Shown here: piece after piece, positions 1-64,000 of the stretch
Position numbering within the stretch: position 1 is the first letter of the stretch
Layout: each line of letters starts with the position of its first letter
Origin: Escherichia phage vB_EcoM_WFC
Direction: 5' to 3' (one strand)
DNA length: 64,000 bases
Sequence record: NC_048195.1
Made by a program: the position numbers and the translations under genes
Notes under the pieces: generated by a model
Told to the model about the DNA's origin: nothing
The model's database searches: none
What the model saw: only the letters and a program-made list of their open reading frames with translations

Positions 1-34
1 GCTAGACGTTTCAACTTCCAACTGCACCATCGAT

Positions 35-286
35 TCACAGTTCATCTCCAGATTGCAAAATAAGACCCGCATAGAGGATTGCCAAAGCCAAAGGTGCACC
101 ACCACCAGCCTCTCTATTCTCTTTGATTTGAAGAGTATCCTTAAGGAATTGCAACTGAACGTTGAATTCATTTTCAATTCCAAGAACTCCAGCCAATTCT
201 TTTACAGAATCTGCATATGCCTTGTCTAGCAATTCTTTTGGTACTGTTAAAGTCAATTCATTTGCCATTTTCTTTCCACTCCACAA
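35..286 (-). CDS. hypothetical protein (83 aa)
   Basis: Minus-strand ORF at window start, co-directional with two neighbours; no recognisable motif. Confidence 0.3.
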   Translation of the reverse strand: MWSGKKMANELTLTVPKELLDKAYADSVKELAGVLGIENEFNVQLQFLKDTLQIKENREAGGGAPLALAILYAGLILQSGDEL

Positions 287-479
287 ATGTGCTGCCGCTT
301 GTTTCTCTATTTAGCAGGTATCTGCCGCGCATTCCATGAAGGCTGAATTCAACCGTCGATGGATTAGATTTTGAAAGCCATATAGGTTGTCCGTCGAATG
401 GACCGCCTATGCATGTGTATTTAGCTTTTGGCTCACTCCTTTTGGGCCGTTTTGCCCGCTCTTTGATTGATAGTCTCAT
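258..479 (-). CDS. hypothetical protein (73 aa)
   Basis: Minus-strand ORF; its stop region overlaps the next ORF by 29 nt, so the true start may be internal. Confidence 0.3.
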   Translation of the reverse strand: MRLSIKERAKRPKRSEPKAKYTCIGGPFDGQPIWLSKSNPSTVEFSLHGMRGRYLLNRETSGSTFVEWKENGK

Positions 480-694
480 CAGTCTTCACCTTGAGATTCC
501 AGACAAGTAAGGACAAGCCACGTCATCGGAAGAATCAAAACCAGAGAAATGAGGGACCAGATAGACCAGCACAAGATGACAGACTTGAATGTGTGAACGT
601 CGCCAAACGCAGCAGTAAAACAGAATCCCATCACAAATGCAATAGCGGTGGAATGGTTGTCTATGGCTTTTATGGCACGGTCGATGAGTTTCAT
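479..694 (-). CDS. small membrane protein, two predicted TM helices (holin-like topology)
   Basis: 71 aa with two hydrophobic stretches (AIAFVMGFCFTAAFG and ILCWSIWSLISLVLILPMTWLVL). Confidence 0.4.
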   Translation of the reverse strand: MKLIDRAIKAIDNHSTAIAFVMGFCFTAAFGDVHTFKSVILCWSIWSLISLVLILPMTWLVLTCLESQGED

Positions 695-768
695 ATTACC
701 TCCGGTTTTGAGTTAATATGATTATAACGCAGAGTCTCAGAAAGGCAAACTTTTTGTGAATTTTAATC

Positions 769-795
769 AAAAAAATGGCCAGAAAAAATCTGGCC
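769..795 (-). terminator. putative intrinsic terminator on the minus strand
   Basis: Inverted repeat GGCCAG/CTGGCC (777-782 / 790-795) with a 7-nt loop; the A-run at 769-775 is a U-run on the minus-strand transcript. Confidence 0.35.
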
Positions 796-841
796 GAAAG
801 ATCACCCTTTATCCACTACTAAGCTGGAATCATAATTTTAC

Positions 842-871
842 TTGATATAGCTTGTACAAGCAAACTATAAT
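842..871 (+). promoter_or_regulatory. sigma70-like promoter candidate upstream of the large terminase gene
   Basis: TTGATA (842-847), 18-nt spacer, TATAAT (866-871); the -10 abuts the ATG at 872, implying a leaderless start or a downstream start codon. Confidence 0.3.
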
Positions 872-2332
872 ATGAATAAAATATTAACACATAATTGGAA
901 ATTCATGTACCAGTTGAATCCTGCTTTAAAAGAAGTCTGGAAGACAAAAGCGCGATACAAAGTAATATACGGCGGTCGTGCATCTTCCAAATCGCATGAT
1001 GCCGCTGGTTTTGCTATTTATTTGGCGGCAAACTTCAAATTAAAATTCCTTTGCGTTCGACAATTCCAGAACAAGATTTCTGAATCTGTATATACTCTAT
1101 TAAAAGATAAAATAGAGATTTCTGATTTTAAAGATGAGTTCAATTTATTAAAGAACTCTATCGAGCATAAAAGAACTAAATCTGAATTTCTATTTTACGG
1201 TATCGCACGTAACGTTGATGAAATTAAATCAACGGAAGGTGTTGATGTTCTTTGGCTGGAAGAAGCGCACGCACTTACTGAAGAACAGTGGGACATTATT
1301 GAGCCGACAATCCGTAAAGAAGGGTCAGAAATATGGATCATCTTTAACCCTGATGAAGAGGCCGATTTCGTCTACCAAAACTTTGTTATGCGACCGCCGA
1401 AGAATGCCATAGTTAAAAAGATAAACTGGCAAGACAACCCATTCTTGTCGCAAACAATGCTGGATGTTATCGCAGGCATGTACGAGCGCGACCCGAAAAA
1501 GGCAGAGCACGTTTATGGCGGCGTGCCGAAGACTGGCGGCGATAAATCTGTAATCAACCGTGCATTCGTTAAGGCCGCTCTTAATCTCCACAAACACCCT
1601 ACGCTGGGCTGGAGTTTGTCAGGGTCTAACCGTATAGGCTTTGACGTAGCGGACGATGGCGACGACCTTAACGCCACTGCATTCGTCACAGGAAACGTAT
1701 TGCGCGGCATCAAGACGTGGGAAGGTCTGGAAGATGAATTGTTGAAATCGGCAAGCGGAGTTTGGAAAGATGCGCTTACATTTGGCGCTTCTATAACTTA
1801 TGACGCCATCGGTGTCGGCGCTTTTGCTGGTTCAAAATTTGATGAACTAAACGAGTATGCAATACATGAAAATCCATCATTTCCAAGAATCGAATTTAAT
1901 GCGTTCAACGCGCAAGGGTCTGTTGATGATCCTGATGACGTTTTTCTTGAGCTACCACACGTTGAAATACTCAATAAAGACCATTTCGCAAACATAAAAG
2001 CGCAAAAGTGGACTGAAATTGCAGAGAGATTCAGAAAGACATACGAATATGCAACTGGGCAAGCCGTATATCCGACTGATGAATTGATTTCAATCGACAC
2101 CGATGGTATACCGGAACTTGGGATTCCAGCTTGGACTACTGAAGAGATTGAGACGTTTCTTTTTGAGATGTCAGCGCCGCGCAAAGATACGTCTGTTCTT
2201 GGCAAGTTCAAAGTTGAATCTAAAAAGGATATGGCAAAGCGTGGAGTCAAATCACCTAACAAAGCGGACGCAGCAATCATGGCATTGATGAAACCAATCG
2301 TTGCAGCATCCGGCTTCTTCTCTAACCTTTAA
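872..2332 (+). CDS. terminase large subunit
   Basis: 486 aa; N-terminal Walker A-like GGRASSKS about 35 residues in, followed by a nuclease-like C-terminal half; first gene of the structural block. Start could instead be the ATG at 905. Confidence 0.9.
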   Translation: MNKILTHNWKFMYQLNPALKEVWKTKARYKVIYGGRASSKSHDAAGFAIYLAANFKLKFLCVRQFQNKISESVYTLLKDKIEISDFKDEFNLLKNSIEHKRTKSEFLFYGIARNVDEIKSTEGVDVLWLEEAHALTEEQWDIIEPTIRKEGSEIWIIFNPDEEADFVYQNFVMRPPKNAIVKKINWQDNPFLSQTMLDVIAGMYERDPKKAEHVYGGVPKTGGDKSVINRAFVKAALNLHKHPTLGWSLSGSNRIGFDVADDGDDLNATAFVTGNVLRGIKTWEGLEDELLKSASGVWKDALTFGASITYDAIGVGAFAGSKFDELNEYAIHENPSFPRIEFNAFNAQGSVDDPDDVFLELPHVEILNKDHFANIKAQKWTEIAERFRKTYEYATGQAVYPTDELISIDTDGIPELGIPAWTTEEIETFLFEMSAPRKDTSVLGKFKVESKKDMAKRGVKSPNKADAAIMALMKPIVAASGFFSNL

Positions 2333-2335
2333 CAA

Positions 2336-2575
2336 TTAAAGCATTCCGTGCTGAAGGTCTAGTTTTCTTGCAGCAAATGACCTGGCACGGAATCGCTTAC
2401 CCGCTCTTACTGCCTGCCGAATCTTCTTTTGCATACACTTACGGTCAAAATCGTTGCGGTCAACGGCTTCGAGCAAATCCCGACGCAAAGCACCTAGTGT
2501 CGCCTTTTCGGATAATTCTACGCCCAGCGCGGCTGCAACGTCTTTCAAAACATCGAGTTCGGTTAACGTTCTCAT
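2336..2575 (-). CDS. small basic protein with N-terminal helix-extension-helix (Rho_N/SAP-like) motif
   Basis: 79 aa; LTELDVLKDVAAALGVEL pattern then Arg/Lys-rich tail; second gene of a two-gene minus-strand unit inside the + strand structural block. Confidence 0.4.
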   Translation of the reverse strand: MRTLTELDVLKDVAAALGVELSEKATLGALRRDLLEAVDRNDFDRKCMQKKIRQAVRAGKRFRARSFAARKLDLQHGML

Positions 2576-2988
2576 TTGATGATCCCCTTGATGTCTGATT
2601 CTGCCATAAAGATTGGAGTGCCGCCGCCAGGAACAATCGAGCGCGTTACTTTGTCGAACATATCGTTCTCTTCAACTTGAATACGATAAAATTTATTTTT
2701 GGATGAAGATGGGCACAATCCAATAAATTTACCAATGCCGCGAACGCATTCATCTTCAAAGTATACTGTTTCACCTTGAATGGATTCGATGTTTTCAACC
2801 GGATACACCTTGCGACCTAAAAGCCATTCATCCATGGTCGCCTGCAACACGTTTCGCGCATCCAAAATCCAAGGGTCAACTGTGGCACCTTCATATCGCG
2901 CAGCAGTGGCTTTTGCCAGCTCTTCATATTCGCATACGTTTACTACTTCGCCTTGATGAAGGACGACAAATACAATTGTTGTGCTCAT
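2572..2988 (-). CDS. hypothetical protein (138 aa)
   Basis: Overlaps the downstream ORF by 4 nt (operon-like); AT-rich promoter-like region at 2989-3117. Confidence 0.4.
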   Translation of the reverse strand: MSTTIVFVVLHQGEVVNVCEYEELAKATAARYEGATVDPWILDARNVLQATMDEWLLGRKVYPVENIESIQGETVYFEDECVRGIGKFIGLCPSSSKNKFYRIQVEENDMFDKVTRSIVPGGGTPIFMAESDIKGIIK

Positions 2989-3150
2989 TTCAATCTCCTT
3001 TCGTTTGGTTAACTAAAATATAACTCAAAATGATACAAAAGCAAAATATTTTATGAACTATTTATGATTACTATACATATCATTTGCTTACAAACACATG
3101 AATATTTATAATATAGATTGATTCCCTTTCACTGTCAGGTGGCGTTAACA

Positions 3151-5526
3151 ATGAAAATTCTTGGCATAAAACTCTGGGAGAAGACGCAACCAGAAGCCGA
3201 ACCAGCGGAGATGCCGCCAGGCGACCCATTGGCACCGTTTGAACGCCTGGAAAGGCGCGGCAGCGGTCAACGCTGGGATAAGACCGAAAGCAACCGCCCG
3301 ACCTTTAAAACCGTTGATGACTTTCCTTTATATGAGCCTGATATCAACGGGGACGGTGTTGCAATCATCAAAGGTCGCTCAGTAGATTCAGCAACCGTAT
3401 CCAAAAAAGTTATGGATAATGCTTTGAAGAACATCAGTTCAGAAGGGCAGGTTAATCCATACACAGTACCTATTCAGTTGCAAAACTGGTACTTATCGCA
3501 ATCATTTATCGGATATCAAGCTTGCGCCATCATCGCGCAGCACTGGCTGGTGAACAAGGCTTGTTCCATGGTAGGCCGCGATGCGGTCCGTAAAGGCTGG
3601 GAAGTCAAATCCAGTTCTGAGTCCGAATTATCAGTGCAGGCCAGCGAACGCCTAAAGCAAATTGATAAAGAATTTAATATCAAAGAGCACTTAGTTGAAG
3701 CCGAACGATTCAAAAATATTTTTGGTATCCGCGTCATCATATTTGATGTGCGTAGCGATGACCCAGAATACTACAGTAAACCTTTTAACATTGATGGTGT
3801 GACAAAGGGGTCTTATAAGGGGATCATTCAGGTTGACCCTTATTGGATGATGCCATTTCTGACGTCTGAAAACACCGCCGACCCTGCTTCACAGCACTTT
3901 TATGATCCAGAATACTGGGTGATCAGCGGACAACGTTATCATCGCAGCCACCTCATCATATTGCGCAACGATGAGCCAGCTGATATTCTTAAGCCGACTT
4001 ACATCTACGGCGGCATTCCTCTAACTCAGCAGATTTATGAACGCATCTATGCCGCTGAACGTACCGCTAACGAAGCACCATTGTTGGCGATGTCTAAACG
4101 TACAACGACACTACGGACCGACGTTGACAAGGCGATTGCCAATGAGCGGTCTTTTGCCGAACGCCTGATGATGTGGATTAAGTACCGCGACAACTATGCT
4201 GTTAAGGTACTTGGCCAAAAAGAAGAAATGGACCAGTTCGACATCAACTTGTCAGACTTCGACAGCATCATCATGAACCAGTACCAGCTGGTGGCCGCAA
4301 TCGCAAAAGTTCCGTCGACCAAACTGCTTGGGACTTCGCCAAAAGGCTTTAACGCCACTGGTGAATTTGAGATGGTCAGCTATCACGAAGAGTTGGAAAC
4401 GTGCCAGCAGCATGACCTGACAAAAATTCTCGACCGCCATTACAAAATCCTTCTCAAATCAGAAGGGGTGGAAGTCGACGTTAAGGTTGCATGGGAACCA
4501 GTTGGCTCACTTACTGCTACTCAACTTGCAGAAATCAACGACAAGCGAGCTAACACTGGCAAAACTCTCATTGATGCTGGCGTCATTTCTCCTGATGAAG
4601 AGCGCGACCGCATCAAAGACGACAAAAACAGCGGTTACAACCGTCTGCCGGAAGATGCAGCAGAAGAAACCCCAGGGATGTCTCCAGAGAATATGGCATT
4701 GCTTGGCAAGTCTGCTGGTGAAGTCCTGCAAGGTAAGGCTGATATTGAACAGGCAAAAGCTGATGTCGTTAAGATGGGCGGCCAGTTCTATAGCGAGACT
4801 GGTATTATGCCAGAAGGTGCCGCGCGTGGTGAGTTGGCGGAAAACCCTGACAGAGCACCTGTCGAAATTAACATGGACGATACCGATGATGAATCAAACC
4901 ATCAGGTTGATGTCCTAACGCAGTTGAAAGAAGGTCTGGAGGGTATTGCGGATTACTACCTGAAAGAAGGTCAGGATGTGGATTTTGACCCTCAAAAAGA
5001 TTCACGGTCGGTGCAGCCGTCTACCCTTCCAAGCGTCAAAGGTAATGTCGTAAACTTACGACACAACGTTGGCGAGATGGACGCAGCATCATTACCTAAG
5101 ATGAAGTTGCACGGAATGATTCTTGGGATTGAGAATCCTCGCAACAGCATCCGTAGAGGAAATAGCCTTGACGGTGAATGGGCAGTCAAGATGCCGCACC
5201 ACTACGGATTCATCAAAGGCACCAAGGGCGCGGACGGCGATGAAGTCGACTGCTTTGTTGGCACAAATCTGAAGTCGCCGAAGGTCTTTATCGTGAACCA
5301 AAACGATAACTACTCTGGCGAGTTCGATGAACACAAGTGCATGCTTGGATTCGATTCAGCAGAAGAAGCAAAAGAAGCTTATCAGGCATCATTTGGTAAC
5401 GGTTGGAACGGATTCGACTCAATCCACGAATTAGATGTGAACTCATTCAAAGAGTGGTTGAAGGGTGATTGCTCTCAAGCATACGGAGCACTCAATAATC
5501 CTACTAATTCACCGAAGCAAGGTTGA
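3151..5526 (+). CDS. portal protein with C-terminal inorganic-pyrophosphatase-like domain
   Basis: About 790 aa immediately after the terminase gene; ATG at 3151 is preceded by AGGTGG (the ORF track starts at TTG 3118). The final ~120 aa contain HYGFIKGTKGADGDEVDCFVG, which fits the family I pyrophosphatase signature D-[SGDN]-D-[PE]-[LIVMF]-D-[LIVMGAC]. Confidence 0.65.
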   Translation: MKILGIKLWEKTQPEAEPAEMPPGDPLAPFERLERRGSGQRWDKTESNRPTFKTVDDFPLYEPDINGDGVAIIKGRSVDSATVSKKVMDNALKNISSEGQVNPYTVPIQLQNWYLSQSFIGYQACAIIAQHWLVNKACSMVGRDAVRKGWEVKSSSESELSVQASERLKQIDKEFNIKEHLVEAERFKNIFGIRVIIFDVRSDDPEYYSKPFNIDGVTKGSYKGIIQVDPYWMMPFLTSENTADPASQHFYDPEYWVISGQRYHRSHLIILRNDEPADILKPTYIYGGIPLTQQIYERIYAAERTANEAPLLAMSKRTTTLRTDVDKAIANERSFAERLMMWIKYRDNYAVKVLGQKEEMDQFDINLSDFDSIIMNQYQLVAAIAKVPSTKLLGTSPKGFNATGEFEMVSYHEELETCQQHDLTKILDRHYKILLKSEGVEVDVKVAWEPVGSLTATQLAEINDKRANTGKTLIDAGVISPDEERDRIKDDKNSGYNRLPEDAAEETPGMSPENMALLGKSAGEVLQGKADIEQAKADVVKMGGQFYSETGIMPEGAARGELAENPDRAPVEINMDDTDDESNHQVDVLTQLKEGLEGIADYYLKEGQDVDFDPQKDSRSVQPSTLPSVKGNVVNLRHNVGEMDAASLPKMKLHGMILGIENPRNSIRRGNSLDGEWAVKMPHHYGFIKGTKGADGDEVDCFVGTNLKSPKVFIVNQNDNYSGEFDEHKCMLGFDSAEEAKEAYQASFGNGWNGFDSIHELDVNSFKEWLKGDCSQAYGALNNPTNSPKQG

Positions 5527-5527
5527 T

Positions 5528-6379
5528 ATGGCTTTTAAAGCTTCGAAAAAACGTGAACGCCGCTCACCCGATAGAATCGGGCGCGGCAGTCCGATAATCC
5601 CATCAAACGCTATTGCGATGGCCTACCGTCGTGAGATGAAAGGTCTTTGCTATGCGATGATTGATGACTATCAGGCAGGCATTTCAGAATGGCTTGACAA
5701 GAAGCAGGTGCAGAAGTTTTTTGCGCAAGACTCTGCTGATTCGACATTCCAGACCCTTATGAAACGGCTGCAACTGAAATGGGCAAAGGCGTTTGCACGT
5801 GTTGGGTCGAAGATTGCCGCTGATTTTATCAAATCGGTCGAAAAGGGTGCCACTTCTGCTACATTCGCAAGCCTTAAGTCCGCAGGCATAGAAGCGCCAA
5901 AGGCCACATATAACAAATTCGTTGAGAACACTCTTAGAACAAGCGAGAAGTTTAACACGACTCTAGTGACTAAGGTCGGCGAGGATATTCACAACAGAGT
6001 GTACGAAGCAGTCATGCTTTCGCTGACTTCTCCCGACCCAGCCCAGCAAGGCACGTCAGGCATTCAGGCGGCATTGCGAAACGTAAAACACTTCTCTGCA
6101 AAGAGAGTCGACTTGATCGCTAAAGACCAGACAAGCAAATTGTATTGCGTTCTAAGCGATGAAAGGATGCGCCAGAATGGAGTCGAAGAATTTGAGTGGG
6201 CGCACTCAGGAGCAGGAAAGGAGCCGCGAATCTCTCATGAACACGTCGACGGAATGAGATTCAAACTTGATGACAAGCGCCTATGGGAAGTTGGCGGCGA
6301 ATTGAAGTTCAAAAAGGGTGACATCGGTCCTCCTGGATGGGCAATACACTGCAAGTGCAGAAAAATACCAATCATTTGA
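5528..6379 (+). CDS. head morphogenesis protein (Mu F / SPP1 gp7-like)
   Basis: 284 aa directly after the portal gene (ATG 5528 adjacent to the portal stop); sequence pattern remembered for minor head proteins of this family. Confidence 0.7.
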   Translation: MAFKASKKRERRSPDRIGRGSPIIPSNAIAMAYRREMKGLCYAMIDDYQAGISEWLDKKQVQKFFAQDSADSTFQTLMKRLQLKWAKAFARVGSKIAADFIKSVEKGATSATFASLKSAGIEAPKATYNKFVENTLRTSEKFNTTLVTKVGEDIHNRVYEAVMLSLTSPDPAQQGTSGIQAALRNVKHFSAKRVDLIAKDQTSKLYCVLSDERMRQNGVEEFEWAHSGAGKEPRISHEHVDGMRFKLDDKRLWEVGGELKFKKGDIGPPGWAIHCKCRKIPII

Positions 6380-6386
6380 GGTCATT

Positions 6387-7307
6387 ATGACGATACCAAT
6401 CAGCACGTTTCCTCTATCTGGACAAACGCCAGTATTGCCTGCTGTATATGCTAACGGTTTGGCGATTGTTTCAGAATTTACATCCGATAAAAACCTGATT
6501 GTTCCATTGAGTCCGCCATTGGCGTCTGGATACAATTCAGTTGGTCAATTCTTTATGATCGGTAATGATGGCGATTCTACCAGCAAGCCGAATCTGACAC
6601 TTTCAGTTCCCAAAATGAACATAACAGACGTGCAGACTGGTTTAACTGCATCTACAATCACCATCGCTTTTGGAGAAGCAGTGATTATAGGAATGGAGTC
6701 TGGAGGGTCAAAGAATGCTGTCGCCGTTAAAGTGGTCAAATCAAGCGGCAACCAATACACGTTACCAGCGGCAACGGCTTCTGTTCTCGGCGGCGTCAAA
6801 ATAGGAAGCGGAATAAGCGTCGCAGGTGACGGTACAATTAGCGTTACTCAATACTCATTGCCGATTGCGTCAGCATCTACTTTAGGCGGCGTAAAGGTCG
6901 GTACAACTCTATCAATTGATGGTTCCGGTGTGCTTAACGCAGCGGAAAGCACCGTCCAGAATGCCACGAACAGTGTTAGCAATCCTCCAACCACTTTGGT
7001 TAATCTGGCGACCTTAAACCTTCCTGCAGGAAAGTGGCTTGTGACGGCAAGTCAGTTGACTGTCGCGACAGCAGGAATTCAAGCGAATACCGGAATTACA
7101 GCCAAATTGTCAACAAGCGATTCAGATATTACGGATGATGCATTTACGATGTCAGCTGGCATTCGGGCTGCAGGTCGTTTCGGCGGCAATATTCCAACAA
7201 AGATAATCACTCTTGCCGCGCCTGGCAACGTGTATCTAAACTATCAATGCACAGAGGCGTTGACATCTACCGTTTACGGACAGATCACCGCAATCAAGCT
7301 GAACTAA
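6387..7307 (+). CDS. structural protein with tandem fibre-like repeats
   Basis: RBS GAGGT before ATG 6387; internal repeats TLPAATASVLGGVKIG / SLPIASASTLGGVKVG typical of phage fibre or decoration proteins. Confidence 0.55.
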   Translation: MTIPISTFPLSGQTPVLPAVYANGLAIVSEFTSDKNLIVPLSPPLASGYNSVGQFFMIGNDGDSTSKPNLTLSVPKMNITDVQTGLTASTITIAFGEAVIIGMESGGSKNAVAVKVVKSSGNQYTLPAATASVLGGVKIGSGISVAGDGTISVTQYSLPIASASTLGGVKVGTTLSIDGSGVLNAAESTVQNATNSVSNPPTTLVNLATLNLPAGKWLVTASQLTVATAGIQANTGITAKLSTSDSDITDDAFTMSAGIRAAGRFGGNIPTKIITLAAPGNVYLNYQCTEALTSTVYGQITAIKLN

Positions 7308-7317
7308 AGAGGAAGTT

Positions 7318-7455
7318 ATGCAAAAGATTATTCAGTCACGTTATGTTAAAGTGCGAAATATTAATTGCAACTCTTTGCTTTCTTGGAAATGGGCTGTTTA
7401 TGACTCAATGCTGATTGGCGTTTTAGTTGCAGGAGTGCTATTTAATATCCACTGA
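7318..7455 (+). CDS. small hydrophobic protein (45 aa)
   Basis: ATG 7318 preceded by AGAGGAAG RBS; C-terminal hydrophobic segment MLIGVLVAGVLF; not in the ORF track (below its size cutoff). Confidence 0.35.
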   Translation: MQKIIQSRYVKVRNINCNSLLSWKWAVYDSMLIGVLVAGVLFNIH

Positions 7456-7496
7456 ATTCATCGGCAAAGGATTGCCGCGAGTTTTATACGTATAAT

Positions 7497-7760
7497 GACG
7501 TATCATACGTATCAAGTAAGTTATTGTTTTCAAAAGAATCTTACGGATGATACGGATGATACGCGTTGCCGCCGTACTATATAGGAATTCAAATAAATTA
7601 ATTTAAAATTATATATCTAATTTAATTTTATTTTTTTATAAACTCTTATATATGAAAAGTATCCGTATCATCCGTATCATCCGTAGCACACCAGTGATAG
7701 CGCGGCTTATACACCGATACGGATAAAAATACGCCTCATTTTATCCGTATCATCCGTATC
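7497..7760. repeat. iteron-like CCGTATCAT repeats in both orientations flanking an AT-rich core (region A)
   Basis: ACGTATCATACGTATCA (7497-7516), CTTACGGATGATACGGATGATACG (7540-7563), ATCCGTATCATCCGTATCATCCGTA (7661-7685), TATCCGTATCATCCGTATC (7742-7760); AT-rich core about 7575-7650. Homologous to region B at 60018-60347. Confidence 0.6.
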
Positions 7761-7818
7761 ACACTAATAAAGGCGCGGCTATATCGGTTGTTATACATAT
7801 TCAAACCATAATTATTGT

Positions 7819-7847
7819 TTGCCTAAGTTTTTTTCATTAGATATAAT
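7819..7847 (+). promoter_or_regulatory. sigma70-like promoter upstream of the scaffold/capsid genes
   Basis: TTGCCT (7819-7824), 17-nt spacer, TATAAT (7842-7847), then GAGGGTGG RBS and ATG 7871. Confidence 0.45.
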
Positions 7848-7870
7848 ACACAATACTTATTTGAGGGTGG

Positions 7871-9289
7871 ATGCGAATGCAAACGGCACGCGAAATTGAC
7901 AAAAATGGATTCTTGACGATTATGGGTTGTCCAATTTCGTCATTTGGCATTTTTGATTATTCTGCTGGTCAAGTTGGTCTTGATGGTGATCCGAATCGCA
8001 TCGTAAAAGTCTATCGCCCTGAGTCAGCGGTGAAAGACCCCGAAGCGATAGATTCATTCAAAAATATCCCTTTCATCGACAATCACGAAATGCTTTCTGG
8101 ATTTGAAGGTGATGAGGATAACACAGCACCCGAAGAGTATGGAGTTGATGGCGTTCTGACTGGCAATGTTTATTATGACAAGCCATGGATGCGCGGCGAC
8201 CTTAAAGTGTTTAGCCGTCGTCTGAAGAAGGCCATTGATTCTGGAAAGGTTGACTTGTCTTTGGGCTATGACTGTGAATTCATCATACAGTCTGGAGAGT
8301 TTGACGGGCAGCCGTATGAAGTGGTGCAGACAACTCTTCGCGGCAACCACATTGCTCTCGTGGACGTTGGTCGAGTACCAGGTGCACGGGTGCTGGATGG
8401 TCGTTGCTTTGACCATCTTTGTTTGACGACTGTAACACCATCCAACGAGGATTTAGACATGCCAAAACCGTTAAAAGGTAAAGCGCGTGATAATGCTGTT
8501 GAACAGCTGAAATCACTGATCCCTGCGCTCGAACAATTTCTGAACGAAGAGAGTACTGAAGCTGCTCATCAGGATGAAGTTGAAGTGAAAGCAGAAGAGA
8601 AGGACTCAACCGAAAATCGTGAAGAAGTAATGGTTGATCCAGAAGTCAAGGCAGAAGCAGAAGAAACCCCAGAAGGTGAAGAGAAGTTTGAAGTTGAAAC
8701 TGAATCTCACGCTGGCGGCGAACTTCCGCAATTGATCAGCCAAATCGAAGCACTTATTGCAAAACTGAAAGGTGGCGCGGTAGGTGATGAAGAAGAAGTT
8801 GAAGCCGAAGTCAAAGACGAAGAAGTTGAAGTCAAGGCTGAAGATGTATCACCTTGCGACAAAGCTGAAGATGTGGTTAGCGGCCTGCAAAACAGCAACG
8901 TAAAGGGGGCTTCGGTCGAAAAAGATGACAAACCGACAAAAGCGGCGAAAGCGTCGCCAGGTCCAGCAAAAGGGGAACACTCAATGGCATCTGATTCAGC
9001 AGTTGCTGCTTTCTACGCTGATTCTGCTCGTAAGAATAGCCTCTACCAGCGCCTGTCTAAAGTTGTTGGTGCCTTTGATCATGCAACTATGGACTCCAAG
9101 TCCGTAGCGAAATATGGCGCTAAAAAGTTAGGCTTGAAGTGCGTTGATGGTGCTGAGTTTGACGTGGTGGATAATTATCTGCGCGGCGTTGAGCACGGTC
9201 AGAAACAGCGTGTAGTCGCAAAACAAAAGGCCGCTGCGGATTCTGCAGCAACTGACGAAGCATTTGAAGCTTGGTTGAAAGGGGAATAA
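7871..9289 (+). CDS. scaffolding-like protein (N-terminal domain plus acidic Glu/Lys-rich region)
   Basis: 472 aa; conserved-looking N-terminal 190 aa followed by long EVKAEE-type acidic low-complexity segment; sits between head morphogenesis and capsid genes. Confidence 0.55.
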   Translation: MRMQTAREIDKNGFLTIMGCPISSFGIFDYSAGQVGLDGDPNRIVKVYRPESAVKDPEAIDSFKNIPFIDNHEMLSGFEGDEDNTAPEEYGVDGVLTGNVYYDKPWMRGDLKVFSRRLKKAIDSGKVDLSLGYDCEFIIQSGEFDGQPYEVVQTTLRGNHIALVDVGRVPGARVLDGRCFDHLCLTTVTPSNEDLDMPKPLKGKARDNAVEQLKSLIPALEQFLNEESTEAAHQDEVEVKAEEKDSTENREEVMVDPEVKAEAEETPEGEEKFEVETESHAGGELPQLISQIEALIAKLKGGAVGDEEEVEAEVKDEEVEVKAEDVSPCDKAEDVVSGLQNSNVKGASVEKDDKPTKAAKASPGPAKGEHSMASDSAVAAFYADSARKNSLYQRLSKVVGAFDHATMDSKSVAKYGAKKLGLKCVDGAEFDVVDNYLRGVEHGQKQRVVAKQKAAADSAATDEAFEAWLKGE

Positions 9290-9291
9290 AC

Positions 9292-9909
9292 ATGACTTTC
9301 CAAACTAGTGTAGGCCGTCAATATACAACTGGCTTTCCTGGCGACATCGTTCGCGACGGCCCACAGCGTGGGAAGCCAGGCCGAATCGTTAGCGCCAACG
9401 ACGGTGCAAACGTAAACGCCATCAGCCGTGTGTTTGGTTTTAAAGCCGACGTATCATTAATGGGTACTGGCCAAACCAAAACCTTGGGCGCGCAGGACTT
9501 TGAAGTTGAACTGGGCGGCACCAATTACTATGGCATCCTTGGCAACAGCAAGCGTTACGCTCTGTATGGCAACTCTACTGGTCCTTTGGGTGCCAGCATG
9601 GTTCTGCCTCAATATAGCGAAGGCGAGTTCTATGATATGTGCACGGGCCTCGTAGTTGAAGTATTCAACCCAAGCACCAGTCCGCAGACGCTGAACTACG
9701 GCGACCTGCTCGCTTATGTACCTAAAGGCATTTCCAGCGGTAACAACCCGAACAACTTGCCTATCGGTGCAATTATCGCCTATACTGGCTCACTGCCAAC
9801 TGGCATGGTTGCCATTCCAGGCGGTATCGTGATTGACCCGACTGCTATTGCCCTTTCCGGCCCAAGCGTCCAGTCTTCCACTTATACCATTGTACAATTG
9901 ACTCGTTAA
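9292..9909 (+). CDS. structural protein (205 aa)
   Basis: ATG 9292 right after the scaffold stop; Gly/Pro-rich; lies between scaffold and capsid candidates. Confidence 0.5.
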   Translation: MTFQTSVGRQYTTGFPGDIVRDGPQRGKPGRIVSANDGANVNAISRVFGFKADVSLMGTGQTKTLGAQDFEVELGGTNYYGILGNSKRYALYGNSTGPLGASMVLPQYSEGEFYDMCTGLVVEVFNPSTSPQTLNYGDLLAYVPKGISSGNNPNNLPIGAIIAYTGSLPTGMVAIPGGIVIDPTAIALSGPSVQSSTYTIVQLTR

Positions 9910-9923
9910 TAGGCAGGTGAATA

Positions 9924-11063
9924 ATGACTCGCATTAGCCAAACACACTCTCGCCTCCCAGCGAGCAAGGTGCGCCCTTTTGATATGCAATCCGTTACTGA
10001 CGCGGCTGTTTCCCAGCTTGCTCGTATCGGTATTGTGTTTGATTCCGCGATTGTGCGTGATCAGATTGAGCACTTAAACCGTGCAGGCGCTTTCCGCGTA
10101 GGTGACGCCGCGTTTACTGCGCCGCAGACTACTCCGTCAATCCCGACCCCGTTGCAGTTCCTGCAGCAGTGGTTGCCTGGCTTCGTCAAAATCATGACCG
10201 CTGCTCGTAAAATCGACGAGCTGGTTGGTATTGATACCGTTGGTCAGTGGGAAGATGCAGAAATCGTTCAGGGCATCGTTGAACCAGCTGGCACCGCAGT
10301 TGAATATGGTGATTTCACCTCTATTCCTCTGGCAAGCTGGAACGTAAACTTTGAACGTCGTTCTATCGTTCGTGGCGAAATGGGCATGGCAGTTGGTATG
10401 CTGGAAGAAGGCCGCGCATCCGCTATGCGTCTGAACTCCGCAGAAACCAAGCGCCAGCAGGCTGCTGTATCTCTGGAAATCATGCGTAACGCAATCGGCT
10501 TCTATGGTTGGTACAACGGGAACAACCGCACATTCGGCTTCCTGAATGATCCAAACCTGCCAGCAGCGATGACTTCCAACACCACTTCCGGCTGGGCTAC
10601 TGCGACTTTCCAACAGGTAACTGCAGACATCCGTTTGATGGTTCGTCAAATTCGTGTGAACTCTCAGGACCAGATTGATCCAGAGAAAGTTGACATGACT
10701 CTGGCGCTGCCGACTAACTCTATCGATTGGCTGTCCAACACCACTGACTTCGGTATTTCTGTACGTGACTGGATCACCCAGACTTATCCGAAGATGAAGA
10801 TCAAATCTGCACCGGAACTCAACGGCGCACTTGGCAGTGACCCGACTTTCTTGAACGTGGCATACCTGTACGCCGATCACATCGATTCCTCAATCGATGG
10901 TTCAAGCGATGATGGTTCCGTATTCAGTCAGCTGGTTCAAACCAAGTTCATGACTCTGGGCGTTGAAAAGCGTGCTAAGAGCTACGTTGAAGACTACGCA
11001 AACGCAACAGCAGGCGTTCTGCTCAAGCGTCCGTTCGCAGTCGTCCGTATGACTGGTATTTAA
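9924..11063 (+). CDS. putative major capsid protein
   Basis: 379 aa; strong RBS AGGCAGGTGA; position after scaffold; followed by a stable hairpin. Family assignment is by gene order and memory, not a search. Confidence 0.6.
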
Positions 11064-11088
11064 TTGCTGTGATTACACAGTAAAACAC

Positions 11089-11118
11089 ATGGGGCGTGGT
11101 CGAAAGGCTTCGCCCCAT
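11089..11118 (+). terminator. GC-rich hairpin after the capsid gene
   Basis: ATGGGGCG ... CGCCCCAT 8-bp stem with 14-nt loop; no clean U-run, so it may be a processing or attenuation hairpin rather than a strong terminator. Confidence 0.35.
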
Positions 11119-11178
11119 ATCAATAGACCTCAAGGGCTGTAGGGGCTTATCTGAGGCTTATATAAATAGGACTACAAA

Positions 11179-11643
11179 ATGTCAAAATACATCGTTTCAA
11201 CTATGTCTATGTCAGTTAACTACACTTTCTATACGGAAGTGAAAGAAAACCCGAATGCAAAAGCTGGTTCAGGCGCTCTTCCAAATATTCGCAAACAGAT
11301 TCTAATCAAGGGCGGCGCTGGTCTTACTTCAGCAACTTCCGGCTTTGGTGAAATGGCAAAAGGCGCTGACGGTGCACCTTTGTGGACTCCTGAAGGAATC
11401 GTCACCGTTGTAAGCGATGCAGATTTTGAGCATCTGAAAGATCATCACGTGTTTAAGCAGCATCTTGAAAAAGGTTTGGTGAAAGTCGTAAATCACGACA
11501 TTGTTGGCAACCACAAAGCCGTCGCTAAAGAAGTTCGCGGCATGTCAGACGACCCGTTTGCGCCTATGACGCGTGAAACTGCTGACAAGCGCATCAAGGT
11601 AAAATTGAGCGGCGACCAAGACGATGATTTATTCCGCGTTTAA
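11179..11643 (+). CDS. hypothetical structural protein (154 aa)
   Basis: ORF in the co-directional late array. Confidence 0.5.
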   Translation: MSKYIVSTMSMSVNYTFYTEVKENPNAKAGSGALPNIRKQILIKGGAGLTSATSGFGEMAKGADGAPLWTPEGIVTVVSDADFEHLKDHHVFKQHLEKGLVKVVNHDIVGNHKAVAKEVRGMSDDPFAPMTRETADKRIKVKLSGDQDDDLFRV

Positions 11644-11657
11644 ATAAGGTGAATGCC

Positions 11658-12113
11658 ATGTCATTAGATTACGAAAAGTTCAGAATTAAATTTCCACAGT
11701 TTGCTGATCAGGTTAAATTTCCTGACACAACACTTCAAGTATTCTATGACATGGCATGTGAATTTATTGAATCACAAGACAGTCCTTGTCGTGTTTTAAA
11801 TGGCAGTAAATTGGAGCTGGCATTGGAATATATGACGGCTCATCTTTTATGCATAGCCGCAGACCAGCAAGTGTCTGTGTCTTCTGGTGACGGAGTTGAA
11901 CAAGGCGGCTTCGTGACTGGCGCAACAATTGGTGACATCACAGTGAACAAAGTTGCGCCGCCTGCGAGTGATGGCTGGGAATACTGGCTGTCAAGCACTC
12001 CTTATGGCATGGCGTTGTGGGCGCTTCTTCAAGCACTGGCCGTTGGCGGCTTGTCATTCGGTGGGCTTCCAGAGCGCGAAGGATTTCGTAAAATTGGTGG
12101 GGTATTCTGGTGA
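11658..12113 (+). CDS. hypothetical head-tail joining protein (151 aa)
   Basis: ATG 11658 preceded by AAGGTGA; position between capsid and tail genes. Confidence 0.5.
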   Translation: MSLDYEKFRIKFPQFADQVKFPDTTLQVFYDMACEFIESQDSPCRVLNGSKLELALEYMTAHLLCIAADQQVSVSSGDGVEQGGFVTGATIGDITVNKVAPPASDGWEYWLSSTPYGMALWALLQALAVGGLSFGGLPEREGFRKIGGVFW

Positions 12114-12496
12114 GGATTCCTGGCGTAAACTTATATCGAGTTGCGACAAAGGTCATCGGTCGCCAACCGATTCAATATTACATGTACAAGGGGCGCACCC
12201 TTGATAAGATGCGCAACTATGTAACTACATATGAAGAACCAATCACCTTACTTGCTTCGGTGCAGGCTGTACTTCGAAACCAATACGTTGAGCTTGGTTT
12301 AGAGCTTCAAAAGAACTATGTCAAAATCTGGGTGGACAAAGACATTGTTGACCTTGACCGCGACGCTTCCGGCGACTATTTTGTGTTTGGTGGCAAAACG
12401 TACAAGATGGAAGATGAAACGACATGGTTTGACCAAGATGGTTGGACGTCTTGCCTTGCCGTGGAAGTAAAACAAAGCTTTCCAGTGTCTACTTGA
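12110..12496 (+). CDS. hypothetical protein (128 aa)
   Basis: 4-nt overlap with the upstream gene; late array. Confidence 0.5.
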   Translation: MRIPGVNLYRVATKVIGRQPIQYYMYKGRTLDKMRNYVTTYEEPITLLASVQAVLRNQYVELGLELQKNYVKIWVDKDIVDLDRDASGDYFVFGGKTYKMEDETTWFDQDGWTSCLAVEVKQSFPVST

Positions 12497-12503
12497 GGTG
12501 TAT

Positions 12504-13079
12504 ATGACAGATGTCGACCTGATTGACATGCTGGCAACGCGAATTGAAGAAGGTCTGGCGGCGTATAGTCGTGCAGACCTTTCTGCTGTTCCGGTCCAGA
12601 AAAAATACCAACCGACTCAACAGGGCATTCCGACTGGTGATCAGATTTGGTTTAACCTTTTATTCTCAGTCCCATTCGGTTGGTCAATGAGAAAGAATGA
12701 ATTTGTCAATGATGAATCTCAATTCGTTAATGGCAAATTTAAAGATATTGAAGATCAGATATACGCAACACGTTTTCAAATTAGCGGCTTATTTCCAGAA
12801 GTTCCTGGCAATCCAGAAAAGCCTACGGCTAATGACGTTTTGACTTATTTAGCAAGATTCATAACCCACAAGGCTAATTTGAGGGATTGGTTTAAAAGGC
12901 ATCAAGCTTCAGTATATAGAGTCGACATGAACAACAATGAAAAGTTCTATGACGACATGTCTCAGTTTGAATCGTTTCCTTCTTTTGATTTGGTAATCCT
13001 TCACAGAAACGCAATTTCAATTTACACGCCTGCTGTTGCAAGAGCTGTTAATAACGATTTAGGCGATATTCCGGTGTGA
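12504..13079 (+). CDS. hypothetical protein (191 aa)
   Basis: ATG 12504 preceded by GAGGTG; late array. Confidence 0.5.
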   Translation: MTDVDLIDMLATRIEEGLAAYSRADLSAVPVQKKYQPTQQGIPTGDQIWFNLLFSVPFGWSMRKNEFVNDESQFVNGKFKDIEDQIYATRFQISGLFPEVPGNPEKPTANDVLTYLARFITHKANLRDWFKRHQASVYRVDMNNNEKFYDDMSQFESFPSFDLVILHRNAISIYTPAVARAVNNDLGDIPV

Positions 13080-13080
13080 T

Positions 13081-13566
13081 ATGACAAAATCAAAAATGAT
13101 AGAAAAACAGATAAAGGCGCTTCAATCGATGAAGGGTCTTACTGTTGAAGCAGGATGGTTTGATTCTACCAGATACCCTTCAGAAACTGGTGGGGAAGGC
13201 ATGTTGGTGTCAGAAGTCGCGCGGCTTAATGAATTTGGTCACATAGCCGTTTTGAACTTTGGGCAAGGGCCAGTCAGGGTAGAAGTGCCACCCAGACCAT
13301 TCATGAGATATGCCTATGAATTATTCGTTAGTGAGCGCAGTGAAATAGAGAATAAAATTGCTAAAAAGATTTTTTCCGGTAAAATAGACGCTAGACAGGC
13401 ATTAGGTCAGATTGGGCTTGCGATGGAAGCAAAGATTGTCGAATCAATTAAAAACGGACCTTGGCAAAGAAACGCCAGATATACCGTGCGTGTGAAAGGA
13501 TTCGACAAACCTTTAATTCACAGCAGCCTTATGTGGCAATCTGTCAACAGCCAAGTCATTAAATAA
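13081..13566 (+). CDS. hypothetical protein (161 aa), possible neck or tail-completion protein
   Basis: Position immediately upstream of the sheath gene. Confidence 0.5.
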   Translation: MTKSKMIEKQIKALQSMKGLTVEAGWFDSTRYPSETGGEGMLVSEVARLNEFGHIAVLNFGQGPVRVEVPPRPFMRYAYELFVSERSEIENKIAKKIFSGKIDARQALGQIGLAMEAKIVESIKNGPWQRNARYTVRVKGFDKPLIHSSLMWQSVNSQVIK

Positions 13567-13578
13567 GAGGACACCGAC

Positions 13579-15117
13579 GTGATCAGTCAATCTCGTTATA
13601 TTAAAATTGTATCAGGGGTCGGAGCAGGCGCGGCTGTTGCAGTTCGCAAACTGTCGCTTCGCATCATGACTTCCAATACAGTTCTGCCGCCAGGCATTGT
13701 AGCAGAATTTTCAACTGCTGATGCCGTTGGATCATATTTCGGTTTTTCTTCCGAAGAATACAAGCGTGCAGCACTGTATTTCGGATTCATCAGCAAGCAA
13801 ATCAACTCGCCTGATTCAATCAGCTTTTCTCGCGTTGTATCCACGGCGATTCCTGCAATGGTTATCGGCGACACTGAGCCTAAAACGCTTGCTACTTTCC
13901 AGGCATTCACTGGCGCTATCTTAAGCATCACTTATGACGGCACAGACTACCTGACTGACGCCATCAACCTTTCAGCGGCAACAAGTCTTGCCAACGTAGC
14001 GGAACTTTTGGAAACGGCAATCAACACCAAGTTTGCAGCAGAAGGTGGCACGTCGGTGCCTGCACTTGCTGATGCGGAAGTGTATTGGAATGCCAACACC
14101 CAGCAGTTCACTTTGGAAGCCGCTCCGTCGACCGCTGGTGCTGGAAACCTTTCGATTAACGTCACAGGTCAACCGACAGACCCATCTCAGGCGCTTGGTT
14201 GGACGACTACTGGCACCGTTACGGTTGCTGGACAGGGTGTAGCAAGTCCGGTAGAAGCCATCGCGGCATCTGTGGAGATTTCCAACAACTTTGGCTCATT
14301 CCTTTTCGCTGGAGCAGACCGAACGCTGGAAGAAATCACAGCCGTTGCAGCTTGGACTCACTCGCAGAACAACATGTACATGTATCTGTTCTCGACTGCA
14401 TTCGCCAACATCGGCTCATACTATACCGCGTTGAAAGGTTACTCAGGCGTTGGTATGATGATCCGTGCAACTAACCTCGCGAATGATTACATCGACCAGG
14501 CACCTGCTGAAATTCTTGCGGCGACAAACTATAACACTGTAAATGCAACTCAAAACTATATGTATTATCAGTTTGAAACGCGAAATGTAACCGTATCGAC
14601 TGATTCACGCGCAGATACTGCTGATCAAAACCGTGCAAACTATATCGGTGCGACTCAGCAAGCTGGTCAAACTCTCGCGTTCTTCCAGCGTGGTGTTCTG
14701 ATGGGCGGGTCTACCGCAGCAGTTGACATGAACACTTATGCCAACGAGATGTGGCTTAAATCTGCTATCACTTCTCAGCTGTTCAGCATGTTCTTGAATC
14801 TTGGTCGCGTGCCTGCAAACGAAGAAGGCAAAGCGACTGTCCAAGCCATGATTCAAGTTGCTGTTGACAATGCGAAGGTTAACGGCACCATCTCTGTCGG
14901 TAAGGCGCTGACGGAAATTCAGAAACAGTACATCACGCAAACCTCCGGTGACAACACTGCTTGGCGCCAGGTTGAGACTATCGGTTATTGGTTGACTGTC
15001 GATTTTGACACTGAAACCACTTCCGATAACCGCACCGAATACTATGCAACATACACGCTAATCTACTCTAAAGATGATGCTGTGCGTCGCGTTGAAGGTC
15101 GTGACGTTCTTATTTAA
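13579..15117 (+). CDS. tail sheath-like protein
   Basis: 512 aa, GTG start with AAGAGG RBS; immediately upstream of the tube gene; size and order typical of contractile-tail sheath. Confidence 0.6.
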   Translation: MISQSRYIKIVSGVGAGAAVAVRKLSLRIMTSNTVLPPGIVAEFSTADAVGSYFGFSSEEYKRAALYFGFISKQINSPDSISFSRVVSTAIPAMVIGDTEPKTLATFQAFTGAILSITYDGTDYLTDAINLSAATSLANVAELLETAINTKFAAEGGTSVPALADAEVYWNANTQQFTLEAAPSTAGAGNLSINVTGQPTDPSQALGWTTTGTVTVAGQGVASPVEAIAASVEISNNFGSFLFAGADRTLEEITAVAAWTHSQNNMYMYLFSTAFANIGSYYTALKGYSGVGMMIRATNLANDYIDQAPAEILAATNYNTVNATQNYMYYQFETRNVTVSTDSRADTADQNRANYIGATQQAGQTLAFFQRGVLMGGSTAAVDMNTYANEMWLKSAITSQLFSMFLNLGRVPANEEGKATVQAMIQVAVDNAKVNGTISVGKALTEIQKQYITQTSGDNTAWRQVETIGYWLTVDFDTETTSDNRTEYYATYTLIYSKDDAVRRVEGRDVLI

Positions 15118-15164
15118 ATAATTGCCGCCGTAAATGGCGGCCATCTCTCTGAGAGGAATCTGTA

Positions 15165-15632
15165 ATGATTAACGTTTCCGGTTTTGGCGCTTCGATTCGT
15201 TTGGTAGCATCAAACACTTTTCCGAATGGTGTGACTCTTTCTGATTTTGCAGATGATGCTGATCCGATTGACGCGCCGGACCTGCAAATTTCTGAGGCTG
15301 CAATGGGCCTTAACGGTGACTTAGTAGTATGGAACCGTGCAAACCCGCTTGAAGTAGGTGTGAACATCATCCCTACTTCTGAAAGTGATGTCAACTTGGA
15401 CGTTCTTGCAGCTGCAAACCGCGTAGGCAAGCGTAAGAACTCTGCAAAAGACGTGATCACACTTGTGCTGACTTATCCTTCTGGAATGGTTATCACGCTA
15501 AACAAAGGCACCTTGACAACTGGTTCAGTAATTCCTGGCATCCAGTCTCAAGGTCGTGTGAAAACACGTCAATATCGCTTCAAGTTTGAGAACGTAGTCA
15601 AAACTGGCGTGAGCAACCAAGAGATTTTATAA
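15165..15632 (+). CDS. tail tube protein (paralog 1)
   Basis: 155 aa; N-terminus MINVSGFGASIRLVA and overall pattern shared with the ORF at 16583. Confidence 0.6.
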   Translation: MINVSGFGASIRLVASNTFPNGVTLSDFADDADPIDAPDLQISEAAMGLNGDLVVWNRANPLEVGVNIIPTSESDVNLDVLAAANRVGKRKNSAKDVITLVLTYPSGMVITLNKGTLTTGSVIPGIQSQGRVKTRQYRFKFENVVKTGVSNQEIL

Positions 15633-15961
15633 TGTATCAAATACCACTTGACAGCGTACCTAACCAGAATATCAGCTTTAACGTTGACGGTGCATATTGG
15701 CAGTTGCACATTTTTGCCGCTATCGAGCACATGTGCGCCGACGTATACCGCAACGGTGAACTTTTGATTCAAGGGGTGCGCTGTTTTGGTGGTATCCCAA
15801 TGGTGCCTTATAAGTATCTCATGATTGGGTACGGTAATTTCATTTTCGACAGCGTACCTGATTATGAAAGTTTTAACTCTGGCGGCTGTAATCTATATTA
15901 CATGTCAGAATCTGAGTTGGCTGAATTCCAGGCCACTGCTGAAGCGGAGTTTGCAATTTGA
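15632..15961 (+). CDS. hypothetical protein (109 aa)
   Basis: Tightly packed in the tail gene array. Confidence 0.45.
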   Translation: MYQIPLDSVPNQNISFNVDGAYWQLHIFAAIEHMCADVYRNGELLIQGVRCFGGIPMVPYKYLMIGYGNFIFDSVPDYESFNSGGCNLYYMSESELAEFQATAEAEFAI

Positions 15962-16314
15962 CAACTCTAACCATTGAAGTGAACGAAAATAATGACCTTT
16001 TTCTACCTGATGGAAGAAACTTAAATATTCTTTCAGGAGAAAAAGCGATGGTGCAAGTAATCAAGGCCGCGCACCAGATGCGACTTGGCGAGGACTTGTA
16101 CGATATAGAAAACGGTGTCGATTATTTGGGGACCGTTTTCAAGTCGCCCGTTGACGAAGACGGTGCGCGAAAGTCGATTGCAGATGCTATTCTGAAGAAA
16201 GCAGACGTTGCCGGAATCGACTCATTGACTGTCACCATCCAAAACGGTATCCTTGGATTCACTGCAGAAGTGGTGACTATTTATGGCGAACGTATAAAGG
16301 TGAGTAATCAATAA
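15958..16314 (+). CDS. hypothetical protein (118 aa)
   Basis: TTG start in the ORF track; an internal ATG exists, so the start is uncertain. Confidence 0.4.
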   Translation: MTTLTIEVNENNDLFLPDGRNLNILSGEKAMVQVIKAAHQMRLGEDLYDIENGVDYLGTVFKSPVDEDGARKSIADAILKKADVAGIDSLTVTIQNGILGFTAEVVTIYGERIKVSNQ

Positions 16315-16580
16315 TGGCACAAGTAATTCATTTTGCAAATGGCGTCATGAAATTTGGCGAAAAATTTGAAGACGCATCAGAGCTGTTTAATAAGAAGGTT
16401 GAGCCTGTTGCAGAAATCAAAGAGCAGGTCGAAGAAAAATCCGTTGAACAAAAACTAGATTTTGATTCCATGAGCGTTTCAGAATTGAAGTCTTATGCTA
16501 AAGAAAATGGCATTGACATCAAGGGTCTTTCTTATAAGGATGAAATTCTTGCTGCAGTTAAATCTGCATCTGCGGAGTAA
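16314..16580 (+). CDS. small protein with C-terminal helix-extension-helix (Rho_N/SAP-like) motif
   Basis: 88 aa; MSVSELKSYAKENGIDIKGLSYKDEILAAVK. Confidence 0.45.
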   Translation: MAQVIHFANGVMKFGEKFEDASELFNKKVEPVAEIKEQVEEKSVEQKLDFDSMSVSELKSYAKENGIDIKGLSYKDEILAAVKSASAE

Positions 16581-16582
16581 AC

Positions 16583-17080
16583 ATGGTCAATATTAGTGGA
16601 TTTGGCACAAGCATTAGAATTGTCGCTCTTCAATCTTTTCCTGTTGGGCTGAATATCAGTTCTTTGTCTGATGACCAGGATTCGCTAATTATTGAGGAAG
16701 TTGAATCAGTAGGTTATCAACTTACTTACGACGGCGGCATTTGCATATACGACAAAGCCGCCGTCGTTCGCGTATCCATTGCGGTCATTCCAAACACTGA
16801 AGACGACATAAATCTTAAGCTTTTATTATCTGCCCGTAAAGGTGGATTCAAGTGGTTGCCAATTCAGGATGTGACATCGATGCTCATTACATATCCTGAC
16901 GGTGGAAGGGTGGCATTCTCTAACGGAACGATAATCAGCGGTCCGCTTGGCGACTCCATAGAGCAATCAGGCCGTCGCAAGACAAACCGATACACATTTG
17001 TGTTTGCCAGCTACGGTGGCGCACAGAGCACGTCTCAAATTGCCAAGGGCGTGGTGCAGAGCATATTGGGGTCCATTTAA
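16583..17080 (+). CDS. tail tube protein (paralog 2)
   Basis: 165 aa; MVNISGFGTSIRIVA and the ITYPDGG / GRRKTNRYTF segments align with the 15165 protein. Confidence 0.6.
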   Translation: MVNISGFGTSIRIVALQSFPVGLNISSLSDDQDSLIIEEVESVGYQLTYDGGICIYDKAAVVRVSIAVIPNTEDDINLKLLLSARKGGFKWLPIQDVTSMLITYPDGGRVAFSNGTIISGPLGDSIEQSGRRKTNRYTFVFASYGGAQSTSQIAKGVVQSILGSI

Positions 17081-17613
17081 TGGCTATCGATTTACTGTCA
17101 TATAGTCTATCAAACAGAAGCTTCACGATAAAGAGCTTCAACCTTGGAGAAGTATCCACGCTTGGATGGGCCATAGTCAACGTCAAAATAAGACTCCAAG
17201 CGAAGATATTCAAAAACCAAAGGGAAGACGGCAGCTATATTGTCGATGGCAGAGTAAAGATGCCGCGAATACTCACTGTCACCGTGATAGCTCAGACGAA
17301 AAGCGCATCAGATGCAATAGCTAAGATGTTGCAAAACAGGTCGACTATATACACAATTAATTCCCGTGGTCTAATATTCGAACGTATGGTGCTGCAAAAT
17401 AACAACTTCAGCCAGGACGCTGACAATATAACGTCTCAGCCCATACAATTGGTCTTCCATGAGATATTAACACAGCAGGATGTGTCTATTCAAACAGCGC
17501 AGGCAGGCGACTCAACAGTAATAGAGCGCGGCATTGCATACATAAAAGAAACTTCTGCCAGCGTCACTGGCGTCGCTACAAAGGTGATGAATGGTATCAA
17601 GGGGATGTTCTGA
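17080..17613 (+). CDS. hypothetical tail protein (177 aa)
   Basis: Start overlaps the upstream stop; tail array. Confidence 0.45.
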   Translation: MAIDLLSYSLSNRSFTIKSFNLGEVSTLGWAIVNVKIRLQAKIFKNQREDGSYIVDGRVKMPRILTVTVIAQTKSASDAIAKMLQNRSTIYTINSRGLIFERMVLQNNNFSQDADNITSQPIQLVFHEILTQQDVSIQTAQAGDSTVIERGIAYIKETSASVTGVATKVMNGIKGMF

Positions 17614-18173
17614 TGGACTTCGTTTCGATTCTGCTTTCTGGTCAATCTTTGGCCATAACGAATGAGTCAACAGGTCTTCCTGTCTGGACAAGGCTTTCAC
17701 CTGTTTCTGCAGAAATAACATCCCCAGCAGAAACAACTCAATTCCCTCTTGCTGGTACAGCCATGCAGGTTGTCGAAGTATCAAGCACGTCATCAGTAAG
17801 CAATTTACAGGCGGCAAAGGTTGTAATGCCAGCCCATATGGCGTTAAACGTAATTTGCAATGACCAGTCTACAATTGAAAATATCATAAATTCATTTGAT
17901 GATGACGAAGTCACATTTTCAATAACTTCTCGAAGCATCATTGCCAGTAAAATGTCGATGTCCGACGTTGAAATAACCCAGTCAGAAGAAAACTTGAATG
18001 GAGTCTCAATAGTAATAACTTTCGAGCAAACGTCATTTAGCATTCAAGGAAGCTTCGACCCTAAACAATCTGCAGACGAATCATCAAATGGTGTTGCCAT
18101 TAAAGAACCAGTCAGTTTGACTACAACTGTGAGTTCGTTATATAATAAAATAAAATCAACAGTAGGAATATAA
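17613..18173 (+). CDS. hypothetical tail protein (186 aa)
   Basis: Start overlaps the upstream stop; tail array. Confidence 0.45.
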   Translation: MDFVSILLSGQSLAITNESTGLPVWTRLSPVSAEITSPAETTQFPLAGTAMQVVEVSSTSSVSNLQAAKVVMPAHMALNVICNDQSTIENIINSFDDDEVTFSITSRSIIASKMSMSDVEITQSEENLNGVSIVITFEQTSFSIQGSFDPKQSADESSNGVAIKEPVSLTTTVSSLYNKIKSTVGI

Positions 18174-18174
18174 A

Positions 18175-18591
18175 ATGAAGATCACCAACAAACAAACTGG
18201 TCGTACAGTAGAAATTAAAATCAGCAAAATGACTGCGATGGAAGGCTGGAATATTCAGCGTCGATTCGTAGAATTTGCAATGTCGAAAGACCCTGCTTTT
18301 CGTTCAGAGTATACGATGGAAGTGTTGAGCTTTGCAAAAGTCGAGCTTGACGTGGGACAAGAAATCCCATTAAGCACTGGTGCACTAATTGACAACCATC
18401 TTGGTGACTGGGAAAACCTTAAAGAAGTATTTGAAGCAGTTCTCATGGAGAACGGTATAAACCCAGACACCCACGCCGAGCGTGAAGGCTACTGGGAACA
18501 AGCTGGCGGCGAAATGGCTGCAGCATTCATCGGCGAATCGATGCGATTAATCGCGCCATTCCTCAGCGGCGAGACTCCAAACAAGGGGTAA
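18175..18591 (+). CDS. putative tail assembly chaperone (138 aa)
   Basis: Position immediately upstream of the tape measure gene; no motif evidence. Confidence 0.4.
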   Translation: MKITNKQTGRTVEIKISKMTAMEGWNIQRRFVEFAMSKDPAFRSEYTMEVLSFAKVELDVGQEIPLSTGALIDNHLGDWENLKEVFEAVLMENGINPDTHAEREGYWEQAGGEMAAAFIGESMRLIAPFLSGETPNKG

Positions 18592-18594
18592 ACT

Positions 18595-20775
18595 GTGTCT
18601 GACTCATTAGAAAAATTTGTGCTTCAATATACGGTGGACTTGAAAGAGTCCATCAATCGTCTTGAGCAATTGCAAGATAAGGTTGATCAGACAAACAAAA
18701 AGGCAAAATCCGCTGGCAAAGATTTCTCTGGAGCATTCAAAGATGTTTTTGGCGAGCTAAAGCCGCTTACTGGTGAGCTAGGGTCAATTGACGGAATACT
18801 TGCGCGACTGACATATCGTTTTGCCGCGCTCGTTCCTGTTGTCGCAGGATTGGCCGTCGTCGTCAAATCCATCGTTGATGTTCGAAAAGAATACGAAGCG
18901 CAAAGAAAGCTTGGTTTTGAAGCCGGACTCTCTCCAATGGGTGTCGAGCAACTACAACGACAGTTGAATGAAAGTTCAGGCGGCATCCTTGGCGCACAGG
19001 GGTCGCGAGATTTAATCAGCAAAGCTTCTAATCTGGCATTCAATGCATACACCAACCCCGATGTGATGAACAAGGACAACTTGTTGTTGAACAAGATGGG
19101 GACAAGTCCTTTCAACAGTAACGGCGGCATCAAAGACACGAATCAGCTGCTTGATGAAATTGGAACAAAGCTGAGAAGTGTTAATGAGCAAACCGCTCGT
19201 GCCATTGGTGCTCTGGCAGGTTTTACCGCCGATGAAGTCCGCGCCCTTCGCGAGCGCAACCAGTCTGTGAAAGAAAGCACACGCATAAGCGATGAGGAAA
19301 CGGCAAAGCTGCAGCGCCAACAAGCTGCTCTTGAGACTATACGAAATAGTATGGGGCAAATTCAAGAAGATTGGCGACGTATTGAATTGGTCATCGGTGA
19401 AAACGTTATGCCTGCATTCTCGACGCTTGTCAGCAAAACCGCCGATACAGTCGAAGGATTCCAGATGATGTTCCAAAGAATGTCTGACGGATGGAGCGAA
19501 TTTGTCGACAATTTCATTGCTGACTTGAAACACCCGTTTGATAAACAGGCGGCTGTTAACGAGCGTCACGAGCGTGCCGTTGATAGATGGATCACGCAGA
19601 TGGCCGAAGGCGATGTGAAACGCCAGAGGAACCAGGAGCAAAACGCAGCTGAACAACGTTCTGCGCAAGCACTTTTCACTCGCGATATAAACCTGTTTTC
19701 AAGCGCCGTTTCAACATTTGCTGGCGTCATTGATGAGCGACAAGCATGGGCTGCATGGGCTGGTGAAATAGGACGAAGCGCAGGTCAATCTGCCATGCCT
19801 GGAACACCAGCACTAAGTACTGGCGCGACCGTAGGCAACAACTTGGGATCAGGCAATCCGACCGCTTACGACTCAATATATGAGGAAGCATCCAAGCGTT
19901 ATGGAATCCCTGTTGCGATGATGAAGGCCGTAACAGAAGTCGAATCTGGATTCAACCCCAATGCCGTAAGCGGAGCAGGTGCGACCGGACTGATGCAAAT
20001 CATGCCTTCCAACTTCAAGGGTCTTGGTATCACAGACGGCAACGACCCTAGACAAAACATTATGGGCGGTGCTCAACTGTTGAAAGAGTATTTAAACGCT
20101 GCCAACGGCGATTGGAATCTTGCGCTGACGATGTATCACGGCGGCTACGACCGCAGCGGCTGGGGCAAGAATACACGCGCTTATCCTGGAAAGGTCATGG
20201 CCGCTCTCGACCGACAATCCAATGGTGAGTATGCCACGGCAGCGCCGCAAGGTGCACCAGTTGCTCCAGTACTTAGCGGTAGCGGAGCGGAAGCACCAAA
20301 GGGCAGCTATGCACCAGTACAAGGCCAATCGCGCCAAACGGTGCAATACAGGCAATTGCAAGAAGCCATTGCAGGATACCTGAACGTACCAGTTGAGCAG
20401 TTGATGCAGGGACAAGTAAACAAAGGTGATATTGACTTTGCTCAAACTTACCTTAAGCTTGGAACGCAAAGGGATTATATTAAAAATATGCAGCTGGCTT
20501 CAACTCCAGGTGTAAGACCGAACATTCAAGCCGAAGCGATGAAAAACGCTCGTCTTGCTGCATTCCAACTTGAAGCATTCCAGAAATATGGCGGCGACCT
20601 TTCCGCGAATAGTCGACCTGGTGGGCGTGATATTACTATGGGTCAGAAAAACGTTGTCATCAACGTCAACGGCGCTCAAGACCCACGCAGCACGGCGTTC
20701 GAAACGAAACGGGTGCTTGAACAAGATGATATCAACGACATAAACAACCTTACTGCTACACCTTTGAAGTGGTGA
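18595..20775 (+). CDS. tape measure protein with soluble lytic transglycosylase (SLT) domain
   Basis: 726 aa, GTG start; coiled-coil N-terminal part, hydrophobic segment, and an SLT-like block (EVESGFNPNAVSGAGATGLMQIMPSNF ... YHGG). Confidence 0.7.
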   Translation: MSDSLEKFVLQYTVDLKESINRLEQLQDKVDQTNKKAKSAGKDFSGAFKDVFGELKPLTGELGSIDGILARLTYRFAALVPVVAGLAVVVKSIVDVRKEYEAQRKLGFEAGLSPMGVEQLQRQLNESSGGILGAQGSRDLISKASNLAFNAYTNPDVMNKDNLLLNKMGTSPFNSNGGIKDTNQLLDEIGTKLRSVNEQTARAIGALAGFTADEVRALRERNQSVKESTRISDEETAKLQRQQAALETIRNSMGQIQEDWRRIELVIGENVMPAFSTLVSKTADTVEGFQMMFQRMSDGWSEFVDNFIADLKHPFDKQAAVNERHERAVDRWITQMAEGDVKRQRNQEQNAAEQRSAQALFTRDINLFSSAVSTFAGVIDERQAWAAWAGEIGRSAGQSAMPGTPALSTGATVGNNLGSGNPTAYDSIYEEASKRYGIPVAMMKAVTEVESGFNPNAVSGAGATGLMQIMPSNFKGLGITDGNDPRQNIMGGAQLLKEYLNAANGDWNLALTMYHGGYDRSGWGKNTRAYPGKVMAALDRQSNGEYATAAPQGAPVAPVLSGSGAEAPKGSYAPVQGQSRQTVQYRQLQEAIAGYLNVPVEQLMQGQVNKGDIDFAQTYLKLGTQRDYIKNMQLASTPGVRPNIQAEAMKNARLAAFQLEAFQKYGGDLSANSRPGGRDITMGQKNVVINVNGAQDPRSTAFETKRVLEQDDINDINNLTATPLKW

Positions 20776-20779
20776 TAAT

Positions 20780-21652
20780 TTGAAAAAGAGAATCCTTAAA
20801 GTCACCTTATCTATGCCGGATGGCACAAGCCAAGTGCTTGATGAAGGATTGATGCTTAGATGCCGAATCAAAAAGGCAGCACTTTCCGTGCAAAATAAGG
20901 CCACAATCGAAGTCGCAGGATTGACAGGGTACTTGAGAGAGTACCTGCTTTCCAACTTCACCGCATTCAACAAACGTCTGCGTGATCAAGGCCAATTGGC
21001 GGCGAATCACGTCAACGTAACAATTGAAGCTGGATATAGAGAAGGCAACGTTGTTAGCAGCAACTTAGTCTACAAGGGGCAAGTCACAACGGTCGAGATA
21101 ACAGCGCCGCCGCCGAACATCGTCATACGCATCACTTGCTACACCAACCAGATAAACAGGACTAAGTTCATCACTCAAGCTGCACCGTCAAACCCAACAT
21201 TCAAAGAGTTTGTGGAGTGGTCGGCAAAGCAAATGGATATTGATACTGTTATATGCGATACTTCGATTAACAATCAGCGTCTTGTTAACCCAGGCCGCAC
21301 AACATATGTTGCAGCCGCCTTGCTGCTTGAGATTCAGAACTATCAAAGGAACTCTATTGCGGCATATATCGATGATGATACGCTCATCGTCAAGGATAAA
21401 GACAAAATTCTGAATCCAGAACAGATAACGGTGATTGAGGAATTTGTCGGAATACCGATGTGGAACGAGTGGGGTGCTGACTTCACTTGCATGTATAACG
21501 CGGATTTGAAGCTTGCCCAAGGTGTGAAATTCAAATCAGTCTTAAACCCAAGCTTGAACGACACCACATTCGTCATCATGCAACTTGAATATGATTTAGC
21601 AAGTCGTGATGACATATTTACGGTGACGGGCGGCGTTGCACCATCGGCCTAA
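20780..21652 (+). CDS. hypothetical baseplate/tail protein (290 aa)
   Basis: Follows the tape measure gene; TTG start in the ORF track, first ATG at 20813. Confidence 0.45.
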   Translation: MKKRILKVTLSMPDGTSQVLDEGLMLRCRIKKAALSVQNKATIEVAGLTGYLREYLLSNFTAFNKRLRDQGQLAANHVNVTIEAGYREGNVVSSNLVYKGQVTTVEITAPPPNIVIRITCYTNQINRTKFITQAAPSNPTFKEFVEWSAKQMDIDTVICDTSINNQRLVNPGRTTYVAAALLLEIQNYQRNSIAAYIDDDTLIVKDKDKILNPEQITVIEEFVGIPMWNEWGADFTCMYNADLKLAQGVKFKSVLNPSLNDTTFVIMQLEYDLASRDDIFTVTGGVAPSA

Positions 21653-21654
21653 AT

Positions 21655-22176
21655 ATGAGAAAGAATAAAGTAATTGAGTTGTTTGGAGTTACTTATGAAA
21701 TACATCAATTCAGCGCAATAGATGCGTTTGAAATGGTTGATGCGATAAGCATATTAACTCCACTTGAATTATTAAGTGAATGTCATGTTATTAAATATGA
21801 CGGAACTAAAGTCAGGCTGAATTCTGAGAAGGCCATCAGTGAAGAAGTGAAAAGTGTGCCAAATCACTTGCCGCCCAACCTTGTATTGAAAGTTCTAATG
21901 GAAGCGGTAAAGAAGCACAATTTTGGATTCCTCAGTGATTGGAAAGGCACTAAGATTCCAAATAGATTCTTGGCTGACGTTCCGACCGTGGAGCCTAATT
22001 ATCTTGAGCCGATGGTTGCAAGCCTAATAAACAATGGTCTTGCTTCGTTAAAAGAATTGGAAGAATATTATTCATTGCGTGATGCATTCGCCATGTTTGA
22101 TGGACTAATAGCAAAATCACTTAATGAAGCCTACTCAAACGAAGCTGCCATTAAAGAATCAAAGTCAAATCGCTAA
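21655..22176 (+). CDS. hypothetical protein (173 aa)
   Basis: Baseplate region of the late array. Confidence 0.45.
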   Translation: MRKNKVIELFGVTYEIHQFSAIDAFEMVDAISILTPLELLSECHVIKYDGTKVRLNSEKAISEEVKSVPNHLPPNLVLKVLMEAVKKHNFGFLSDWKGTKIPNRFLADVPTVEPNYLEPMVASLINNGLASLKELEEYYSLRDAFAMFDGLIAKSLNEAYSNEAAIKESKSNR

Positions 22177-22233
22177 AATATTGCTTATAGACTCCTTATA
22201 GATTATAATTTGTTGATCAGATATAAGGAGTCT

Positions 22234-22962
22234 ATGATGGCAGAAAAGTTAACCCAACTTACAAGCCCCAACCAAACTGACAAATCAAGTATGTTTGCCG
22301 CGCTGCAGGGAATGCTGGACCGTGGCAAGTATACCACTGACGGCATGATTCCTGCACAAGTAATATCTTATGACCGCAAACAGAATTTAGCAGTCATAAA
22401 GCCTGTTATTCATTTCGTAAGTCTTGATGATAGACCAGTGGAGCGTCAACCACTGGTGTCAATTCCTGTATTGGCAATCGGCGGCGGCGGCTTCGTAATC
22501 AACTTTCCTCTGAAAGAGGGTGATTTGGGCTGGATATTCGCTGGCGACCGCGAGTTGTCGACATTCCTTGAAGAATTGAAGCCGACCGCGCCTACCAATG
22601 GCCGCGCGAAAACTTTCGCTGATGGACTGTTCATACCGGATGTATTTAGAAAATACACCATAAGCGGAGAGGATGCAGGCTCAATGGTAATCCAGTCACT
22701 CAGCGGCGCTGTCCGCATTGCATTAAGTGATGACTCGATAAACATAACTGCATCGGCTGGAGTAAATGTGAAAACACCAATAACCACTATCGACCAACAA
22801 TTGATAGTTAATGGAAAGGCAACGTTCAATGGTGGTATAGAAGGGAAAGAAGGAACGACGGCAACGCTTCCGACTGGCACAACAATCGGCGGCACAAATG
22901 TATCCACTCACGGTCACATAGGTAACGGACCTGGAAACAGAACTGGGGATATGATAGAATGA
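22234..22962 (+). CDS. putative baseplate central spike-like protein
   Basis: AAGGAG RBS before ATG 22234; Gly-rich C-terminal end with HGH motif (STHGHIGNGPGN); position before the baseplate J-like gene. Confidence 0.4.
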   Translation: MMAEKLTQLTSPNQTDKSSMFAALQGMLDRGKYTTDGMIPAQVISYDRKQNLAVIKPVIHFVSLDDRPVERQPLVSIPVLAIGGGGFVINFPLKEGDLGWIFAGDRELSTFLEELKPTAPTNGRAKTFADGLFIPDVFRKYTISGEDAGSMVIQSLSGAVRIALSDDSINITASAGVNVKTPITTIDQQLIVNGKATFNGGIEGKEGTTATLPTGTTIGGTNVSTHGHIGNGPGNRTGDMIE

Positions 22963-24230
22963 GTGCACAATATTCTTACATAGTAAGCACTGGTGTAATA
23001 ACCATCGACACAGCCGATTTGCTGGCTGACGTTCAAAGTGAATGGATTGAGTCATTAGGGGTCGGGCTTGACGTTGATGCCTCGACACCGCAAGGCACCC
23101 TAATCGCGACAGAGACTTTGGCAAGAACTTCAGTCATGAAGAACAATGCCGAGCTGGGAAGTCTCATCAACCCTAATTATTCATATGGCGTATACCTTGA
23201 TGCCATCGCGGCGTTGCTTGGTATTGAGCGAACGAAAAACATCAGCACGATGTTGAAAGGAATTACCGCAGAAGGAACGCCGCTGTTGGAAATTCCTGCT
23301 GGAAGTTTGCTGACGGATTCAAACGGTACATACTGGTATGTTCTTGAAGACGTTCAAATCACTTCGACTGGCAAGACAGGCAATATGACTCTTGCATCAA
23401 AAGAGTATGGCTCATTTACTGTTGCGCCTGATGAAGAGTTTACCGTGGTGCAAGGATATGACGTCATCGGATGGTCAAGAACGTATTCAACATCAGCAAC
23501 GACGACCGTACCAGGTACGCAATACATGGGCGACGGAGCGTTAAAGGCCGCTCGCGTTAAGCGCCTTTACCAGCAGGGAATTGCATCGCTTGGTGCTATT
23601 CGCGCTCGCGCCATGTCGGTCGACGGCGTGGAATCGGTGATGGTCGTGGAGAACGACACGGGATTGCCTGGAACGGTGCGCGGCATCACCTTTTCAACGC
23701 CTAACGGTGTCTGGGTGTGCGCAAGCGGAACGTTCGATAAGCAAGTTTTTGCTGAGACTATTTTCAAGGCAAAGATGGGTGGCCAGCCGTGGGACTTTGG
23801 TGCTACCAACCAGGGTGATCCAGTCAACTCGCCTGATGGAATAGAAGTTGTCGACGAAGAATCGCAACTGTCTTATTTCGTAAAGTTCAACACTGCTGTC
23901 ATATATGACTTGTATGTCGACATTACTGTTGTAAGAGGCACCGCAACCGCCGATGCCGAATCTATTATTGCCGCTGTGTTGAATTACGGTAATGGAAATT
24001 TTAACGGCGAGCAAGGATATGCAGTGGGCCAATCTCAATCTTCTTTTGAGATTGCTTCAGCAGTGTCTTGCGAGTATCCAGGTCTGTACATTAAAGATTG
24101 CAAAATTGCAGCAGTAAAAAGCGGACAGGCAGCGCCAAATTATCCATCCGATTACGGCAGCGAGTGGATTGCCAATCCTTGGGATAAGGCTAATACTATG
24201 CGCGGCTTCATCAACGTTAAATTTGTGTGA
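22959..24230 (+). CDS. baseplate J-like protein
   Basis: 423 aa; size and position typical of baseplate wedge proteins; assignment from memory. Confidence 0.5.
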   Translation: MSAQYSYIVSTGVITIDTADLLADVQSEWIESLGVGLDVDASTPQGTLIATETLARTSVMKNNAELGSLINPNYSYGVYLDAIAALLGIERTKNISTMLKGITAEGTPLLEIPAGSLLTDSNGTYWYVLEDVQITSTGKTGNMTLASKEYGSFTVAPDEEFTVVQGYDVIGWSRTYSTSATTTVPGTQYMGDGALKAARVKRLYQQGIASLGAIRARAMSVDGVESVMVVENDTGLPGTVRGITFSTPNGVWVCASGTFDKQVFAETIFKAKMGGQPWDFGATNQGDPVNSPDGIEVVDEESQLSYFVKFNTAVIYDLYVDITVVRGTATADAESIIAAVLNYGNGNFNGEQGYAVGQSQSSFEIASAVSCEYPGLYIKDCKIAAVKSGQAAPNYPSDYGSEWIANPWDKANTMRGFINVKFV

Positions 24231-24236
24231 GGAACT

Positions 24237-24509
24237 ATGCAAAAGTTTGACACAAACCTGTTGCAAAACCTTAAGTGGATGCAGAACAATGCGCCAAACA
24301 TCACATCTTTGGTGCAAAAGAAAAGTGACTGGTATGAAAGATACCAAGATCAGTTTTGGACTGACTGGTACAATAACATTTTTAACATTGACACTTGTGA
24401 TGCAATGGGCATTTATATTTGGTGCGACATTCTTTGCATACCAAGAGACTTTGTGGACTTAAGCAATTATGAGCACAACTGGGCGTTTGGACCGACGCGA
24501 CAACTTTGA
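24237..24509 (+). CDS. hypothetical protein / possible N-terminal fragment of a frame-shifted fibre or wedge gene
   Basis: 90 aa ORF followed by two further ORFs in the other two frames within 400 nt. Confidence 0.35.
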   Translation: MQKFDTNLLQNLKWMQNNAPNITSLVQKKSDWYERYQDQFWTDWYNNIFNIDTCDAMGIYIWCDILCIPRDFVDLSNYEHNWAFGPTRQL

Positions 24510-24616
24510 AGGTGCGGACAACATCGGCGGCAACTTCTTTGGTGCTGGCGGGAAGGTTGTAAAGAATATCGAAGAAGCACGCATACTTCTTAAGCTTCGT
24601 TATCTGACGCTCACAA

Positions 24617-26974
24617 GTGATGGCCGCATCGAAAGTATCAACCGCATGCTTAAGTGGATTTTCAACCGTGGAGAGGCTTGGGATTACTCTTCATCACGCT
24701 ACGCATACGTGGACCGACAACACTCAAGGCGCAGTATCTTCATCTGAATCAACAAATGGATCATTCCTTCTATACGACTGGCAGGGGTCAACTGAGATTC
24801 AGCACGATTATAAGCAGATACTTTTAAGCCATGGCAACAACGCCGGACTGACTATCAGCGGAGTGTCAGGCACCGTGTCACGGATGGCGCATCCAGATTG
24901 GTACTCATGGGGGAATGGTTCCGGCACAGGTCTTGTCGGCGGCGACACAAGACAGTATGGCGGCCCTGATTACTATGGGCAGTTGTGTGGCGATTACCCA
25001 GGTGAGGCAATAGAGAATTTTGCCAACGCAGTAAGGGTCGTCAAGACGGCTTCAAGCGGTGAGCCTGTGTATTCTTTGGCCAATAATCCAAGCGCACAGT
25101 CAATTGCCCTTCCTTCGCAGGCTGGCGTTAACGTTTGCTATAGCTTCTACATAAAGGTGCTTTCTGAAAACGTCGCTTCTGTTTCTGTTACAGAGAATAG
25201 TGATGCATCGAGTAATGGAAAGCTGTTTGACCCCGTCACTGGCCAGTTCAACTTGGACCCGTCATTGAGCTATTTCATCAAAGGTAAATTCGATGGAGTA
25301 AGAAGGGAATCAAACCGTGGTGGCATAAAAGCAATTGGCGGCGATTGGTATCGAATCTGGATTGTAGAGCAGACGGCAACCGCTGCTTCTGGAGTAAGTA
25401 CCAGCTTTTCAATAGAGTTGAAGGCGACTGCCGCTGGATCAACTCAAACTCGTGAATTGCCTGAAGGGTCTGATGCTCTTTTGTTTGGATACTCGATTTG
25501 CGTCTGCGACCCTGTTCAGAATCCAAATGGACCTGAGCCTTATTTTTATGGAACGCAAAACCCTCCTTCTGACGGAACAGCAATCCTGTCTGTAACGGCG
25601 GGAACGCTCAATAACATCTCCTGTGCAAACGGACCGCTGACGACAAGAAACGGTGTAGTTGGCGAGTCATTCATGCAACCTGGCTCATCACTTGCATACT
25701 CTGGCTCAATCGGTGGCTACCCGTACCCAGGGAACGCCACGCTGATTGCAGAGACTGATGGAATCAGACGCTCATGGAACGTTAGCAGGCTGGATGGAGT
25801 ACCGCCGCCGCCGACCGCCGACTATTACATGGAATACGTCATCGGACCTTATTTCGCCAACAACCTGTCTGACAACTTTAAGACGCTAGTTGGCGACAGG
25901 AATGAAGGATTCTTGCCAGCAAATGCCGGAATACGCTGGCAGCTTTACCAAGAAGTCGCAGACTTATCTGATATCGATTTGACTGTCAACGACATAACAG
26001 ACACGCGCGTAGGATTTGAAACGGAAGGTGTTGCGTGGATTAACACTGACGGTATCATTAGAGTTGGCGGCATCAACGAGTGGCCGCTGAACAACTTCAA
26101 CGGTGTGATACGCCAGCTTGAATCTTTGAAAGGTGTAAACCAGGTCGTCGACGGCGCACTTGTCAACGACTATTCAATCTCAAAAGCATCAAGAGATGAC
26201 TTTGGTCGTGAAATACCACGCGCGGCAATCACTAACTATTGGCGCTACACACAGCCAAACGACGGTACATCTTTTGGCAATATCATTGAGGATGGCGCAA
26301 ACACTGTCACAGCTACGCCAATCAGCGGTGTGCCCAACCAGTTCCCATCATTCAAGCTTTCCGCTACAATAGGGACTGTGCCAGCGTCCGGTTATGCACG
26401 CGCTGTACTTGCTACTAAATACACTGGCACCCTGACTGGCCCTTTGTCATTTATCGCAATAGTCAAAAACAACACGGTTAACGGTCAAAAACTTTTTGTA
26501 ACTGTACCGGATGGGATGGGTGGCTATATCCCTAAATTCTACAACATAGGCGCAGGTGATTTGCAACGTATCGAAATTGACCTTGCCGCTGAGATTGTTG
26601 AAGGCGCTACCTGGGATGGATCAACAGGCGGCATCAGCATCGGTTTGATATCAGGGAAAGACTTGCCGACCGAAGTTGGTACGACTCTTGAACTTGATAT
26701 TTTAAGCTTGATGCTTGTGTCTGGTAGTACGATGAATGCGCTTGCAATTTCAACAAGCGAAGATTTCGCAAAGAAAACTGCGACTTCTATATACATCAAA
26801 AACCCAGGATCACTTGCCACTGGAGTTCAACTGATTGCTTCTAATGGTGATGTTGTAGCAACAGTAAACTTTCCGAGAAGTGCTGCTGGTGGTTATGTTT
26901 CAAGCATGAACATAACTGACTTAACTGGTGATTGGGCAACAACCCTTTTGTCAAAAATTAAATACATCGTGTAG
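24617..26974 (+). CDS. tail fibre protein
   Basis: 785 aa, Gly/Ser/Thr-rich, downstream of baseplate genes. Start is uncertain because an upstream reading frame continues into this gene. Confidence 0.55.
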   Translation: MMAASKVSTACLSGFSTVERLGITLHHATHTWTDNTQGAVSSSESTNGSFLLYDWQGSTEIQHDYKQILLSHGNNAGLTISGVSGTVSRMAHPDWYSWGNGSGTGLVGGDTRQYGGPDYYGQLCGDYPGEAIENFANAVRVVKTASSGEPVYSLANNPSAQSIALPSQAGVNVCYSFYIKVLSENVASVSVTENSDASSNGKLFDPVTGQFNLDPSLSYFIKGKFDGVRRESNRGGIKAIGGDWYRIWIVEQTATAASGVSTSFSIELKATAAGSTQTRELPEGSDALLFGYSICVCDPVQNPNGPEPYFYGTQNPPSDGTAILSVTAGTLNNISCANGPLTTRNGVVGESFMQPGSSLAYSGSIGGYPYPGNATLIAETDGIRRSWNVSRLDGVPPPPTADYYMEYVIGPYFANNLSDNFKTLVGDRNEGFLPANAGIRWQLYQEVADLSDIDLTVNDITDTRVGFETEGVAWINTDGIIRVGGINEWPLNNFNGVIRQLESLKGVNQVVDGALVNDYSISKASRDDFGREIPRAAITNYWRYTQPNDGTSFGNIIEDGANTVTATPISGVPNQFPSFKLSATIGTVPASGYARAVLATKYTGTLTGPLSFIAIVKNNTVNGQKLFVTVPDGMGGYIPKFYNIGAGDLQRIEIDLAAEIVEGATWDGSTGGISIGLISGKDLPTEVGTTLELDILSLMLVSGSTMNALAISTSEDFAKKTATSIYIKNPGSLATGVQLIASNGDVVATVNFPRSAAGGYVSSMNITDLTGDWATTLLSKIKYIV

Positions 26975-26984
26975 AGGAACGGCA

Positions 26985-28769
26985 ATGCCAACACTTATTA
27001 ACAGACCTTTCGCGCAAAGCGGTGATGTATCCGTGGTGCCGGATGCAAGTCCAAGCGGTTATGTGAACTTCCAGCGCGGCTACACCCCTGACTATGCACT
27101 TGCGCTGGAAGCCGGAAACGTCGCCGCGAAAGCAGTTGAACGTGAGTCGATGAACTGGTTGCTGAATCTGATCACCGACAACCTTATGTTCATCCAGGAC
27201 CACGGCGCTCAACAGTATTTCTCGTCTGACTTGAAGCCAGATGGATACCCGAAAAATGCCATCGTTGTCAGCAACTCCGGCACCCCTTCAGCGCCTGAAT
27301 GGCGCATTTTCCAGAGTGTGGTAGACGGCAACACCAGCGCAGTCCCAGCTAACGGCGAAACGGAATCTTGGCAGGAATTGACGCTGCCTAGCGAAGCGCG
27401 AAAATATATTCCTATGCCTGCTGGCGGCGATGCGCAAAACCCGTATTTTGTTCGCGGACTGATTTCAAACTTTGTGGACTTTGATAATATCACGACTTCC
27501 ACAACTATTGTTATTCAATCTGACGCAGTCGCCGCTCTCTGCTCTAACATCCCGAACGCGGTTGGTGCGACGAAGGTTGCAGGTCGTCTCCAGGTTTGCG
27601 CTTGGCAGGTTAATGCGCAGACTTTCGCCCTGCAACAATACACGTCAATGAACGGATATGTTTTCACCCGCTCTTATACTTCTGGTGCCTGGAGTGCCTG
27701 GATTCAAAATGCTACTGTTCAAGACGTGCAAATTGGAACGCCGAATCTTGCATCAGGTAAAGGCGCACAAGATATAATCCTTACCGTTCCAGCAGGTTAT
27801 TCATGGCCTCCGTCAGCAGGTAGTCGCCTGACCATCATTAATGATGTCACGACCACCGGACCTGTCACCGTGACCATTGGTGCAAACAAAGTTGCAGTCC
27901 TTGGATTCGACGGCGGCGAGCTGCCAGCAGGGTCCATCGTCGGGCTTCTTCCTTTTACTATTATTTATGACGGCACCGTTTGGCGTCTTCTTCAAGCATT
28001 CGGCGCGGCGCAAATCGGTGTCGATGCTAGTGAGCCGCAACAGTTTGTTACAAAGCGCCAACTCGATGCTTTGGCCGCGAAGTTGATCACTATGGGTGAT
28101 GTGTTCGAAGTCGGTGAGACTCGATTCTTGACTAATGGCACCAACCCAAATACTAAACTGGGCGCTTACGGTCAGGTATGGACCAGGTTGCCTGATAACA
28201 TGGTCATCAGGACGTCTGGCACGGCAAGAAACGGTCTTGACACTGGAGGTGCAGACTCTGTTACTCTTACCGCCGCCATGCTTCCTCTCCACAATCACAG
28301 CGTGGACATCACTACGCGACAAAGTGGTCCATGGTCCAATACCACTGGAGACGCAGGCAACCATAACCACACAGGCGATACTAGTCAGAACGGTGCTCAC
28401 GTGCACGGAATGGATGCCGCTGGTAATCATTATCACGACAGTGGCTGGGGTGAGGCTTATGCAGACCAGGCTAGATACGGGGTATATGATGGCACGCACA
28501 ATAACCTTGGAAGTGCAAGATCTGATTATGACAACTATAAATACAACACCTCAACTAACGGCAACCACGTTCACAATATTCAATCTTCTGGGTCACACAC
28601 TCATGGGTTGAATATAAATTACGCTGGCAATCACAGCCATGGATATACCCTCCCCGCTCACACTCACGATGTGGTCGGTAACACTGGCGATGCAGGGCAG
28701 TCCGTCCCAACGGCTGTTTCAACTCTGCCGCGATATGTCGTCTTGAACGGCTGGTACAGAAGCGCATAA
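26985..28769 (+). CDS. tail fibre protein with C-terminal HxH metal-binding repeats (receptor-binding tip)
   Basis: GAGGAAC RBS before ATG 26985; eight His-x-His motifs in the last ~130 aa (HNH, HNH, HVH, HYH, HVH, HTH, HSH, HTH). Confidence 0.65.
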   Translation: MPTLINRPFAQSGDVSVVPDASPSGYVNFQRGYTPDYALALEAGNVAAKAVERESMNWLLNLITDNLMFIQDHGAQQYFSSDLKPDGYPKNAIVVSNSGTPSAPEWRIFQSVVDGNTSAVPANGETESWQELTLPSEARKYIPMPAGGDAQNPYFVRGLISNFVDFDNITTSTTIVIQSDAVAALCSNIPNAVGATKVAGRLQVCAWQVNAQTFALQQYTSMNGYVFTRSYTSGAWSAWIQNATVQDVQIGTPNLASGKGAQDIILTVPAGYSWPPSAGSRLTIINDVTTTGPVTVTIGANKVAVLGFDGGELPAGSIVGLLPFTIIYDGTVWRLLQAFGAAQIGVDASEPQQFVTKRQLDALAAKLITMGDVFEVGETRFLTNGTNPNTKLGAYGQVWTRLPDNMVIRTSGTARNGLDTGGADSVTLTAAMLPLHNHSVDITTRQSGPWSNTTGDAGNHNHTGDTSQNGAHVHGMDAAGNHYHDSGWGEAYADQARYGVYDGTHNNLGSARSDYDNYKYNTSTNGNHVHNIQSSGSHTHGLNINYAGNHSHGYTLPAHTHDVVGNTGDAGQSVPTAVSTLPRYVVLNGWYRSA

Positions 28770-28777
28770 GGTGATTT

Positions 28778-29422
28778 ATGATTAATGCAAACGTAATATC
28801 TAAAGGGACCGGATGCAGCATGGATGTTGCTGAAAAATGGGTCGACCCCTTCAAGCAGGCTTGTGAGCACTACGGAATCAAAAGCAAGAATGCCATCGCG
28901 GCGCTGCTTGCAAACGTAGGAGTGGAAACAGGCAGCCTGAAGACCTTTGTGGAAAACCTGAATTATTCCGCTCAAGGTCTTGCTAATACGTGGCCTAGCC
29001 GTTACAGCGCCAGCGGTCGTTTCGGTGGCGCACCAAACTCCTTGGCATTGTCGATTGCCCGTAAACCAATGGAAATCGCCAATAATACATATGCAAACCG
29101 AATGGGAAATGGTTCGGTAGCATCTGGCGACGGTTGGAAGTACCGTGGCCGTGGTGCCATTCAGCTGACTGGAAAGGCTAACTATGCAGAGTATTCAAAG
29201 CAATCAGGGTATGACGCATTGAATAACCCTGACATTTTGACTGAGCCGAAATACATCGCTGACAGCGCGGCGTGGTTCTTCAAGAACAGCGGTTGCATTC
29301 CACTTGCCGATGCGGGTGCATTTGATTCGACCGTGAAGCGGATTAACGGGGCCGCGCCGAATACGGCTAACCATGGGGATTTGCGACGGAAGCGTTACAA
29401 GGATGTACTAGCAGTCATGTAA
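28778..29422 (+). CDS. endolysin, glycoside hydrolase family 19 (chitinase-like)
   Basis: 214 aa; AAGGTGA RBS; GDGWKYRGRGAIQLTGKANY block typical of GH19 lysozymes; no signal peptide or TM segment. Confidence 0.8.
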   Translation: MINANVISKGTGCSMDVAEKWVDPFKQACEHYGIKSKNAIAALLANVGVETGSLKTFVENLNYSAQGLANTWPSRYSASGRFGGAPNSLALSIARKPMEIANNTYANRMGNGSVASGDGWKYRGRGAIQLTGKANYAEYSKQSGYDALNNPDILTEPKYIADSAAWFFKNSGCIPLADAGAFDSTVKRINGAAPNTANHGDLRRKRYKDVLAVM

Positions 29423-29423
29423 G

Positions 29424-29454
29424 AAAAAGGCCCATATGGGCCTTTGTTTATTTT
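29424..29454. terminator. bidirectional intrinsic terminator between convergent genes
   Basis: AAAGGCCC ATAT GGGCCTTT hairpin flanked by A-run upstream and T-run downstream. Confidence 0.65.
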
Positions 29455-29678
29455 ACGGCTTCAACCTGGACAGGCGGCGCGGAACTTGTATCAATGTCTG
29501 GCAAGTCGAAGTAATACCCCGCCATGCCAATCACGCCAACAATCGCGGCCCGTGCCACCTTGTTGCTAATTGACTCCCCAATAAGCTTTACCAACAGGGA
29601 CAAGATTTGAGACGTCAAAGCCTTTTTCAGCCTTTTGTTTTCTTCCAAATCTTTCTGCATAACTACCACCCATGTCAA
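29448..29678 (-). CDS. small membrane protein (one TM helix), possible holin or antiholin
   Basis: 76 aa with hydrophobic segment VARAAIVGVIGMAGYYF; convergent with the endolysin gene. Confidence 0.4.
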   Translation of the reverse strand: MTWVVVMQKDLEENKRLKKALTSQILSLLVKLIGESISNKVARAAIVGVIGMAGYYFDLPDIDTSSAPPVQVEAVK

Positions 29679-30217
29679 CGCACATCCTGTGTCTTAACAT
29701 TACCTGAAGCATCTCTTAAGGGCAGTGGATAGTAGGCCATTTGGTAGTCTGATACGCCTTCAACATGATAAAACACGATTACGTCTTTGCTGTTGATGAG
29801 CATGTTAACGACATCTGATTTATCTTCTGGAGTGAGTATGAGTGCGCCGCCTGTCCTGCTGTCTACTGCAACAGGGTATGTCTTGTCGACAAGGCCGCTG
29901 TCCAATGTATTATACCTGACAACGATTTCAGCGGCATCAACTTTTGCAATTGACATTCCGAACACAAACGAAACGACTTGGCGACCGCGATCATTCATTA
30001 CGCACATCTTTTCCTTATCAAACCTTTTCTTTATCACATCATATTTGTTCCAGCAAAATTCGAACGATTGGCCGTTGTTAAAATATCTCGTTAACACTTT
30101 GGCATTACTATTTGGCGGCGTAAACATACTTTCAGCCGCTGCACTTTTGGTGAAGAACAAGACTGTCAGCATAGCCATGATGGTGATCAAAACAATCTTT
30201 AAAGTTTTCGATTTCAT
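29675..30217 (-). CDS. secreted protein with N-terminal signal peptide
   Basis: 180 aa; MKSKTLKIVLITIMAMLTVLFFTKSAAA then polar mature part. Confidence 0.45.
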   Translation of the reverse strand: MKSKTLKIVLITIMAMLTVLFFTKSAAAESMFTPPNSNAKVLTRYFNNGQSFEFCWNKYDVIKKRFDKEKMCVMNDRGRQVVSFVFGMSIAKVDAAEIVVRYNTLDSGLVDKTYPVAVDSRTGGALILTPEDKSDVVNMLINSKDVIVFYHVEGVSDYQMAYYPLPLRDASGNVKTQDVR

Positions 30218-30393
30218 TATAATTCACCTTTTGATTACGAATATTAATAGTATAGGCCGAAGGTTTTGAAAGTAAATAAGGCGAAAGGTAAATAAAAGAA
30301 AAGCCGGAGATTTCCGGCTTTATGTATACACTGTATATTAAATTCTATAAAACGACGCGATAGATTATCCGCACCAATTATTTATCTAGTGTC

Positions 30394-31356
30394 TTAAAAA
30401 TACTCCATATCGGTAATATCACGGAAGCATTTATACAAAGCAGAGCGCGGCACGTCGACGATGCCAAAGTTAAAGAATTTATACGTTAGGTATTTATCGC
30501 GATAGTTCTCGCGATTCTCCCAAAGCATTTTACGCTCTGCCATAGGCATTGAACCAGCGGAGACGCGGAAAGGAATCATTTCACCTTTCTCATCCACATA
30601 TTTTGGATTGACGACTACGAATGAGCCAAGGTATCCTTTCGCAACTAAACCTTCAGCCTCTTTTGAACGCTTGGTGCGACCCAATTCGTCAATGAATGCT
30701 TCGTTGTTATTCTCCATCATCTCAACGAAGTCTATGATCAACCCTTCTTCATCGGTCCACGGCTTGTCCTTCCACACATCACGTGACTTCGGCGTCGCGC
30801 GCCCATGCTTATATTTGCCCGTCCAAGACTTGCCATACAAGCCTTCATATCCAAGCTGGTCTGCTTCGATTTGCATCGCCGCGTACTGTTCCATATTTTC
30901 GATGTTTCGATATTCGAGAGCGCGAAGGAATGGGCGTCGACCATGGTTGATGAGATGTTGATTAACTTCAGCAACTCTAGCTCGATAGTTTGCATAACGC
31001 TTTTCAAAAGGCAGATCAGGGTCGCTGAAGTCATCAAACACCCACCATGTAAAGTTAGTGATTGCATCAGTATTCATGCATGCAGTATAGGCCTGTTGCA
31101 TGACGTTCTTATCATTTGGATTGCCGTCGATTAGCTCTCCATCAAGTCCGTGAATTAGTTCACCCAAAAAGAGGAACTCTTTTTTGATTTGAACGTTGCG
31201 CAACGGCATGCCGGAAGTGCCCATTGGCAAGTTGTCATACGCCATTGCACGTATGCCATCGACCTTGAATGACAGTCCGCAAGGCAGCGGCACGTCCTCG
31301 CCGCGCTCGATAATCTGCTTACGTTGGCAACCCTTCATTGGTTTTAATGCTGTCAT
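30394..31356 (-). CDS. ATP-dependent DNA ligase
   Basis: 320 aa; nucleotidyltransferase motif I FKVDGIRAM (KxDG) and motif IV-like EGLVAKG. Confidence 0.8.
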   Translation of the reverse strand: MTALKPMKGCQRKQIIERGEDVPLPCGLSFKVDGIRAMAYDNLPMGTSGMPLRNVQIKKEFLFLGELIHGLDGELIDGNPNDKNVMQQAYTACMNTDAITNFTWWVFDDFSDPDLPFEKRYANYRARVAEVNQHLINHGRRPFLRALEYRNIENMEQYAAMQIEADQLGYEGLYGKSWTGKYKHGRATPKSRDVWKDKPWTDEEGLIIDFVEMMENNNEAFIDELGRTKRSKEAEGLVAKGYLGSFVVVNPKYVDEKGEMIPFRVSAGSMPMAERKMLWENRENYRDKYLTYKFFNFGIVDVPRSALYKCFRDITDMEYF

Positions 31357-31358
31357 AA

Positions 31359-31982
31359 TTATTGTCCTGTAACTTCTCTGATCACACGGTCTTCAAGTTC
31401 CAGCTTCTTTACCATTTTGCAGGAGTGCTCATAAGCGGGATCAGTAGATTTGATGAACGTTCCGTTGTACATGACACCTTTGCGGTCCTTGATGTCTTCG
31501 TAGGCCGCTTGCGCACAGTCGGATAAGCGAAGGCCATAATCATGAGCTACGCCGGAAAGGTAATCGACTGCGGCCATGATGGTGACGTCAATATCCATGG
31601 TCTGATTCTTAGCAATAGCATCACCAAGCCGTCCAAGGGTCTTTGCCAGGCGAAGGATGAATGAATGAGGGTGAGCGCCTTTATCAGCGCAACCGCCGCC
31701 ATTAATGTTTTCGATTTCAGTACCGTTTTGCGCCGCCAGGATGGTCAACACAACAAGACAATCGCCAATGTCGTCCTTGATTGCAGCTTGCAAGTCACAG
31801 ATGGCCTGCTCTGTATATCCAATTTCAGGGTCGAAGAACACAAGGTCATGGAGTTGATCAACGTGGTCGGTTAACTCCCCAAACTCGCTGATAAGCTTCG
31901 GGTATTGGTCCTTAAGGTCGCAACCTTGGATGATGTTACGGTCAGAAGCCCACTGGCGAATGTTTGCATAAATCTGTTTCAT
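31359..31982 (-). CDS. MazG-like nucleotide pyrophosphohydrolase (putative)
   Basis: 207 aa; all-alpha pattern with EFGELTDH and DIGDCLVVL acidic motifs resembling MazG/HisE-type NTP pyrophosphatases. Confidence 0.5.
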   Translation of the reverse strand: MKQIYANIRQWASDRNIIQGCDLKDQYPKLISEFGELTDHVDQLHDLVFFDPEIGYTEQAICDLQAAIKDDIGDCLVVLTILAAQNGTEIENINGGGCADKGAHPHSFILRLAKTLGRLGDAIAKNQTMDIDVTIMAAVDYLSGVAHDYGLRLSDCAQAAYEDIKDRKGVMYNGTFIKSTDPAYEHSCKMVKKLELEDRVIREVTGQ

Positions 31983-32498
31983 CTATTTTTCCTTTGATGC
32001 ATTGAATTGATCGATTTTTATTTTAGCCTGATTATAAGTATCAATCAAGCTATTAACTTTCTCTTTTAATCGATTTGTTTCTGCGGCGAACTGAACAAGA
32101 AATCTGACATCCTCTTCTGATAGTCCACAGTTTCCTTCTGGGATAGAGAGGCGTCCAGTGGTCGCAGAGTCGGGCACACTCCTGAGTAACTCACGGGAGC
32201 AGCTGAGTTGCTCGCGCAACTTGACATTCCCAGACTTGTAACGAGCAATAGTGTCATCAGCAACCAGTTGCGCTTCCTGGCGACCCTTCTCATATGCCGA
32301 TGCCGATTCAACCTGTAAAGTTGCAATTTGCTCTTCGAGTGCATTTATCTTGTCCTTACGCTCATTAAGCGATGTCAGATATTGATTATCCTTGGCCAGT
32401 GATGCGTTGGTTTGCTGCAGGTCTTCAACGTATGATCCAGCGGCAAACGCGCCAACAAGGGCCAGAATCTTCAGGAGCGGTACAATTCTTTCTATCAT
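31983..32498 (-). CDS. i-spanin (Rz-like)
   Basis: 171 aa; N-terminal TM segment (IVPLLKILALVGAFAAGSYV), long coiled-coil periplasmic part, and an embedded lipoprotein ORF in another frame. Confidence 0.5.
   Translation of the reverse strand: MIERIVPLLKILALVGAFAAGSYVEDLQQTNASLAKDNQYLTSLNERKDKINALEEQIATLQVESASAYEKGRQEAQLVADDTIARYKSGNVKLREQLSCSRELLRSVPDSATTGRLSIPEGNCGLSEEDVRFLVQFAAETNRLKEKVNSLIDTYNQAKIKIDQFNASKEK
32066..32293 (-). CDS. o-spanin (Rz1-like) embedded in the i-spanin gene
   Basis: Out-of-frame ORF wholly inside 31983-32498; MRRVARKRNWLLMTLLLVTSLGMSSC lipoprotein-like signal with Cys, followed by a short Pro-containing mature peptide. Confidence 0.45.
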   Translation of the reverse strand: MRRVARKRNWLLMTLLLVTSLGMSSCASNSAAPVSYSGVCPTLRPLDASLSQKETVDYQKRMSDFLFSSPQKQID

Positions 32499-32555
32499 GA
32501 TGCACCAGATAAATAAAAGGCCGCCAAACGGCAGCCTTGTTGATTTGATTGTCGA

Positions 32556-33416
32556 TTAAAACTCTTCTGCGTCGGTCGGAGTTTCATTGACAGGACCAGC
32601 GGCACCGCTTGCTTCTTCCTGCTTGCTGCGGTCGATGTTAACGTTACCGCCAACTACGTCGTTGTGGAATGCCTTGGCGACTTCGTACAGGCCTTTGTCC
32701 TGCACCAGACCTTCCAGCTCAAACTTCAGAACAGACCAGGTGTTGCCGTCTTTGGACTGGGATGCAGTACCCATGCGAACGATGTTCATAAAGGTCGGCG
32801 GCGTTTTCAGACCCTGCGGAGTCTGAACTTTCTTCTGCTGCAGAGCGGTCATCAGCATGCGAGACGGCTTGATCATGGAAGAAGTCAGAGACAGCATTGC
32901 GCTACCAAATTCACCAGTTTCTTCGTTCAACAGAATTACGAAGTGGTTGCGTGTATCTGCGTAGTAAGGAGATTTCTTCTCGTGCACCTTGCCGTTTTCG
33001 TCCGGCACGAATACCTTACCGTTGATCTCAACAGCGCGGCCTGCCGCGACTTCTGCATCAACGTGCTCTTTGGTGAATTCACCTTTAAAGCCTTTATCGT
33101 CGGACTCGCGACCGCCCCAAAGAATGAAGGTGCGTTTGAATGCGCAAGGGATGATTTGCACGCCTTTCTTGCCGTCATACAACTCACCAGTAACGGTGTT
33201 GTAAAGCATGCCAGCTTTTGCGCCAGGAACGTGTTTTGGATCATCTTCGTCGACCATAGGAGACATCTTCTGCAGTACGACGATAAAAGGAATGGCATAC
33301 GCATCGGCATCGGCACCTTCAAAACCAGCGCCAAAATCGGTCATGTCGACAAAATCAGCCATAGCGGACATCTGGGTGTTTTTCACTGCAACTTCGGTGG
33401 TTTCTTTCTTAGACAT
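32556..33416 (-). CDS. putative ssDNA-binding or annealing protein
   Basis: 286 aa; acidic C-terminal tail ending in Phe (TDAEEF), as in T7 gp2.5-type SSBs; position within the replication module. Confidence 0.4.
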   Translation of the reverse strand: MSKKETTEVAVKNTQMSAMADFVDMTDFGAGFEGADADAYAIPFIVVLQKMSPMVDEDDPKHVPGAKAGMLYNTVTGELYDGKKGVQIIPCAFKRTFILWGGRESDDKGFKGEFTKEHVDAEVAAGRAVEINGKVFVPDENGKVHEKKSPYYADTRNHFVILLNEETGEFGSAMLSLTSSMIKPSRMLMTALQQKKVQTPQGLKTPPTFMNIVRMGTASQSKDGNTWSVLKFELEGLVQDKGLYEVAKAFHNDVVGGNVNIDRSKQEEASGAAGPVNETPTDAEEF

Positions 33417-33475
33417 TTGATATTTTCCTATAGTATCAAGTTTCGTGGCAACCTGATTTCAAGATAAAGGTTAAA

Positions 33476-34033
33476 TTACTTTTTGCTTTTAGGCAAGGTT
33501 ATTTTAGCTTCTTTGTATTCAAAAACGCTAATATCTTCACTAACTGGATTGCCCGCTTCCAGCTGTTCTTTTACAAACGACTTCAGTGTAGCAGAATGAA
33601 CGCCTTGTTTCAACGTGGCTTCAACACCATCTTCACGCAGCGCAGCAACAATCTCTTGCGCCTGTTCGATTTCTTCGCGACCGAACTCAGCCGTGACGCT
33701 GGACTTGATCAAGCCGCCGTAACCGTTGTTGACAAGCCAATCGAAAACTTTTAATTCGTTTTCTTTCTTGATTGAAGCGTTCACCCTGGACTCGACCTTG
33801 ATTTTGGTCTTGTCCTCAAGCTTGATTTCGGACACGCCAAGCTCATCCATAACGCCAGGAAGCAGAACAGTTTTGATTTCACTGATGCGCTGCTTTTGCA
33901 TATCAGCTTCATCTTCAAGCTCTGTCAAAGCTTCTTGTCGTTCTGCCAGTTCAGACACTAAGCGCGCAAGGCGCTCTTGAATGCTCTCAGGAGCAACCTG
34001 CGGCAAATCATCTTCCCAATTAATATTGCTCAT
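33476..34033 (-). CDS. hypothetical protein (185 aa), acidic coiled-coil N-terminus
   Basis: Replication-module ORF; no recognisable motif. Confidence 0.45.
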   Translation of the reverse strand: MSNINWEDDLPQVAPESIQERLARLVSELAERQEALTELEDEADMQKQRISEIKTVLLPGVMDELGVSEIKLEDKTKIKVESRVNASIKKENELKVFDWLVNNGYGGLIKSSVTAEFGREEIEQAQEIVAALREDGVEATLKQGVHSATLKSFVKEQLEAGNPVSEDISVFEYKEAKITLPKSKK

Positions 34034-34293
34034 ATTTTACCTTCTTGCATTAGCCCTTCAACACGGGTCATTTGATAACGTTCAGGTTTCCAAGCCGCCA
34101 AAGCCTTCTCAGCGCCTTTCAAGGTTTTATATGCCTTGATGCCAGGCATAATAACGGTATTCACCCCAGCACCGTTGCCATAATCAAACTCTTTAACAAC
34201 GCGGAACATCCCGTCAATTTCTTTGACCAAAAGACGTTTGAAAGCGATTGCGCCAGTAGCTTCATTTTTGTAACGTTCAAGGATGCGTACCAT
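34030..34293 (-). CDS. hypothetical protein (87 aa)
   Basis: 4-nt overlap with the downstream gene. Confidence 0.4.
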   Translation of the reverse strand: MVRILERYKNEATGAIAFKRLLVKEIDGMFRVVKEFDYGNGAGVNTVIMPGIKAYKTLKGAEKALAAWKPERYQMTRVEGLMQEGKI

Positions 34294-34367
34294 TTTGTGT
34301 TCCTCTGTTTCGTTTCGATGAAGTAATTATGACTCATCTTCCATGACAAGTCAAATTATTTTTGATA

Positions 34368-35891
34368 TTAATTCATCTTTTTGCCGTCGAGGATGTGATC
34401 AGCAAGCATAGATTTCATGCTCAGTGAACGCTGAATTTCTTCGTCGATGGTATCAACGCCAATAAAATCAACATACAACACGCTTGATTTGGTGCCGATG
34501 CGGTGATTTCGGTCTTCGGATTGCTTGCGCAACTCGTTGTCATAGTTGCAAGAATAATAGATTGCCAAGTCGGCGGCTGTAAGCGTGATTCCGATGCCTG
34601 CCGCTGCAGCGTGGCAAACCAAGACTTGTGTTCCACCGTTCTCGACTGTGTTTTTCTGGAAGTCATCAATCAAGAACTCTCGCTGCTCTTTTGACGTTTC
34701 ACCGTTGTATACACCAGTGACCACGCCTTCAGACTCAAGCCAATCCTTAATCTGGTTCATCTCTTCCTTGAAGATGGCCCAAACAATGAATTTGCGCCCT
34801 GGGTCGTCTTCCAGCACCCCTTCCACATAATCCTTAAAGGCCGTGAATCGTGGGTTGTCTTCCATGTAGACCATCTCATCATACACCTTAACAAAGCCTG
34901 ATGTCACCTGCTTCATCTTAGTGCGAGATGCGATCATCTCAAACTTAACGTTTTCTTCTTCGCCTTTGTACTCCATCAGATAGTTGTACTCATTCTTGAG
35001 TTCATCGTAGACATCGCGCTGCTTAGGCGACAACTCGAAGTCGATAAACTTGTACACCTTCTCTGGAAGGTCCGGCAAGTATTCCGCTTTTGTCGCGCGG
35101 AAATAGTGCGGCTCCATCAGCCGGATAAGCTTGTCAAGGTTTTTGTACATCGGTCGACCAAACTGGTCTTTGCGCGGCACTTGCGGAATGCCATAACCGT
35201 TGCCGCCGATTTTCTTGAGAATGGCCTGCATCTCTGGGTCGTGCGCTTCAAGTAGCACTGTGAATTCAGAGTTGAATGCACGGAACGATTTGGTGCCGAG
35301 CAATCCTGCTTCAAGGAAGTGGTATTGCATGTAAATATCCGCAGGGGAGCGCGGCAACGGCGTGCCAGAAAGGATTCGACGGGCCTTGGCCAGCCGTCCC
35401 AATTCCACAACCTTGATGGAGCGTTTGGCTGTGTTATTCTTGATGCGCGTTGATTCGTCGATGATCATCAGGCAGCGGTACTTCTTCAAGACCGACTCGA
35501 TGTGTTGATAACCTACTGGTGTGTTGACGGTATCGATGTTGAATGAGAAGATGCGCGCAGGCACTTCACCTTCAGGGTAGTGATCAGCAAACATCTTCTC
35601 CCAAAGCGCCTTGCCCTTTTTAGTTTTCATCTTATCGTTGCCGCGCCAGTAGTGCCCAATCCACTTGATGGAAAGGTGCTCTGGTGCTTCACGACGAATC
35701 CAGTTTGAGTGGACCCCGTTTGGAGCGATAACGACCATGGCGTCGAACGCGCCAGCGGTGAAGTGCTTTTCAAACTCTGCCAAAGCGGTCCAAGTTTTAC
35801 CAAGACCCTGTTCCATGAAATAGGCAAAGTATTTTCTGCGGCCTGCTTTATCAAGCGCCAGAAGCTGGTGGCGCATCCCTTGTGTTTTCAT
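34368..35891 (-). CDS. SNF2-family (DEAD/DEAH-box) helicase
   Basis: 507 aa; Walker A GLGKT, DEST(R) box, LSGTPL motif. Confidence 0.8.
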   Translation of the reverse strand: MKTQGMRHQLLALDKAGRRKYFAYFMEQGLGKTWTALAEFEKHFTAGAFDAMVVIAPNGVHSNWIRREAPEHLSIKWIGHYWRGNDKMKTKKGKALWEKMFADHYPEGEVPARIFSFNIDTVNTPVGYQHIESVLKKYRCLMIIDESTRIKNNTAKRSIKVVELGRLAKARRILSGTPLPRSPADIYMQYHFLEAGLLGTKSFRAFNSEFTVLLEAHDPEMQAILKKIGGNGYGIPQVPRKDQFGRPMYKNLDKLIRLMEPHYFRATKAEYLPDLPEKVYKFIDFELSPKQRDVYDELKNEYNYLMEYKGEEENVKFEMIASRTKMKQVTSGFVKVYDEMVYMEDNPRFTAFKDYVEGVLEDDPGRKFIVWAIFKEEMNQIKDWLESEGVVTGVYNGETSKEQREFLIDDFQKNTVENGGTQVLVCHAAAAGIGITLTAADLAIYYSCNYDNELRKQSEDRNHRIGTKSSVLYVDFIGVDTIDEEIQRSLSMKSMLADHILDGKKMN

Positions 35892-36310
35892 GACAATTCC
35901 TCTAAATACTTGATGATGTGGTGAATAGTTCCCTTCACGATTATCTCACGTTGAACGTCTGCAATATTATAACGCTTTAATTCAATCGAAGGGTGGACTA
36001 AATAAAACATCTTCTCAGAATCGACTTTAAGCAAAACAAATGATGGGTATTTCCAATCATTCCACGAAGAAAGAAAGCTGCACTGGCCTTTCTCAAATGC
36101 ATTTCTGAAAGGTGCAGTGGTGGCCCTTGCAGGCCACGATTCAAAGAACTTCATTTCAAGCCAAAAGCCGCGACCTTTCCGGTTGGTGCCGATTACGTCC
36201 GGCACACCATCACCCGTCATGGATTCGATTCTTTGAAGCTTCAATACTGATTCTGAATGCTTCTTCAGAGGCACAAAAATGTATTTTTGTTCACGGTTGT
36301 TTGTTGCCAT
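35888..36310 (-). CDS. VRR-NUC domain nuclease
   Basis: GVPDVIG ... WLEMKF fits a PD-(D/E)xK core; start set at the internal ATG 36310 because the ORF-track start would overlap the polymerase gene by 70 nt. Confidence 0.6.
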   Translation of the reverse strand: MATNNREQKYIFVPLKKHSESVLKLQRIESMTGDGVPDVIGTNRKGRGFWLEMKFFESWPARATTAPFRNAFEKGQCSFLSSWNDWKYPSFVLLKVDSEKMFYLVHPSIELKRYNIADVQREIIVKGTIHHIIKYLEELS

Positions 36311-39194
36311 CTGGATACACCTGTTTGATAACGTCGACGATGAACATATCAATGCCTTCAAGCTTGCGGCCTTTCATCAGGAAGAATGCACCGTTCCCGA
36401 CGTTCTCTGCGATGTACTTCCCGTATTTCTGGAACTTCTCTGGGCGAATCCTGAAGCGCATTGGCGAGTCGGTTGAGTCATCCTTGCACATAAGGTCGAT
36501 GAACTGAGTCTCAAGCTTGTTTCCATACTGGTCAAACTCTGCGTAGCGACCATCAGCTTGAAGACCCTTTTTAAGTTTGCCGTGCTTTGTGTAAATGCCG
36601 CGCTCAAGACGTTTACGGATGCGTGTTGCTTCGTTCTCGTCTGCCAGCACTTTCTTGGTCAGTTTGCCGATTACTATTGCACGCTCATCATCGCCTACTT
36701 CCTTCATCTGGCGTATTGAAGCGCCGGAAGTGACGCCAATAAGATATGGGTCATTATATGCCCAGCCGAACTTGGTGTGCATCTCTGTAAGGTCGCCGTA
36801 TTTGACTTCAGCATTGGCCAATGCATCCTTCTGCTTTTGCGTTAAGGTTCCGGCTTCACGTGCTTCGATGTACTTCATCGCCTTCACCATTCCGTACCCT
36901 TTAGCGTTCATGATGCCGCCGATTAGCTTTCCGTTAGCGATGGTCCAGTTCATTGAAGAGTGATCAGGGTCGATTGGCACATAATCCACGCCTTCCTTCG
37001 CAAGTTCACGTAATATCGCAATCGTCTGGTCTTCGTCCTTAGCAGCGCGTAAGCAAGCAGCGGCAAATTCCAACGGGTAGTGTCGTTTAAGCCACAAGGT
37101 CCAGTAGGTCACGACCGCGTATGACACGGAGTGTGACTTGTTAAAGCCCCATGACCCGAACGTCGCCATCGCCTGCCAAAGCTTTCTTGCATCCGCTTCC
37201 GGTACGCCATTATTTATTGCGCCTGCAACGAAGTCTTCGCCAAGCTTGTTAAAGTATTCCTCACCCTTACGGCCTGACATCGCCTTACGTACAGCGGATG
37301 TTTTCGCCCAGTCAAATGAACCAATCTCTTTAACCACGGCCATGATTTGCTCTTGGTAAAGAAACACGCCGTAAGTCTCTTTTAAGTACGGCTCAAGCTG
37401 CGGCACATCATACTCAATCGGTGCACGCCCTGCCGCGCGTTCGATGTATTTCTGGGCCATACCGGATGACAACGGGCCAGGTCGACCAAGTGCTGTCAGG
37501 TTATCGATTTTGTTAAAGTTATCAACGTGCACAAAGTTGGTTACTGAGCGTACAGCGTCACCTTCAAACTGGAAGATGCCTGACATTTTGTTTTCGTTAA
37601 GGATGTCAAGGACGCTTTGATCATCAAGCTTGATTCCGTACAGCGTTTCAGCATCTATCACGCCAGTATCAGAAATGATGCCGAGGGTACGAAGGCCCAA
37701 CGCATCAAGCTTCAAAAGGTTAAGGTATTCGCTGTCAGGCTTATCAATTTGCGCAATCCCTTCTGCAGTTACAGTACAGTAATCAGAGATTGGGTCATTA
37801 CACACAATGATTCCCGCTGCGTGAACACCTGTGTGAGACGGGTGAATCTCAAGGTCACCCATGCAACGCGCGGCGTCAGGATATTTCGCCACGAACTCTT
37901 GACCCGTGGTCGTTGTTGCAAAGGTATCCTCCAGGCCGTGACCATAACGGGCGTCACCGGATGAGTATTCAAGCAGTGCGTTTTTAATGTTGGCCGTTTC
38001 GTGGTATCCAATGTTGAACTTCTTACCAACCTGCGCCATTACTGAGTTGGCCTTAAGCGTGTTGATGTTGCCAAGCTTTGCAACGTTCATTTCGCCGTAT
38101 TTCTCTTTAAGATAATCAAACACCATATAGCGTTTGGTATCTTCAAAGTCGATGTCGATGTCAGGAAGGTCGGCGCGGCTTACGTCGATGAATCGGGCAA
38201 ACAGCAGCTTATACGGTATTGGGTCCACTTCCGTGATGCCGAGGCAATAGCAAACAAGTGAACCAGCCGATGAGCCGCGTGCAGGACCGACAAGCATTTT
38301 TGTTTTTGCGAATCGTACAAGGTCGGCTACTACCAGAAAGTATGAGTCGAAATCTTTCAGCTGAATCTGGTGAATTTCTTCGTTGAAGCGGTCCTCATAT
38401 TCCTGAGTCCATTCTTTGATGTGACCTGCTTTTAGACGGTACTCCATCCCCTCGCGAGCAAGCTTTACCATGTCACCAGCAAGGTGAATAATCGGTGCCT
38501 TACGCAATTTCAAGTCAAGTCCGACTATGCCGTTTGCTATGTCAACAGCATTGGCCGTTGCCTGATTGAGCTCATCTTCAGTCAAGATGCCTTTAAGCTG
38601 TTTGCGCAAGTCTTCCACGTCAACGATGCAATGCGGCTTCACAGTGTCGCGAACTTCCCAAGCATAAGCGAAGTCAACGTGCTCAGGAGAAGGCATGTGA
38701 TTGTATCCGGTTAAAACCAGCGGCCTTCCACCGCTACGATGAGCCAATGCCTGGCGCTTTGCCAAAAGGAACGATGATGGGTTGACGTCTATATAGTCGT
38801 AGTCCTCTGGCCGCAGCAGCTCCACGGCACCGCCACAGAATTTAACGACGCCATCGAGCGCCCCGAACTCTGCACGGGTAAGTCCACCGCGCTGCGTTGC
38901 AAGTGTTGTAGCGTTGTAAAAAGATTTTAAGTCAAGGGCCAATATCCAAGCCTTCGGTTTGAATCCCTTTTTCGGGTCCGCATCAGGGTCGATGATTGGA
39001 ATCTCCATCCCAAACATAGGCTTAATATCATTTTTCTGGCATTCCTTTTCCCAGCGAACGTGACCCCATGTATTGTTATCAACTAATGCCGCGACTTCGC
39101 AGCCCAACTCTTTGAGCCGTGCTATAATTTCAGGATGCCGTCCATAAACTTCTTTGAACGTGTAACCGCTGCGAACTCTCAATTGTGGAAACAT
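36291..39194 (-). CDS. DNA polymerase III alpha-like (DnaE-type) replicative polymerase
   Basis: 967 aa; N-terminal PHP-like domain (LRVRSGYTFKEVYG ... IKPMFGMEI) followed by polymerase core. Confidence 0.85.
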   Translation of the reverse strand: MFPQLRVRSGYTFKEVYGRHPEIIARLKELGCEVAALVDNNTWGHVRWEKECQKNDIKPMFGMEIPIIDPDADPKKGFKPKAWILALDLKSFYNATTLATQRGGLTRAEFGALDGVVKFCGGAVELLRPEDYDYIDVNPSSFLLAKRQALAHRSGGRPLVLTGYNHMPSPEHVDFAYAWEVRDTVKPHCIVDVEDLRKQLKGILTEDELNQATANAVDIANGIVGLDLKLRKAPIIHLAGDMVKLAREGMEYRLKAGHIKEWTQEYEDRFNEEIHQIQLKDFDSYFLVVADLVRFAKTKMLVGPARGSSAGSLVCYCLGITEVDPIPYKLLFARFIDVSRADLPDIDIDFEDTKRYMVFDYLKEKYGEMNVAKLGNINTLKANSVMAQVGKKFNIGYHETANIKNALLEYSSGDARYGHGLEDTFATTTTGQEFVAKYPDAARCMGDLEIHPSHTGVHAAGIIVCNDPISDYCTVTAEGIAQIDKPDSEYLNLLKLDALGLRTLGIISDTGVIDAETLYGIKLDDQSVLDILNENKMSGIFQFEGDAVRSVTNFVHVDNFNKIDNLTALGRPGPLSSGMAQKYIERAAGRAPIEYDVPQLEPYLKETYGVFLYQEQIMAVVKEIGSFDWAKTSAVRKAMSGRKGEEYFNKLGEDFVAGAINNGVPEADARKLWQAMATFGSWGFNKSHSVSYAVVTYWTLWLKRHYPLEFAAACLRAAKDEDQTIAILRELAKEGVDYVPIDPDHSSMNWTIANGKLIGGIMNAKGYGMVKAMKYIEAREAGTLTQKQKDALANAEVKYGDLTEMHTKFGWAYNDPYLIGVTSGASIRQMKEVGDDERAIVIGKLTKKVLADENEATRIRKRLERGIYTKHGKLKKGLQADGRYAEFDQYGNKLETQFIDLMCKDDSTDSPMRFRIRPEKFQKYGKYIAENVGNGAFFLMKGRKLEGIDMFIVDVIKQVYPDGNKQP

Positions 39195-39736
39195 TATTTA
39201 CTCCAGATGTCATATACGCCAATTTGTTGGCAGACTTTGTGCAGTAATATTACGTCGTCTAATGCACGGTGCTTCTGTTCATATTTTCCGAAATATAATT
39301 CATACAGCTCTTGAAGCTTAACTCTTCGGCCAAAAATAGGCAAGGTTTGCTCAACTGTACATATGTTTATTTCTGGAAAATTAACATCATCAAGCGTAAG
39401 TCCTTCGCGCTGTAGTGCATAATCAAGAATGTTTTTATCGAACGCATGGTTGTGCGCGATAGTTGCATCAGTCTTCTTGAAGATTTCTTTTAGCTGCGGG
39501 ACGAAATTGATGAACGGTGGATTGCACTCAAGATCTTCATTTGTTAATCCGGTAATCTTTGTGATAATTTCTTCAATCACGATTTCAGGATTAATTATGA
39601 ATTCAAACGTTTCAAGAATCTCTTTGCCGTCTGTCAGCAAGCCTGCAAATTCAATAGGGCGCGGCTGCATCCCAAGCGGCGCTTTCGGGTGCACGGTCAA
39701 TCCGGTTGTTTCGAAGTCATAAGGGAGAAATAACAC
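39194..39736 (-). CDS. DnaQ-like 3'-5' exonuclease (proofreading subunit)
   Basis: 180 aa; Exo I YDFETTGL, Exo II HNHAFD, Exo III HRALDD. Confidence 0.85.
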   Translation of the reverse strand: MLFLPYDFETTGLTVHPKAPLGMQPRPIEFAGLLTDGKEILETFEFIINPEIVIEEIITKITGLTNEDLECNPPFINFVPQLKEIFKKTDATIAHNHAFDKNILDYALQREGLTLDDVNFPEINICTVEQTLPIFGRRVKLQELYELYFGKYEQKHRALDDVILLHKVCQQIGVYDIWSK

Positions 39737-39790
39737 ATTAGCCTCCTACAAAAAGGCCGCCCATTAGGACGGCCACAGATTCACGATTCG

Positions 39791-40342
39791 TTATACAGTG
39801 TACGGAGTACCGTCTTGATTCAAGCGCACGATAAACTTCAAATCAACGCCGATGATTTCACGCGTATCAAAGATCACATAGTTGTAACGACGTTGACCAG
39901 CAATGTTTGGGTTGGTGTGAGAGTCGGTCACAACTTCCTGCGCAACCTGAATGCCTTCTTCTTTAAAGAACTTGCGCCATTCAGCAAGTTCAGCGGCAGT
40001 CACGTGCATACCAAGATGGCTAACCTGATTGTCGTGCGCATCGATGTATTCGATGTTTTCGTGAATCCAGTTGCAACCTTTTGTATAGTCAAGAATTTCA
40101 AGCTCAAGAGGCTTACCAGCGCCGCCATCGGTGCCGTTGCCAGCCTGATAGTTGAAGCGCAAGTCAGCTTCGTTGGTGCAATCGCCGCGCTGACCCTTAA
40201 AGACATCAGCTTCAAATACGCGACCAGTAGCAACAACGTGATCATGGAACCATTCTGTCAGGCCGATTTTAGCCAGGAAATTCTGTGCGCGCTGAGCACC
40301 TGGAATTGACAGGGCGATTTGTTCAATTTTAAAATGTGGCAT
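39791..40342 (-). CDS. hypothetical protein (183 aa), possibly glyoxalase/VOC-like fold
   Basis: Weak His/Glu pattern only; low-confidence fold guess. Confidence 0.4.
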   Translation of the reverse strand: MPHFKIEQIALSIPGAQRAQNFLAKIGLTEWFHDHVVATGRVFEADVFKGQRGDCTNEADLRFNYQAGNGTDGGAGKPLELEILDYTKGCNWIHENIEYIDAHDNQVSHLGMHVTAAELAEWRKFFKEEGIQVAQEVVTDSHTNPNIAGQRRYNYVIFDTREIIGVDLKFIVRLNQDGTPYTV

Positions 40343-40438
40343 TTTGTTTCCTTAATTAAATATTATTGATTAATTACTGTGTTGTCTTCGTCCTGTTTCT
40401 TTTCAGGAGCGGGTGTGACAACTTCAAATGTTCGTGAT

Positions 40439-41122
40439 TTATTTACCAAATGGAATATCAGTGCCAGACATAAAGCGCCATGCGCCCGTAATTAAGATAT
40501 GGCGAATGAAGTCAGCAATTACTTGCGGCTCAGTCTCCAATCCATTCATCAATGCCTTTTTCTGGTATTCAGCGGCGTATTCAGGAGTCCAGCCGCGAGT
40601 CGCGCAAACGGCATCTTCAATCTGTTTAGACATGCCAGTGCCGCGCAACTTGTTAGGACTAATAGAGAATACCGTGATGCCGTACTTAGGCGTAAGTTCG
40701 TGAGCCATCTGCTTGCTGATCATAAGCGCAGCAGCCTTGGATGCATTATAACATAAGCTGGACGTCATAGGAATATGCGCAGCGTTGGAAACGATGTTGA
40801 TCACAAAGCCTTTGTTGTCGATAAGACTTTTCAGCGCAGCCTGAGTCGTGTTAACGAAAGAGAATGCGTTGGTGTGCATAACGCGGTTAAACTCTTCATA
40901 GTTTACATCTTCAAACCAATTGTTAGAGTTGACACCAGCACAGTTGATCAAGCCTTCAACATCATATGGGCTTAAAATTTCTTTCATCTGTTTAGCATCG
41001 CGGACGTCATATCCGTATGCTGAATCGATGCCAAGCACGTTATGACCGTAAGCGCCAAGGGTGTCAAAAATAGATTTACCAAGACCGGAATTGGAACCTG
41101 TTACAACAATTACTTTTTTCAT
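40439..41122 (-). CDS. short-chain dehydrogenase/reductase (SDR) family oxidoreductase
   Basis: 227 aa; TGSNSGLG cofactor-binding motif and YNASK catalytic YxxxK. Confidence 0.8.
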   Translation of the reverse strand: MKKVIVVTGSNSGLGKSIFDTLGAYGHNVLGIDSAYGYDVRDAKQMKEILSPYDVEGLINCAGVNSNNWFEDVNYEEFNRVMHTNAFSFVNTTQAALKSLIDNKGFVINIVSNAAHIPMTSSLCYNASKAAALMISKQMAHELTPKYGITVFSISPNKLRGTGMSKQIEDAVCATRGWTPEYAAEYQKKALMNGLETEPQVIADFIRHILITGAWRFMSGTDIPFGK

Positions 41123-41188
41123 TTATTTATCCTTTTTTGGACTTCGTTTCGATGAGGTAAATATAACTCATCGAAACGCACAAGTAAA

Positions 41189-42064
41189 CTATTTATTGAA
41201 ATTAATATTATGGGTGTTGACAAGACGTTCACACATGGCGCTATAAACACCATCATCGTGTATCGAGTCTTCATGCTTCAGGCCGCTGATTGCGAAGCGT
41301 GTAAGCTTGACAATCTTAAGCTCGAACAGGTGCCACATGTGGTAGTCTTCCGGTGTCTTCAACGTTACGCCATTAGGGAACAACACCTGCATAACCTGAC
41401 CTACCATCACAGCGTTATCGCCATAAACGGCATTGCGCTCACGGAAGGTCGCGGCCATCGCATCAAGAATATCAGCAGCGGTTGCTGGGGCTTGTTGTTC
41501 AACTTCAACAAGTTTAGTCTCTTCTTTCCCTGTTGCACTTGGATCAACTGCTAATTGTTGCACCACTTCACCTGCCTTGCAAAGATTAAATGTAAAGGCG
41601 ATTTTATTTTGCGCCATGGAATTATAATGCAAAGCTTCTTCTTGCATCCGCGCGAGTACGTCTTGTCTATCTTCAAATACGTTGATTATTCGATAATCGC
41701 CGTGTCGCAATACATACGATAACCATGCAGATTTCATAACAGTTGATGGACGCTTGTCGCCATGTTCTCTCATCTTGATTGTGAATTCATCAAAAGGGAA
41801 AACGTTGTCCAGACGTTCAAAAGTGACTTGTCTGTATTTTTCTGGTCTTGCAGTCCAATATTCAACCGCCTCACCGCGAAGTGATGCCGTCTCTACTGCT
41901 GACGCAATGTTAGGATAGAACTGATCATAACCAATGCCGCTGTGGTAATCATCATAGTCGGACAACGGGCCTGCCACCCTGATACGGTCTAAGCGCCAAC
42001 GGTCATCAAACAGAGTTCCGTCAAGGTCGAATACGTTTAAGATTTGGTTATTTTTGATACTCAT
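41189..42064 (-). CDS. HAD-superfamily phosphatase fused to an unknown C-terminal domain
   Basis: 291 aa; N-terminal FDLDGTLFDD (DxDxT) motif; C-terminal ~130 aa unassigned. Confidence 0.65.
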   Translation of the reverse strand: MSIKNNQILNVFDLDGTLFDDRWRLDRIRVAGPLSDYDDYHSGIGYDQFYPNIASAVETASLRGEAVEYWTARPEKYRQVTFERLDNVFPFDEFTIKMREHGDKRPSTVMKSAWLSYVLRHGDYRIINVFEDRQDVLARMQEEALHYNSMAQNKIAFTFNLCKAGEVVQQLAVDPSATGKEETKLVEVEQQAPATAADILDAMAATFRERNAVYGDNAVMVGQVMQVLFPNGVTLKTPEDYHMWHLFELKIVKLTRFAISGLKHEDSIHDDGVYSAMCERLVNTHNINFNK

Positions 42065-42864
42065 CCTTTTGATACTCCATCTTTGGCAACTGGATTATTG
42101 GTGATTGGCATCGCATCCCAAAACTGGATGCGCAACTCTTCTTGCTGTGCAGTGGTATCCATCCAATCACGATACCATGGGCAATGGGCCTTACCGTGAC
42201 GAGGAAATGCGCACTTACCCATACCGATGCACTGCGGCTGTAGTAAAGGATTGGCCCACGGGTGCACCTTAAGGACTTCCGCAACCATTGCACGGAATAC
42301 TTCTTGATACTCGCCTTGAGTACGCGTGCACAAGCGGTTAGAGGCCATTTGTTGTAGAGTGCGCAAGTTGAACTTTGCCATGATATGCGTTTGCATATTA
42401 GAAGGCAACACGGCACGTGCATCTTGAATCTCTGCGCCAGCCGCGCGAAGTTCTTGGTATAGGGCGTCAATGGTTGCCATTGCATCATCCCATTTCTCTG
42501 CCAGTTCAGCAGCCTTCTCGTCATGACGAGTCCATCCCTTTGGATCATCCTCTGGGTAAGTAAATTTGGCAGGACGAATCGCATCAAACGCTGATGACTC
42601 TTGAGCGCGGCTTGTGCGTTCTTGATATGCACCTGTTCGTGTGCGCACCATCTGATGAGTCATATTCTTTGATACATCAGTGATGTCAAAGATATAGTCA
42701 ACAAAGTCGAAAGGTGACTTGATGGTGTCAAGCATGTAGCGCCAGTGCTCTTGCTTCTCTGATTCTGTCATCTCAGAGACGGGCTTGCCAGTCATGCGCG
42801 TGTTCTTTGTTTCCAGCAAAAGGTCAAGTGCATCTTGGGTGTATCGAATTAATTCAACTTTCAT
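42061..42864 (-). CDS. flavin-dependent thymidylate synthase (ThyX)-like protein with divergent signature motif
   Basis: 267 aa; SPFDFVDYIFDI ... VRTRTGAYQERTSR parallels the ThyX region around the RHRxxxxxxxS motif, but His is replaced (RTR) and the distal residues differ. Confidence 0.6.
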   Translation of the reverse strand: MKVELIRYTQDALDLLLETKNTRMTGKPVSEMTESEKQEHWRYMLDTIKSPFDFVDYIFDITDVSKNMTHQMVRTRTGAYQERTSRAQESSAFDAIRPAKFTYPEDDPKGWTRHDEKAAELAEKWDDAMATIDALYQELRAAGAEIQDARAVLPSNMQTHIMAKFNLRTLQQMASNRLCTRTQGEYQEVFRAMVAEVLKVHPWANPLLQPQCIGMGKCAFPRHGKAHCPWYRDWMDTTAQQEELRIQFWDAMPITNNPVAKDGVSKG

Positions 42865-42877
42865 TTTAATTATCCTA

Positions 42878-43324
42878 TTAACGGTAGTTAACTAGTTGCT
42901 GATCACCAGAGAAGGTGCAATGATAAACGAATTGTGCGTTATAAAGCAACTGAAAACTTTTCTTTGGTTCATTATTAGAACTCATTGATGTAAAGATTTC
43001 TGCACCAGAACGGTTTTCACCAATAAGGTTGATAAAGCCGCCAGTTGAACGAGGTTGGACGAAAGTGAAACGTTGCATCCACGGAGTGCGGTTGGCACCT
43101 TTCCCTGTGAATCCCTGAATCTGAATATTCAGACCTTCTTGCTCGTTCACACCGATGTAAGTGGTAATTGTTGCGCCAGTCGTCGCTGCAGTCTTGCCGT
43201 CCATCGCTTCGCAATCGTAAACAGCGATTGAATCGGAAGTACGGACAGCGGCTTCAGTCGCTTCCATATACATGGTTCCGAGAATAGCAGTTGCGGCAAG
43301 CGCGATTCCAGTGATGCGTTTCAT
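42878..43324 (-). CDS. secreted protein with N-terminal signal peptide
   Basis: 148 aa; MKRITGIALAATAILGTMYMEA then polar mature part. Confidence 0.45.
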   Translation of the reverse strand: MKRITGIALAATAILGTMYMEATEAAVRTSDSIAVYDCEAMDGKTAATTGATITTYIGVNEQEGLNIQIQGFTGKGANRTPWMQRFTFVQPRSTGGFINLIGENRSGAEIFTSMSSNNEPKKSFQLLYNAQFVYHCTFSGDQQLVNYR

Positions 43325-43389
43325 TTTCGTTTCCTCTATGAGTTCTGCTTCAATGATTAAAGTATACGCCCATTGAAGCAGAAAGCAAA

Positions 43390-44385
43390 TTATTTATTAG
43401 CAATATAAGCAAATTTTTGATAGTTATTTGCTTTGATGAGTTTTTCAACTTCAGCAAGGTCATGGGCGACGTCATCAAGCAAAATGTTTCGCCAAGTAGC
43501 GAATCGACCGACACTAAATACGTTCAAATCCATGGTCAGTTGCAGGAGTAGGGCGTGTCGTAAGTCTTTCGGAATGTCGACAATCTTGCCATACTTCTGG
43601 TCAACCTTTTCAACTTCTTCAAGAGCGATGTCACTCCATGAGAGGCCAAAAGCCGTCAATACTTCGTCAACTTCTGCACGCAACTTAATGTCACGGTAAC
43701 GAGTAATGCCGCCAGCGGCTTCAACTGCGGCTTCACTTACGCTAACCAAAGGAATTGTTTCAATGATCAGCGTGTCACCAGTGATTGATGCGCGGTAAGT
43801 TCTGACGGAGTAGTCAGGAAAGTAAATGGTTTGATACAGTTCACACTTGCGTTTAATCTTAAAGCGGTAAACACGAATGTTTGCCTTATCGAATGAGAAA
43901 TCAATCTTTTGATCAATCCCAGCAAGCTTCATCATGACTGGCAGCGGCGATGTGTTGATGATTGGCGTCTCGCTATAGCCGCAAAGCGTGTCGACCGGAG
44001 TATTAAAGAATATACGGTCACCCAGTTTATCGACAAGCTGATCATAAAAGTCATCAGGCGCAATATAACGCGTTGCAGTTTTAAGCTTCATGATTGAACG
44101 GCTGCCAAACTGATTGGTGACCTTCATGGAATACATATTGGCAAGGTTGATTGGGCAATGGTCGTGATAGTAGTTACCGCGAAAATACACAGCCTTGTCA
44201 ACTGTCACGGCCTTAAAAGGGATTCCGGTAATACGGCTTACTTCTTCGCCGCGAAAGCGTAGCAGTGCCTTGTGCTGTGGCGCTCGCTCCCCTGCTTCGT
44301 ACACAATAGAGTTCGGGAAGTGACACGCGGTAATAAGTCCTGCCAAACCGCCGCCGATAATCATTACAGGTTGTTTCATGTTCAT
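43390..44385 (-). CDS. FAD/NAD(P)-binding oxidoreductase
   Basis: 331 aa; N-terminal dinucleotide-binding motif VMIIGGGLAGL. Confidence 0.7.
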   Translation of the reverse strand: MNMKQPVMIIGGGLAGLITACHFPNSIVYEAGERAPQHKALLRFRGEEVSRITGIPFKAVTVDKAVYFRGNYYHDHCPINLANMYSMKVTNQFGSRSIMKLKTATRYIAPDDFYDQLVDKLGDRIFFNTPVDTLCGYSETPIINTSPLPVMMKLAGIDQKIDFSFDKANIRVYRFKIKRKCELYQTIYFPDYSVRTYRASITGDTLIIETIPLVSVSEAAVEAAGGITRYRDIKLRAEVDEVLTAFGLSWSDIALEEVEKVDQKYGKIVDIPKDLRHALLLQLTMDLNVFSVGRFATWRNILLDDVAHDLAEVEKLIKANNYQKFAYIANK

Positions 44386-44519
44386 TTGTCCTTTGTGGGT
44401 GATATGAGAAGTATAATAGCTAAATTATTTTACAGCAACAAGTCATTTCTATTTAGTACAGACGAAAAAAGACCCACAACAAGTGTGGGTCAATTACCGC
44501 TATATAACCGTCCTACAGG

Positions 44520-45365
44520 TTATTCCGCTTGATCACCGTCTTCAGCATCGTCGTTGGATTCAACATCGACAAACTCGATGTGGCCCATCTCTTCCAGCTT
44601 GCTCAGGTAGGAGCGAACGGAAGCGCCAAACAGTTGATCTTTAACTTTTTCGCCCAGCTCATCGATAGACTGTGCCACACCAACTTCGCCTTCTTTGATC
44701 GCCGCCAGAACGCGTCCACGGGTGGAATGCTCTTGCGGCTGGCTCAGGCCATTGCCAGTGTAGATGAAGTGAGTGGCTTTTGCACGACGCTGACCGTTTG
44801 CCTTTTTAGCAGCCTTACGTTCTGCGATGGCTTTGCGACGTTCTTCAGCTTCTTTCTTACGCTGTTCTTTCTGCTGTTCTGCAGCTTCTTTCGCCGCAAT
44901 CTTAGCAGCTTCACGCTCTGCCTTGCGTTTCGCTTTAGCTTCTTCTTTGGCCTTCTCTTTTTCGGCCTTCGCTGCAGCACGGGCTTGATCACGCTCTGCT
45001 TTCTTGGCCGCAGCCTGCTCAGCTTTCAGGCGCTTGGCTTCTTCTTTAGCCTTTGCCTTTTCGATTTCTTTTGCTGCTTTAGCGGCTTCACGCTCTGCTT
45101 TCTTAGCAGCAGCCTTTTCTGCACGCTCTTTAGCTTTCTTAGCTGCTTCTTCAGCACGCTTCTGAGCCTTCTCATCAGCAGCCTGCTTGCGTTTCAGCGC
45201 AGCTTCTTCACGCTTGGCTTGTTTTTCCTGCTCACGCTTCTGGCGTTTTTCTTCGGCTTCTTTCTTTTTAGCCAGGCGTTTTTCTTCAGCCACGCGACGA
45301 CGTTCTGCTGCGGCTGCTTGTTTTTCTTCTTTAGATAATACTTTGATTGCTTCGGCCATATTCAC
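44520..45365 (-). CDS. highly charged Lys/Glu/Ala-rich protein (predicted long single alpha-helix) with small C-terminal domain
   Basis: 281 aa; about 200 residues of KAEKEAAKKA-type low complexity, then an ~80 aa globular tail and acidic end. Confidence 0.55.
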   Translation of the reverse strand: MNMAEAIKVLSKEEKQAAAAERRRVAEEKRLAKKKEAEEKRQKREQEKQAKREEAALKRKQAADEKAQKRAEEAAKKAKERAEKAAAKKAEREAAKAAKEIEKAKAKEEAKRLKAEQAAAKKAERDQARAAAKAEKEKAKEEAKAKRKAEREAAKIAAKEAAEQQKEQRKKEAEERRKAIAERKAAKKANGQRRAKATHFIYTGNGLSQPQEHSTRGRVLAAIKEGEVGVAQSIDELGEKVKDQLFGASVRSYLSKLEEMGHIEFVDVESNDDAEDGDQAE

Positions 45366-45518
45366 AGTCCTTAAATAAATTAGTTTATTTTATATTCCCC
45401 GTTTGGGATAACTTAATTATGCCTTCAGTCGCCGCCAGTAGCAACTAAAAACTATGGCGGCAATGCCACTTTAATTAAACTGATTTTCAGTTTTATTTTT
45501 CGTAAATTTACGTCAACA

Positions 45519-46703
45519 TTAACGCGCTTTCAAATCACGGTACACGGTCAGATTCTTCTTAGCGCGGGTGATTGCGGTGTACATCATCTTGGAGTACGGG
45601 ACGCCGCGCAAGATTTCTTCCAGCACGCACACATTATCCCACTCGCTGCCTTGCGATTTGTGCACCGTGATTACATAGCCATAGTCCATCCCGCCAACAG
45701 CGCGTTGCGCTTCTTTGCGCACTTCCTGATCAGTAGAGAAGGAAAGAGGATTGATCTTCACCTTTATATCTTTACCATCAGTTAATGAACGCAAGTTGAC
45801 ATACATTATTTCATTCGACTCGTCTTCATCCCTTTCAAAGTCCGGCACTGGTTCATAGCTAATAACAATCCCTTGCTCGCCATTACAGAATCCTGGCCCG
45901 TGCTGGTTGAAGGTGCAAATAACTTTCTCGCCGATTCCTGGCATTGGCGTTATACGTCCGCTCACTTGCCGTAATAATGAATTCCATTTATCTTTGGTGC
46001 TATTATAGGAGCAAATAATTTGATCATCTTCGCCCATGAATTTCTTCAATGCAGTAACGCGCGGCGATTCTGCCAATACTTTGACGTCATCGTATTCACG
46101 CGGAGGAAGGCGGTTGCCTTGGCGCACGAAGAAGGAGGCGCGGATTATATTGGACTCTTTCCCTTGCCGCATGATTTCGGTTAACAGCACGTCAACGGCA
46201 TCTTCAGTAAAGTAGGCGGCGGCTTTTACCGGAGGGACTTGTCCAATGTCGCCTAATGCCAGGACAGGGATGCGGTGATCAAGAAGGCGCTCTGTGTCCC
46301 ACTCGCCAACCATCGACGCTTCATCGAGTACAACAAGGTGCGGCCTTTCATCCAGCTTTGACTTTCTCGAAAAGATTGGCTCATTGTCGTCATTTACGCC
46401 GCGCACGTTATAGATGAACTGGTGAAGGGTCTTAGCGCCACGACAGCCTTTTTGCTTTAATCGGCTTGCAGCCTTTCCGGTCGGCGCAATATAGATAGCG
46501 CCGTACTCACCGACACAGCGGCGCACAATCTCACGAGCAATAGAGGTTTTACCAGTCCCTGCATAGCCAGCAATGAAAAACACACGCTTCGTCGTTTTAC
46601 CGTCCTGCAATCGCTTGTACCATGCAACGGCCTTCTCGATGGCATCGATTTGTTGCGCGTTAAACTGAATAACTGGCTCATCATTAAATTCTGGAATGTT
46701 CAT
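45519..46703 (-). CDS. SF1 DNA helicase (Dda/RecD-like)
   Basis: 394 aa; Walker A GYAGTGKTS, Walker B VVLDEASM, C-terminal VHKSQGSEWD motif. Confidence 0.8.
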   Translation of the reverse strand: MNIPEFNDEPVIQFNAQQIDAIEKAVAWYKRLQDGKTTKRVFFIAGYAGTGKTSIAREIVRRCVGEYGAIYIAPTGKAASRLKQKGCRGAKTLHQFIYNVRGVNDDNEPIFSRKSKLDERPHLVVLDEASMVGEWDTERLLDHRIPVLALGDIGQVPPVKAAAYFTEDAVDVLLTEIMRQGKESNIIRASFFVRQGNRLPPREYDDVKVLAESPRVTALKKFMGEDDQIICSYNSTKDKWNSLLRQVSGRITPMPGIGEKVICTFNQHGPGFCNGEQGIVISYEPVPDFERDEDESNEIMYVNLRSLTDGKDIKVKINPLSFSTDQEVRKEAQRAVGGMDYGYVITVHKSQGSEWDNVCVLEEILRGVPYSKMMYTAITRAKKNLTVYRDLKAR

Positions 46704-47029
46704 TATAACTCCACTACGCTGTCAAGGTCCAGATATACTGGAATAAAATGGCAATCTTCTTTTCGTTCAAACATCTCACCATCAACATGGCTGAAGAAAA
46801 CAGTTGTGTTTGGTATCTTCCATCCTTTCTCGTCGCGCACTAAGTACGCCATGGATTCAACAGGGATGTACAGCGATACCGGATTTGCGGCAAAAATAAA
46901 TTTGATTCTGTCTGGTTGACCCAGGAATCGCATGATTGTTAGGCTTGAATTCAATCTTGTATTAAGGAAGGACTCAACGATTCCGACGTGTGTTGCACGT
47001 TCGCGTTGCTTCGTCTCTTTTTCGTTCAT
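46703..47029 (-). CDS. hypothetical protein (108 aa)
   Basis: First gene of the minus-strand module; start overlaps the helicase gene end. Confidence 0.45.
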   Translation of the reverse strand: MNEKETKQRERATHVGIVESFLNTRLNSSLTIMRFLGQPDRIKFIFAANPVSLYIPVESMAYLVRDEKGWKIPNTTVFFSHVDGEMFERKEDCHFIPVYLDLDSVVEL

Positions 47030-47132
47030 TTCAGGCGACCTTTGTTAGTGCGGAAATATTTTTTGATAGTATAATTGCAGATATAGTATAAAGCAAAGTA
47101 AATCGAAATTGTGAACTAAATGGTAAATATTG

Positions 47133-47160
47133 TTGACTTTGTATCACTCAATATTATACT
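47133..47160 (+). promoter_or_regulatory. sigma70-like promoter for the + strand early/replication operon
   Basis: TTGACT (47133-47138), 16-nt spacer, TATACT (47155-47160), in the divergent intergenic region 47030-47189. Confidence 0.5.
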
Positions 47161-47189
47161 GCAGGTATTGATCACCGAAGGAAAGAAAG

Positions 47190-48272
47190 ATGGCTAGTTT
47201 AAGAGAAGAAGCAAAAATAATTGAAGAGTTTTTAACAGAACTCCAAAGAGGCATTCCAGAAGATGAGCGCGTCATGACGGTGTTTGCTCCTGAAGCAACG
47301 GTACAGACCGACGAGCGCGGCAAGAAGATTAACAGCAGCTTCTGGCCTAAGCCTTGGAAGTTGGGCAAGCCGCTCATGCAGCACCAAAACGGCTATGCTT
47401 GCATCAGTTCAATGCGTAAGTCTCCCAACCCAAAGACGGGTGAGATGCGATACTGGCGTACAGAGTCTGCCTTTGGTCACGGCATGGCGATGATGGTTGA
47501 TGACATCGGTCACGGTAAAGGGTCCAAAGGTGATTTAGATTTGGAATTCTTTTTCGAGCGACTGAAGCCGACTGTCATCGTCGAGACTTCACCGAACAAC
47601 CACCAGCTTTGGTACTTCTTTAAAGAACCGATTGACCATCTTATTCAGTTCAAAGCGTTCCTTGGGTCTTTCGTTAACATGGTACTCAAGAAGGGCGGCG
47701 ACAACACGATTAAAGACGTAACGCGCGTGGGTCGTGTTCCTGGGTGCATCAATAACAAGCGTGTGACTCACGACGGCCCCTATAAATATGTCGATGAGAA
47801 CGGCGACCCGTTCCGCTGCCGACTTGTCCATGCAGACTACTCCTTGCGCTACACCATCGAAGACATTTGTCAGGCATTTGGCTTTCACGTCGTCATGCCG
47901 CAAAAGCGTGAGATTCAAATTGACGTCGATGAATACAAGTATGATGCTGTTTGGTATAAAATAGCCCAGCAGATTCTAGCGCGCAACAAGATGGGTGAAG
48001 GGTCTGATGGCGACGTCATCGAGAATATGTCAGGCAAGTGTCGCATAATCTGTCCTTGGGGTGAAGAGCACACCAACGGCGACCCGTATGGCGCTTACTT
48101 TCGCGGCCCTATCCCTGGTGCAGAACATGAATTTGTGTTCGGTTGCGCCCACGACTGCCACCGGAAAGGGGAAGGCAAGAAAGGTTGGACTGCTTTTGTT
48201 GAAGCAATCGTCATGCCTTATATTGAGAATCAACTTGACATGATAAATCGTCGTGCAGGTGGCATAAAATAG
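47190..48272 (+). CDS. DNA primase-like protein (archaeo-eukaryotic primase / Prim-Pol-like) with C-terminal Cys/His cluster
   Basis: 360 aa; acidic MMVDDIGHG and ETSPNNHQLWYFF resemble AEP motifs; C-terminal CPWGEEH ... CAHDCH zinc-binding-like cluster. Confidence 0.55.
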   Translation: MASLREEAKIIEEFLTELQRGIPEDERVMTVFAPEATVQTDERGKKINSSFWPKPWKLGKPLMQHQNGYACISSMRKSPNPKTGEMRYWRTESAFGHGMAMMVDDIGHGKGSKGDLDLEFFFERLKPTVIVETSPNNHQLWYFFKEPIDHLIQFKAFLGSFVNMVLKKGGDNTIKDVTRVGRVPGCINNKRVTHDGPYKYVDENGDPFRCRLVHADYSLRYTIEDICQAFGFHVVMPQKREIQIDVDEYKYDAVWYKIAQQILARNKMGEGSDGDVIENMSGKCRIICPWGEEHTNGDPYGAYFRGPIPGAEHEFVFGCAHDCHRKGEGKKGWTAFVEAIVMPYIENQLDMINRRAGGIK

Positions 48273-48273
48273 T

Positions 48274-48301
48274 TTGCTTTTATTTTCATAGCAACTATAA
48301 T
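48274..48301 (+). promoter_or_regulatory. sigma70-like promoter candidate
   Basis: TTGCTT (48274-48279), 16-nt spacer, TATAAT (48296-48301). Confidence 0.4.
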
Positions 48302-48330
48302 CATTTTATGAACTGAAGCAGAGGTGATTC

Positions 48331-48477
48331 ATGCAAAGCGAAGAATTGAACATCGAGGTTGAATGTCTGTTAAAGTCGTTAGAACCTAAACCAGCAGAGC
48401 TTCCGACCCTTCAAGGAGTCATGGCTCACCATCAAGCGGCTGCGGCCAAACACTACTCTGAATTTGTTAAGGAATAA
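48331..48477 (+). CDS. small hypothetical protein (48 aa)
   Basis: GAGGTG RBS before ATG 48331; below the ORF-track size cutoff. Confidence 0.35.
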   Translation: MQSEELNIEVECLLKSLEPKPAELPTLQGVMAHHQAAAAKHYSEFVKE

Positions 48478-48479
48478 AA

Positions 48480-48770
48480 ATGAACGAACCAAAAATGATG
48501 ACCGTTGAAGAAGCACAAAAGCTTCGTGTTGAAAACGAGCTTAAGCTTGTCAACCAGATTCTCCCCTTGTTTGCAGGCTACGCAGTGGAGGAAGTTGTTG
48601 GGGCAATCCTTAACGTATCCACGCATGTCGCTATGAATCTTCAGGCAGAGCGATTCAACACGCTGCTGACTATTAAAGACCTTACAGTCAGTGCAACGTT
48701 CACCGTTGAGCCAGTCAATTTTGACGAAGCTTCAGCCGCGATTCAACAGCAAAGAGATCAAGAGGTGTAG
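48480..48770 (+). CDS. hypothetical protein (96 aa)
   Basis: Co-directional early array. Confidence 0.45.
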   Translation: MNEPKMMTVEEAQKLRVENELKLVNQILPLFAGYAVEEVVGAILNVSTHVAMNLQAERFNTLLTIKDLTVSATFTVEPVNFDEASAAIQQQRDQEV

Positions 48771-48771
48771 C

Positions 48772-49035
48772 ATGGGCGCTTTCCGTAACGAGTTCACCTG
48801 GAACGTTACCAGCAATCTCTCGACTTGTCCTAACTGTGCAAGCGATGTTATCAAGGTGCGGCAGCATCGCAACGCGGAGGAAGGTGCCTGGGAAGATGGC
48901 GACCTTGTAGAGTGCCAGTGCTGTTCTCATGAAGGTGTTGTTGAGCTTCAAGCTGGCGAAGGTTGTCCACCAGCAGAACGTACAGCACGCGTTGAATGGG
49001 ATGCAACAGACTCCATTGGTGATCCTCAACAGTAA
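48772..49035 (+). CDS. small zinc-ribbon protein (87 aa)
   Basis: CPNC ... CQCC Cys pairs; ATG 48772 just after the upstream stop. Confidence 0.45.
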   Translation: MGAFRNEFTWNVTSNLSTCPNCASDVIKVRQHRNAEEGAWEDGDLVECQCCSHEGVVELQAGEGCPPAERTARVEWDATDSIGDPQQ

Positions 49036-49053
49036 ATTTAGGTATAGATACTT

Positions 49054-49158
49054 ATGAAAGCCGTAAAGAAATACACATTAATCATTTCCCTTGTCATCAT
49101 CCTGGGGCTATTATATGTATTGGATATGGCATATTATTTGGCAGGGGTGAGTGGATGA
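49054..49158 (+). CDS. small hydrophobic peptide (34 aa)
   Basis: MKAVKKYTLIISLVIILGLLYVLDMAYYLAGVSG; its stop overlaps the next start (ATGA coupling). Confidence 0.35.
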   Translation: MKAVKKYTLIISLVIILGLLYVLDMAYYLAGVSG

Positions 49159-49445
49159 ATATTGTAATTCTTTATGGTGAAAATATCAGCGATGACGACA
49201 TCGAAGTTGCCGTTGATGTTTACGGTATCGATGAGGTGAAACGTGTTGAAGAAATTAGTGGCGCAAATCTCAATGAGATTGTCAAAGAAGCTGGCTGCCC
49301 TTCGGAAGAGATTCTGGTGGTTACTAACGATGACCTGTCTTCTATGGATCATTTGCGCCGCATCTTCACCGATTGCCAATACCTTCATGCTGTTCAATCA
49401 GTAAACAAATTGAGAAAGGCATACGCCAACCAATTTCCTTGCTGA
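49155..49445 (+). CDS. hypothetical protein (96 aa)
   Basis: Co-directional early array. Confidence 0.45.
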   Translation: MNIVILYGENISDDDIEVAVDVYGIDEVKRVEEISGANLNEIVKEAGCPSEEILVVTNDDLSSMDHLRRIFTDCQYLHAVQSVNKLRKAYANQFPC

Positions 49446-49495
49446 TAGTTCACCAGTTATATTGCTTTAAATTGAGTTTTACTATATTAATATAC

Positions 49496-49520
49496 AACGC
49501 CAGATTTCTGGCGTTTATTT
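49496..49520 (+). terminator. intrinsic terminator or attenuator
   Basis: AACGCCAG ATTT CTGGCGTT hairpin followed by TTTATTT. Confidence 0.55.
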
Positions 49521-49581
49521 ACCGCACCCTGAAAGGATATATCCATGCAACAATATAACAAAGCCGTATCAGGAGGATTAA

Positions 49582-51252
49582 ATGTCAATTAATAATGACA
49601 ATCTTCCAGAGGATACAGGTGATGAATTTGGTGCAATCTTTGACGAAATTCAAGATGCAGGCGTTTCGGAAGAAATGCAGGCAGCAGAGCAGCAAGGCAC
49701 CAGAGCTAAAATCAGCCTTCAACATAAAGCTGTTGAAAAAGATTCAGAGCGCATGGAATGCTACGGTGAAGAAGACTTGGTTGAAAGAGCACGCTTGCTC
49801 GCCTCACTTCAGGTAATCAAGTTCCCTCACTACAAGCCTACCAAAGATGACTTCGTTCTACAGGCAGACCGGACGAGTGACATGAACCGTTATGCGGTTT
49901 TCGACGCGTTGTTTGATAAGGGAAGTGGCGTTGTTCCATTCCCTCACAAAGATACTTTTCGTGGGCGCTTAGTCGACCATCGCGGCGAAACATTCACTGA
50001 CCGTACCTTGGAAGTCACAGAGATAGTTGCCGCTGTCGACGCAGCAGGGTTGTCCAACCCAAACTCACGTCAGGTCGCTCAATCCTATAAGGAATGGGCC
50101 ATGCGTTATCAGCGCGACGACCTGATGGACTTCTTCTACAAGAAGCTGCCTGAATGGGACGGTACTGCGCGCATCGAGAAATACCTTATCGAGCTATTCC
50201 GACCGTTCGATACAGAGTTAAACCGACAAATCGGTGTGTATTTTTGGCTATCGCTCTACAACCGCCTGACCAACCCTGGCTGTCAAGCGCCAATCTCCAT
50301 CGCGCTCATCGGCGGCCAGAACGCAGGGAAGAGTTATTTTAGCAAGCTGCTTTGCGAAGCTATTATGAACGACCGCCACGCAACACCGATTCCGTTGAAC
50401 TTAGCCGCGCAAAACTTCAACCCGTTCTTGCGAGCTATCACGGGTCGCTCGATTATCGCGAACGTCGGCGAGATGACAGGCTTTAAAAAGGCCGACATCG
50501 AAAACATGAAAGCATTCCTGACTAAGACGGAAGATGACCTGGACTTCAAATTTGAAGATACGCAGGTTAAACCACGCCAGTGGATTGCTATCATGGACGG
50601 CAACGAATACGCAGGCATGCAGCGTGATGACACGGGCAACCGTCGTGTGTATCCTATCTTTGTTGGCCAACTCGCTGACAAGGACGGGCAACCGAACTGG
50701 TCGAAAGACTTCCAAGCTGACCTTTCCACTTTGAAAGAAGACGTTTGGCAGCTTATGGCTGAGTGCGCTGCGTGGATGGAGAAGCACGGCGAAGCAGGCT
50801 ATAACGCGTTTGTTGGTGAAACATCTCGCATGCTTACTGAGTTCAGTAAAAACGAAATGGAACGCGCTCGCGGCGTTATCCGTGATGAGATGGTTGATAA
50901 CGACCTTGTTGAAGTCGTCATCACCGCGCCTTATGACCGACATCACAGCGGACGCTGGCACATCACCAGTGGTGCTATTGCTATGGGATTCAGAGCGAAG
51001 TGCGGCAAGTCGCCTTTCTCTCGTACCCTTGCGCCACACATGTCGAAGCTTGGTTTTGAGCCTGCGACCTATCGCAACCAGCGCGGTTACTTTACGCCGC
51101 TGATTAAGAATGAAGCAGGGGAATACATTTCTGATTTGATGACCATCTTAGCGTATCTTATCCGCGATGAGTCTGACCCTGAAGATATTGAATTCTTGAA
51201 GAAGGTTATTGAGCGTAAACGTTCTTTGGGAAGAGATAAGGATGAATTCTGA
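49582..51252 (+). CDS. VirE-family P-loop NTPase (primase-associated helicase-like)
   Basis: 556 aa; Walker A IGGQNAGKS; AGGAGG RBS; position next to the primase gene. Confidence 0.7.
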   Translation: MSINNDNLPEDTGDEFGAIFDEIQDAGVSEEMQAAEQQGTRAKISLQHKAVEKDSERMECYGEEDLVERARLLASLQVIKFPHYKPTKDDFVLQADRTSDMNRYAVFDALFDKGSGVVPFPHKDTFRGRLVDHRGETFTDRTLEVTEIVAAVDAAGLSNPNSRQVAQSYKEWAMRYQRDDLMDFFYKKLPEWDGTARIEKYLIELFRPFDTELNRQIGVYFWLSLYNRLTNPGCQAPISIALIGGQNAGKSYFSKLLCEAIMNDRHATPIPLNLAAQNFNPFLRAITGRSIIANVGEMTGFKKADIENMKAFLTKTEDDLDFKFEDTQVKPRQWIAIMDGNEYAGMQRDDTGNRRVYPIFVGQLADKDGQPNWSKDFQADLSTLKEDVWQLMAECAAWMEKHGEAGYNAFVGETSRMLTEFSKNEMERARGVIRDEMVDNDLVEVVITAPYDRHHSGRWHITSGAIAMGFRAKCGKSPFSRTLAPHMSKLGFEPATYRNQRGYFTPLIKNEAGEYISDLMTILAYLIRDESDPEDIEFLKKVIERKRSLGRDKDEF

Positions 51253-51899
51253 TGAATAAAGCAATCAACATCGCTAAATTCTTTCAACATCTTGGTGAAC
51301 TGAACAAAGAGAGTGACGTTCACGGAGAAGAAATGAACCGGATGATTTCAACCGTGTTGCGTGGCTTTGGTTATGATAAGGACTCCATCACTTGCAAGCG
51401 CACAAAGCTTGTCGATGAGTCTTATCTTTACTACGTAGAGCTGCGCATTGGTAAAGATGTAATGATCATTGACCCTAAACTGGAAGGTGCGCACTGTTTT
51501 GGCGCTCATCCTCGTGCGAGTGAATTCAAGGGTCGCGGTCGCAACCGAATCCAGAAACTTGATGACGCAGGCGACTTGAACATTGCCATGTTCCTTAAAG
51601 AGTTCCTTGCGCTACCGAAGGTTGCATCATCCACTGGTCGTGATGACCCTTGCAAGATTGGATTCCGAACTAAAGATTTGCGCAATGCGCTACGCAAGAA
51701 GGGATTTGTGCCTTCTTATGACAATGTCGCCGCGCTGATGGCTTCAATGGAGGAAGCTGAAGCGATGGACAAGGTGCGCGGCTATTTCCTGAATACAGGC
51801 TTCACCATGTATGAATGGCACACGAAGGGATTGACTGTCGCCGACTTCATCTATTCATTAGAGCAGAAGTATGTACGCAATATGCAGGCCACAGGATAA
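51252..51899 (+). CDS. hypothetical protein (215 aa)
   Basis: Start overlaps the upstream stop. Confidence 0.45.
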   Translation: MNKAINIAKFFQHLGELNKESDVHGEEMNRMISTVLRGFGYDKDSITCKRTKLVDESYLYYVELRIGKDVMIIDPKLEGAHCFGAHPRASEFKGRGRNRIQKLDDAGDLNIAMFLKEFLALPKVASSTGRDDPCKIGFRTKDLRNALRKKGFVPSYDNVAALMASMEEAEAMDKVRGYFLNTGFTMYEWHTKGLTVADFIYSLEQKYVRNMQATG

Positions 51900-51938
51900 T
51901 TATCATCAAAATATTTGCTTTTCTGACGAGGTGATATT

Positions 51939-52163
51939 ATGATTAATTTAGACAGGATTGAGTTAGCACTTAGTACCTTAATCAAATATTACCAGTTTGC
52001 GTTTAAGGCTAGTTTGTTTGGCTTGTTCAATCCTCATCAAGCAGCAAAGGCGAGAAGCAATGCCAACCGCCTGCGCTGTACTGGTATAGTTATCCATGAC
52101 CGGATATTGACAGAGGGTAGATTCAGCCATGAATACACAGGGGAGAATAACAAATCAACGTAG
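51939..52163 (+). CDS. hypothetical protein (74 aa)
   Basis: GAGGTG RBS; early array. Confidence 0.4.
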   Translation: MINLDRIELALSTLIKYYQFAFKASLFGLFNPHQAAKARSNANRLRCTGIVIHDRILTEGRFSHEYTGENNKST

Positions 52164-52338
52164 GGCTTTACAAGTCCTCATCCACTACCTGTCACGCCTT
52201 TATCCAACGGCGCACGAGCAGAATCCAGCAACTGGTCATCTGTTTAAGCGCCGTAACCTTTCGCTAAAAACATTCGCTTTAATCCAATATGACCGCTACC
52301 TGGACGGGCGCTACTGCGGCCCGAAGGATTCTCTATGA
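52129..52338 (+). CDS. hypothetical protein (69 aa)
   Basis: Early array; overlaps upstream ORF by 35 nt, so the start is uncertain. Confidence 0.35.
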   Translation: MNTQGRITNQRRALQVLIHYLSRLYPTAHEQNPATGHLFKRRNLSLKTFALIQYDRYLDGRYCGPKDSL

Positions 52339-52613
52339 TTAATACATACAAAGTATTCTTTGTCAAGTGCACATCATCTATTGATGACCAATTTACTGCT
52401 GGCAAGAATTATCCCGTGATTTCTGAGTCAAGGCTAGATATAATCTTGAATGATCATGAAATCTATGAGCCGATGCCAGCGACTGCGTTTGATGTTATCG
52501 GTCACGTTCGGATTAAGACTAATGTTGATACGATGCATGATCCGTTGTTCAAGAAGCAAATCAAGAATGCCATGCAAGACTTTTGCGCGGCTATGTTTAA
52601 ATATTATAAGTGA
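52335..52613 (+). CDS. hypothetical protein (92 aa)
   Basis: ATGA start/stop coupling with the upstream ORF. Confidence 0.45.
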   Translation: MINTYKVFFVKCTSSIDDQFTAGKNYPVISESRLDIILNDHEIYEPMPATAFDVIGHVRIKTNVDTMHDPLFKKQIKNAMQDFCAAMFKYYK

Positions 52614-52620
52614 GTTGAAG

Positions 52621-52842
52621 ATGAGCAAGAAAACCCTTAAGGCTGGCGACCGTATCCGTTGGATGTCAGGACAGAATATGCGCGCAGGCACCATCCTTGA
52701 GCTGGATGAATACCTTACCGATTCGCGCGGTCGCAATCATTACCGTGTCAGAATCGATACAGTAAAAGAAGATGACAAGTCACTTGTTGGTGAAGTGGTC
52801 ATCGTTACTCCACGTCAAATCAAGGCGGCTTGTGAAGCATGA
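52621..52842 (+). CDS. hypothetical protein (73 aa)
   Basis: Internal ATG 52621 chosen because the ORF-track start would lie inside the previous gene. Confidence 0.4.
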   Translation: MSKKTLKAGDRIRWMSGQNMRAGTILELDEYLTDSRGRNHYRVRIDTVKEDDKSLVGEVVIVTPRQIKAACEA

Positions 52843-52994
52843 ATAAATTTCAGTTCAACGATAACAAGATCAGTAAAGCAGACGCAATCAAGCAGCTTCG
52901 TCGCGTACTTGAAGCCAGTGGCCATACGAAAGAGCGTGCACGCGTCTTGGCCAAAGAACATTATAAACGTTTTGTGTCACAAATCAGAGGTTAA
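52839..52994 (+). CDS. small hypothetical protein (51 aa)
   Basis: ATGA coupling with the upstream stop; below the ORF-track cutoff. Confidence 0.35.
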   Translation: MNKFQFNDNKISKADAIKQLRRVLEASGHTKERARVLAKEHYKRFVSQIRG

Positions 52995-52996
52995 TT

Positions 52997-53491
52997 ATGA
53001 TCATCCATCGCCCTTTAATGTTAAAGAAAGAAGAGTGTGAAGAAATCTTACACGCATTGAGACGTGCAGAAGCAGATGTTAACCTTCGAATAAAGGTAAG
53101 AGACTTCATTATGAAGCAGTTCGAAAATGATGATGTTGACTATGCCATTGATGAATTGCTGAATCGCAACGTCAAAGGCGCAACAAGACCCATTTGCCAT
53201 CAATCACGTTGCGCAAGAGTCCCTATTCAAAATTATGTTCATAAAAAGCCGCGCCTTAAACCTGTTCCGGCTGATAAAATAGAAGTCGGTGATGTTATCG
53301 TCTGCGTCTATTACGGCAGTCAGATTTTCAATGCCGTTGTGGTAAGGCGATACAGCATAAACGGTTGCCAATACATGGAAGTGACAAACGCAAAGAAAGA
53401 ACCTGGCAGCTTGAACGTGGCTTACGCATTAAGGGAATTCAGCAGTCCTTCTTGCATTCTTTATAAGGTACTCGACCATGGCTCATGTTAA
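52997..53491 (+). CDS. hypothetical protein (164 aa)
   Basis: Early array. Confidence 0.45.
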   Translation: MIIHRPLMLKKEECEEILHALRRAEADVNLRIKVRDFIMKQFENDDVDYAIDELLNRNVKGATRPICHQSRCARVPIQNYVHKKPRLKPVPADKIEVGDVIVCVYYGSQIFNAVVVRRYSINGCQYMEVTNAKKEPGSLNVAYALREFSSPSCILYKVLDHGSC

Positions 53492-53825
53492 AGACGAAGT
53501 GCTGTTTGGCGCAGAGATTAAGAAACGTGTCAGAGAAATGGCAGGAGAAGAAAGAATGAAGCCGTTGCGAAAAGGTTTTGATCACATCAATGGCGTATCC
53601 GGCACGAAGGAGATGGGCGTGTTGGTGAAAGACATCCGCGTTGGCGATGTCATGGTCATCGACCGACAAGCGCGAGTCGTTATCCAGGTGCAACCTAACG
53701 ATGATGAAGGATGTGTCCTATTGAAGCTGAAGAAGCTTTCATCCAGCCCAGCGAAAGCAGTCATCAAGAAGGTGTGGCCTGAAGGATTACGCAAACTCAT
53801 CCGTCGACCCGTGGAGAATGCATGA
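53478..53825 (+). CDS. hypothetical protein (115 aa)
   Basis: Early array. Confidence 0.45.
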   Translation: MAHVKDEVLFGAEIKKRVREMAGEERMKPLRKGFDHINGVSGTKEMGVLVKDIRVGDVMVIDRQARVVIQVQPNDDEGCVLLKLKKLSSSPAKAVIKKVWPEGLRKLIRRPVENA

Positions 53826-54061
53826 TGGAAGATTATATTAACGCGATGTATATGGCATTCTATGTCGTGCAACTTCCCAATGGCGCGGTATTTTATGGCG
53901 AGTATACCTTTGACGTTCAATACGACGTTTCAGAGCGTACAGTGTTGACAAGGGAGTTGATTGCGGACCTTAAGGACGACATCAAACGCGTCGCGCGGCA
54001 GCAGTTCAATTTGGATGACACAGTCATCGTTCGAATTACCGGAATAACAGAGGTGCAGTGA
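53822..54061 (+). CDS. hypothetical protein (79 aa)
   Basis: Start/stop overlap with neighbours. Confidence 0.45.
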   Translation: MMEDYINAMYMAFYVVQLPNGAVFYGEYTFDVQYDVSERTVLTRELIADLKDDIKRVARQQFNLDDTVIVRITGITEVQ

Positions 54062-54390
54062 TGACCCGTGATCAGATACTCGCCGCGCATGAGCGTGAGA
54101 AGGTGAAAGAGATTTGTAAAAGGCACAAATCATTTGCTGACTCTTATGTGTTCTTAAAGTCTTGCATCAAACAAAACGCAAGGATGGATAACACTGTATT
54201 GACATTCAACCTTTTGTCTAACGGAGCAAAGCTTGATGCGATATGCGGGTGCAGAATTGCCAGCATGACGTTTGAACGAGGTGCTCACAAAGACTCTTTC
54301 TTCTATCAATTCTCCCATCGGACGGGTGATACAAAGATAACAAGGACGCGGCACGAGATAGAGATTGACCTGCTCCACTATGTAAAATGA
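54058..54390 (+). CDS. hypothetical protein (110 aa)
   Basis: Start/stop overlap with neighbours. Confidence 0.45.
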   Translation: MMTRDQILAAHEREKVKEICKRHKSFADSYVFLKSCIKQNARMDNTVLTFNLLSNGAKLDAICGCRIASMTFERGAHKDSFFYQFSHRTGDTKITRTRHEIEIDLLHYVK

Positions 54391-54408
54391 ATATCAAAAA
54401 GGTGATTT

Positions 54409-54603
54409 ATGAGTGTTAAACTAGACATACAGAAAACCCTTGACAAAGCTGCTGCAATAAAGAACTTCATGGATTGTTACGCCAGTTGCACGCTTTATGG
54501 AAGCGTTCCAAACGGTGATGTGAGACCGGAAAGCATGCTTGAGTGGCTTGTTGAGCACCGTTACATAATCGACATAGTTGATGAATACATAAAGCAGAAA
54601 TGA
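54409..54603 (+). CDS. hypothetical protein (64 aa)
   Basis: AAGGTGA RBS before the ATG. Confidence 0.45.
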   Translation: MSVKLDIQKTLDKAAAIKNFMDCYASCTLYGSVPNGDVRPESMLEWLVEHRYIIDIVDEYIKQK

Positions 54604-54611
54604 ATATCAAA

Positions 54612-54656
54612 AAGGTGAGCTAAATGCTTGCCTTTTCTTTTATCAATACTTATACT
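54612..54656 (+). promoter_or_regulatory. hairpin-plus-promoter cassette (copy 1)
   Basis: Hairpin AAGGTGAGC/TAAAT/GCTTGCCTT (54612-54634) with T-run; TTGCCT (54628-54633), 17-nt spacer, TATACT (54651-54656). Confidence 0.45.
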
Positions 54657-54688
54657 CTTTTCATCAAGACGAACAAGTGAGGTGAATT

Positions 54689-55006
54689 ATGATTTACTTA
54701 GGAATGGACGAAGATGCGCACAAAGACCTTTCAAGGGTGCCAAACGTTAAGTTAGACACAGCTGTACACATCAAGCCTTGGCCAATCGCCCACCCTGACG
54801 TAGTTGTACCAGTCGCGCCTGGCACGCGTTACGTGGCCATTGATGACGACGGAGTAATTCACTGTTATTCGGAAAAACCAAAGTATATAAAGCAATATCA
54901 CGGTTGGTTTTTGGACGAGCGTGCAATGGCGCGTTACTGCGGCGAAGTCGGTCTGGAAGGTTGGAGCTTCAAGGCTAGTGAATCGTGTGTCGAGGTGCAA
55001 TTATGA
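54689..55006 (+). CDS. hypothetical protein (105 aa)
   Basis: GTGAGGTGA RBS; early array. Confidence 0.45.
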   Translation: MIYLGMDEDAHKDLSRVPNVKLDTAVHIKPWPIAHPDVVVPVAPGTRYVAIDDDGVIHCYSEKPKYIKQYHGWFLDERAMARYCGEVGLEGWSFKASESCVEVQL

Positions 55007-55221
55007 ATGCCGCGCTGGGTAAGTTGTCTTTCAATAAACGCAACGAGCTGCGCATGGTGTCGCGCTTTCAACAAACGTATTCATCACTAATAAAGATTAC
55101 AAATAAGGCCGACTCTAGAGCTTGCCCTAAAGAAGAATGGGAAGCATTGAACGAGCGTCGTAAACAATTACAACATGCTGCATTCAAGCTGCAGCAATAT
55201 GCTATGGAGTATGCAAAATGA
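55003..55221 (+). CDS. hypothetical protein (72 aa)
   Basis: ATG 55003 preceded by GAGGTG. Confidence 0.4.
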   Translation: MNAALGKLSFNKRNELRMVSRFQQTYSSLIKITNKADSRACPKEEWEALNERRKQLQHAAFKLQQYAMEYAK

Positions 55222-55502
55222 AGATGCAAAGATGTCCCCATTGCTTGTCCACGATGCGGCTTACTGCTGAAGAATATTTACATCACGTTAACGTTTGTGA
55301 GGCTAATCCTGAAAACTCGACGCGTTACTATTATCATTATCACGCAGAAGCGGAAGATGGATCAGGCGCAACAGGCATCGTCACCACTAAAGAAATGGTG
55401 ATAACTAAAAAGGCATATGAAAGCTTGCTGGAGACGATTAAAGAAGTTTCTGGCAAAGAAATCACCTGTATTAAATCTTTATCTTTCTTGCACGAGGTAT
55501 AA
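55218..55502 (+). CDS. small Cys/His zinc-finger-like protein (paralog a)
   Basis: 94 aa; N-terminus MKMQRCPHCLSTMRLTAEEYLHHVNVCEANPENS. Confidence 0.45.
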   Translation: MKMQRCPHCLSTMRLTAEEYLHHVNVCEANPENSTRYYYHYHAEAEDGSGATGIVTTKEMVITKKAYESLLETIKEVSGKEITCIKSLSFLHEV

Positions 55503-55503
55503 A

Positions 55504-55887
55504 ATGAGAATGAAGCGTTGCCCTTACTGCCACGATGTGGTGCACCTTCCACACGAAGAGTTTGTGCACCACATGACTAACTGTGATAAGAATCCTAATA
55601 GCGAAAGCCAACTTGAAGAAAGAATGTTCTTGGTGTCATTCAAAGCTTCTGCTTATGAAGTGCAACGTTCTTACGGCGCACCAAGTACGATTTACTGTCC
55701 AACAACATTGAGAAGCGACATCGACTCAATTCAGCTTGCGGCCTGGATTAACGTTAAGGAAGGAATCACGCCGCACTTTATTGCGCGCATCCAATCTCAG
55801 ATTCTACAAATCAAGCGCGAATACAACCGTGACATCACTGAAGTGAAGGTGTTGTCTATCACACCGATGAATAAGGAGTTGCCGTGA
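55504..55887 (+). CDS. small Cys/His zinc-finger-like protein (paralog b)
   Basis: 127 aa from ATG 55504; N-terminus MRMKRCPYCHDVVHLPHEEFVHHMTNCDKNPNSES matches the adjacent paralog. Confidence 0.45.
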   Translation: MRMKRCPYCHDVVHLPHEEFVHHMTNCDKNPNSESQLEERMFLVSFKASAYEVQRSYGAPSTIYCPTTLRSDIDSIQLAAWINVKEGITPHFIARIQSQILQIKREYNRDITEVKVLSITPMNKELP

Positions 55888-56144
55888 ACAAGGGTCCGAT
55901 GACTAAGTTAGCCGTTGCCGCGCGGAAGCTTCGACAAGCCGTTAATGGGTCGCGGCCCGTGGTGTTAACACTCGACGATGCAAAGGCACTGGTAGAGCTA
56001 CTCGACGAGCACAACCGACGCAAGAATCTGGAGAACACATTACGCTGGCGCGTTACTCCGAAAGGGCGGGAGAGCGAGAAGAAAGCTTACTTGCGACGCA
56101 AACTAAGGTCAGTCGGCCTCCACGAAGAGGCGAAGAATATTTAA
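55884..56144 (+). CDS. hypothetical protein (86 aa)
   Basis: GTG start preceded by AAGGAG. Confidence 0.4.
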   Translation: MNKGPMTKLAVAARKLRQAVNGSRPVVLTLDDAKALVELLDEHNRRKNLENTLRWRVTPKGRESEKKAYLRRKLRSVGLHEEAKNI

Positions 56145-56150
56145 TTCAAA

Positions 56151-56194
56151 AAGGTGAGCTAAATGCTTGCCTTTTTATTTGCCTGTATTATACT
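56151..56194 (+). promoter_or_regulatory. hairpin-plus-promoter cassette (copy 2)
   Basis: Same hairpin as copy 1 (56151-56173); TTGCCT (56167-56172), 16-nt spacer, TATACT (56189-56194). Confidence 0.45.
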
Positions 56195-56215
56195 TAGTTC
56201 ATCAAGCAAAGGAGA

Positions 56216-56524
56216 ATGATTATGAGTTACGACGAAAGGTTTGGCAGAAGCGGATTATTTCATGACGCTGTACACAAAGACAGCAAAGATGTTGTCTGCG
56301 CATTCAAGGTTGATTCTTACGGTACACTGAAACCTTTTAAGGTCGGCGAAACATACAAGCTGTTTCACGGCTGGTTGACGCGTCGCAACAACTTGCCTGA
56401 CATGGAAGTCTGGTGGATAGAATACAAGGGTCAGGCTCATCGTTGCAAGGTTGTAGAGGTGCGCGGCGTGGAATACTATCAATCTGTTATCAGCGGCTTT
56501 GTTTTTAAAGAGGGTGAGCTATGA
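56216..56524 (+). CDS. hypothetical protein (102 aa)
   Basis: AAGGAG RBS; early array. Confidence 0.45.
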   Translation: MIMSYDERFGRSGLFHDAVHKDSKDVVCAFKVDSYGTLKPFKVGETYKLFHGWLTRRNNLPDMEVWWIEYKGQAHRCKVVEVRGVEYYQSVISGFVFKEGEL

Positions 56525-56826
56525 GTACAGAAGCGATGAAGAAAAAGATTTTGAACGCTTTGCAAGAAGCCGTGAACTGTGGTGCAATTAAAACCTTTAC
56601 TGAAAGGCAAGTCGGTGAGGTGACGGTGCACGGATTCAATAATAACAAAAACGGAATTGCTGCCATAATGCTGTTGAAGAACAGCGATGACACATTCATC
56701 ATTTACGTCGGCGGATATGAGCTTATCGTTGATGATTTGTTCATCACTTGCGCTGACGGCCTTAACCCAATGTTAACGTTCGAGCGGCGCGGCATCCGTG
56801 TTGCAACGTTTGGAGGGAAGTTATGA
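56521..56826 (+). CDS. hypothetical protein (101 aa)
   Basis: AGGGTGAG RBS; N-terminal AVNCGAI segment shared with the 57004 protein. Confidence 0.45.
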   Translation: MSTEAMKKKILNALQEAVNCGAIKTFTERQVGEVTVHGFNNNKNGIAAIMLLKNSDDTFIIYVGGYELIVDDLFITCADGLNPMLTFERRGIRVATFGGKL

Positions 56827-56987
56827 CATCAAATCTTAAAGCCCGTTTATTATTCATCAAGCCGCATGTGCCGTATAAGATTAGTAAGCGCACCTGGCTT
56901 AACATTTACAACCGCAGCGGCGACCGTTGTTTGTACAAGGCAAAGCGGCGCAAGAAGGTATATTCTTACACAACATCAATCAAATAA
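56823..56987 (+). CDS. small basic protein (54 aa)
   Basis: ATGA coupling with the upstream stop; Lys/Arg-rich. Confidence 0.35.
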   Translation: MTSNLKARLLFIKPHVPYKISKRTWLNIYNRSGDRCLYKAKRRKKVYSYTTSIK

Positions 56988-57003
56988 ATAGGATAAGACA
57001 ACA

Positions 57004-57507
57004 ATGAAAATCGAACAACTCGAAGCAGTACTGGAAATGGCTGTAAAGGCTGGCGCAATCAGAAGCTATAGCCGCGAGAAGTCGGAAAACGATATGGTGT
57101 TTTGTCGCAACTTCTATATCGTCGGCAACCTTAACGACCACTACACCATCGAGTGGTATATTAACATGATGACGCTTAAGTCGCGCACCATGGAGCTTTG
57201 GTGCGATGACATTTGCTTATCCAACACCCATCCATCCTACGACGTTGCATTGGCATTCTATTACGGAAGCCGTCAACCTGTCGCCCACATCGGTGAGAAG
57301 CATGAGCATCTTAAGGCGCGACCAGAGGAATCAATGGAAGGCTGGATTGAATGGGCTGGAGGAAAGAATCCGGTGCCTGGTAAGAAGGTCATGTTGATGT
57401 GGAGGAATGAAGAAAAGTCGTCGTATTCGTCCAATTCAGAGGGATGGCTATGGCATCACAACGGAAGCGTTTATGACATCATAAAGTATCGCGTCGTGGA
57501 GGAATGA
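57004..57507 (+). CDS. hypothetical protein (167 aa) with C-terminal WxGGxNPVPGK module
   Basis: C-terminal EGWIEWAGGKNPVPGKKV ... YRVVEE shared with the 58791 protein. Confidence 0.45.
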   Translation: MKIEQLEAVLEMAVKAGAIRSYSREKSENDMVFCRNFYIVGNLNDHYTIEWYINMMTLKSRTMELWCDDICLSNTHPSYDVALAFYYGSRQPVAHIGEKHEHLKARPEESMEGWIEWAGGKNPVPGKKVMLMWRNEEKSSYSSNSEGWLWHHNGSVYDIIKYRVVEE

Positions 57508-57848
57508 TGGAAGAACAAGAAGGCCGTGAGCTGACATTCGATGAACAGATGGCCGAACTTCAGCGCACATCGCCGCTGCGCGGTAAGGTTGTTGACATTG
57601 AGGCGAGCGAATCCAATCTCACCAAGTGGCGGCTCAAGTGCACCAGCACAAGCAAGGATATGTTAAGCTTCAAAGTCGGTCAGACTTATTTGCTTTATGA
57701 GGCAAAAGGACTTATTATTGATGGAAGGCAAATTGTCTTCACGGTTGTCAACGGCATGCGTTGGTTCGTGAAGCGTGATGTCGAGGGACGTGACATGTTT
57801 GTCGCAGGCTTTCCAGAAGCAAGATTCCAATTGGAGAAGGTTAAATGA
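57504..57848 (+). CDS. hypothetical protein (114 aa)
   Basis: Start overlaps the upstream stop. Confidence 0.45.
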   Translation: MMEEQEGRELTFDEQMAELQRTSPLRGKVVDIEASESNLTKWRLKCTSTSKDMLSFKVGQTYLLYEAKGLIIDGRQIVFTVVNGMRWFVKRDVEGRDMFVAGFPEARFQLEKVK

Positions 57849-58171
57849 AATTGAAATGGTACGTGGACCCTGAGCCGACAGGCTCATACAGGTCATTCCA
57901 ACGTCGCGGCTGGCCGATTTGTTACAGCGGCAATCCCGATAAAGAAGACTGCGAGATGATCGCCGCGATAGTAAGTCTTAACCATGACGGCTATGAAGGC
58001 CACTACGCGAGAGCAACCAACCTTCGGCTCAAGGTGCGCATCCATTTCAAGGTCGCAGGCAAGGACCGCACCGGACTCTCCAAGGAAGAGTTCAGCAGCA
58101 TTGCCGAAGCAAAGGCATGGCTCAAGGCATTCTACAAGGCCAATCCTAAATTTTATCCAGTCAAGGAATAA
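57845..58171 (+). CDS. hypothetical protein (108 aa)
   Basis: Start overlaps the upstream stop. Confidence 0.45.
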   Translation: MKLKWYVDPEPTGSYRSFQRRGWPICYSGNPDKEDCEMIAAIVSLNHDGYEGHYARATNLRLKVRIHFKVAGKDRTGLSKEEFSSIAEAKAWLKAFYKANPKFYPVKE

Positions 58172-58174
58172 GTG

Positions 58175-58579
58175 ATGAATCAACATAAAGAACGTTTAGA
58201 AGAACTGGTGCGCGGCGAGCTTTACGGCGGCGATGACTCACTGTTCAAGTTAAGCGATGCGGTTGTCAACGAGTACGTGCACGGACTGGTCGACCCGCAA
58301 GGCCGTTTCCCTTATCCGCGAGATTACTGCAACGACATCACAGCAGCTTGGCCCGTGATGCTTGCCAATGATGTCAGCGTCGTGCGAAACTGCGGCAACA
58401 AAGAACCAAACCGTGACTACTCGGCTTACGTCGCGTTGGACGCCATGGACATTGCATCATTTAAATGCAGCGGCAGCCACGACAACCCGTTACGCGCCGC
58501 TATGCATGTAATCATTAAGTTGCACGTGAGCAAGGGCGAAGGTGCAGTGGCAACCGTTTATGAGAAGGTGAAATTATGA
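58175..58579 (+). CDS. hypothetical protein (134 aa)
   Basis: First ATG taken (ORF track starts at GTG 58172). Confidence 0.45.
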   Translation: MNQHKERLEELVRGELYGGDDSLFKLSDAVVNEYVHGLVDPQGRFPYPRDYCNDITAAWPVMLANDVSVVRNCGNKEPNRDYSAYVALDAMDIASFKCSGSHDNPLRAAMHVIIKLHVSKGEGAVATVYEKVKL

Positions 58580-58794
58580 CCGATAAACAATACGCAGTCG
58601 GGCAACGTGACATCGAGCAACTCGACGAGGGCGGCTATTATACTCGCCACATCTATGCAATGACGCATGAAGGACTCTACAGCAAGTCGGACATTGCCGC
58701 TGAACTGGCCCATCGTGACTTGCAAATTGACCTTCTCAAGATAGAAGTGCAAAACTTACGCAACACCCTGTTAAATACCTGGAGCTTAAAATGA
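58576..58794 (+). CDS. hypothetical protein (72 aa)
   Basis: GAAGGTG RBS. Confidence 0.45.
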   Translation: MTDKQYAVGQRDIEQLDEGGYYTRHIYAMTHEGLYSKSDIAAELAHRDLQIDLLKIEVQNLRNTLLNTWSLK

Positions 58795-59192
58795 TCAATC
58801 GATTTAACTGCATCGTCAACAAGGGGATGGCGGTCAATGAGGATGGTCCTTGGATTCACTATGAGGACTATGAATCACTGCTCAAGCTTAATGAGTCGCT
58901 AACAAAAGAGATTGAGCAATACCGCGAGCGCATCAAAGCCGCTGAAGATGTTATCAAGCTTTTTAGCGAGGCTGTTGAGAAATACAAGGAGCGCAACGTA
59001 CCGATTAAGGAGGAAGCGTGGACCGTGTGGTTTGGTGGTGAGAATCCGGTGCCTGGGAAGATGGTTGAGTTTGAATTACTCAACGGTTATAAATCAAAAG
59101 GTGCTGTTCCTTCGGATAGTTTGACATGGGATAAAGTCACAAGCCCGACTGGTGCAAAGATTGTTGCTTATCGGGTCGTTAAGGAGGGGTGA
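58791..59192 (+). CDS. hypothetical protein (133 aa) with C-terminal WxGGxNPVPGK module
   Basis: GGAG RBS; C-terminal WTVWFGGENPVPGKMV ... YRVVKEG. Confidence 0.45.
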   Translation: MINRFNCIVNKGMAVNEDGPWIHYEDYESLLKLNESLTKEIEQYRERIKAAEDVIKLFSEAVEKYKERNVPIKEEAWTVWFGGENPVPGKMVEFELLNGYKSKGAVPSDSLTWDKVTSPTGAKIVAYRVVKEG

Positions 59193-59725
59193 TGGGTAAC
59201 GATGCAGGATGGGGCAAGCCGCGATACTCAAAACTTGCCCACTACTTTGACAACGGCGAGCAAATCAGCTTGTGCGGTAAATTCAACAAAGGCAATACAG
59301 AGTTGACCGATGCTCAAGAAATGGAATCAAGTTTTACAATTGGTGATTGCTCTAAGTGCAGAAAGGCATTATATGAGTTATTAACTCTAAGGGGATTGAA
59401 AGCGGCAAAATCAAGGGATGAATGGGTCATCAACGTCTGTGAAGGGAATCCAGAATTAATGGATGAATTGCTGAAAACAGATGCCGTTAATGCCATTTTT
59501 AAAAGGCATTATAAAACTTGTATGCGTTACAAGATGAATGATAATATTATTTTTATGGTATTATCTTATTCAAGGAGCACAATGGACGTCAAAAAGCTTC
59601 GACAATATCGTCACAAGGTAATGTGTGAATTGCGCCGTTTAGGAGTGACTGTTGATAATAATGTCATTAAAACGGAGTTAAAGAAGCGTGATAAAAGGAA
59701 TGGTGACTGGAAGGTCAGCAGATAA
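59192..59725 (+). CDS. hypothetical protein (177 aa)
   Basis: AAGGAGG RBS; last gene of the early array. Confidence 0.45.
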   Translation: MGNDAGWGKPRYSKLAHYFDNGEQISLCGKFNKGNTELTDAQEMESSFTIGDCSKCRKALYELLTLRGLKAAKSRDEWVINVCEGNPELMDELLKTDAVNAIFKRHYKTCMRYKMNDNIIFMVLSYSRSTMDVKKLRQYRHKVMCELRRLGVTVDNNVIKTELKKRDKRNGDWKVSR

Positions 59726-60017
59726 AGAACGTTGATTTGTGTGTTTTGAAGAATGGAATGTGTGCAATGGGTCGCTTTATGCGGCCTTTTGTTGTTTGGG
59801 TCGTGTTTTGCGATGGAATAATTATGAGGTTGTGTTTTATTTATTAATTGTGCGGAAATATTTAGAAATATATATAAACAGGATTGTTAATATTTTAATA
59901 GTGTATGGCTATTGGTCCGTGGTGTTCGTTAGATTCTATCTATGGATTGGATTTTCTTGGGTCGTGAAACGTGGTTTTGAACACATTTGATACGCCTAAA
60001 ATACGGTTAAAAATTAA

Positions 60018-60347
60018 GCGTATCATGGCTGCAGGCCGCGCCGTTCCTGGATTCCTATTTTCAAAAGTGGTACACCCTTACGTCATGATACGTCATGGTT
60101 TTCTATCCGTAAGAGTGTACAGCCCTTGCCGCGCCTGGCTTGTACATTAATCTTACGGATGATACGGATAAAACTGAGCATCGTTATATATAGAATTCGA
60201 AAAATTAATTAACTCCATTTTAAAAACATTTATATTAATTTTTTTCATATCCTCATACTTATGTTAATTTATATATTTAACGTATTATCCGTAAGATATA
60301 AGTAAAAACAAAGACTTGCGGCAATACGGATGATACGTCATGATACG
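60018..60347. repeat. iteron-like TACGGATGATACG repeats flanking an AT-rich core (region B)
   Basis: CGTCATGATACGTCATG (about 60080-60097), CTTACGGATGATACGGATA (60152-60170), ATCCGTAAG copies near 60104 and 60287, AATACGGATGATACGTCATGATACG (60323-60347); AT-rich core 60180-60280. Confidence 0.6.
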
Positions 60348-60512
60348 CTTCGACCAGCCAGCAGCGGCTAAGTCATTGATTTGCATAACAAGCGGCAAAA
60401 GGGATGGATTTCTTTTATACGTATCAAACAGTACACCACGCACCACGGTCCGCAATCCACGCAGCATTATGATTTGTGTACTTTTATAGCCATAATGAAC
60501 ATCAATCTGCAC

Positions 60513-60541
60513 TTGAATATAATGTCCATCCATTGTATAAT
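60513..60541 (+). promoter_or_regulatory. sigma70-like promoter upstream of the TerS-like gene
   Basis: TTGAAT (60513-60518), 17-nt spacer, TATAAT (60536-60541). Confidence 0.45.
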
Positions 60542-60561
60542 TCACACTATTAATTTGCACT

Positions 60562-61050
60562 ATGGGATTTTGCACTATGAGTCAAGATTATGTAGCGATG
60601 CCTGAAGACTTTGAAGACCCGCGATTCGCAGAGCACAATCAGGCTTTATTCGATGAGTTCATTGACCTTGTTATTCAGGGCCATGACATGCGCGCAGCTT
60701 TTGCACTAGTATTTGGAATGGAAGTTGCAACGGATAACTACACTGGCCAGCGAATCCTTTGCACGCAACGCAATCCATACTACAAGATGCGCTTCAAAAA
60801 GCGTATGGAAGAGATGCCACTCAAGGATTTGTGGAGCGTAAAAGGTGCAATTCACAATTTGGTCAAGCTTGTGCGTGATCCAGAAGTCGCGGCGTCAGCC
60901 AAGCTTAATGCTATTCGTGAACTGAATATCATCTACGGCATCACGATGATTGATGAAAACGGCAATAGTAAAATGGGCCGTTCCATGGACGATTTCTACA
61001 AGGATTTCGGAGAGGCGGCCAAAGAAGGCGAGCAATTTTCCCGCCACTAG
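60562..61050 (+). CDS. putative terminase small subunit (HTH-type)
   Basis: 162 aa; GHDMRAAFALVFGME ... QRILCTQRNPYYKMRFKKRMEE and later KLNAIRELNIIYGI resemble small-terminase patterns from memory; alternative ATG at 60577. Confidence 0.45.
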   Translation: MGFCTMSQDYVAMPEDFEDPRFAEHNQALFDEFIDLVIQGHDMRAAFALVFGMEVATDNYTGQRILCTQRNPYYKMRFKKRMEEMPLKDLWSVKGAIHNLVKLVRDPEVAASAKLNAIRELNIIYGITMIDENGNSKMGRSMDDFYKDFGEAAKEGEQFSRH

Positions 61051-61052
61051 CC

Positions 61053-61448
61053 AATTTGCACTATAAAACGGCCCTAGAACACATTTTCTCCACTTCTAGG
61101 GCCATCGGTAATACGACGGGGAAGGTTGCAACCATAAACGCGTTAGAAAGTGTATTATTATAAGTCATCTTTTAGTCACTTTACGTAACAATTTACGACC
61201 TTCAACCGTCCAATCGAACGACTCCACCAGCAGATTCGCACTATAACCTAAGACGATGCGCCCTTTCTCGTTATCGACCCGCCAACAAGTCTCGAATAGC
61301 ATTCGATTTGCACTATTAACTATTGCCGCAACTCGCGTAGGATAAGCGCAATTTGCACTATGGTCGTAAAGGGATAAGGTGCGACCACTTCCGATGGACA
61401 ACGTAGCGATGAGAATAAGCGTATTCATAAGCCACCAATTTGCACTAT
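61053..61448 (+). repeat. array of same-orientation (A)ATTTGCACTAT motifs
   Basis: Copies at 61053-61064, 61233-61244 (TTCGCACTAT variant), 61305-61316, 61350-61361, 61437-61448; further copies at 60552-60563, 60569-60578, 61734-61745, 61748-61759, 62021-62032. Confidence 0.6.
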
Positions 61449-61478
61449 GAAAAGCGACCCCGAAGGGCCGCCATTCGA

Positions 61479-62105
61479 TTAGATAATCTGGAAGGTATAG
61501 GACTTGTTGCCGAACTCGAAGTTCAAGCGTCCAGCTTCTTTAAGCTTCATGCGGAAGCGAATGTGCTTGCTATCCGGTAAGCCCAGCGCGGCGAACGCTA
61601 CGCGGACCGATTTGAACTCGCCTACACCCTCGACCATAACGCCGTTACGGGTAAGACGCTTTTGCGCCACTTCCTTATTATCCCAACTTTTTGCAATGCC
61701 TTCGCTATTCGAACGGCGATGGGAAGGAGTTCCATTTTGCACTACGCAATTTGCACTATCGTTTAAACCGCTCTTAACGAAGGCTTCATACTCTTCGTCG
61801 GTCATCGCGTCGAGTTCTTCCTGCGTCGGCTCGGCCTTTTTAACGACCGCACGCGCCTTATGCGTTTTTACATCGCTGGACACTTCCTCGCGAGACTTCG
61901 CGTCGGGGATGGGCGATTCGTTGGACGGCTCATCGAGCGCGTTTAAGGACTCGATTAACGCTATTACGCGAGTCTCGGCGGTCCGGCGGTCCGCAAATTT
62001 TTTAATCGGCTTCGAACCGGAATTTGCATTATAAAATGCAACGAGGTCGGCGGTCTTAGTTGCGATAACGTCGCCGCTAGTCGAGAAACGATTTAAGCTA
62101 ACCAT
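61479..62105 (-). CDS. hypothetical protein (208 aa)
   Basis: Minus-strand ORF in the CpG-rich block; second gene of an operon driven from about 62570. Confidence 0.45.
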   Translation of the reverse strand: MVSLNRFSTSGDVIATKTADLVAFYNANSGSKPIKKFADRRTAETRVIALIESLNALDEPSNESPIPDAKSREEVSSDVKTHKARAVVKKAEPTQEELDAMTDEEYEAFVKSGLNDSANCVVQNGTPSHRRSNSEGIAKSWDNKEVAQKRLTRNGVMVEGVGEFKSVRVAFAALGLPDSKHIRFRMKLKEAGRLNFEFGNKSYTFQII

Positions 62106-62185
62106 AATGAACTCCTATTTGTTAGGGCGCTAGGCGCGAAAGAATTTTATTAAAGCGCCGCGCACGACGCTCTAAAAATCCTCTC

Positions 62186-62500
62186 TTACTCTTCGTCATC
62201 TTCGATTAATTCGAGGGCGAAGGCGTAAGCTTTGCTATCGTAATTAACTAAAACGGCGAGTTCGAACTCGTTAATAAACGCCGTTTTACCGCATAAATTT
62301 AATTCCGCATCGACTTCGAAGAATCCGTTTTCGTCGCGCTCTAAGCGAGAAGCAGCGAGTTGCTCGATTACCGTCGCGTCGTTAATTTCTTCGCCTAAGC
62401 GAACGCCGGAGAATTTCGCGAGAATTTCGCCGTAAGTAAGCGTAACGCCCTGGACTTCGGCGGTTGCGTTTTCGAGGGTAAAGCGGGTAACGATAGCCAT
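62186..62500 (-). CDS. hypothetical acidic protein (104 aa)
   Basis: AGGAG RBS upstream on the minus strand; CpG-rich codon usage. Confidence 0.45.
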   Translation of the reverse strand: MAIVTRFTLENATAEVQGVTLTYGEILAKFSGVRLGEEINDATVIEQLAASRLERDENGFFEVDAELNLCGKTAFINEFELAVLVNYDSKAYAFALELIEDDEE

Positions 62501-62568
62501 AATAAACTCCTAGTTGGGAGAGGCGTTAACGACCTATTCGTTAACTCATCCCGTCCCGATATGAGTAC

Positions 62569-62596
62569 ATTATAATATAGTGTAGAAAAAAGTAAA
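62569..62596 (-). promoter_or_regulatory. sigma70-like promoter (family copy 1, minus strand)
   Basis: On the minus strand: AAAAAGTGC TTTACT, 16-nt spacer containing TACACT, TATAAT. Confidence 0.5.
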
Positions 62597-62640
62597 GCAC
62601 TTTTTCGATAAAAATGCGATAAATTATTTTATCTTTTTTC

Positions 62641-62668
62641 TTTACTTCTTCGTACACTCGCGTATACT
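62641..62668 (+). promoter_or_regulatory. sigma70-like promoter (family copy 2)
   Basis: TTTACT (62641-62646), 16-nt spacer TCTTCGTACACTCGCG, TATACT (62663-62668). Confidence 0.5.
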
Positions 62669-62724
62669 TGTTTATATCGAGACGGGCGATGGCCCTTTCT
62701 TCTACTAGCATCGGGAGCTTTATT

Positions 62725-63027
62725 ATGACTACTTTAATCTCTTCCATCCTTACTTACGACGAAGACCGCTTAACCGTTCGCTCTCTTATCGCCGCCGTTA
62801 ACGCGGAACTAGAATCTAGCGCCATTAAGGTCCGCGCGGTCGCCTTCATCGGCCTTTCCTTCGACGATATGAAGTATGCCGAACGTAGCGCCATCCGCTT
62901 CGCGAAGACCGACGACGAAGCCGTTACCCTTATCGAGACGGTTACGCCGCGCGGCGAAGCGTTAATTATCGTCGAGTATATCGACGTAGAAGGCGATAAA
63001 TCTTATAAACATTTTATCGCAGAATAA
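62725..63027 (+). CDS. hypothetical protein (100 aa)
   Basis: ATG 62725 preceded by GGGAG; the ORF-track TTG start at 62668 lies inside the promoter; CpG-rich. Confidence 0.45.
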   Translation: MTTLISSILTYDEDRLTVRSLIAAVNAELESSAIKVRAVAFIGLSFDDMKYAERSAIRFAKTDDEAVTLIETVTPRGEALIIVEYIDVEGDKSYKHFIAE

Positions 63028-63039
63028 CGAAAAAAGTGC

Positions 63040-63068
63040 TTTACTTCTTCGTACACTAAGACTATAAT
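63040..63068 (+). promoter_or_regulatory. sigma70-like promoter (family copy 3)
   Basis: AAAAAGTGC TTTACT (63040-63045), 17-nt spacer TCTTCGTACACTAAGAC, TATAAT (63063-63068). Confidence 0.5.
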
Positions 63069-63135
63069 GTTTTATATCGAGAGGGGATGAGGTAGCGAAT
63101 AGGTCGCTACCCTCCCGACTAACTAGGAGAATATT

Positions 63136-63426
63136 ATGATTACTTTAGCCGCTATCCGTTCCGCTCGCGTCGAAACTTCCGAAAACTCTAACGTATTTGG
63201 CGAAAAACTTAAAAACGTTTATCTTTTTAACGTAGATGCGACTATCGAGGAGCTTCATAGTCCTATCGATTTTAGCGAATTTACGGAACTCGAAGAGGAA
63301 GATATTTCTACCTTCCGCGTTACTATCGAAGGCAAGGTTTATTTTGCTACGGAGTTCGGCGGCGAATATCTCGCGGTATCCGAAGGCGAAGGCCGTTACT
63401 CTTTCTTTAAAATCGTTTCCTTATAA
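63136..63426 (+). CDS. hypothetical acidic protein (96 aa)
   Basis: AGGAG RBS; CpG-rich; followed by a terminator. Confidence 0.45.
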   Translation: MITLAAIRSARVETSENSNVFGEKLKNVYLFNVDATIEELHSPIDFSEFTELEEEDISTFRVTIEGKVYFATEFGGEYLAVSEGEGRYSFFKIVSL

Positions 63427-63446
63427 TACCCATCCGTTACTAATAG

Positions 63447-63470
63447 GCCGCGCTTAGTCGCGGCTTTTCT
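63447..63470 (+). terminator. intrinsic terminator
   Basis: GCCGCG CTTAGT CGCGGC hairpin followed by TTTTCTT. Confidence 0.6.
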
Positions 63471-63592
63471 TCGTCCCTATCTCGATGCGCTTCTCCGCGA
63501 AAACTCCTTTATCCTTCCCTTCGTCGTCGCATAATCTTCGTCGAGATGCGCCTTAGTTCGCATAACAGGTATTACGTTAAATGGAGAACATC

Positions 63593-63668
63593 GCGTAAGT
63601 CGTTGTTTTATATAGACACCTATATCGGACCGTTAGCGAGGGTCGCGTAAGTCGTTGTTTTATAAAGG
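63593..63668. repeat. direct repeat ATCGCGTAAGTCGTTGTTTTATA (2 copies)
   Basis: Two copies about 53 nt apart in a ~550-nt stretch with no convincing ORF; further short direct repeats (AATCATTAGCYTTCGAAT) near 63789-63854. Confidence 0.4.
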
Positions 63669-64000
63669 CGCAAAACTTTCCCTTCGTTCCGAACTAAAAC
63701 GAGGAATATGCCGACCCTTCGCCCGAAAATAGTACGCATGCGATATTACCGACATCTAGAATAATCCCTCCCGATATTATTACGCGCTCAATCATTAGCT
63801 TTCGAATCATTATGCTGCATACTATTATGCGCCAAATCATTAGCCTTCGAATTGTAACGCTGGAAACTGTAACGTCGATTGATTATTGCGTTCGTGTGGT
63901 TTTTAGGACATGGGTCTTTTGGTGCGTTTTGCTACTTGATGGAATTTGCAGTACACTAATCAAAATACGACACATTTGGTCCACTAACTTTTCAAAGAAA

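Follow-up and report, generated by a model that had tools for sequence, protein, structure and literature searches.

Antisense genes between the terminase and portal genes have been described for PB1-like Pseudomonas phages (Pbunavirus), in which this junction holds a cassette of 13 genes, described as an early genome region with host-interacting proteins. Its products include gp12 of phage 14-1, a transcription inhibitor that binds the alpha subunit of RNA polymerase, gp11/YIP, a YfiN-interacting peptide, and a DUF2786 protein whose annotation relates it to the L5 gp77 shut-off protein. In phage 14-1, transcription unit TU012 begins at TSS 9116 under control of the sigma70-class promoter P012 and spans gp17 to gp13; the gp17 transcript has a 5'UTR of 21 nt, and the TSS of the portal promoter P013, divergent from P012, has been mapped as well. 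A terminator separates the terminase large subunit gene (TerL) from the Pbunavirus cassette. Kylevirus-like phages carry antisense cassettes of four to six genes at the same junction.

Here, the corresponding junction was analysed in Escherichia phage vB_EcoM_WFC (NC_048195.1), an E. coli myovirus of the genus Wifcevirus with a genome of ~68 kb. The analysis covered a stretch of 64,000 nt, referred to as the window in the following. In Wifcevirus the antisense cassette consists of two genes, which the original prediction regarded as a moron at a position typical of toxin–antitoxin, anti-defence or superinfection-exclusion genes. Our results identify the pair as an inherited remnant of the early-gene cassette shared with PB1-like Pseudomonas phages, and not as a recent toxin–antitoxin or defence insert.

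Organisation of the locus

The ORFs for proteins of 138 and 79 amino acids, anticipated as an antisense pair inside a plus-strand structural block, are located exactly where they had been placed (Table 1). The 4-nt overlap foreseen between them is likewise present, as an ATGA at 2572–2575, and the two cistrons are translationally coupled through it. The AGGAG motif in front of the 138-aa gene carries a ribosome-binding-site annotation in phage Mansfield, and GGGGA precedes the 79-aa gene. At the distal end of the cassette, the stop codons of TerL and the 79-aa gene are separated by 3 nt. The original prediction further assigned to the pair an AT-rich promoter region of its own at 2989–3117. 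Such a region exists, but its right edge has to be moved. The portal gene starts with ATG 3151 rather than TTG 3118, as annotated in all GenBank records, and the relative L003 carries a 2-nt indel between these two candidate starts. The intergenic region therefore covers 2989–3150.

Table 1 Features of the terminase–portal junction and related elements in the window
Feature	Position	Strand	Description
Small terminase (TerS) homologue	60562-61050	+	41% identity to Pbunavirus PBanzai_081, E 1e-35
Canonical intrinsic terminator	777-795	-	GGCCAGA-loop-TCTGGCC followed by T7; annotated as terminator in phage WFH
TerL flank (terminase large subunit)	905-2332	+	Pfam Terminase_3, E 3e-37; convergent with the cassette
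79-aa protein gene	2336-2575	-	Basic product; orthologue vB_Eco4M-7 gp34
138-aa protein gene	2572-2988	-	Acidic product, phrog_5124
Shine-Dalgarno AGGAG	2995-2999	-	6 nt 5' of the ATG of the 138-aa gene
Divergent control region	2989-3150	.	162 nt, 26.5% GC, several inverted repeats
Predicted sigma70-type cassette promoter	3017-3044	-	-35 TTGCTT 3044->3039, -10 TATATT 3022->3017, spacer 16 nt
Predicted sigma70-type promoter of the portal/structural operon	3084-3112	+	TTGCTT-17-TATAAT
Portal flank with C-terminal InPase domain	3151-5526	+	Phage_portal_3, E 5e-88; divergent from the cassette

Conservation and expression of the two genes

Both ORFs are genuine conserved genes. They were found in 27/27 Wifcevirus records that hold the TerL–portal region, with no presence/absence polymorphism among these related phages. 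In a comparison of nine Wifcevirus sequences (the window and eight others), variable sites at codon positions 1/2/3 numbered 8/2/51 in the 138-aa gene and 5/0/26 in the 79-aa gene, and pairwise dN/dS values fell between 0.05 and 0.09 for pairs with dS > 0.2. Expression has been recorded for the 138-aa orthologue gp35 of phage vB_Eco4M-7, which, as a HiBiT-tagged protein, produced a luminescence of ~3.1e6 RLU above the untagged control in infection. With conservation seen for both genes and expression for the first one, the concern that the pair might be devoid of conservation and expression falls away. The tagged vB_Eco4M-7 phage is viable; a C-terminal tag on gp35 is tolerated, an observation that has no bearing on the essentiality of the gene.

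Published MS analyses of crude lysates of these phages identified 33 proteins of vB_Eco4M-7, with gp34 and gp35 not among them, and 28 proteins of ECML-117, again without the orthologues of gp34 and gp35. For the 79-aa protein this non-detection carries little weight, as small basic proteins are easily missed by MS.

Properties of the two proteins

Remote homology searches and structure prediction assigned the 138-aa protein to phrog_5124 and returned weak SAP/HeH-like fold matches for the 79-aa protein. The 138-aa protein is acidic (pI 4.7; 21 D+E versus 14 K+R). Its family corresponds to phrog_5124 and comprises Pbunavirus ORF16 (14-1 gp17, LBL3 gp14, PBanzai_016) and vB_Eco4M-7 gp35. While the window protein itself matches phrog_5124 at E 3.7e-4, 18 of its 21 aligned relatives do so with a best E of 2.9e-88, and a profile built from the window family finds those from Pbunavirus with E values between 1e-31 and 1e-23. 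Apart from phrog_5124, the protein gave no match above noise in Pfam, NCBIfam, PADLOC or PDB sequences. Scans with each individual family member and PDB searches with the family profile had the same outcome for both proteins of the pair.

The 138-aa family is small. A word-indexed search of 5.8 billion proteins retrieved nine proteins, and an exhaustive profile search of 1.84 billion representatives yielded just 17 clusters, one of which, a 1,867-aa protein with seven short matched stretches, is taken as spurious. The relatives are phage-borne wherever their context was examined, which covers part of the 17 clusters. Scanning IMG/VR with the family alignment recovered only ECML-117, FEC19, Kyle and one more Wifcevirus contig. 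In the predicted fold, a linker helix joins an N-terminal beta-beta-alpha-beta domain to a small beta-barrel at the C-terminus. In the model, this barrel is comparable to those of Sm/LSm, Tudor, the KOW domains of NusG/Spt5, PsaE/SH3-like proteins and YaeO/Rof, although there is no family-level sequence signal linking these modules to the 138-aa protein and the N-terminal domain with its linker helix has no counterpart in the small beta-barrel families. In a viral structure library, the fold matched its own family alone.

The 79-aa protein is basic (pI 10.3). Its tail was expected to be highly basic, and the last 39 residues indeed contain 12 K+R versus 3 D+E; this part is rich in Arg and aromatic residues, and the protein has one invariant Cys (C47). 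An N-terminal helix-extension-helix motif had been proposed from the sequence as well and agrees with the AlphaFold model, which shows a helix at residues 6–17, an extended segment at 18–26 and a helix at 27–40, followed by two further helices. The modelled fold gives weak SAP/HeH-like matches in comparison with the SAP domains of SIZ1, PIAS1 and FAN1 and the N-terminal domain of Rho. At the level of sequence, none of six family members matched the Pfam models SAP, Rho_N and HeH at E up to 10, the family profile found no PDB chain, and no match above noise was obtained in Pfam, NCBIfam, PHROGs, PADLOC or PDB sequences. The word-indexed search of 5.8 billion proteins returned two proteins.

The cassette in related phages

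In Wifcevirus, L003, Kyle, L024, L026, LBL3, 14-1 and Banzai alike, the antisense gene that heads the cassette, divergent from the portal gene, belongs to the 138-aa family. Pbunavirus ORF16 shares 27% identity with the window protein over its full length (family lengths 133–138 aa), and the two genes agree in being the first antisense gene, in their divergence from the portal gene, in a sigma70-type promoter and in a 5'UTR of ~21 nt. ORF16 differs from its Wifcevirus counterpart in that it heads the 13-gene cassette and the five-gene unit gp17–gp13, and lacks the 79-aa partner. The 79-aa family follows the 138-aa family in five lineages; the two are separated by a protease gene in L003, Kyle and L026, and L024 retains a 45-aa protease remnant. 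The ATGA overlap in Wifcevirus probably arose by deletion of this intervening gene. The protease in the cassettes of the relatives is a Trypsin_2 lipoprotein with a lipobox, and these cassettes also hold a DUF2786/DUF7168 protein. Neither was found within the 64-kb window, and the Bas100 annotation names no gene of either kind.

The described Pbunavirus effectors gp12 and gp11/YIP are encoded on the same strand of the syntenic cassette; both are small, non-structural and act on host targets. Neither of them is homologous to the 138-aa or the 79-aa protein or has a detectable homologue in the window, so that the functional analogy is one of neighbourhood only.

The divergent control region

The predicted promoters of the cassette and the portal operon are mirror-symmetric and have TTTGCTT -35 elements in common, which are embedded in nested inverted repeats. 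The predicted cassette TSS lies near 3010, corresponding to a 5'UTR of ~22 nt. Promoters of the TTTGCTT-N16-18-TATAAT-like type are present in 10 copies in the window, compared with 0.58 in shuffled sequences, and this class includes, besides the cassette promoter, those of the portal and baseplate genes. The promoter hexamers are kept in L003, Kyle and L026. Two other candidates for the cassette promoter were set aside: TTCATA-16-TATCAT (3057->3030) is not conserved in L003, and the spacing of CTGACA-17-TATATT (3138->3110) is altered there. An Rfam scan of positions 1–6000 revealed no RNA family, and the GC skew follows gene orientation only, with no sign of a replication origin in the intergenic region.

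Within Wifcevirus, the region is hyper-conserved: 3/162 sites are variable versus 34.5% of third codon positions (Fisher p 1e-23) and 9.5% of sites in the intergenic region upstream of TerL. The stretch at about 2960–3260 is the most conserved of the surrounding 5 kb. This could reflect recent recombination. When the window is compared with L003, the intergenic region (73% identity) is no better conserved than coding DNA (68–72%); the constraint is therefore visible within the genus only. On the minus strand, no terminator was found between 2336 and 795->777, and folding 3' of the 79-aa gene has a z of -0.19. The first canonical minus-strand terminator 3' of the cassette is the one listed in Table 1, 1.5 kb away and upstream of TerL. 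Cassette transcripts possibly end there, in which case they would cross TerL in antisense orientation.

A small DNA-binding gene divergent from the operon under its control is a classic regulator layout. The locus could accordingly be read as a cis-acting switch, in which the SAP-like 79-aa protein binds the divergent region, autoregulates the cassette and gates the portal/structural operon, while antisense cassette RNA dampens TerL until the switch flips. The hyper-conservation, the symmetric promoters with their nested repeats and the lack of a terminator between the convergent stop codons are consistent with such a device. Still, we consider it unlikely: the constraint does not extend to L003, the divergent promoters are likewise present in Pbunavirus, which has no 79-aa homologue, the Pbunavirus terminator isolates TerL from the cassette, and the putative binding comes without a defined motif. 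Rather unlikely, too, is a variant in which both proteins and a ~300-nt region form a new compact switch, with the beta-barrel protein as a co-factor that might contact RNA polymerase, Rho or Hfq, and with antisense RNA directed against the terminase mRNA.

Alternative functions of the pair

One or both proteins might neutralise host immunity, e.g., restriction-modification. This notion is compatible with the 138-aa protein being small, acidic, non-structural and under a host-type promoter, with the considerable restriction resistance of Wifcevirus phages, to which no mechanism has been assigned, and with the many anti-defence genes in Pbunavirus genomes. However, anti-defence genes are usually patchy and located in variable regions, whereas the 138-aa family holds a fixed position in every examined genome across three genera with Escherichia, Pantoea and Pseudomonas hosts. 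There was no match to PADLOC or known anti-defence proteins, and the charge of the 138-aa protein is far from that of a DNA mimic. Overall, an anti-defence function appears quite unlikely.

It is improbable that the pair serves packaging or head assembly, as a DNA-binding helper of the terminase or a portal chaperone. The conserved TerL–portal position in three genera would fit this assignment, as would a basic 79-aa protein that may bind DNA and a cassette promoter from the structural-gene class. Conversely, the pair is encoded on the strand opposite to all morphogenesis genes, the copies in relatives sit among host-interaction genes, neither protein appeared in the crude-lysate proteomes, the true small terminase is encoded elsewhere, and no fold likeness to known scaffold, chaperone or TerS proteins was observed.

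A horizontally gained toxin–antitoxin or superinfection-exclusion moron, as favoured by the original prediction, is highly improbable. The outward likeness to type II toxin–antitoxin modules and morons is clear: two short co-directional genes, one with an acidic and one with a basic product, overlap by 4 nt, have their own promoter, with inverted repeats that could serve autoregulation, and lie antisense in a structural block. Unlike such elements, the pair displays no mobility, no compositional anomaly, no known toxin–antitoxin fold and no dedicated terminator. It is fixed in Wifcevirus (see above) and its GC content is typical of the genome (43.6% for the 138-aa gene and 49.2% for the 79-aa gene, versus 46.1% for the window, 42.9% for TerL and 47.6% for the portal gene). 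The pair does not occur in any of 5,426 complete E. coli genomes, neither protein matches known toxin, antitoxin or defence families in PADLOC, Pfam or NCBIfam, and the few clusters of the 138-aa family are phage-borne in all contexts examined. The genes are also separable, as illustrated by the relatives with a protease in between and by Pbunavirus without the 79-aa family. Exclusion at the membrane finds no support either, as both models are soluble folds without membrane segment or signal peptide (top 19-residue Kyte-Doolittle values of 1.28 and 0.91 for the 138-aa and 79-aa protein). In a Pbunavirus screen of 38 early-region ORFans, which may or may not have included ORF16, only gp12 and the YIPs altered growth or colony morphology. 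The moron assignment thus gives way to that of an inherited cassette.

Finally, one of the two proteins could have been the missing small terminase subunit, as TerS usually adjoins TerL and no TerS is annotated in Bas100 or other Wifcevirus records. Possible DNA binding by the 79-aa protein would suit this role, as would the predicted C-terminal beta-barrel of the 138-aa protein, a feature shared with many TerS. But TerS and TerL genes are known to be apart in Pbunavirus, and this identity is ruled out for either protein by the TerS homologue found in the distal part of the window (Table 1).

Proposed role of the cassette

The reading that we prefer is that of a vertically inherited, non-structural mini-operon, driven by host sigma70 and translationally coupled, that acts on nucleic-acid transactions in the infected cell; we assign it a probability of roughly one half. 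The pair would represent a two-gene remnant of an ancestral antisense cassette between terminase and portal in the Pbunavirus/Kylevirus/Wifcevirus lineage. Host sigma70 RNA polymerase would transcribe it from one arm of the symmetric divergent promoters, the other arm serving the portal operon, and the two cistrons would then be translated in a coupled fashion. The 79-aa product most likely represents a small protein that binds nucleic acids, for which the model suggests a SAP/HeH-like helical head in front of the Arg/aromatic-rich tail. For the 138-aa product, the likeliest role is that of an acidic adaptor, which may bind its partner, a protein or a nucleic acid, via the modelled Tudor/Sm/KOW-like small beta-barrel. 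By analogy with Pbunavirus gp12 and YIP, both would act on nucleic-acid transactions of the host or the phage inside the infected cell and not in the virion. Timing of expression, nucleic-acid binding and target of the pair are what we infer here; because the cassette shares its promoter class with the portal and baseplate genes, it is the Pbunavirus analogy that points to early expression in Wifcevirus.

Implications

An antisense insert in a structural block is not necessarily a moron, and a tempting misreading of this locus is thereby corrected. The 138-aa family is among the few non-structural genes kept at a fixed position from Pbunaviruses, which are widely used in Pseudomonas phage therapy, to E. 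coli Wifcevirus and Pantoea Kylevirus. Structure-based annotation has yielded no function for it. The analysis also locates a small terminase gene that had lacked annotation and a promoter class that recurs across the phage. Should the compact switch described above prove true, phrog_5124 would stand for a novel type of phage regulator of transcription or RNA. Wifcevirus genomes can be reassembled in vitro and there are isolates that propagate on derivatives of E. coli K-12, which makes for a tractable test system. As the minimal surviving core of the cassette, the Wifcevirus pair tells which of the cassette genes are least dispensable.

A conserved coding pair between the large terminase and portal genes

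The two minus-strand ORFs lie exactly where the original prediction had placed them (see table), between a large terminase gene (TerL; Terminase_3 match, E 3e-37) and a portal gene with a C-terminal InPase domain. Across positions 800-5600 the window shares 93-98% nucleotide identity with 27 GenBank Wifcevirus records (E. coli and Shigella myoviruses of 66-72 kb, among them TH32, FEC19, vB_Eco4M-7, ECML-117, WFH, Mansfield and BASEL phages Bas98-101); the genus has been described as distantly related to Pbunavirus, the PB1-like Pseudomonas phages. A check of presence or absence in related phages found both ORFs in every annotated Wifcevirus record, in all cases as hypothetical proteins. Both are evidently coding, because variable sites pile up on codon position 3 (8/2/51 at positions 1/2/3 of the 138-aa gene and 5/0/26 of the 79-aa gene, nine genomes) and dN/dS is 0.05-0.09 where dS is 0.2-0.46. 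The Shine-Dalgarno motif AGGAG precedes the 138-aa ATG by 6 nt. The 79-aa protein (pI 10.3) carries the basic tail that had been claimed for it, with 12 K+R per 39 residues, and neither protein has a membrane segment. The predicted portal start was corrected to ATG 3151, and the intergenic region therefore spans 162 nt, at 26.5% GC.

The InPase domain of the portal (PF18823, E 8e-46) covers residues 660-782, numbered in an 802-aa ORF from TTG 3118. It also occurs in giant multi-domain phage proteins, DarB-like antirestriction proteins among them, and the fusion is kept in two related Logan contigs, L003 and the frameshifted Wifcevirus contig L004 (ERR4605272). The latter encodes a 156-aa "homologue", P0008: the 138-aa gene with a frameshift, identical to about residue 100 and out of frame beyond. 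Most likely the assembly is at fault and this is no natural variant.

Coordinates of features in the window and in related contigs
Feature	Position	Strand	Remark
138-aa ORF	2572-2988	-	ATGA common to 79-aa ORF
79-aa ORF	2336-2575	-	ATGA common to 138-aa ORF
Intergenic region	2989-3150
Cassette promoter (predicted)	-35 TTGCTT 3044->3039; -10 TATATT 3022->3017	-	16-nt spacer
Portal promoter (predicted)	TTGCTT 3084-3089; TATAAT 3107-3112	+	17-nt spacer
Near-invariant stretch	2960-3260		300 nt
Portal	3151-5526	+
(A/T-rich)TTTGCTT-N16-18-TATAAT-like sites	3084, 22181, 48274, 51915, 57690	+
(A/T-rich)TTTGCTT-N16-18-TATAAT-like sites	47096, 43388, 42949, 3044, 863	-
Strong intrinsic terminator	795->777	-	just upstream of TerL
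TerL promoter	842-871; TATAAT 866-871	+	abuts ATG 872
TerL start (probable)	905	+	475 aa; 486 aa from ATG 872
Genes upstream of TerL	479-694 region	-	include gp32 orthologue, 76 aa
Small terminase (almost certain)	60562-61050	+	162 aa
Trypsin_2 protease, relatives	L003:8411-9019, L001:6414-6959, L026:1857-2417, L025:650-1261		between two cassette genes
Protease remnant	L024:3250-3387		45 aa
P0008	L004:8001-8471		frameshifted 138-aa gene

Origin of the cassette

Relatives of the 138-aa protein are rare: a word-indexed search across 5.8 billion sequences turned up 9 proteins, and exhaustive profile searching of 1.84 billion gave 17 clusters; every one with context examined is phage-borne. In these contexts the gene is always the first of those read divergently from the portal, at the head of an antisense cassette whose far end converges on TerL. 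The cassette holds two genes in Wifcevirus, four in L003 (a 137-aa homologue, a Trypsin_2 lipoprotein protease, a 79-aa homologue and DUF2786/DUF7168), five in Pantoea phage Kyle, six and at least six in contigs L024 and L026, and 13 in the Pbunavirus phages LBL3 and 14-1. The 79-aa family, marked by an invariant Cys and by [FYW]R within its basic tail, is found downstream of the 138-aa gene in five lineages (21-68% identity); Pbunavirus gave no homologue, and the window yielded none of the protease, DUF2786 or gp12.

In L024, the protease signal peptide is fused to its C-terminus as a short remnant; the protease is thus probably ancestral to the cassette and was lost several times, and the ATGA coupling of the Wifcevirus pair is probably a product of its deletion. 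The protease carries a lipoprotein signal, with an LAGC lipobox in L003 and Kyle, and as a secreted enzyme is an odd find in a virulent myovirus. On these comparisons, the pair is the minimal core kept from an ancestral antisense cassette of the Pbunavirus/Kylevirus/Wifcevirus lineage. We put the evolutionary and anatomical account as a whole at a probability of about 0.9.

Expression and the control region

In vB_Eco4M-7 the 79-aa and 138-aa genes are named gp34 and gp35. A synthetic-phage study picked gp35 for HiBiT tagging as a gene directly behind a transcription start site, and the tagged phage plated much like the untagged one (336 vs 332 plaques). From the published mean differences, luminescence above the untagged control was ~3.1e6 RLU in ATCC 43888, 3.8e5 in Ec134 and 2.4e6 in Ec135, inside the range of other tagged proteins. 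The original prediction had named a lack of conservation and expression evidence as grounds for refutation; both genes are conserved, this 138-aa orthologue luminesces, and the pair is confirmed as real. Proteins of the gp34/gp35 type are not in the mass-spectrometry lists for crude lysates of vB_Eco4M-7 or ECML-117.

The predicted cassette and portal promoters are mirror-symmetric and both lie inside the intergenic region. Their hexamers are kept in the matching regions of L003, Kyle and L026 despite an overall identity of ~70%. ONT-cappable-seq of Pbunavirus 14-1 mapped a sigma70-class minus-strand promoter, P012 (TSS 9116), 21 nt upstream of gp17, the orthologue of the 138-aa gene, and transcribing gp17 to gp13 (TU012), with a divergent sigma70 portal promoter, P013 (TSS 9247). 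The 5'UTRs predicted for the window, ~22 nt for the cassette and ~31 nt for the portal, are close to the mapped values of 21 and 28 nt. The TTGCTT-N16-18-TATAAT-like pattern occurs ten times in the window vs 0.58 in shuffles, mostly with A/T-rich context upstream, and precedes structural, replication and small-ORF blocks without distinction. This phage-wide class suggests that host sigma70 would transcribe every gene class via a non-canonical -35.

Among seven Wifcevirus genomes, only 3/162 intergenic sites vary vs 34.5% of third codon positions (Fisher p 1e-23), the figure being 9.5% for the intergenic region upstream of TerL. Low variation continues ~100-110 nt into the portal gene, where synonymous sites are frozen too; the near-invariant stretch comprises the divergent promoters, ~30 nt of the 138-aa start and ~110 nt of the portal start. 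Such constancy could stem from binding of a regulator, from RNA structure or from recombination in the recent past.

Alternative readings

The most interesting surviving alternative is that the locus acts as a cis-regulatory switch. What suggests it is the symmetry and extreme conservation of the promoter region, together with the convergence on TerL without a terminator: the 79-aa and TerL stops are 3 nt apart with none between them, and the next on the minus strand lies beyond TerL. Antisense transcripts across TerL are the only obvious upstream transcript source for that terminator. TerL itself is a single plus-strand gene with minus-strand genes on both sides, those upstream including the orthologue of vB_Eco4M-7 gp32, a protein that scored very highly (1002) by MS of phage lysates. 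The TerL start is probably ATG 905 rather than 872, because its promoter hexamer abuts the latter; the Bas100 and Mansfield annotations agree.

A packaging or assembly role is argued against by strand, neighbours and proteome data. Distribution, composition, family membership and localisation defeat or weaken the toxin-antitoxin, superinfection-exclusion and anti-defence readings. The moron or toxin-antitoxin reading originally offered is not supported; a recent acquisition is excluded by the fixed position in relatives, the gene-loss pattern, a genome-typical GC content and the absence of any match among 5,426 complete E. coli genomes.

Wifcevirus records annotate no small terminase (TerS), hence the idea that the pair might supply it; this is excluded, since the TerS homologue is another gene of the window. 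That ORF, 41% identical to Pbunavirus TerS PBanzai_081 (E 1e-35), is almost certainly the Wifcevirus TerS. It sits ~8 kb upstream of TerL when the map is read as a circle, and ~60 kb downstream by window coordinates; the Pbunavirus gene is likewise known to stand apart from TerL. In Bas100 the orthologue of the window ORF, Bas100_0092, carries no label beyond hypothetical.

Function

The syntenic Pbunavirus cassette is described as an early genome region. Its gp12, which binds the RNA polymerase alpha subunit, inhibits transcription; gp11/YIP, a peptide of 31 aa, binds the diguanylate cyclase YfiN; and the DUF2786 product carries an annotation linking it to the shut-off protein gp77 of mycobacteriophage L5. 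Among 38 screened ORFans of the region (ORF16, the 138-aa-family gene, not confirmed among them), an effect on growth or colony morphology was limited to gp12 and the YIPs. Most likely, the 79-aa product would be a small nucleic-acid-binding protein and the 138-aa product a beta-barrel adaptor, both predicted to work inside the infected cell. We regard this general class as about an even call, and any one specific mechanism as doubtful. The genes were known as annotated hypotheticals of a known family; the added interest lies in their deep conservation and unusual control region.

Follow-up and report, generated by a model that had tools for sequence, protein, structure and literature searches.

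Two paralogous iteron modules in a Wifcevirus genome as candidate replication origins, one of which contains the genome end

The intergenic region upstream of the head maturation protease gene

The window analysed in this study is a stretch of 64,000 nucleotides from Escherichia phage vB_EcoM_WFC (NC_048195.1), an E. coli myophage of the Wifcevirus group with a genome of ~68 kb and a 3.7-kb direct terminal repeat (DTR). Korf et al. (2019, PMC6563267) give both sizes, ~68 kb and ~3.7 kb, for Wifcevirus-type myophages, which are distantly related to the Pseudomonas Pbunavirus group (PMC11990801). Across 7 kb spanning the locus of interest, termed region A, the window was 95-96% identical to Wifcevirus phages of E. 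coli and Shigella, namely Bas98-101, WFH, FEC19, ECML-117, vB_Eco4M-7 and Mansfield.

Region A follows a head-fibre-like gene, within a gap that the original prediction had described as 560 nt long and lying between a fibre-repeat gene and a scaffold gene. The gap was present (563 nt, 7308-7870), but the gene downstream of it encodes a DUF2213 head maturation protease and not a scaffold protein. The gap also holds a 45-aa ORF, and the part that is clearly non-coding, and which we call region A, is 7456-7870 (415 nt). Similarity between this ORF and the ORF at the same place in Pseudomonas phage LMA2 was sought and was not detectable. A known structured RNA was ruled out by an Rfam covariance-model scan of the entire window, in which no family reached the gathering score. 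The features of region A, of its paralogue (region B, see below) and of the genes discussed here are given in Table 1.

Table 1. Positions of genes and sequence features, counted from the first base of the window.
Feature	Position	Strand	Details
Head-fibre-like gene	ends 7307		Upstream neighbour of region A
45-aa ORF	7318-7455		Inside the 563-nt gap; annotated in relatives
Terminator-like hairpin	7462-7477	+	Ends the head-gene transcription unit that precedes region A; contains a TGCCGC box (7473-7478)
A, outer left iteron array	7488-7515	+	ACGTATAAT-G-ACGTATCAT-ACGTATCAA
A, inner left iteron array	7538-7564	-	2.5 to 3 units of CCGTATCAT
A, TGCCGC box	7567-7572	-	GCGGCA read on the other strand; adjoins the core on its left side
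A, AT-rich core	7578-7657		9% G+C; putative DNA unwinding element
A, inner right iteron array	7661-7689	+	Two exact units and one degenerate
A, GCGGCT box	7702-7707	+	Right of the core; second copy 7775-7780
A, single iteron	7714-7722	-	CCGTATCGG
A, outer right iteron array	7743-7762	+	CCGTATCAT then CCGTATCAC
Sigma-70-type promoter	7819-7847	+	TTGCCT-17-TATAAT, 10/12 matches; before the protease gene
Head maturation protease gene	7871-9289		DUF2213; downstream of region A
RepB'-type primase gene	47190-48272	+	PF16793; upstream of rep
VapE-like SF3 helicase gene (rep)	49582-51252	+	PF05272; candidate initiator
B, left-half iterons	59987-60027	- then +	
B, 10-bp iteron variant	60079-60097	-	TACGTCATGA, twice
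B, single iteron	60104-60114	+	
B, TGCCGC box	60127		Left of the core
B, inner left iteron array	60150-60172	-	
B, AT core	60185-60285		Next after the A core in low duplex stability among all 100-bp segments, z 4.5
Direct terminal repeat	60217-63919		~3.7 kb; limits from three deposited relatives
B, right-half iterons	60280-60297; 60323-60348; 60414-60427	+; -; +	
B, GCGGC[A/T] boxes	60318, 60364, 60392		Right half
Sigma-70-type promoter	60513-60541	+	TTGAAT-17-TATAAT; before terS
terS, small terminase gene	60580-61050	+	PDB 7uxe match, E 9e-34

Region A contains five arrays of a 9-bp iteron with the core CGTATCA, in alternating orientation, which surround an 80-bp AT-rich core and are followed by the promoter of the protease gene. 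On the minus strand, the inner left array comprises one exact copy of CCGTATCAT (7547-7555), the variant GCGTATCAT (7556-7564) and a degenerate unit (7538-7546). The two exact copies of the inner right array (7663-7671 and 7672-7680) precede its degenerate third unit (7681-7689), and a perfect 22-nt inverted repeat links the two inner arrays (7542-7563 with 7664-7685). The outer right array has one exact copy (7745-7753) and one with a single mismatch (7754-7762). By nearest-neighbour stability, 7577-7677 is the least stable 100-bp duplex in the window (z 4.6). The layout of the module is dyad-symmetric, with a ~100-bp AT core of low stability and core-adjacent arrays that face each other.

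All elements of the original prediction were recovered, where it had placed them or a few bases away. Its tandem 9-nt copies at 7661-7685 and 7742-7760 are units of CCGTATCAT within 7661-7689 and 7743-7762, its inverted block at 7540-7563 is the minus-strand array at 7538-7564, its ~70-nt AT core corresponds to the 9% G+C segment at 7578-7657, and its sigma70-like promoter at 7819-7847 has 10 of 12 matches. The arrays at 7488-7515 and 7714-7722, the GCGGC[A/T] box and the genome end within region B, the last two described below, had not been part of it.

The heptamer CGTATCA was counted 23 times in the window, with 8 copies in region A, 7 in region B and 8 in the other 63 kb; chance alone would give ~8 for the whole window, a figure matched by the count outside A and B alone. 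When one mismatch to CCGTATCAT was allowed, 23 matches were obtained, against 11.2 +/- 3.1 in shuffled sequences. With a relaxed unit, 400-nt windows held 16 copies in A and 11 in B, and no more than 5 elsewhere. Within the window, iteron clusters are confined to A and B, and no iterons were found at its other late operons.

Region B, its promoter and the left genome end

The original prediction had proposed a homologous region about 52 kb away that shares a TATATAGGAATTC / TATATAGAATTC segment with region A. In this region B (about 59960-60580) the arrays follow one another in the order and orientations seen in A, (+)(-) core (+)(-)(+), and pairwise alignment bore the proposal out. The best local alignment of A and B scored 63, well above shuffled sequences (21.7 +/- 2.5, maximum 36); it covers ~150 nt, runs through the core and includes the common segment. 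Judged from the array order and this alignment, region B is a true paralogue of region A.

Each module is framed by a terminator-like hairpin and a sigma-70 promoter (10/12 matches) of late-function genes, a position that would suit transcriptional control. The arrays would in that case be operators through which a phage regulator times two strong sigma-70 promoters, that of the protease-scaffold-capsid operon at A and that of terS at B, and the AT core would be an UP-like or bendable element. Consistent with such a role, AT-rich boxes and conserved intergenic motifs were described in the PB1-like phage JG024 and a part in transcription was suggested for them (PMC3008698), and phage 14-1 has phage-specific promoters that require extra factors (PMC10914365). 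The spacing argues against it: between the last iteron and the -35 hexamer there are 57 nt at A and 87 nt at B, the arrays stretch back as far as 350 nt, and the fixed short distance expected of operator sites at co-regulated promoters was not seen. Dyad symmetry about a 100-bp core, with boxes directed outwards, is unlike known activator or repressor sites, and iterons are present at only two genome sites and not at the other late operons. In Xanthomonas phage Carpasina, moreover, the protease promoter has no module and the sole module precedes small ORFs. We consider control of transcription a rather unlikely primary function. Between the two likenesses that the original prediction had drawn, that to replication origins gained substantial support from comparison with related phages, whereas that to activator-controlled late promoters fits less well.

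Window bases 60216 and 60217, in the middle of the AT core of B, flank the physical left end of the genome and with it the start of the terminal repeat; here ...AATTAACTCC meets ATTTT.... Three independent records (Mansfield, WFH and Ro157lw) all begin at window base 60217. The Mansfield record has a PhageTerm-predicted direct terminal repeat at 1-3673, the WFH and Ro157lw records carry the repeat at both ends, and in all three the repeat ends at window base 63919. The far repeat boundary was checked for iterons and had none; 63780-63919 consists of unrelated repeats. No deposited record has a genome end annotated in region A. In other genera the records of Pantoea phage Kyle (which includes the repeat) and Serratia phage MTx (PhageTerm) start inside their own module B core, and the PhageTerm end of Serratia phage MyoSmar likewise lies in the terS-proximal module. 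The B-type core contains the genome end in four terminal-repeat lineages, and this link is solid.

Because region B contains the left end and precedes terS, a packaging role must be weighed, and for B such a role is no less natural than that of an origin. The arrays would here be recognised by TerS or a packaging cofactor, with B as the left-end cut site and A as a further site that is bound but not cut, perhaps in synapsis or titration, as has been proposed for the gene 16 / gene 19 sites of T4. The single base at which the three Wifcevirus records begin, the ends inside module B in Kyle, MTx and MyoSmar, and terS immediately downstream all speak for this reading, as does the flanking of a cleavage region by short repeats, an arrangement that the pac sites of P1 and SPP1 share. 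The sequence around the cut is also conserved in an uncultured relative described below. Against it, A has no reported end despite the homology of its core to that of B, and a terminase cut needs no 100-bp tract of ~10% G+C. The small proteins of the terminal repeat were compared with Pfam and PHROGs in a search for an alternative DNA-binding protein, and nothing informative was returned.

Conservation of the modules and the candidate initiator

The two-module layout recurs in Myosmarvirus, in Pbunavirus, in Pantoea phage Kyle and in uncultured relatives; many further relatives were found by a protease and TerS profile scan of viral contigs. MyoSmar, with 36% identity in TerS and 54% in the protease, has a 470-nt gap before the protease gene and a counterpart region before terS, with additional sequence common to both and with AT cores flanked by a repeat of its own, TACTTTTCG(TTTTT). 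The Pbunavirus LMA2 has homologous gaps of 0.5 kb and 1 kb that match the two positions; its repeats are GGTAATTT, the iteron of Pbunavirus, and CCGGTAA. Upstream of the protease gene the iteron is GGTTATT in Kyle, AACTAAGGA in a 72.4-kb contig, and GCAAGATCG, GGAAAGTAG (11 copies) or GTTGCGG in other relatives. In the scanned relatives the core occupies roughly positions -350 to -220 relative to the start of the protease gene, with iteron orientation reversing across it.

Wherever both modules of a genome were available, the iteron of A was found again in B, as with TTACCGGGA, AGTTGCGG and GGAAAGTAG in uncultured lineages. Each lineage has its own iteron, common to A and B of one genome, and at least eight lineages differ in this respect; as all proteins co-diverge across the sampled lineages, iteron specificity cannot separate Rep from TerS or other proteins as the partner. 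A 72.5-kb uncultured relative with 75% identity in Rep keeps both the TGATACG core and the context of the cut site, AAATTAACTCC before the cut and ATTTTGAAAAC after it.

These comparisons also bear on whether the modules might be a non-functional repeat or a MITE-like mobile element, that is, 22-nt inverted repeats with AT filler copied to two places. The perfect 22-nt inverted repeat with arms 100 nt apart, its two copies in the genome and a strong single-strand hairpin potential (-29.1 kcal/mol, z -6.35) would be in line with this. The modules, however, occupy the same two syntenic positions across genera with 30-55% protein identity, and within any one genome the motifs of the two have changed together. 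The arrays reach well past the inverted repeat, no target-site duplications flank the copies, and conservation extends to the polar boxes. We regard this reading as very improbable, and a mobile element or chance was ruled out on the conserved synteny and the within-genome co-variation, together with the missing target duplications.

In addition to its lineage-specific iterons, every module examined carries a GCGGC[A/T] box that is independent of genus and directed away from the core. In 24 modules from ~13 lineages the box was found 33 times in reverse and 4 times in forward orientation left of the core, and once in reverse and 43 times in forward orientation right of it (Fisher's test 4e-17). 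Further TGCCGC copies to the left of the region A core lie at 7473 (the one in the hairpin) and at 7214. Genome-wide polarity of GCGGC[A/T] or GCCGCGC words, as for a primase or translocase signal, was looked for and none was found.

The candidate initiator is the VapE-like SF3 helicase encoded by rep. Its sole sequence relative in the PDB was 7pds (E 4e-11), the DNA complex of SaPI1 Rep1 (PMC9371898). An AlphaFold model of the helicase, built with 44 homologues (pLDDT 85.9), likewise had 7pds as its best structural match (~480 columns, E 7e-17, TM 0.6 on the target), followed by NrS-1 and the poxvirus D5/E5 helicases. Residues 436-504 of the model have winged-helix topology (helix-strand-helix-helix-strand-strand). 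As modelled, the phage helicase is a near full-length fold match of the SaPI1 Rep1 initiator-helicase.

Gene order in most relatives places rep next to module B. At 11 related loci the rep homologue stops 0.9-1.4 kb before terS and the module B core lies ~0.4-0.5 kb past its stop codon. In Carpasina, the single module, whose repeats are GCGTAT and whose core has 19% G+C, comes directly after the primase and helicase genes (pri-rep-module) and 3.7 kb before terS. In this window rep adjoins neither module: B is 8.5 kb downstream and A ~26 kb away on the circular map, and in Wifcevirus ~8.5 kb of small ORFs separate rep from B.

Three of these comparisons weigh against a site whose primary function is packaging. 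Pbunavirus relatives retain both modules, and Pbunaviruses are reported to be headful-packaged and circularly permuted with no defined ends (PMC12390725). The single module of Carpasina directly follows rep and is 3.7 kb from terS. Finally, the TerS of phage E217 (PDB 7uxe), a homologue of the terS product of the window, had no appreciable DNA binding in vitro (PMC9611059). On these three grounds an origin is in our view the likelier primary function of the modules, and a terminase recognition site appears unlikely.

A model for the modules and comparison with known systems

On balance, we think it probable that A and B are two paralogous Rep-type replication origins, each made of iterons and an unwinding element. 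From the sequence comparisons and the predicted fold of the helicase, we infer that Rep may bind the iterons, that the core may be melted and that synthesis may start at the modules. The SaPI-Rep1-like helicase would recognise the iterons through its C-terminal winged helix, assemble on either side of the core, melt it and load itself; the RepB'-type primase would next prime synthesis, for which the polar boxes may be the sites. Region B would be the ancestral copy, because it lies directly downstream of pri-rep in most relatives; in Wifcevirus its core also contains the left end of the DNA that is packaged. Region A would be an extra copy placed between the head-fibre and head-protease genes, with the hairpin on one side and a strong sigma-70 promoter on the other.

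The cumulative GC skew of the window has its global maximum, and not its minimum, at 60035 (at B), and is uninformative on origin position because it follows gene orientation. In Pbunavirus the skew minima lie in the replication-gene block, and putative origins have been placed there and not at the modules (PMC12390725).

A simple origin model fails to explain the link between B and the genome end; either B also serves in packaging or the origin and the formation of the end are coupled. Tentatively, we consider it possible, if doubtful, that the two are coupled in the terminal-repeat members, with the left end made inside the Rep-melted unwinding element. The terminase would cut DNA opened by Rep, or synthesis primed at the B origin would duplicate the 3.7-kb terminal repeat before cutting. 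If so, A would serve ordinary genome replication and GCGGC[A/T] would be the start signal of the RepB'-type primase.

In the searchable literature, such regions have been mentioned only for JG024, as AT-rich boxes and conserved motifs with no clear function (PMC3008698). No replication origin has been assigned there for Wifcevirus or Pbunavirus, with only putative ones at the Pbunavirus GC-skew minima (PMC12390725). Phages of both groups are isolated widely and have therapeutic use. If the modules are origins, the iteron and the winged helix of Rep would give a concrete origin-initiator pair for a whole phage family, which would be usable for phage engineering and rebooting and for phage-dependent replicons, and which may in part account for reports of very fast replication in Wifcevirus. 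The genome end in a module core in four lineages makes the generation of long DTRs approachable by experiment in a tractable E. coli phage. For an origin with iterons, an unwinding element and an SF3 helicase, the duplication in the head cluster, the polar box and the genome end in one core are unusual.

Parts of this arrangement are seen in other systems. In the pac sites of P1 and SPP1 short repeats lie on either side of the cleavage region, and the repeats of region B likewise flank the point of genome-end formation. The phiOL and phiOR elements of T7 are origin-like, adjoin the terminal repeat and are implicated in concatemer processing. Region B, too, is an origin-like region that adjoins a terminal repeat; the T7 elements, however, are phage-RNA-polymerase promoters, whereas the modules described here are iteron arrays. 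In contrast to both pac sites and T7, region A has no known end and the Pbunavirus modules are kept without defined ends.

Two distant origin-like regions that are homologous and combine repeats with an AT-rich segment are a likeness to oriL and oriR of SPP1. These reportedly have initiator-binding repeats beside an AT-rich segment, and one is said to lie near the replication genes and the other in the late region. The SPP1 initiator G38P is unrelated to the phage Rep, helicase loading in SPP1 requires G39P and G40P, and its headful packaging starts from a separate pac site. The ori and crr regions of satellite P4 share the same short iteron, present in both orientations and bound by the C-terminal domain of the primase-helicase; the likeness lies in two cis regions that carry one short iteron in either direction. 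The primase and helicase of P4 form a single fused protein, and ori and crr are 4.5 kb apart and both required. The link to a genome end, present in phage module B, is not known from P4.

The oriV of the IncQ plasmid RSF1010 combines iterons, an AT-rich segment and the oppositely oriented priming signals ssiA and ssiB. Its primase belongs to the RepB' family (PF16793), as does that of the phage, and the outward GCGGC[A/T] boxes, as putative priming sites, resemble the ssiA/ssiB layout. The IncQ iterons are 20 bp long and lie on one side only, the ssi sites are 40-nt hairpins, and the initiator RepC and helicase RepA are different proteins from those of the phage.

The staphylococcal pathogenicity islands (SaPIs) have the order pri-rep-ori, with the origin immediately downstream of rep; their iterons, in opposite orientations, flank a central AT-rich region and are bound by the C-terminal winged helix of Rep, which loads itself without other factors (PMC9371898). 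As in SaPI/PICI origins, regions A and B have an easily melted AT-rich centre with two or more short iterons on either flank, running in opposite directions, and a lineage-specific iteron, and the cognate SF3 initiator-helicase has a predicted C-terminal winged helix; most phage relatives also share the pri-rep-ori gene order. In contrast to SaPIs, where the iterons are 5-6 nt long and the genome is that of a satellite, the iterons described here are 9-bp tandem units in a virulent 68-kb myophage, and each genome has two copies of the module, one of them inside the head-gene cluster. The phage modules further add the polar GCGGC[A/T] box, the module of Wifcevirus no longer adjoins rep, and one copy contains the genome end.

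Genome ends and the terminal repeat

Comparison with three deposited relatives placed both boundaries of the direct terminal repeat at base level: in the window, the physical left genome end lies at 60216|60217, and the 3.7-kb repeat ends on the right at 63919|63920. The repeat contains terS and several small genes, and terS is separated from terL by 9 kb. Just inside the right boundary we also observed repeats unrelated to the iterons (the 9-bp units of regions A and B), which may be part of the right-end cutting signal.

Around region B, the iteron module before terS, base composition was strongly skewed, with a G/T-rich stretch to the left (59650-59950, GC skew up to +0.67) and a C/A-rich stretch to the right (60430-60470). 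This arrangement was conserved across genera, being found in Serratia phage MyoSmar and Pseudomonas phage LMA2. Tandem repeats occurred near the skewed stretches: Mansfield has (CCCACGA)n, and Xanthomonas phage Carpasina has (CCAACCCAGCA)n.

Coordinates of features in the window and in relatives (L009, MyoSmar; L012 and L013, LMA2)
Feature	Coordinates	Detail
Skewed stretches, MyoSmar	L009:3700-3900	
Skewed stretches, LMA2	L013:2780-2940, 3410-3560	
Repeats inside right boundary	63590-63665, 63780-63880	ATCGCGTAAGTCGTTGTTTTATA (2 copies); AATCATTAGC / AATCATTATGC units; TGTAACG (2 copies)
LMA2 module A arms	L012:12690-12945	CTACTGCCGCGAG / CTCGCGGCAGTAG
LMA2 module B arms	L013:2990-3215	TTAGTGCCGCG / CGCGGCACTAA
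ORFs in region B	60153-60248, 60285-60575	minus strand
ORF in region B	60340-60489	plus strand
Low-stability segment	3014-3114	upstream of portal gene
Low-stability segment	1089-1189	first 0.3 kb of terL
Low-stability segment	47058-47158	divergent gap, Dda-like helicase block vs primase gene
GCCGCGC / GCGCGGC, example sites	7215, 7700, 7773, 60035, 60128	
TTGCCGCGCCTGGC	7213-7226	3' end of head-fibre gene
TTGCCGCGCCTGGC	60126-60139	left of region B core

Possible sequence exchange and arm pairing in the modules

The left part of region B (59960-60150) proved to be dimorphic within the genus when compared with Mansfield (L004:7900-8121) and WFH (L006), as a non-homologous segment replaces it in about half of the genus's genomes. 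Because the inner array with its flank in this alternative segment (CTTACGGATGATACGGATGATACGCGTCGCCGC) is near-identical to the left arm of region A (the paralogous module before the head maturation protease gene), the comparison suggests gene conversion between the two regions. In LMA2, GC-rich arms flank the core of each module; their sequences differ from one module to the other, with complementarity kept within each. Hairpin or cruciform pairing would be expected to give such a pattern, as would intramodular conversion.

Annotated ORFs and other low-stability segments

Within region B, short hypothetical ORFs over the iterons and AT core are marked in several of the deposited records (Bas100_0090, Bas100_0091 and CPT_Mansfield_001). 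The repeat structure makes it unlikely that they are genes. Directly before region A, Wifcevirus records annotate a 45-aa ORF (7318-7455) with a hydrophobic C-terminal half, for which BLASTP found no similarity to its positional counterpart in the Pbunavirus LMA2.

After the two module cores, the next least stable duplexes of the window were the three segments tabulated, all lacking the iteron; terL was placed at ~905-2332 by comparison with the Wifcevirus genome Bas100.

Over-represented and repeated words

Relative to base composition, the most over-represented 7-mer across the whole window was GCCGCGC / GCGCGGC, with 65 copies (~15 times expectation), mostly intragenic and on both strands. 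Neither an extended consensus nor positional polarity was found among these 65 sites. The 14-mer TTGCCGCGCCTGGC occurred twice, in the same orientation. In the related phage 14-1, a phage-specific promoter motif with a CTGGG core has been reported (PMC10914365).

Follow-up and report, generated by a model that had tools for sequence, protein, structure and literature searches.

The virions of the Pseudomonas phages E217 and Pa193 (genus Pbunavirus) have been solved by cryo-EM. In the E217 tail the bulk tube comprises 34 rings, or 204 copies; the E217 paper places conserved charged residues of the tube on the lumen surface and seats gp29 on the gp32 tube hexamer. The cryo-EM papers describe a further protein, the baseplate tube (E217 gp36 or Pa193 gp37), six copies of which make one ring on the axis of the tube. 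This hexamer tops the baseplate cap, with the last ring of the tube on one side and the ripcord heterohexamer on the other; in the published structures it is the platform for the gp37/gp38 heterohexamer, and it remains on the tube tip after contraction. According to the E217 paper, all cap proteins have the tube fold in common. Bulk tubes accompanied by specialised tube-fold paralogs are also found in T4 (gp19/gp54/gp48) and in eCIS (Pvc1/Pvc5/Pvc7; Afp1/Afp5/Afp7), where the paralogs make up the one or two rings closest to the hub (PMC12546770).

The tail module of the Escherichia phage analysed here is collinear, gene for gene, with those of E217 and Pa193, and it holds two tube-fold genes, designated A and B. 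It is very probable (about 0.93) that these are real, ancient paralogs of the contractile-tail tube fold with divided labour, A forming the bulk tube and B the single baseplate-tube ring. The solved structures of related phages of Pseudomonas already show this arrangement. The finding is thus correct but unremarkable, and its main value lies in annotation.

Two paralogs of the tube fold

The window, that is, the whole stretch of 64,000 nucleotides from Escherichia phage vB_EcoM_WFC (NC_048195.1), belongs to an Escherichia Wifcevirus myophage with 99.4% identity to vB_EcoM_SP13/F13. Paralog A (15165-15632, 155 aa) and paralog B (16583-17080, 165 aa) are encoded on the + strand and open with a common N-terminal motif (MINVSGFGASIRLVA versus MVNISGFGTSIRIVA), as an earlier note on this DNA had claimed. 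That note had also pointed to likeness in several internal blocks, and here too the alignments bear it out. BLASTP aligns residues 1-143 of each protein with 47/143 identities (33%), 61% positives and 0 gaps (E=2e-32), and the Smith-Waterman score of 251 compares with 30.8 ± 5.2 (maximum 59) for 2000 shuffles. The similarity is not confined to the N-terminus: with the first 20 residues of each protein removed, the score is 180 against 29.5 ± 5.0 in shuffled sequences (z=30). Both proteins match the PF22764 (E217_Gp32) profile far above its curated gathering threshold of 27 bits, A with 203.8 bits (1.2e-60, profile positions 1-143 of 144) and B with 180.4 bits (1.9e-53, positions 2-143 of 144).

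The AF2 models of both proteins consist of strands at residues 10-68, a helix at 73-86/89, and strands at 98-148. AF2 and Foldseek thus reveal in each the elements of the tube fold, namely a two-sheet β-sandwich, one long α-helix, and an extended β-hairpin; against the four solved E217 and Pa193 chains, Foldseek gives TM-scores of 0.80-0.89. The homology, orthology, fold, synteny, and expression of the two genes are direct results of this analysis.

Exactly three small open reading frames lie between A and B, the number that the earlier note had counted, and all are on the + strand. The first (15632-15961) encodes the baseplate adaptor, or ‘helical bundle’, corresponding to E217 gp33 and Pa193 gp34 (9b45_A, 1.1e-26; 8env_G, 2.4e-26; Pfam Pam3_gp18, 2.5e-16). 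The second (15958-16314) encodes the sheath initiator, E217 gp34 and Pa193 gp35 (9b45_G, 6.1e-23; 8env_H, 1.8e-21; PHROG 120, 8e-21). The third (16314-16580) occupies a slot that is conserved in position and variable in sequence. Its 88-aa product carries a C-terminal SAP/HeH-like motif (Pfam SAP, 7e-6); a PDB search gave no match to it, and BLASTP found no similarity to SN gp35, which fills the same slot. A Pfam search matched none of the slot genes of four other genera, and the only feature common to the slot proteins of five genera is an N-terminal motif of about 12 residues, I-x-F-A-N-G-V.

Downstream of B, again on the + strand, lie the genes for ripcord-1 (17080-17613; E217 gp37, Pa193 gp38; 9b45_S, 1.1e-20; PF22760, 3.4e-10), which makes up half of a 3+3 heterohexamer below the baseplate tube, and for its distant paralog ripcord-2 (17613-18173; E217 gp38, Pa193 gp39; 9b45_V, 6.1e-27; PF22760, 5.9e-71). 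The two ripcords share 21% identity (E=2e-4); homology between B and ripcord-1 is undetectable by BLASTP (E=3.4). They are followed on the same strand by the gene for a tape measure protein with an SLT lytic transglycosylase domain (18595-20775; PF01464 SLT, 2.8e-24), in the position of SN gp40 ‘lytic tail protein’, and by the gene for the baseplate hub (20780-21652; E217 gp41; PF22759 E217_GP41, 6.5e-118), a trimeric tube-fold protein under the ripcords. The neighbours of A and B are one-to-one orthologs of E217 and Pa193 baseplate parts, with their order kept.

Bulk tube and baseplate tube

Paralog A is the bulk tail tube protein, the ortholog of E217 gp32 and Pa193 gp33. Among solved chains it matches the Pa193 gp33 tube (9b42_M, 1.4e-48) and the E217 gp32 tube (8fuv_T, 4.4e-42), and more weakly the Pa193 gp37 baseplate tube (2.5e-25). 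Its AF2 model (pLDDT 77) also finds its best Foldseek match in a solved tube chain, 9b42_M (TM 0.84/0.87). Identity to tube orthologs is 43-55%, versus 30-39% to baseplate-tube orthologs, and A is placed in the tube clade. The tail sheath gene (13579-15117, + strand; Pfam DUF3383, 6.6e-119; PHROG 205 tail sheath, 7e-74) ends immediately 5′ of the start of A at 15165, and the same adjacency is seen in four other genera. By analogy with the solved virions, A would polymerise inside the sheath as many stacked hexamers, its rings following the tape measure protein and the sheath wrapping around them. The earlier note had taken one copy to be the bulk tube subunit, and A fits that description.

Paralog B is the baseplate tube, or tail tube-B, the ortholog of E217 gp36 and Pa193 gp37. 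Its matches are to the Pa193 gp37 ‘baseplate tube’ (9b45_M, 1.1e-52) and the E217 gp36 ‘tail tube-B’ (8env_I, 2.2e-49), with a weaker one to the Pa193 gp33 tube (1.4e-21), and its AF2 model (pLDDT 79.8) likewise agrees best with a solved baseplate-tube chain, 9b45_M (TM 0.82/0.89). It is 51-60% identical to baseplate-tube orthologs, versus 26-32% to tube orthologs, and it is placed in the baseplate-tube clade. The gene lies directly 5′ of the ripcord-1/ripcord-2 pair and 3′ of the adaptor and sheath-initiator genes, an order that is retained in relatives. The position, stoichiometry, and assembly order of B in this phage are drawn from the solved virions of E217 and Pa193; position and copy number are transferred from proteins of 51-54% identity because the Wifcevirus virion has no solved structure. 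On this footing, six copies of B would form one hexameric ring, the uppermost of the baseplate ‘cap’. Above it would come the last ring of the bulk tube, and below it the threefold heterohexamer of ripcord-1 and ripcord-2, itself resting on the trimeric hub and spike. The architecture further suggests that B would be the platform on which A begins to polymerise and that, after contraction, it would remain on the tube tip.

For the second copy the earlier note had offered three possibilities: a tube initiator, a terminator, or a baseplate-proximal tube-like protein. Since the baseplate cap is topped by a ring of B orthologs, the baseplate-proximal protein or initiator is the right description. 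That B should instead be the terminator or cap at the head-proximal end of the tube is highly improbable. Tube-fold terminators do exist in some contractile systems, and AFP and PVC caps are among the distant Foldseek matches. Nevertheless, the solved homologs nearest to B (52% identity) are located at the baseplate end, its gene sits amid baseplate genes, and the phage has its own collar (PF22755) and gateway (PF22756) genes, together encoded at 12110-13079. The gateway protein (12498-13079, + strand; PF22756 E217_gp29, 6e-38) is a terminator-like neck protein that caps the tube on the head-proximal side, and it is because this gene is separate that the terminator reading is rejected. Neither A nor B matches PF22756 or is gpU-like.

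The two paralogs differ by a C-terminal extension past the tube core (conserved G-A-Q-S ... Q ... L-G tail); B has it, as do 29 of 30 database homologs, and A lacks it. In the AF2 model of B the extension is predicted to be helical at residues 150-164, and this segment is amphipathic, with a hydrophobic moment (muH) of 1.40 versus 0.67 ± 0.33 in shuffles. The helix region has no coordinates in the deposited Pbunavirus structures, where 8env_I comprises 152 residues and 151 of the 167 residues of 9b45_M are modelled. It is possible, if less likely than not, that this helix of about 15 residues (approximately 150-165), which all baseplate-tube orthologs conserve and the bulk tube lacks, is what functionally separates the baseplate tube from the bulk tube. 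Its docking partner might be the sheath initiator or the first ring of the sheath; were the helix turned inward, the partner might be the tape measure protein. If so, the C-terminal helix of B would define the start point of sheath and tube polymerisation.

The proteome of vB_Eco4M-7, a Wifcevirus with 98.2% identity to this phage across 13500-18600, shows that both paralogs are expressed. The counterpart of A, vB_Eco4M-7_49, was detected with 6 peptides, 52% coverage, and a score of 283, and the counterpart of B, vB_Eco4M-7_53, with 3 peptides and a low score of 4.5, these scores being a rough proxy for abundance; vB_Eco4M-7_52, the counterpart of the 16314-16580 product, had a high score. 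The sample was a ‘phage protein lysate’ in which a helicase and other non-structural proteins were also present, and the data therefore speak for expression rather than for strict incorporation into virions. In E217 and Pa193 the orthologs of both copies are built into the virion maps. The much stronger signal of A fits a many-to-few stoichiometry. A regulatory signal for the 34:1 ratio was sought, and none convincing was found: a 6-bp GC hairpin at 15124-15141, between the sheath and tube genes, lacks a T-tract on the + strand, and the counts of promoter-like and terminator-like sequences are no different from shuffle expectation.

Another proposal is that A and B are both bulk subunits, either mixed in a co-polymer or used as alternatives. 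The two share a fold, and both keep the charged residues that the E217 paper assigns to the lumen surface (D30, D31, and R131, invariant in the alignment). The proposal is nonetheless very unlikely to be right, in view of the single protein that makes up the E217 and Pa193 tube and the single ring formed by gp36/gp37, the mass spectrometric signal of B, far below that of A, and the clade-specific C-terminal helix that B has and A lacks.

Spread, age, and annotation

The gene order of this module recurs in Pbunavirus SN, Bcepfunavirus BcepF1, Myosmarvirus SMP, and Carpasinavirus FoX7. A tblastn search with B matched 733 places in 378 phage records, from which it follows that nearly every record holds both copies; the pair is found in about 370 phage records from at least five genera. 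Across genera, orthologs are 42-55% identical for the tube and 50-60% for the baseplate tube, versus 26-39% between paralogs. A neighbour-joining tree, built from only 11 sequences and with low bootstrap values inside the clades, separates two clades, the baseplate-tube clade with 86% bootstrap; the protein that a Bordetella phage has in single copy lies with the tube. The duplication is older than the divergence of the at least five genera.

This conservation disposes of the notion that B is a redundant copy, or one in decay, and has no function of its own, which has hardly any probability left. Nothing favours it except the low mass spectrometric score of B. The orthologs of B in five genera are, at 50-60% identity, slightly better conserved than the bulk tube (42-55%), several other Wifcevirus records encode it with 100% identity, and it is kept in about 370 phage genomes.

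GenBank, the PHROGs, and the Pfam name wrongly call both proteins ‘tail fiber protein’. Most of the Wifcevirus records in GenBank, and many of the Pbunavirus ones, label the tube, baseplate tube, ripcord-1, and ripcord-2 either in this way or as ‘hypothetical protein’, and the mislabel is carried in PHROG 2420, PHROG 2580, and the description line of PF22764. The label seems to go back to the name used in a deposition. The GenBank, PHROG 2420, and PF22764 annotations are themselves all that speaks for A and B being tail fibre proteins, and the chance that they are correct is practically nil. Both proteins have the β-sandwich-plus-helix tube fold; their best structural matches are tail-tube and baseplate-tube chains, followed by other phage tubes, CIS tubes, and Hcp; and the E217 and Pa193 papers name their orthologs tail tube and baseplate tube. 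Each is compact and globular, rather than a fibrous trimer or a protein with a receptor-binding domain, and the solved structures refute a fibre identity. Correct labels for the tube and baseplate tube matter to anyone who engineers the host range of therapeutic or biocontrol phages by swapping genes called ‘tail fiber’.

Comparison with known systems

E217 gp32/gp36 and Pa193 gp33/gp37 (PDB 8fuv, 8env, 8eon, 9b42, 9b45) belong to the same Pfam family as A and B and have the same fold, with 51-54% identity per orthologous pair. The present phage differs in its genus, Wifcevirus, and in its host, E. coli/Shigella. The small gene that precedes the baseplate tube cannot be aligned with its Pbunavirus counterpart save for the short N-terminal motif. 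The tape measure protein has 726 aa, compared with 858 aa in Pbunavirus SN, and the tail therefore probably has fewer tube rings.

Pakpunavirus P7-1 (tube gp77, tail tube-B gp78, tail tube-C gp79) likewise makes its baseplate cap from coaxial hexameric variants of the tube, and its tube proteins form outer contacts via their C-terminal helices. In P7-1, however, it is the bulk tube whose C-terminal helix is longer, the variants being shorter, whereas here the baseplate variant is the longer protein (165 versus 155 aa) and has the extra helix. There are two homohexameric variants in P7-1; here there would be one, together with a heterohexamer.

The likeness to T4 and the eCIS is one of design principle. 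By ring order, B would take the position of gp54/Pvc5 and the ripcord ring that of gp48/Pvc7; the ring order comes from the literature, and the Foldseek matches of B and A to AFP and PVC baseplate tube chains are distant (8-12% identity). Sequence similarity to T4 and the eCIS is undetectable, with Foldseek identities of about 8-15%. The ring next to the hub differs as well, being a 3+3 heterohexamer of two paralogs in the present family and a homohexamer with a LysM domain in T4 and the eCIS. The locus is a further example of a general rule of contractile injection systems, in which duplicated tube-fold proteins lower the sixfold symmetry of the tube stepwise to the threefold symmetry of the spike.

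Identity and fold of the two paralogs

An earlier note had described two related ORFs separated by three small genes. Both are present on the plus strand at exactly the coordinates given there, and are here called A (15165-15632, 155 aa) and B (16583-17080, 165 aa); the three small ORFs between them are 15632-15961, 15958-16314 and 16314-16580. The resemblance of A and B covers nearly the whole protein in pairwise alignment and is not limited to the N-terminal motif pointed out in the note. BLASTP aligns residues 1-143 of both without a gap (33% identity, 61% positives, E=2e-32), and the Smith-Waterman score of 251 (30.8 +/- 5.2 in shuffles) is still 180 when the first 20 residues are deleted (29.5 +/- 5.0 in shuffles). 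The similarity is therefore real and near full-length.

Both proteins match Pfam PF22764 (E217_Gp32; 1.2e-60 for A, 1.9e-53 for B), and a sequence search of the PDB tells the two clearly apart. The closest solved relatives of A are the Pa193 'tail tube' gp33 (9b42_M, 1.4e-48) and E217 gp32 (8fuv_T, 4.4e-42), from two Pseudomonas Pbunavirus phages whose virions have been solved by cryo-EM; those of B are the Pa193 'baseplate tube' gp37 (9b45_M, 1.1e-52) and E217 gp36 (8env_I, 2.2e-49). The cross matches are 2.5e-25 for A with Pa193 gp37 and 1.4e-21 for B with the solved tube. AlphaFold2 models computed from a 31-sequence alignment (mean pLDDT 77.0 for A, 79.8 for B) predict a beta-sandwich and a long helix, as in tube proteins. 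The top PDB match is 9b42_M for the model of A (TM 0.84/0.87) and 9b45_M for that of B (TM 0.82/0.89); below these come the other paralog and then other myophage tubes, CIS tubes and Hcp (8-19% identity). Residues D30, D31 and R131, invariant and common to A and B, match charged lumen residues of E217 gp32, given a 6-residue numbering offset.

The proposal that one copy is the bulk tube and the other a baseplate-proximal tube-like protein is supported by both the PDB sequence search and the model matches, A resembling the tube chains and B the baseplate-tube chains. The alternative of a tube terminator is excluded for either protein; a separate gateway/terminator-like gene (PF22756) lies with a collar gene (PF22755) among the neck genes upstream. 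A and B are the known tube/tail tube-B pair of Pbunavirus-like myophages, here in a Wifcevirus genome, an arrangement that is already known and will not surprise a specialist.

The surrounding tail module

The 27 phage records that match 13500-18600 in megablast all belong to Wifcevirus phages of Escherichia or Shigella. The best matches are vB_EcoM_SP13 and F13 (99.4% identity), and the present genome is almost identical to deposited ones. The BASEL-collection paper describes Wifcevirus as distant relatives of Pseudomonas Pbunavirus and annotates their structural genes from the Pbunavirus virion cryo-EM structure (PMC11990801). The neighbors of A and B are one-to-one orthologs of E217 and Pa193 virion components, in conserved order: sheath (13579-15117), A, helical-bundle adaptor (15632-15961, 1e-26), sheath initiator (15958-16314, 6e-23), a variable small gene (16314-16580), B, ripcord-1 (17080-17613, 1e-20), ripcord-2 (17613-18173, 6e-27), a 138-aa PHROG 4627 gene with no Pfam match (18175-18591), tape measure protein with an SLT domain (18595-20775) and hub (20780-21652; PF22759, 6.5e-118). 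The annotated order is identical in Pbunavirus SN, Bcepfunavirus BcepF1, Myosmarvirus SMP and Carpasinavirus FoX7.

Directly downstream of B, the ripcords form a second, far more diverged paralog pair (21% identity, E=2e-4), both matching PF22760 (Gp38_E217) and PHROG 2580; their orthologs in the solved virions form a 3+3 heterohexamer below the baseplate tube. The locus thus contains two successive tube-fold gene duplications and a tube-fold hub. The label 'tail fiber protein', carried by the tube, the baseplate tube and both ripcords in many GenBank/RefSeq records, by PHROG 2420 and 2580 and, as 'Tail fiber protein gp32', by the description of PF22764, is a systematic mis-annotation, and recognizing it as wrong is the practical by-product of the analysis. 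Names also conflict among the structures: PDB 8env calls gp36 'Ripcord', whereas the Pa193 paper keeps that name for the next two proteins.

The 88-aa product of 16314-16580 has a SAP/HeH-like motif at its C-terminus (Pfam SAP, 7e-6). Its position is kept in five genera, but the proteins encoded there have no more in common than a ~12-residue motif at the N-terminus (I-x-F/Y-A-N-G-V); the tails behind it vary and are acidic or Pro-rich. The counterparts in E217 (gp35) and Pa193 (gp36) are not mentioned in the text of either paper. In mass spectrometry of a lysate of the Wifcevirus phage vB_Eco4M-7, the ortholog _52 (9.8 kDa; 10 peptides, 65% coverage) has a score of 2929, among the highest and exceeding sheath and tube. 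Possible roles are those of an assembly factor or of an abundant, disordered part of the virion.

The module genes are tightly packed or overlapping, apart from a 47-nt gap between sheath and tube. This gap holds a perfect 6-bp GC hairpin (GCCGCC-GTAAAT-GGCGGC, 15124-15141; fold z-score -2.0), with no T-tract on the plus strand and a T-rich tail on the minus strand only, which may serve in RNA stability or processing. The gene at 18175-18591 adjoins the tape measure gene upstream, the usual place of tail assembly chaperones; it is not overlapped by any plus-strand ORF of at least 40 aa that would hint at a G/GT-type frameshift product.

Age of the duplication and constraint on B

A tblastn search of 50,697 phage records with B finds 733 places in 378 records, so that both copies occur in nearly every one. 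Across five genera, identity is 42-55% among tube orthologs, 50-60% among baseplate-tube orthologs and 26-39% between paralogs, and a neighbor-joining tree sets the two clades apart (bootstrap 86% for the baseplate-tube clade). The duplication is therefore older than the split of these genera. B is under no less constraint than A, and the idea that it is a decaying copy is rejected on that ground.

A lone PF22764-type tube gene (6001-6462) is seen in the 40-kb Bordetella myophage vB_BaM-IFTN1, with the sheath gene on one side and a small gene and the tape measure gene on the other; tblastn detected no baseplate-tube paralog in this phage. The single-copy protein falls with the tube clade and offers a natural outgroup for dating the duplication.

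B carries a C-terminal extension that A lacks, with the consensus G-A-Q-S-x-x-Q ... L-G-L-L in 29 of 30 database homologs. It is predicted with moderate confidence to form an amphipathic helix (residues 150-164), and is absent from both deposited baseplate-tube models (8env_I, 152 residues; 9b45_M, 151 of 167 residues modelled).

Expected copy number and place in the tail

In E217 the tube consists of 34 stacked gp32 hexamers. There, three gp37/gp38 heterodimers attach to gp36 and reduce the symmetry toward the trimeric hub gp41 and the tip gp43; after contraction, the distal tube tip retains gp36, gp37/gp38 and gp41. The Pa193 paper reports the same arrangement. Orthology predicts ~150-200 copies of A and 6 of B. 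At 726 aa, the tape measure protein is shorter than that of SN (858 aa), a sign that the tail may be somewhat shorter too.

Both paralogs are expressed, since both were detected in vB_Eco4M-7 (98.2% identical over 13500-18600), in a phage lysate that also contained helicase and so does not represent strict virion proteomics. The tube (_49, 16.5 kDa) gave 6 peptides, 52% coverage and a score of 283, and the baseplate tube (_53, 17.6 kDa) 3 peptides, 25% coverage and a score of 4.5, signals that fit a many-to-few ratio. Ripcord-1 (_54, 19.6 kDa; 3 peptides, 16% coverage) scored 9.5 and the sheath initiator (_51, 12.8 kDa; 6 peptides, 46% coverage) 163.

From the architecture, B is inferred to nucleate the polymerization of A. 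The analogous series T4 gp48/gp54/gp19 and Pvc7/Pvc5/Pvc1, in which specialized tube-fold rings precede the bulk tube (PMC12546770), likewise point to this role.

Follow-up and report, generated by a model that had tools for sequence, protein, structure and literature searches.

The three open reading frames (ORFs) at the start of the gene at positions 24237–26974 of the window, by which we mean the whole 64,000-nt stretch of Escherichia phage vB_EcoM_WFC (genus Wifcevirus; NC_048195.1) analyzed here, are pieces of one gene that is interrupted by two small indels. From sequence and profile similarity, its product is identified as a baseplate wedge/triplex subunit homologous to gp45 of Pseudomonas phage E217, and not a tail fiber. 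Both indels are probably errors that entered the deposited record (MK373777) at the consensus or assembly stage. The actual WFC phage would then make a normal one-piece wedge protein of 912 residues. In the deposited sequence, a CG is lost from CGCGCG and a G is duplicated 216 nt further on, which spreads the gene over three frames.

The interrupted gene (plus strand, 2738 nt) corresponds to a single ORF of 2739 nt and 912 aa in relatives, with Bas100_0030, FEC19 gp53, and Mansfield_050 as orthologs. The three ORFs are present in three frames exactly as the original prediction described them, all on the plus strand. ORF1 (24237–24509; frame 0; 90 aa, ending ...WAFGPTRQL with a TGA stop at 24507–24509) comprises native residues 1–88 followed by Q-L-stop. 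ORF2 (24469–24747; frame +1; 92 aa, including NFEGADNIGGNFFGAGGKVV, with a TGA at 24745–24747) is native only at 24498–24711 (residues 88/89–159); the initial 10 codons are read through out of frame, and the final 12 extend from the inserted G as far as the TGA. It is annotated in GenBank and RefSeq as a CDS of its own (WFC_00049/YP_009823602.1). ORF3 (24617–26974; frame +2; 785 aa as listed) begins with 32 out-of-frame codons, its native sequence (residues 160–912) starting at 24713. A further out-of-frame ORF is found at 24169–24462.

At junction 1 (24496–24499, plus strand), the window reads CGCG where every relative reads CGCGCG, one CG unit having been lost at a position within the repeat that is arbitrary; R88 is the last residue in frame 0 and D89 the first in frame +1. 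At junction 2 (24711–24712, plus strand), GG replaces the single G of relatives (GTGACC to GTGGACC), V159 being the last residue in frame +1 and T160 the first in frame +2; the tryptic peptide across this junction is YAYVTDNTQGAVSSSESTNGSFLLYDWQGSTEIQHDYK. The loss of CG and the gain of G are the only two length differences in the alignment with relatives. The absence of a homopolymer at either junction, also noted originally, is borne out by these changes, (CG)3 to (CG)2 and G to GG. When both indels are undone, a 912-aa ORF without an internal stop results, of which residues 1–200 are identical to those of relatives (P0001 and P0010). The 9-mer TGGACCGAC is common to both junction sites, and GGACCGAC also occurs at two other sites in the window (4115 and 38284). 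The two indels lie close together and have TGGACCGAC in common, which suggests that their cause is local and depends on sequence context.

The Bas100 ortholog matches the window by tblastn in three collinear pieces (residues 1–88, 88–159, and 160–912) with identities of 98.9–100% (100% for residues 88–159 and 99.2% for residues 160–912). Together with the 912 aa obtained on repair, this collinearity upholds the proposal that the pieces, read across the frame changes, form one N-terminal domain. Among relatives, third-codon-position substitutions in the continuous frame account for 22/25, 22/25, and 16/17 of the differences in the three segments. The phage collection contains 27 close relatives; the matches of all 27 extend across both junctions and exceed the query by 1–2 bases in span, consistent with an intact gene. 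The base-by-base or annotation check covered four relatives, and a single 2739-nt CDS is annotated in each of the three inspected in detail. The full-length homologs form only two clusters at 90% identity; one has 205 members, of which 40 were read, and the 15 listed comprise two partial sequences and otherwise only proteins of 912 aa. On a broader scale, 376 phage records contain the N-terminal domain by tblastn, and among the matches listed it is in a single piece in 60 of 60. Across the 111 Bas100 CDSs compared, a frame change is seen in the window only for the wedge gene, the other indels relative to Bas100 being compensated within a few bases, a multiple of three in length, in an intergenic homopolymer, or at the end of the spanin gene (31986, within its last two codons).

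An independent Logan contig, L016 (SRR22877456), is particularly informative. It equals the window over positions 21818–24578 apart from the CG deletion, with zero substitutions over 2.76 kb, and carries an intact 912-aa gene. Since the deletion is the sole difference, the changes are younger than any substitution, as an artifact would be. The deletion allele itself has no match in IMG/VR, either as an exact 30-mer or as a codon-degenerate 24-mer; the degenerate deletion pattern matches five JGI metagenome sequences and one GTDB genome, all unrelated by blastn, and the degenerate junction 2 pattern has one IMG/VR match that is likewise unrelated. The intact version of junction 1 matches three Wifcevirus contigs. 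In a collection of 15 billion proteins, exact look-up found neither ORF1, nor three start variants of ORF3, nor the ORF at 24169–24462, and ORF2 is present in one record only, as a protein cluster of one. The repaired 912-aa protein is also absent from that collection as an exact match, and no re-sequenced WFC was found.

The assignment of the gene product to the baseplate wedge is based on profile and structure-sequence matches. Pfam DUF2612 matches ORF1 (profile positions 3–63, E 2.2e-9, 37.9 bits) and also ORF2 (profile positions 102–135) at 22.1 bits, slightly below the PF11041 gathering score of 23.5 bits, and the repaired protein matches PF11041 (DUF2612/Phage_Wedge1) in a single stretch (residues 10–146, 60 bits, E 3.8e-16). 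Such a pattern goes beyond what chance would give. With the Bas100 ortholog as the query (99% identity to the window over the wedge gene), residues 4–185 match E217 gp45 (8env_K, E 4.3e-41) and Pa193 gp46 (9b45_v, E 1.2e-41). For the C-terminal 720 residues, Pfam gave no match, and the local match to the gp45 C-terminus is insignificant. Both breaks fall inside the DUF2612/Phage_Wedge1 domain (approximately residues 1–185), and as the window reads, this domain is spread over three frames, while it is contained in one polypeptide in every relative inspected. Junction 1 lies within the region aligned to the fiber-attachment loop of gp45 (residues 76–123; PMC10329688), and on the E217 gp45 fold, both breaks are predicted to map to loops or linkers or close to them.

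The neighboring genes are consistent with a baseplate locus. The upstream gene, WFC_00047 (22959–24230, plus strand), encodes a baseplate J-like wedge subunit according to Pfam Baseplate_J, an exact look-up, and the annotation of relatives, and by position and family is the predicted counterpart of E217 gp44. Downstream lies the gene for a conserved tail fiber of 594 aa, WFC_00051 (26985–28769, plus strand; exact look-up, annotations, and PMC11990801). The earlier label of tail-fiber gene for 24237–26974 was therefore imprecise, since this is a wedge/triplex subunit and the fiber is the next gene. By analogy with E217, the wedge protein would be present in one copy per wedge, paired with two of the upstream J-like subunits, in each of six baseplate wedges, and a loop in it may anchor the downstream fiber. 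Mass spectrometry of vB_Eco4M-7 virions has identified the orthologous protein of that phage (vB_Eco4M-7_62, 98.6 kDa; PMC7048862), and for E217 a cryo-EM structure is available (PMC10329688).

Among the explanations originally offered, the indel pair is the one favored by these comparisons, the changes being unique to this record in a gene that is otherwise intact. Given that the gene is presumed to be essential, a plaque-forming phage should be unable to carry the two indels. The genomes of Korf et al. (PMC6563267) were obtained either by PacBio RSII sequencing with HGAP3 assembly or by MiSeq sequencing with SPAdes, the platform being stated study-wide, and the supplement of that study states a coverage of 319.8×. 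Set against a record error is the expectation that consensus errors should be rare at a coverage of ∼320×. Moreover, randomly placed errors would not predict two uncompensated indels separated by 216 nt in a 64-kb sequence that has no others; the chance of this is ∼0.7% if there were just two errors. Furthermore, the commonest PacBio or Illumina errors are of a type other than the loss of 2 nt in a dinucleotide repeat.

It is conceivable, but rather unlikely, that both indels are real, having arisen recently by mutation in the WFC stock that was sequenced, and that the wedge gene is truly broken, either because the phage tolerates its loss or because the stock was mixed, with a defective genome at high frequency. 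Both changes, one a lost repeat unit and the other a duplicated base, are classic products of slippage; the sequence flanking them is otherwise flawless; and compared with random error, their clustering in one gene agrees better with a first hit that inactivates and a second that is then neutral. Frameshifts in fiber-related genes of laboratory phages are known, as in stf of lambda PaPa. However, both breaks are within the domain that forms the core of the wedge in E217, and the equivalents T4 gp7, P2 gpI, and Mu gp48 are essential, so that no plaques would be expected from a null allele, whereas WFC was isolated and then grown as a lytic phage (PMC6563267). Shine-Dalgarno sequences are absent before the start codons of ORF2 and ORF3, making a protein assembled from three pieces unlikely, and, as described above, searches of IMG/VR, JGI metagenomes, and GTDB genomes did not find the broken allele. 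Signs of relaxed selection (extra substitutions or further stops) are likewise absent from the broken gene in comparison with Bas100 and L016.

We consider it very improbable that the indels are real and that +1 ribosomal frameshifting at both junctions yields a low level of near-normal full-length protein, the shifts occurring at a prfB-like CUU-UGA site (24504–24509) and at a second site before the TGA at 24745–24747. The required shifts are both +1, the CUU UGA A at the end of ORF1 has the P-site/stop arrangement of the Escherichia coli prfB +1 site, and by analogy with E217 only six copies would be needed per virion. But the frame changes are absent from every relative inspected, so that no evolved signal is at work here, and no Shine-Dalgarno-like stimulator (a GGAGG-like run) is found within 20 nt upstream of the CUU. 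At the second site, the 12 codons ahead of the stop (GUG GAC CGA CAA CAC UCA AGG CGC AGU AUC UUC AUC) include none that is able to re-pair in the +1 frame. RNA folding around both junctions is no better than in shuffled sequence (z +0.16 to +1.02), there are no homopolymers available for transcriptional slippage, and a promoter and terminator scan gave nothing above shuffled expectation. Two inefficient shifts in series would be expected to reduce the yield to far below 1% of normal. The suggestion of programmed frameshifting accordingly found no support in the relatives, in the codons of the second site, or in RNA structure. Programmed -1 frameshifting of the lambda G/GT type was also considered and rejected, both shifts being +1 and neither junction having an X XXY YYZ heptamer. 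There is similarly little prospect that real indels are reconciled with a functional wedge protein in any form, whether by two +1 shifts or by three assembling fragments; if this were true, an essential baseplate protein present in six copies per virion would tolerate extreme under-expression or fragmentation.

That the ORFs are three small genes in their own right, or that the domain is decaying in evolution, is hardly credible and is ruled out by the homolog comparisons despite the separate annotation of ORF2: no split homolog was seen among those examined, ORF2 forms a protein cluster of one, native residues 88–159 are 100% conserved with no additional substitutions, the 2.76 kb shared with L016 is identical except for the deletion, and the third-position bias tracks the continuous frame.

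If the indels are record errors, as we favor, the consequences are mainly for annotation. The wedge gene itself is ordinary and well conserved, and the biological weight of its interruption is small. However, vB_EcoM_WFC is the exemplar of Wifcevirus, and GenBank and RefSeq apparently hold three spurious CDSs for it in place of one 912-aa protein. From the numbering of the locus tags, WFC_00048 and WFC_00050 would be the other two fragments. Such fragments spread as hypothetical proteins (e.g., UniRef100_A0A482MTQ3) and, in this phage group, may distort analyses of the pangenome and of core genes. Were the indels real, WFC would be an unusual case of a phage that is viable although an essential baseplate protein is fragmented.

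Three known systems resemble parts of this locus. The E. coli prfB gene (RF2) has a programmed +1 frameshift, whose site, CUU UGA C, is preceded by a Shine-Dalgarno-like element. A +1 slip at the CUU UGA of ORF1 would similarly regain the native frame, replacing only D-N-F with Q-L. Unlike prfB, the ORF1 site has UGA-A instead of UGA-C, has no stimulator, and requires a second shift that is without a signal; moreover, its CUU UGA motif arises from the deletion and is not an in-frame site in relatives. The second resemblance is to the laboratory strain lambda PaPa, whose stf gene Hendrix and Duda reportedly found in 1992 to be frameshifted. In both phages, a gene related to a virion appendage appears as adjacent ORFs in different frames owing to a small indel relative to wild relatives. 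The lambda mutation is real and the gene dispensable, whereas in WFC there are two indels, they interrupt a predicted wedge-core domain that is presumably essential, and their reality is putative.

The closest comparison is with Pbunavirus, of which Wifcevirus is a recognized distant relative (PMC11990801). The WFC protein shares N-terminal homology with E217 gp45 (PDB 8env/8eon, chain K) and Pa193 gp46 (PDB 9b45), and its gene stands in the same order as E217 gp44-gp45-gp46, that is, J-like wedge, triplex gene, and tail fiber. At 912 aa, the WFC-type protein is ∼400 residues longer than gp45 (500–504 aa), and it is in the WFC record alone that a gp45-type gene is interrupted by two indels.

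The original prediction described three open reading frames in three forward frames, and all are present: ORF1 (24237-24509, + strand, 90 aa, C-terminus WAFGPTRQL), ORF2 (24469-24747, + strand, 92 aa) and ORF3 (24617-26974, + strand, 785 aa). The sequence of both junctions contains no homopolymer run, as first noted. The proposal of one continuous N-terminal domain across the frames also holds. The Pfam family DUF2612 (PF11041) is matched separately by ORF1 (profile positions 3-63) and ORF2 (positions 102-135) and is therefore a single domain distributed across two frames.

A search of phage records with region 23800-25400 matched 27 records at 87-99.5% identity, all of them FEC19/ECML-117/WFH-type Wifcevirus myophages that infect Escherichia coli or Shigella. 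The related phages Bas100, FEC19 and Mansfield encode a single 2739-nt CDS (912 aa) at the same position, and a four-way alignment revealed exactly two length differences in this gene. At the first junction CGCGCG in the relatives is CGCG in the window (24496-24499), and between R88 and D89 the native frame thereby changes from 0 to +1. At the second, GTGACC is GTGGACC (24711/24712), and the frame changes again, between V159 and T160, from +1 to +2. Together the two indels shorten the gene by 1 nt and so do not compensate each other. Restoring CG and deleting one G yields a 2739-nt ORF with zero internal stops, whose product agrees with P0001 and P0010, two database proteins, at each of residues 1-200; over the full 912 positions it has 3 differences from P0010.

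In a tblastn comparison with the window, the Bas100 orthologue aligned as residues 1-88, 88-159 (100% identity) and 160-912 (99.2%), and this was the only one of 111 Bas100 CDSs flagged for a frame change. The single CDS in relatives, its stop-free repair and its being the only gene to change frame refute three genuine small genes. Across the 54 kb compared with Bas100, indels outside this gene are offset a few bases away in a divergent patch, are a multiple of three in length, lie in an intergenic homopolymer, or consist of an insertion at 31986 within the final two spanin codons. A highly divergent patch where the DNA ligase and MazG-like genes meet (31352-31430, minus strand) keeps frame because its 21 extra bases relative to Bas100 are a multiple of three. 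The early/accessory region (55200-64000) is mosaic relative to Bas100, with identity falling to 83-95% and several small Bas100 genes lacking a counterpart or only partly matched. Two paralogous genes (15165-15629 and 16583-17077; 155 and 165 aa in Bas100, 33% mutual identity over 141 residues) are both annotated "tail fiber protein" in Bas100, and the Logan gene call for the latter matches Pfam E217_Gp32.

The label of tail-fibre gene was not borne out. Two solved chains align with residues 4-185 of the orthologue: Pseudomonas phage E217 "Triplex gp45" (8env_K, E 4.3e-41) and Pa193 "gp46 baseplate wedge 2" (9b45_v, E 1.2e-41). On this homology 24237-26974 is a baseplate wedge gene and not a fibre gene. 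A distant relationship between Wifcevirus phages and Pbunavirus phages such as E217 is recognised, and annotation of the former drew on the Pbunavirus virion structure (PMC11990801). The E217 baseplate "nut" comprises six triplexes, each of two gp44 conformers and one gp45, whose loop 76-123 grips the N-terminal coiled coil of fibre gp46, the next gene's product (PMC10329688). The local gene order is hub, 173-aa protein, spike, J-like wedge, wedge gene, fibre and endolysin. By analogy, a single copy in each wedge would use its N-domain to bind two J-like subunits and would anchor the conserved fibre. Junction 1 lies within the part aligned to the gp45 fibre-attachment loop, and junction 2 aligns with approximately residue 168 of gp45, still inside the conserved block. 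The N-domain occurs in 376 phage records (tblastn) and is a single piece in all 60 matches listed, which span the full ranking. The C-terminal ∼720 residues matched no Pfam family, only PHROG 4797 (unknown function) and, locally, PHROG 11600. In the related phage vB_Eco4M-7, the gene lying between those for the J protein and the fibre encodes a 98.6-kDa "putative structural protein" that mass spectrometry found in virions (PMC7048862). The downstream fibre ORF (26928-28769) has a mechanical start (GTG 26928) overlapping the wedge gene and an annotated start at ATG 26985 (594 aa); most relatives have 595 aa, the codon missing from the window stemming from a -1 and a -2 indel separated by 9 nt (28515-28524). 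Its C-terminal part contains many HxH motifs, a feature already described in the conserved fibre of Wifcevirus.

Logan contig L016 (SRR22877456), from a different phage (98.0% identity over 13.3 kb), encodes an identical J protein and an unbroken 912-aa wedge gene. Apart from the missing CG, positions 21818-24578 and L016 4860-7622 are identical, which makes the deletion more recent than any substitution in this stretch. In each of the three segments, sites that vary among relatives sit at the third position of codons in the continuous frame (22/25, 22/25 and 16/17). We see no sign of decay in these sequence comparisons; the decaying domain first suggested is refuted by this bias and the 2.76 kb free of substitutions. 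The identical block runs from the end of the 173-aa gene through the spike and J-like genes into the start of the wedge gene; its flanks are 2-3% different from L016, and it has the appearance of recent mosaicism by recombination within Wifcevirus. Searches of IMG/VR, JGI metagenome and GTDB genome contigs gave no instance of the deletion allele.

The genome (MK373777) was described by Korf et al. 2019 (PMC6563267), whose genomes were obtained with PacBio RSII and HGAP3 or MiSeq and SPAdes; WFC has 319.8x coverage and 113 CDSs. Exact-sequence look-ups assigned three window proteins to WFC, on a 72,472-bp contig: ORF2 as WFC_00049 (QBQ77441.1/YP_009823602.1), the J-like protein upstream as WFC_00047 and the fibre downstream as WFC_00051. 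Since ORF2 starts before junction 1 and ends after junction 2, both frame changes belong to the deposited record, which, from its tag numbering, presumably splits the locus into three CDSs (00048-00050).

Among the causes first offered, an indel pair is favoured over programmed frameshifting and decay, neither of which is supported. The indels probably reflect consensus or assembly error, because a plaque-forming, propagated phage should not carry two null frameshifts in its wedge domain; the equivalents T4 gp7, P2 gpI and Mu gp48 are essential. The analysis provides a probable annotation and sequence correction for the Wifcevirus exemplar genome, and no biological novelty. Genuine recent mutations in WFC are a minor possibility, best supported by the placement of the two indels 216 nt apart with none elsewhere, unlike randomly placed errors, and this clustering is the main weakness of the error reading. 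Both indel sites share the 9-mer TGGACCGAC (24488-24496 and 24710-24718), followed by CGACAAC...AAGG.GC, the 18-mer after it being 78% similar between sites. In relatives the two sites have only GACCGAC in common, the identity rising from 7 to 9 nt because of the extra G at junction 2. GGACCGAC occurs four times in the window (0.86 expected), with no indel listed against Bas100 at the other two copies. The shared 9-mer may be coincidence, because both sites encode T-(R)-D-N, or could stem from a consensus error specific to this context, or from a templated change between the two quasi-repeats.

The three pieces are unlikely to be translated separately, as ATG 24469 and GTG/ATG 24617/24620 lack a ribosome-binding sequence. 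Recoding by ribosomal frameshifting is highly improbable: no relative has the arrangement, RNA structure at the junctions is unremarkable (z +0.2 to +1.0), and none of the codons preceding the second stop allows re-pairing in the +1 frame. The CG deletion does bring CUU UGA in frame (24504-24509), the P-site and stop arrangement at which E. coli prfB shifts +1. This site has no Shine-Dalgarno-like element upstream and in this differs from prfB, where such a stimulator precedes the shift site.
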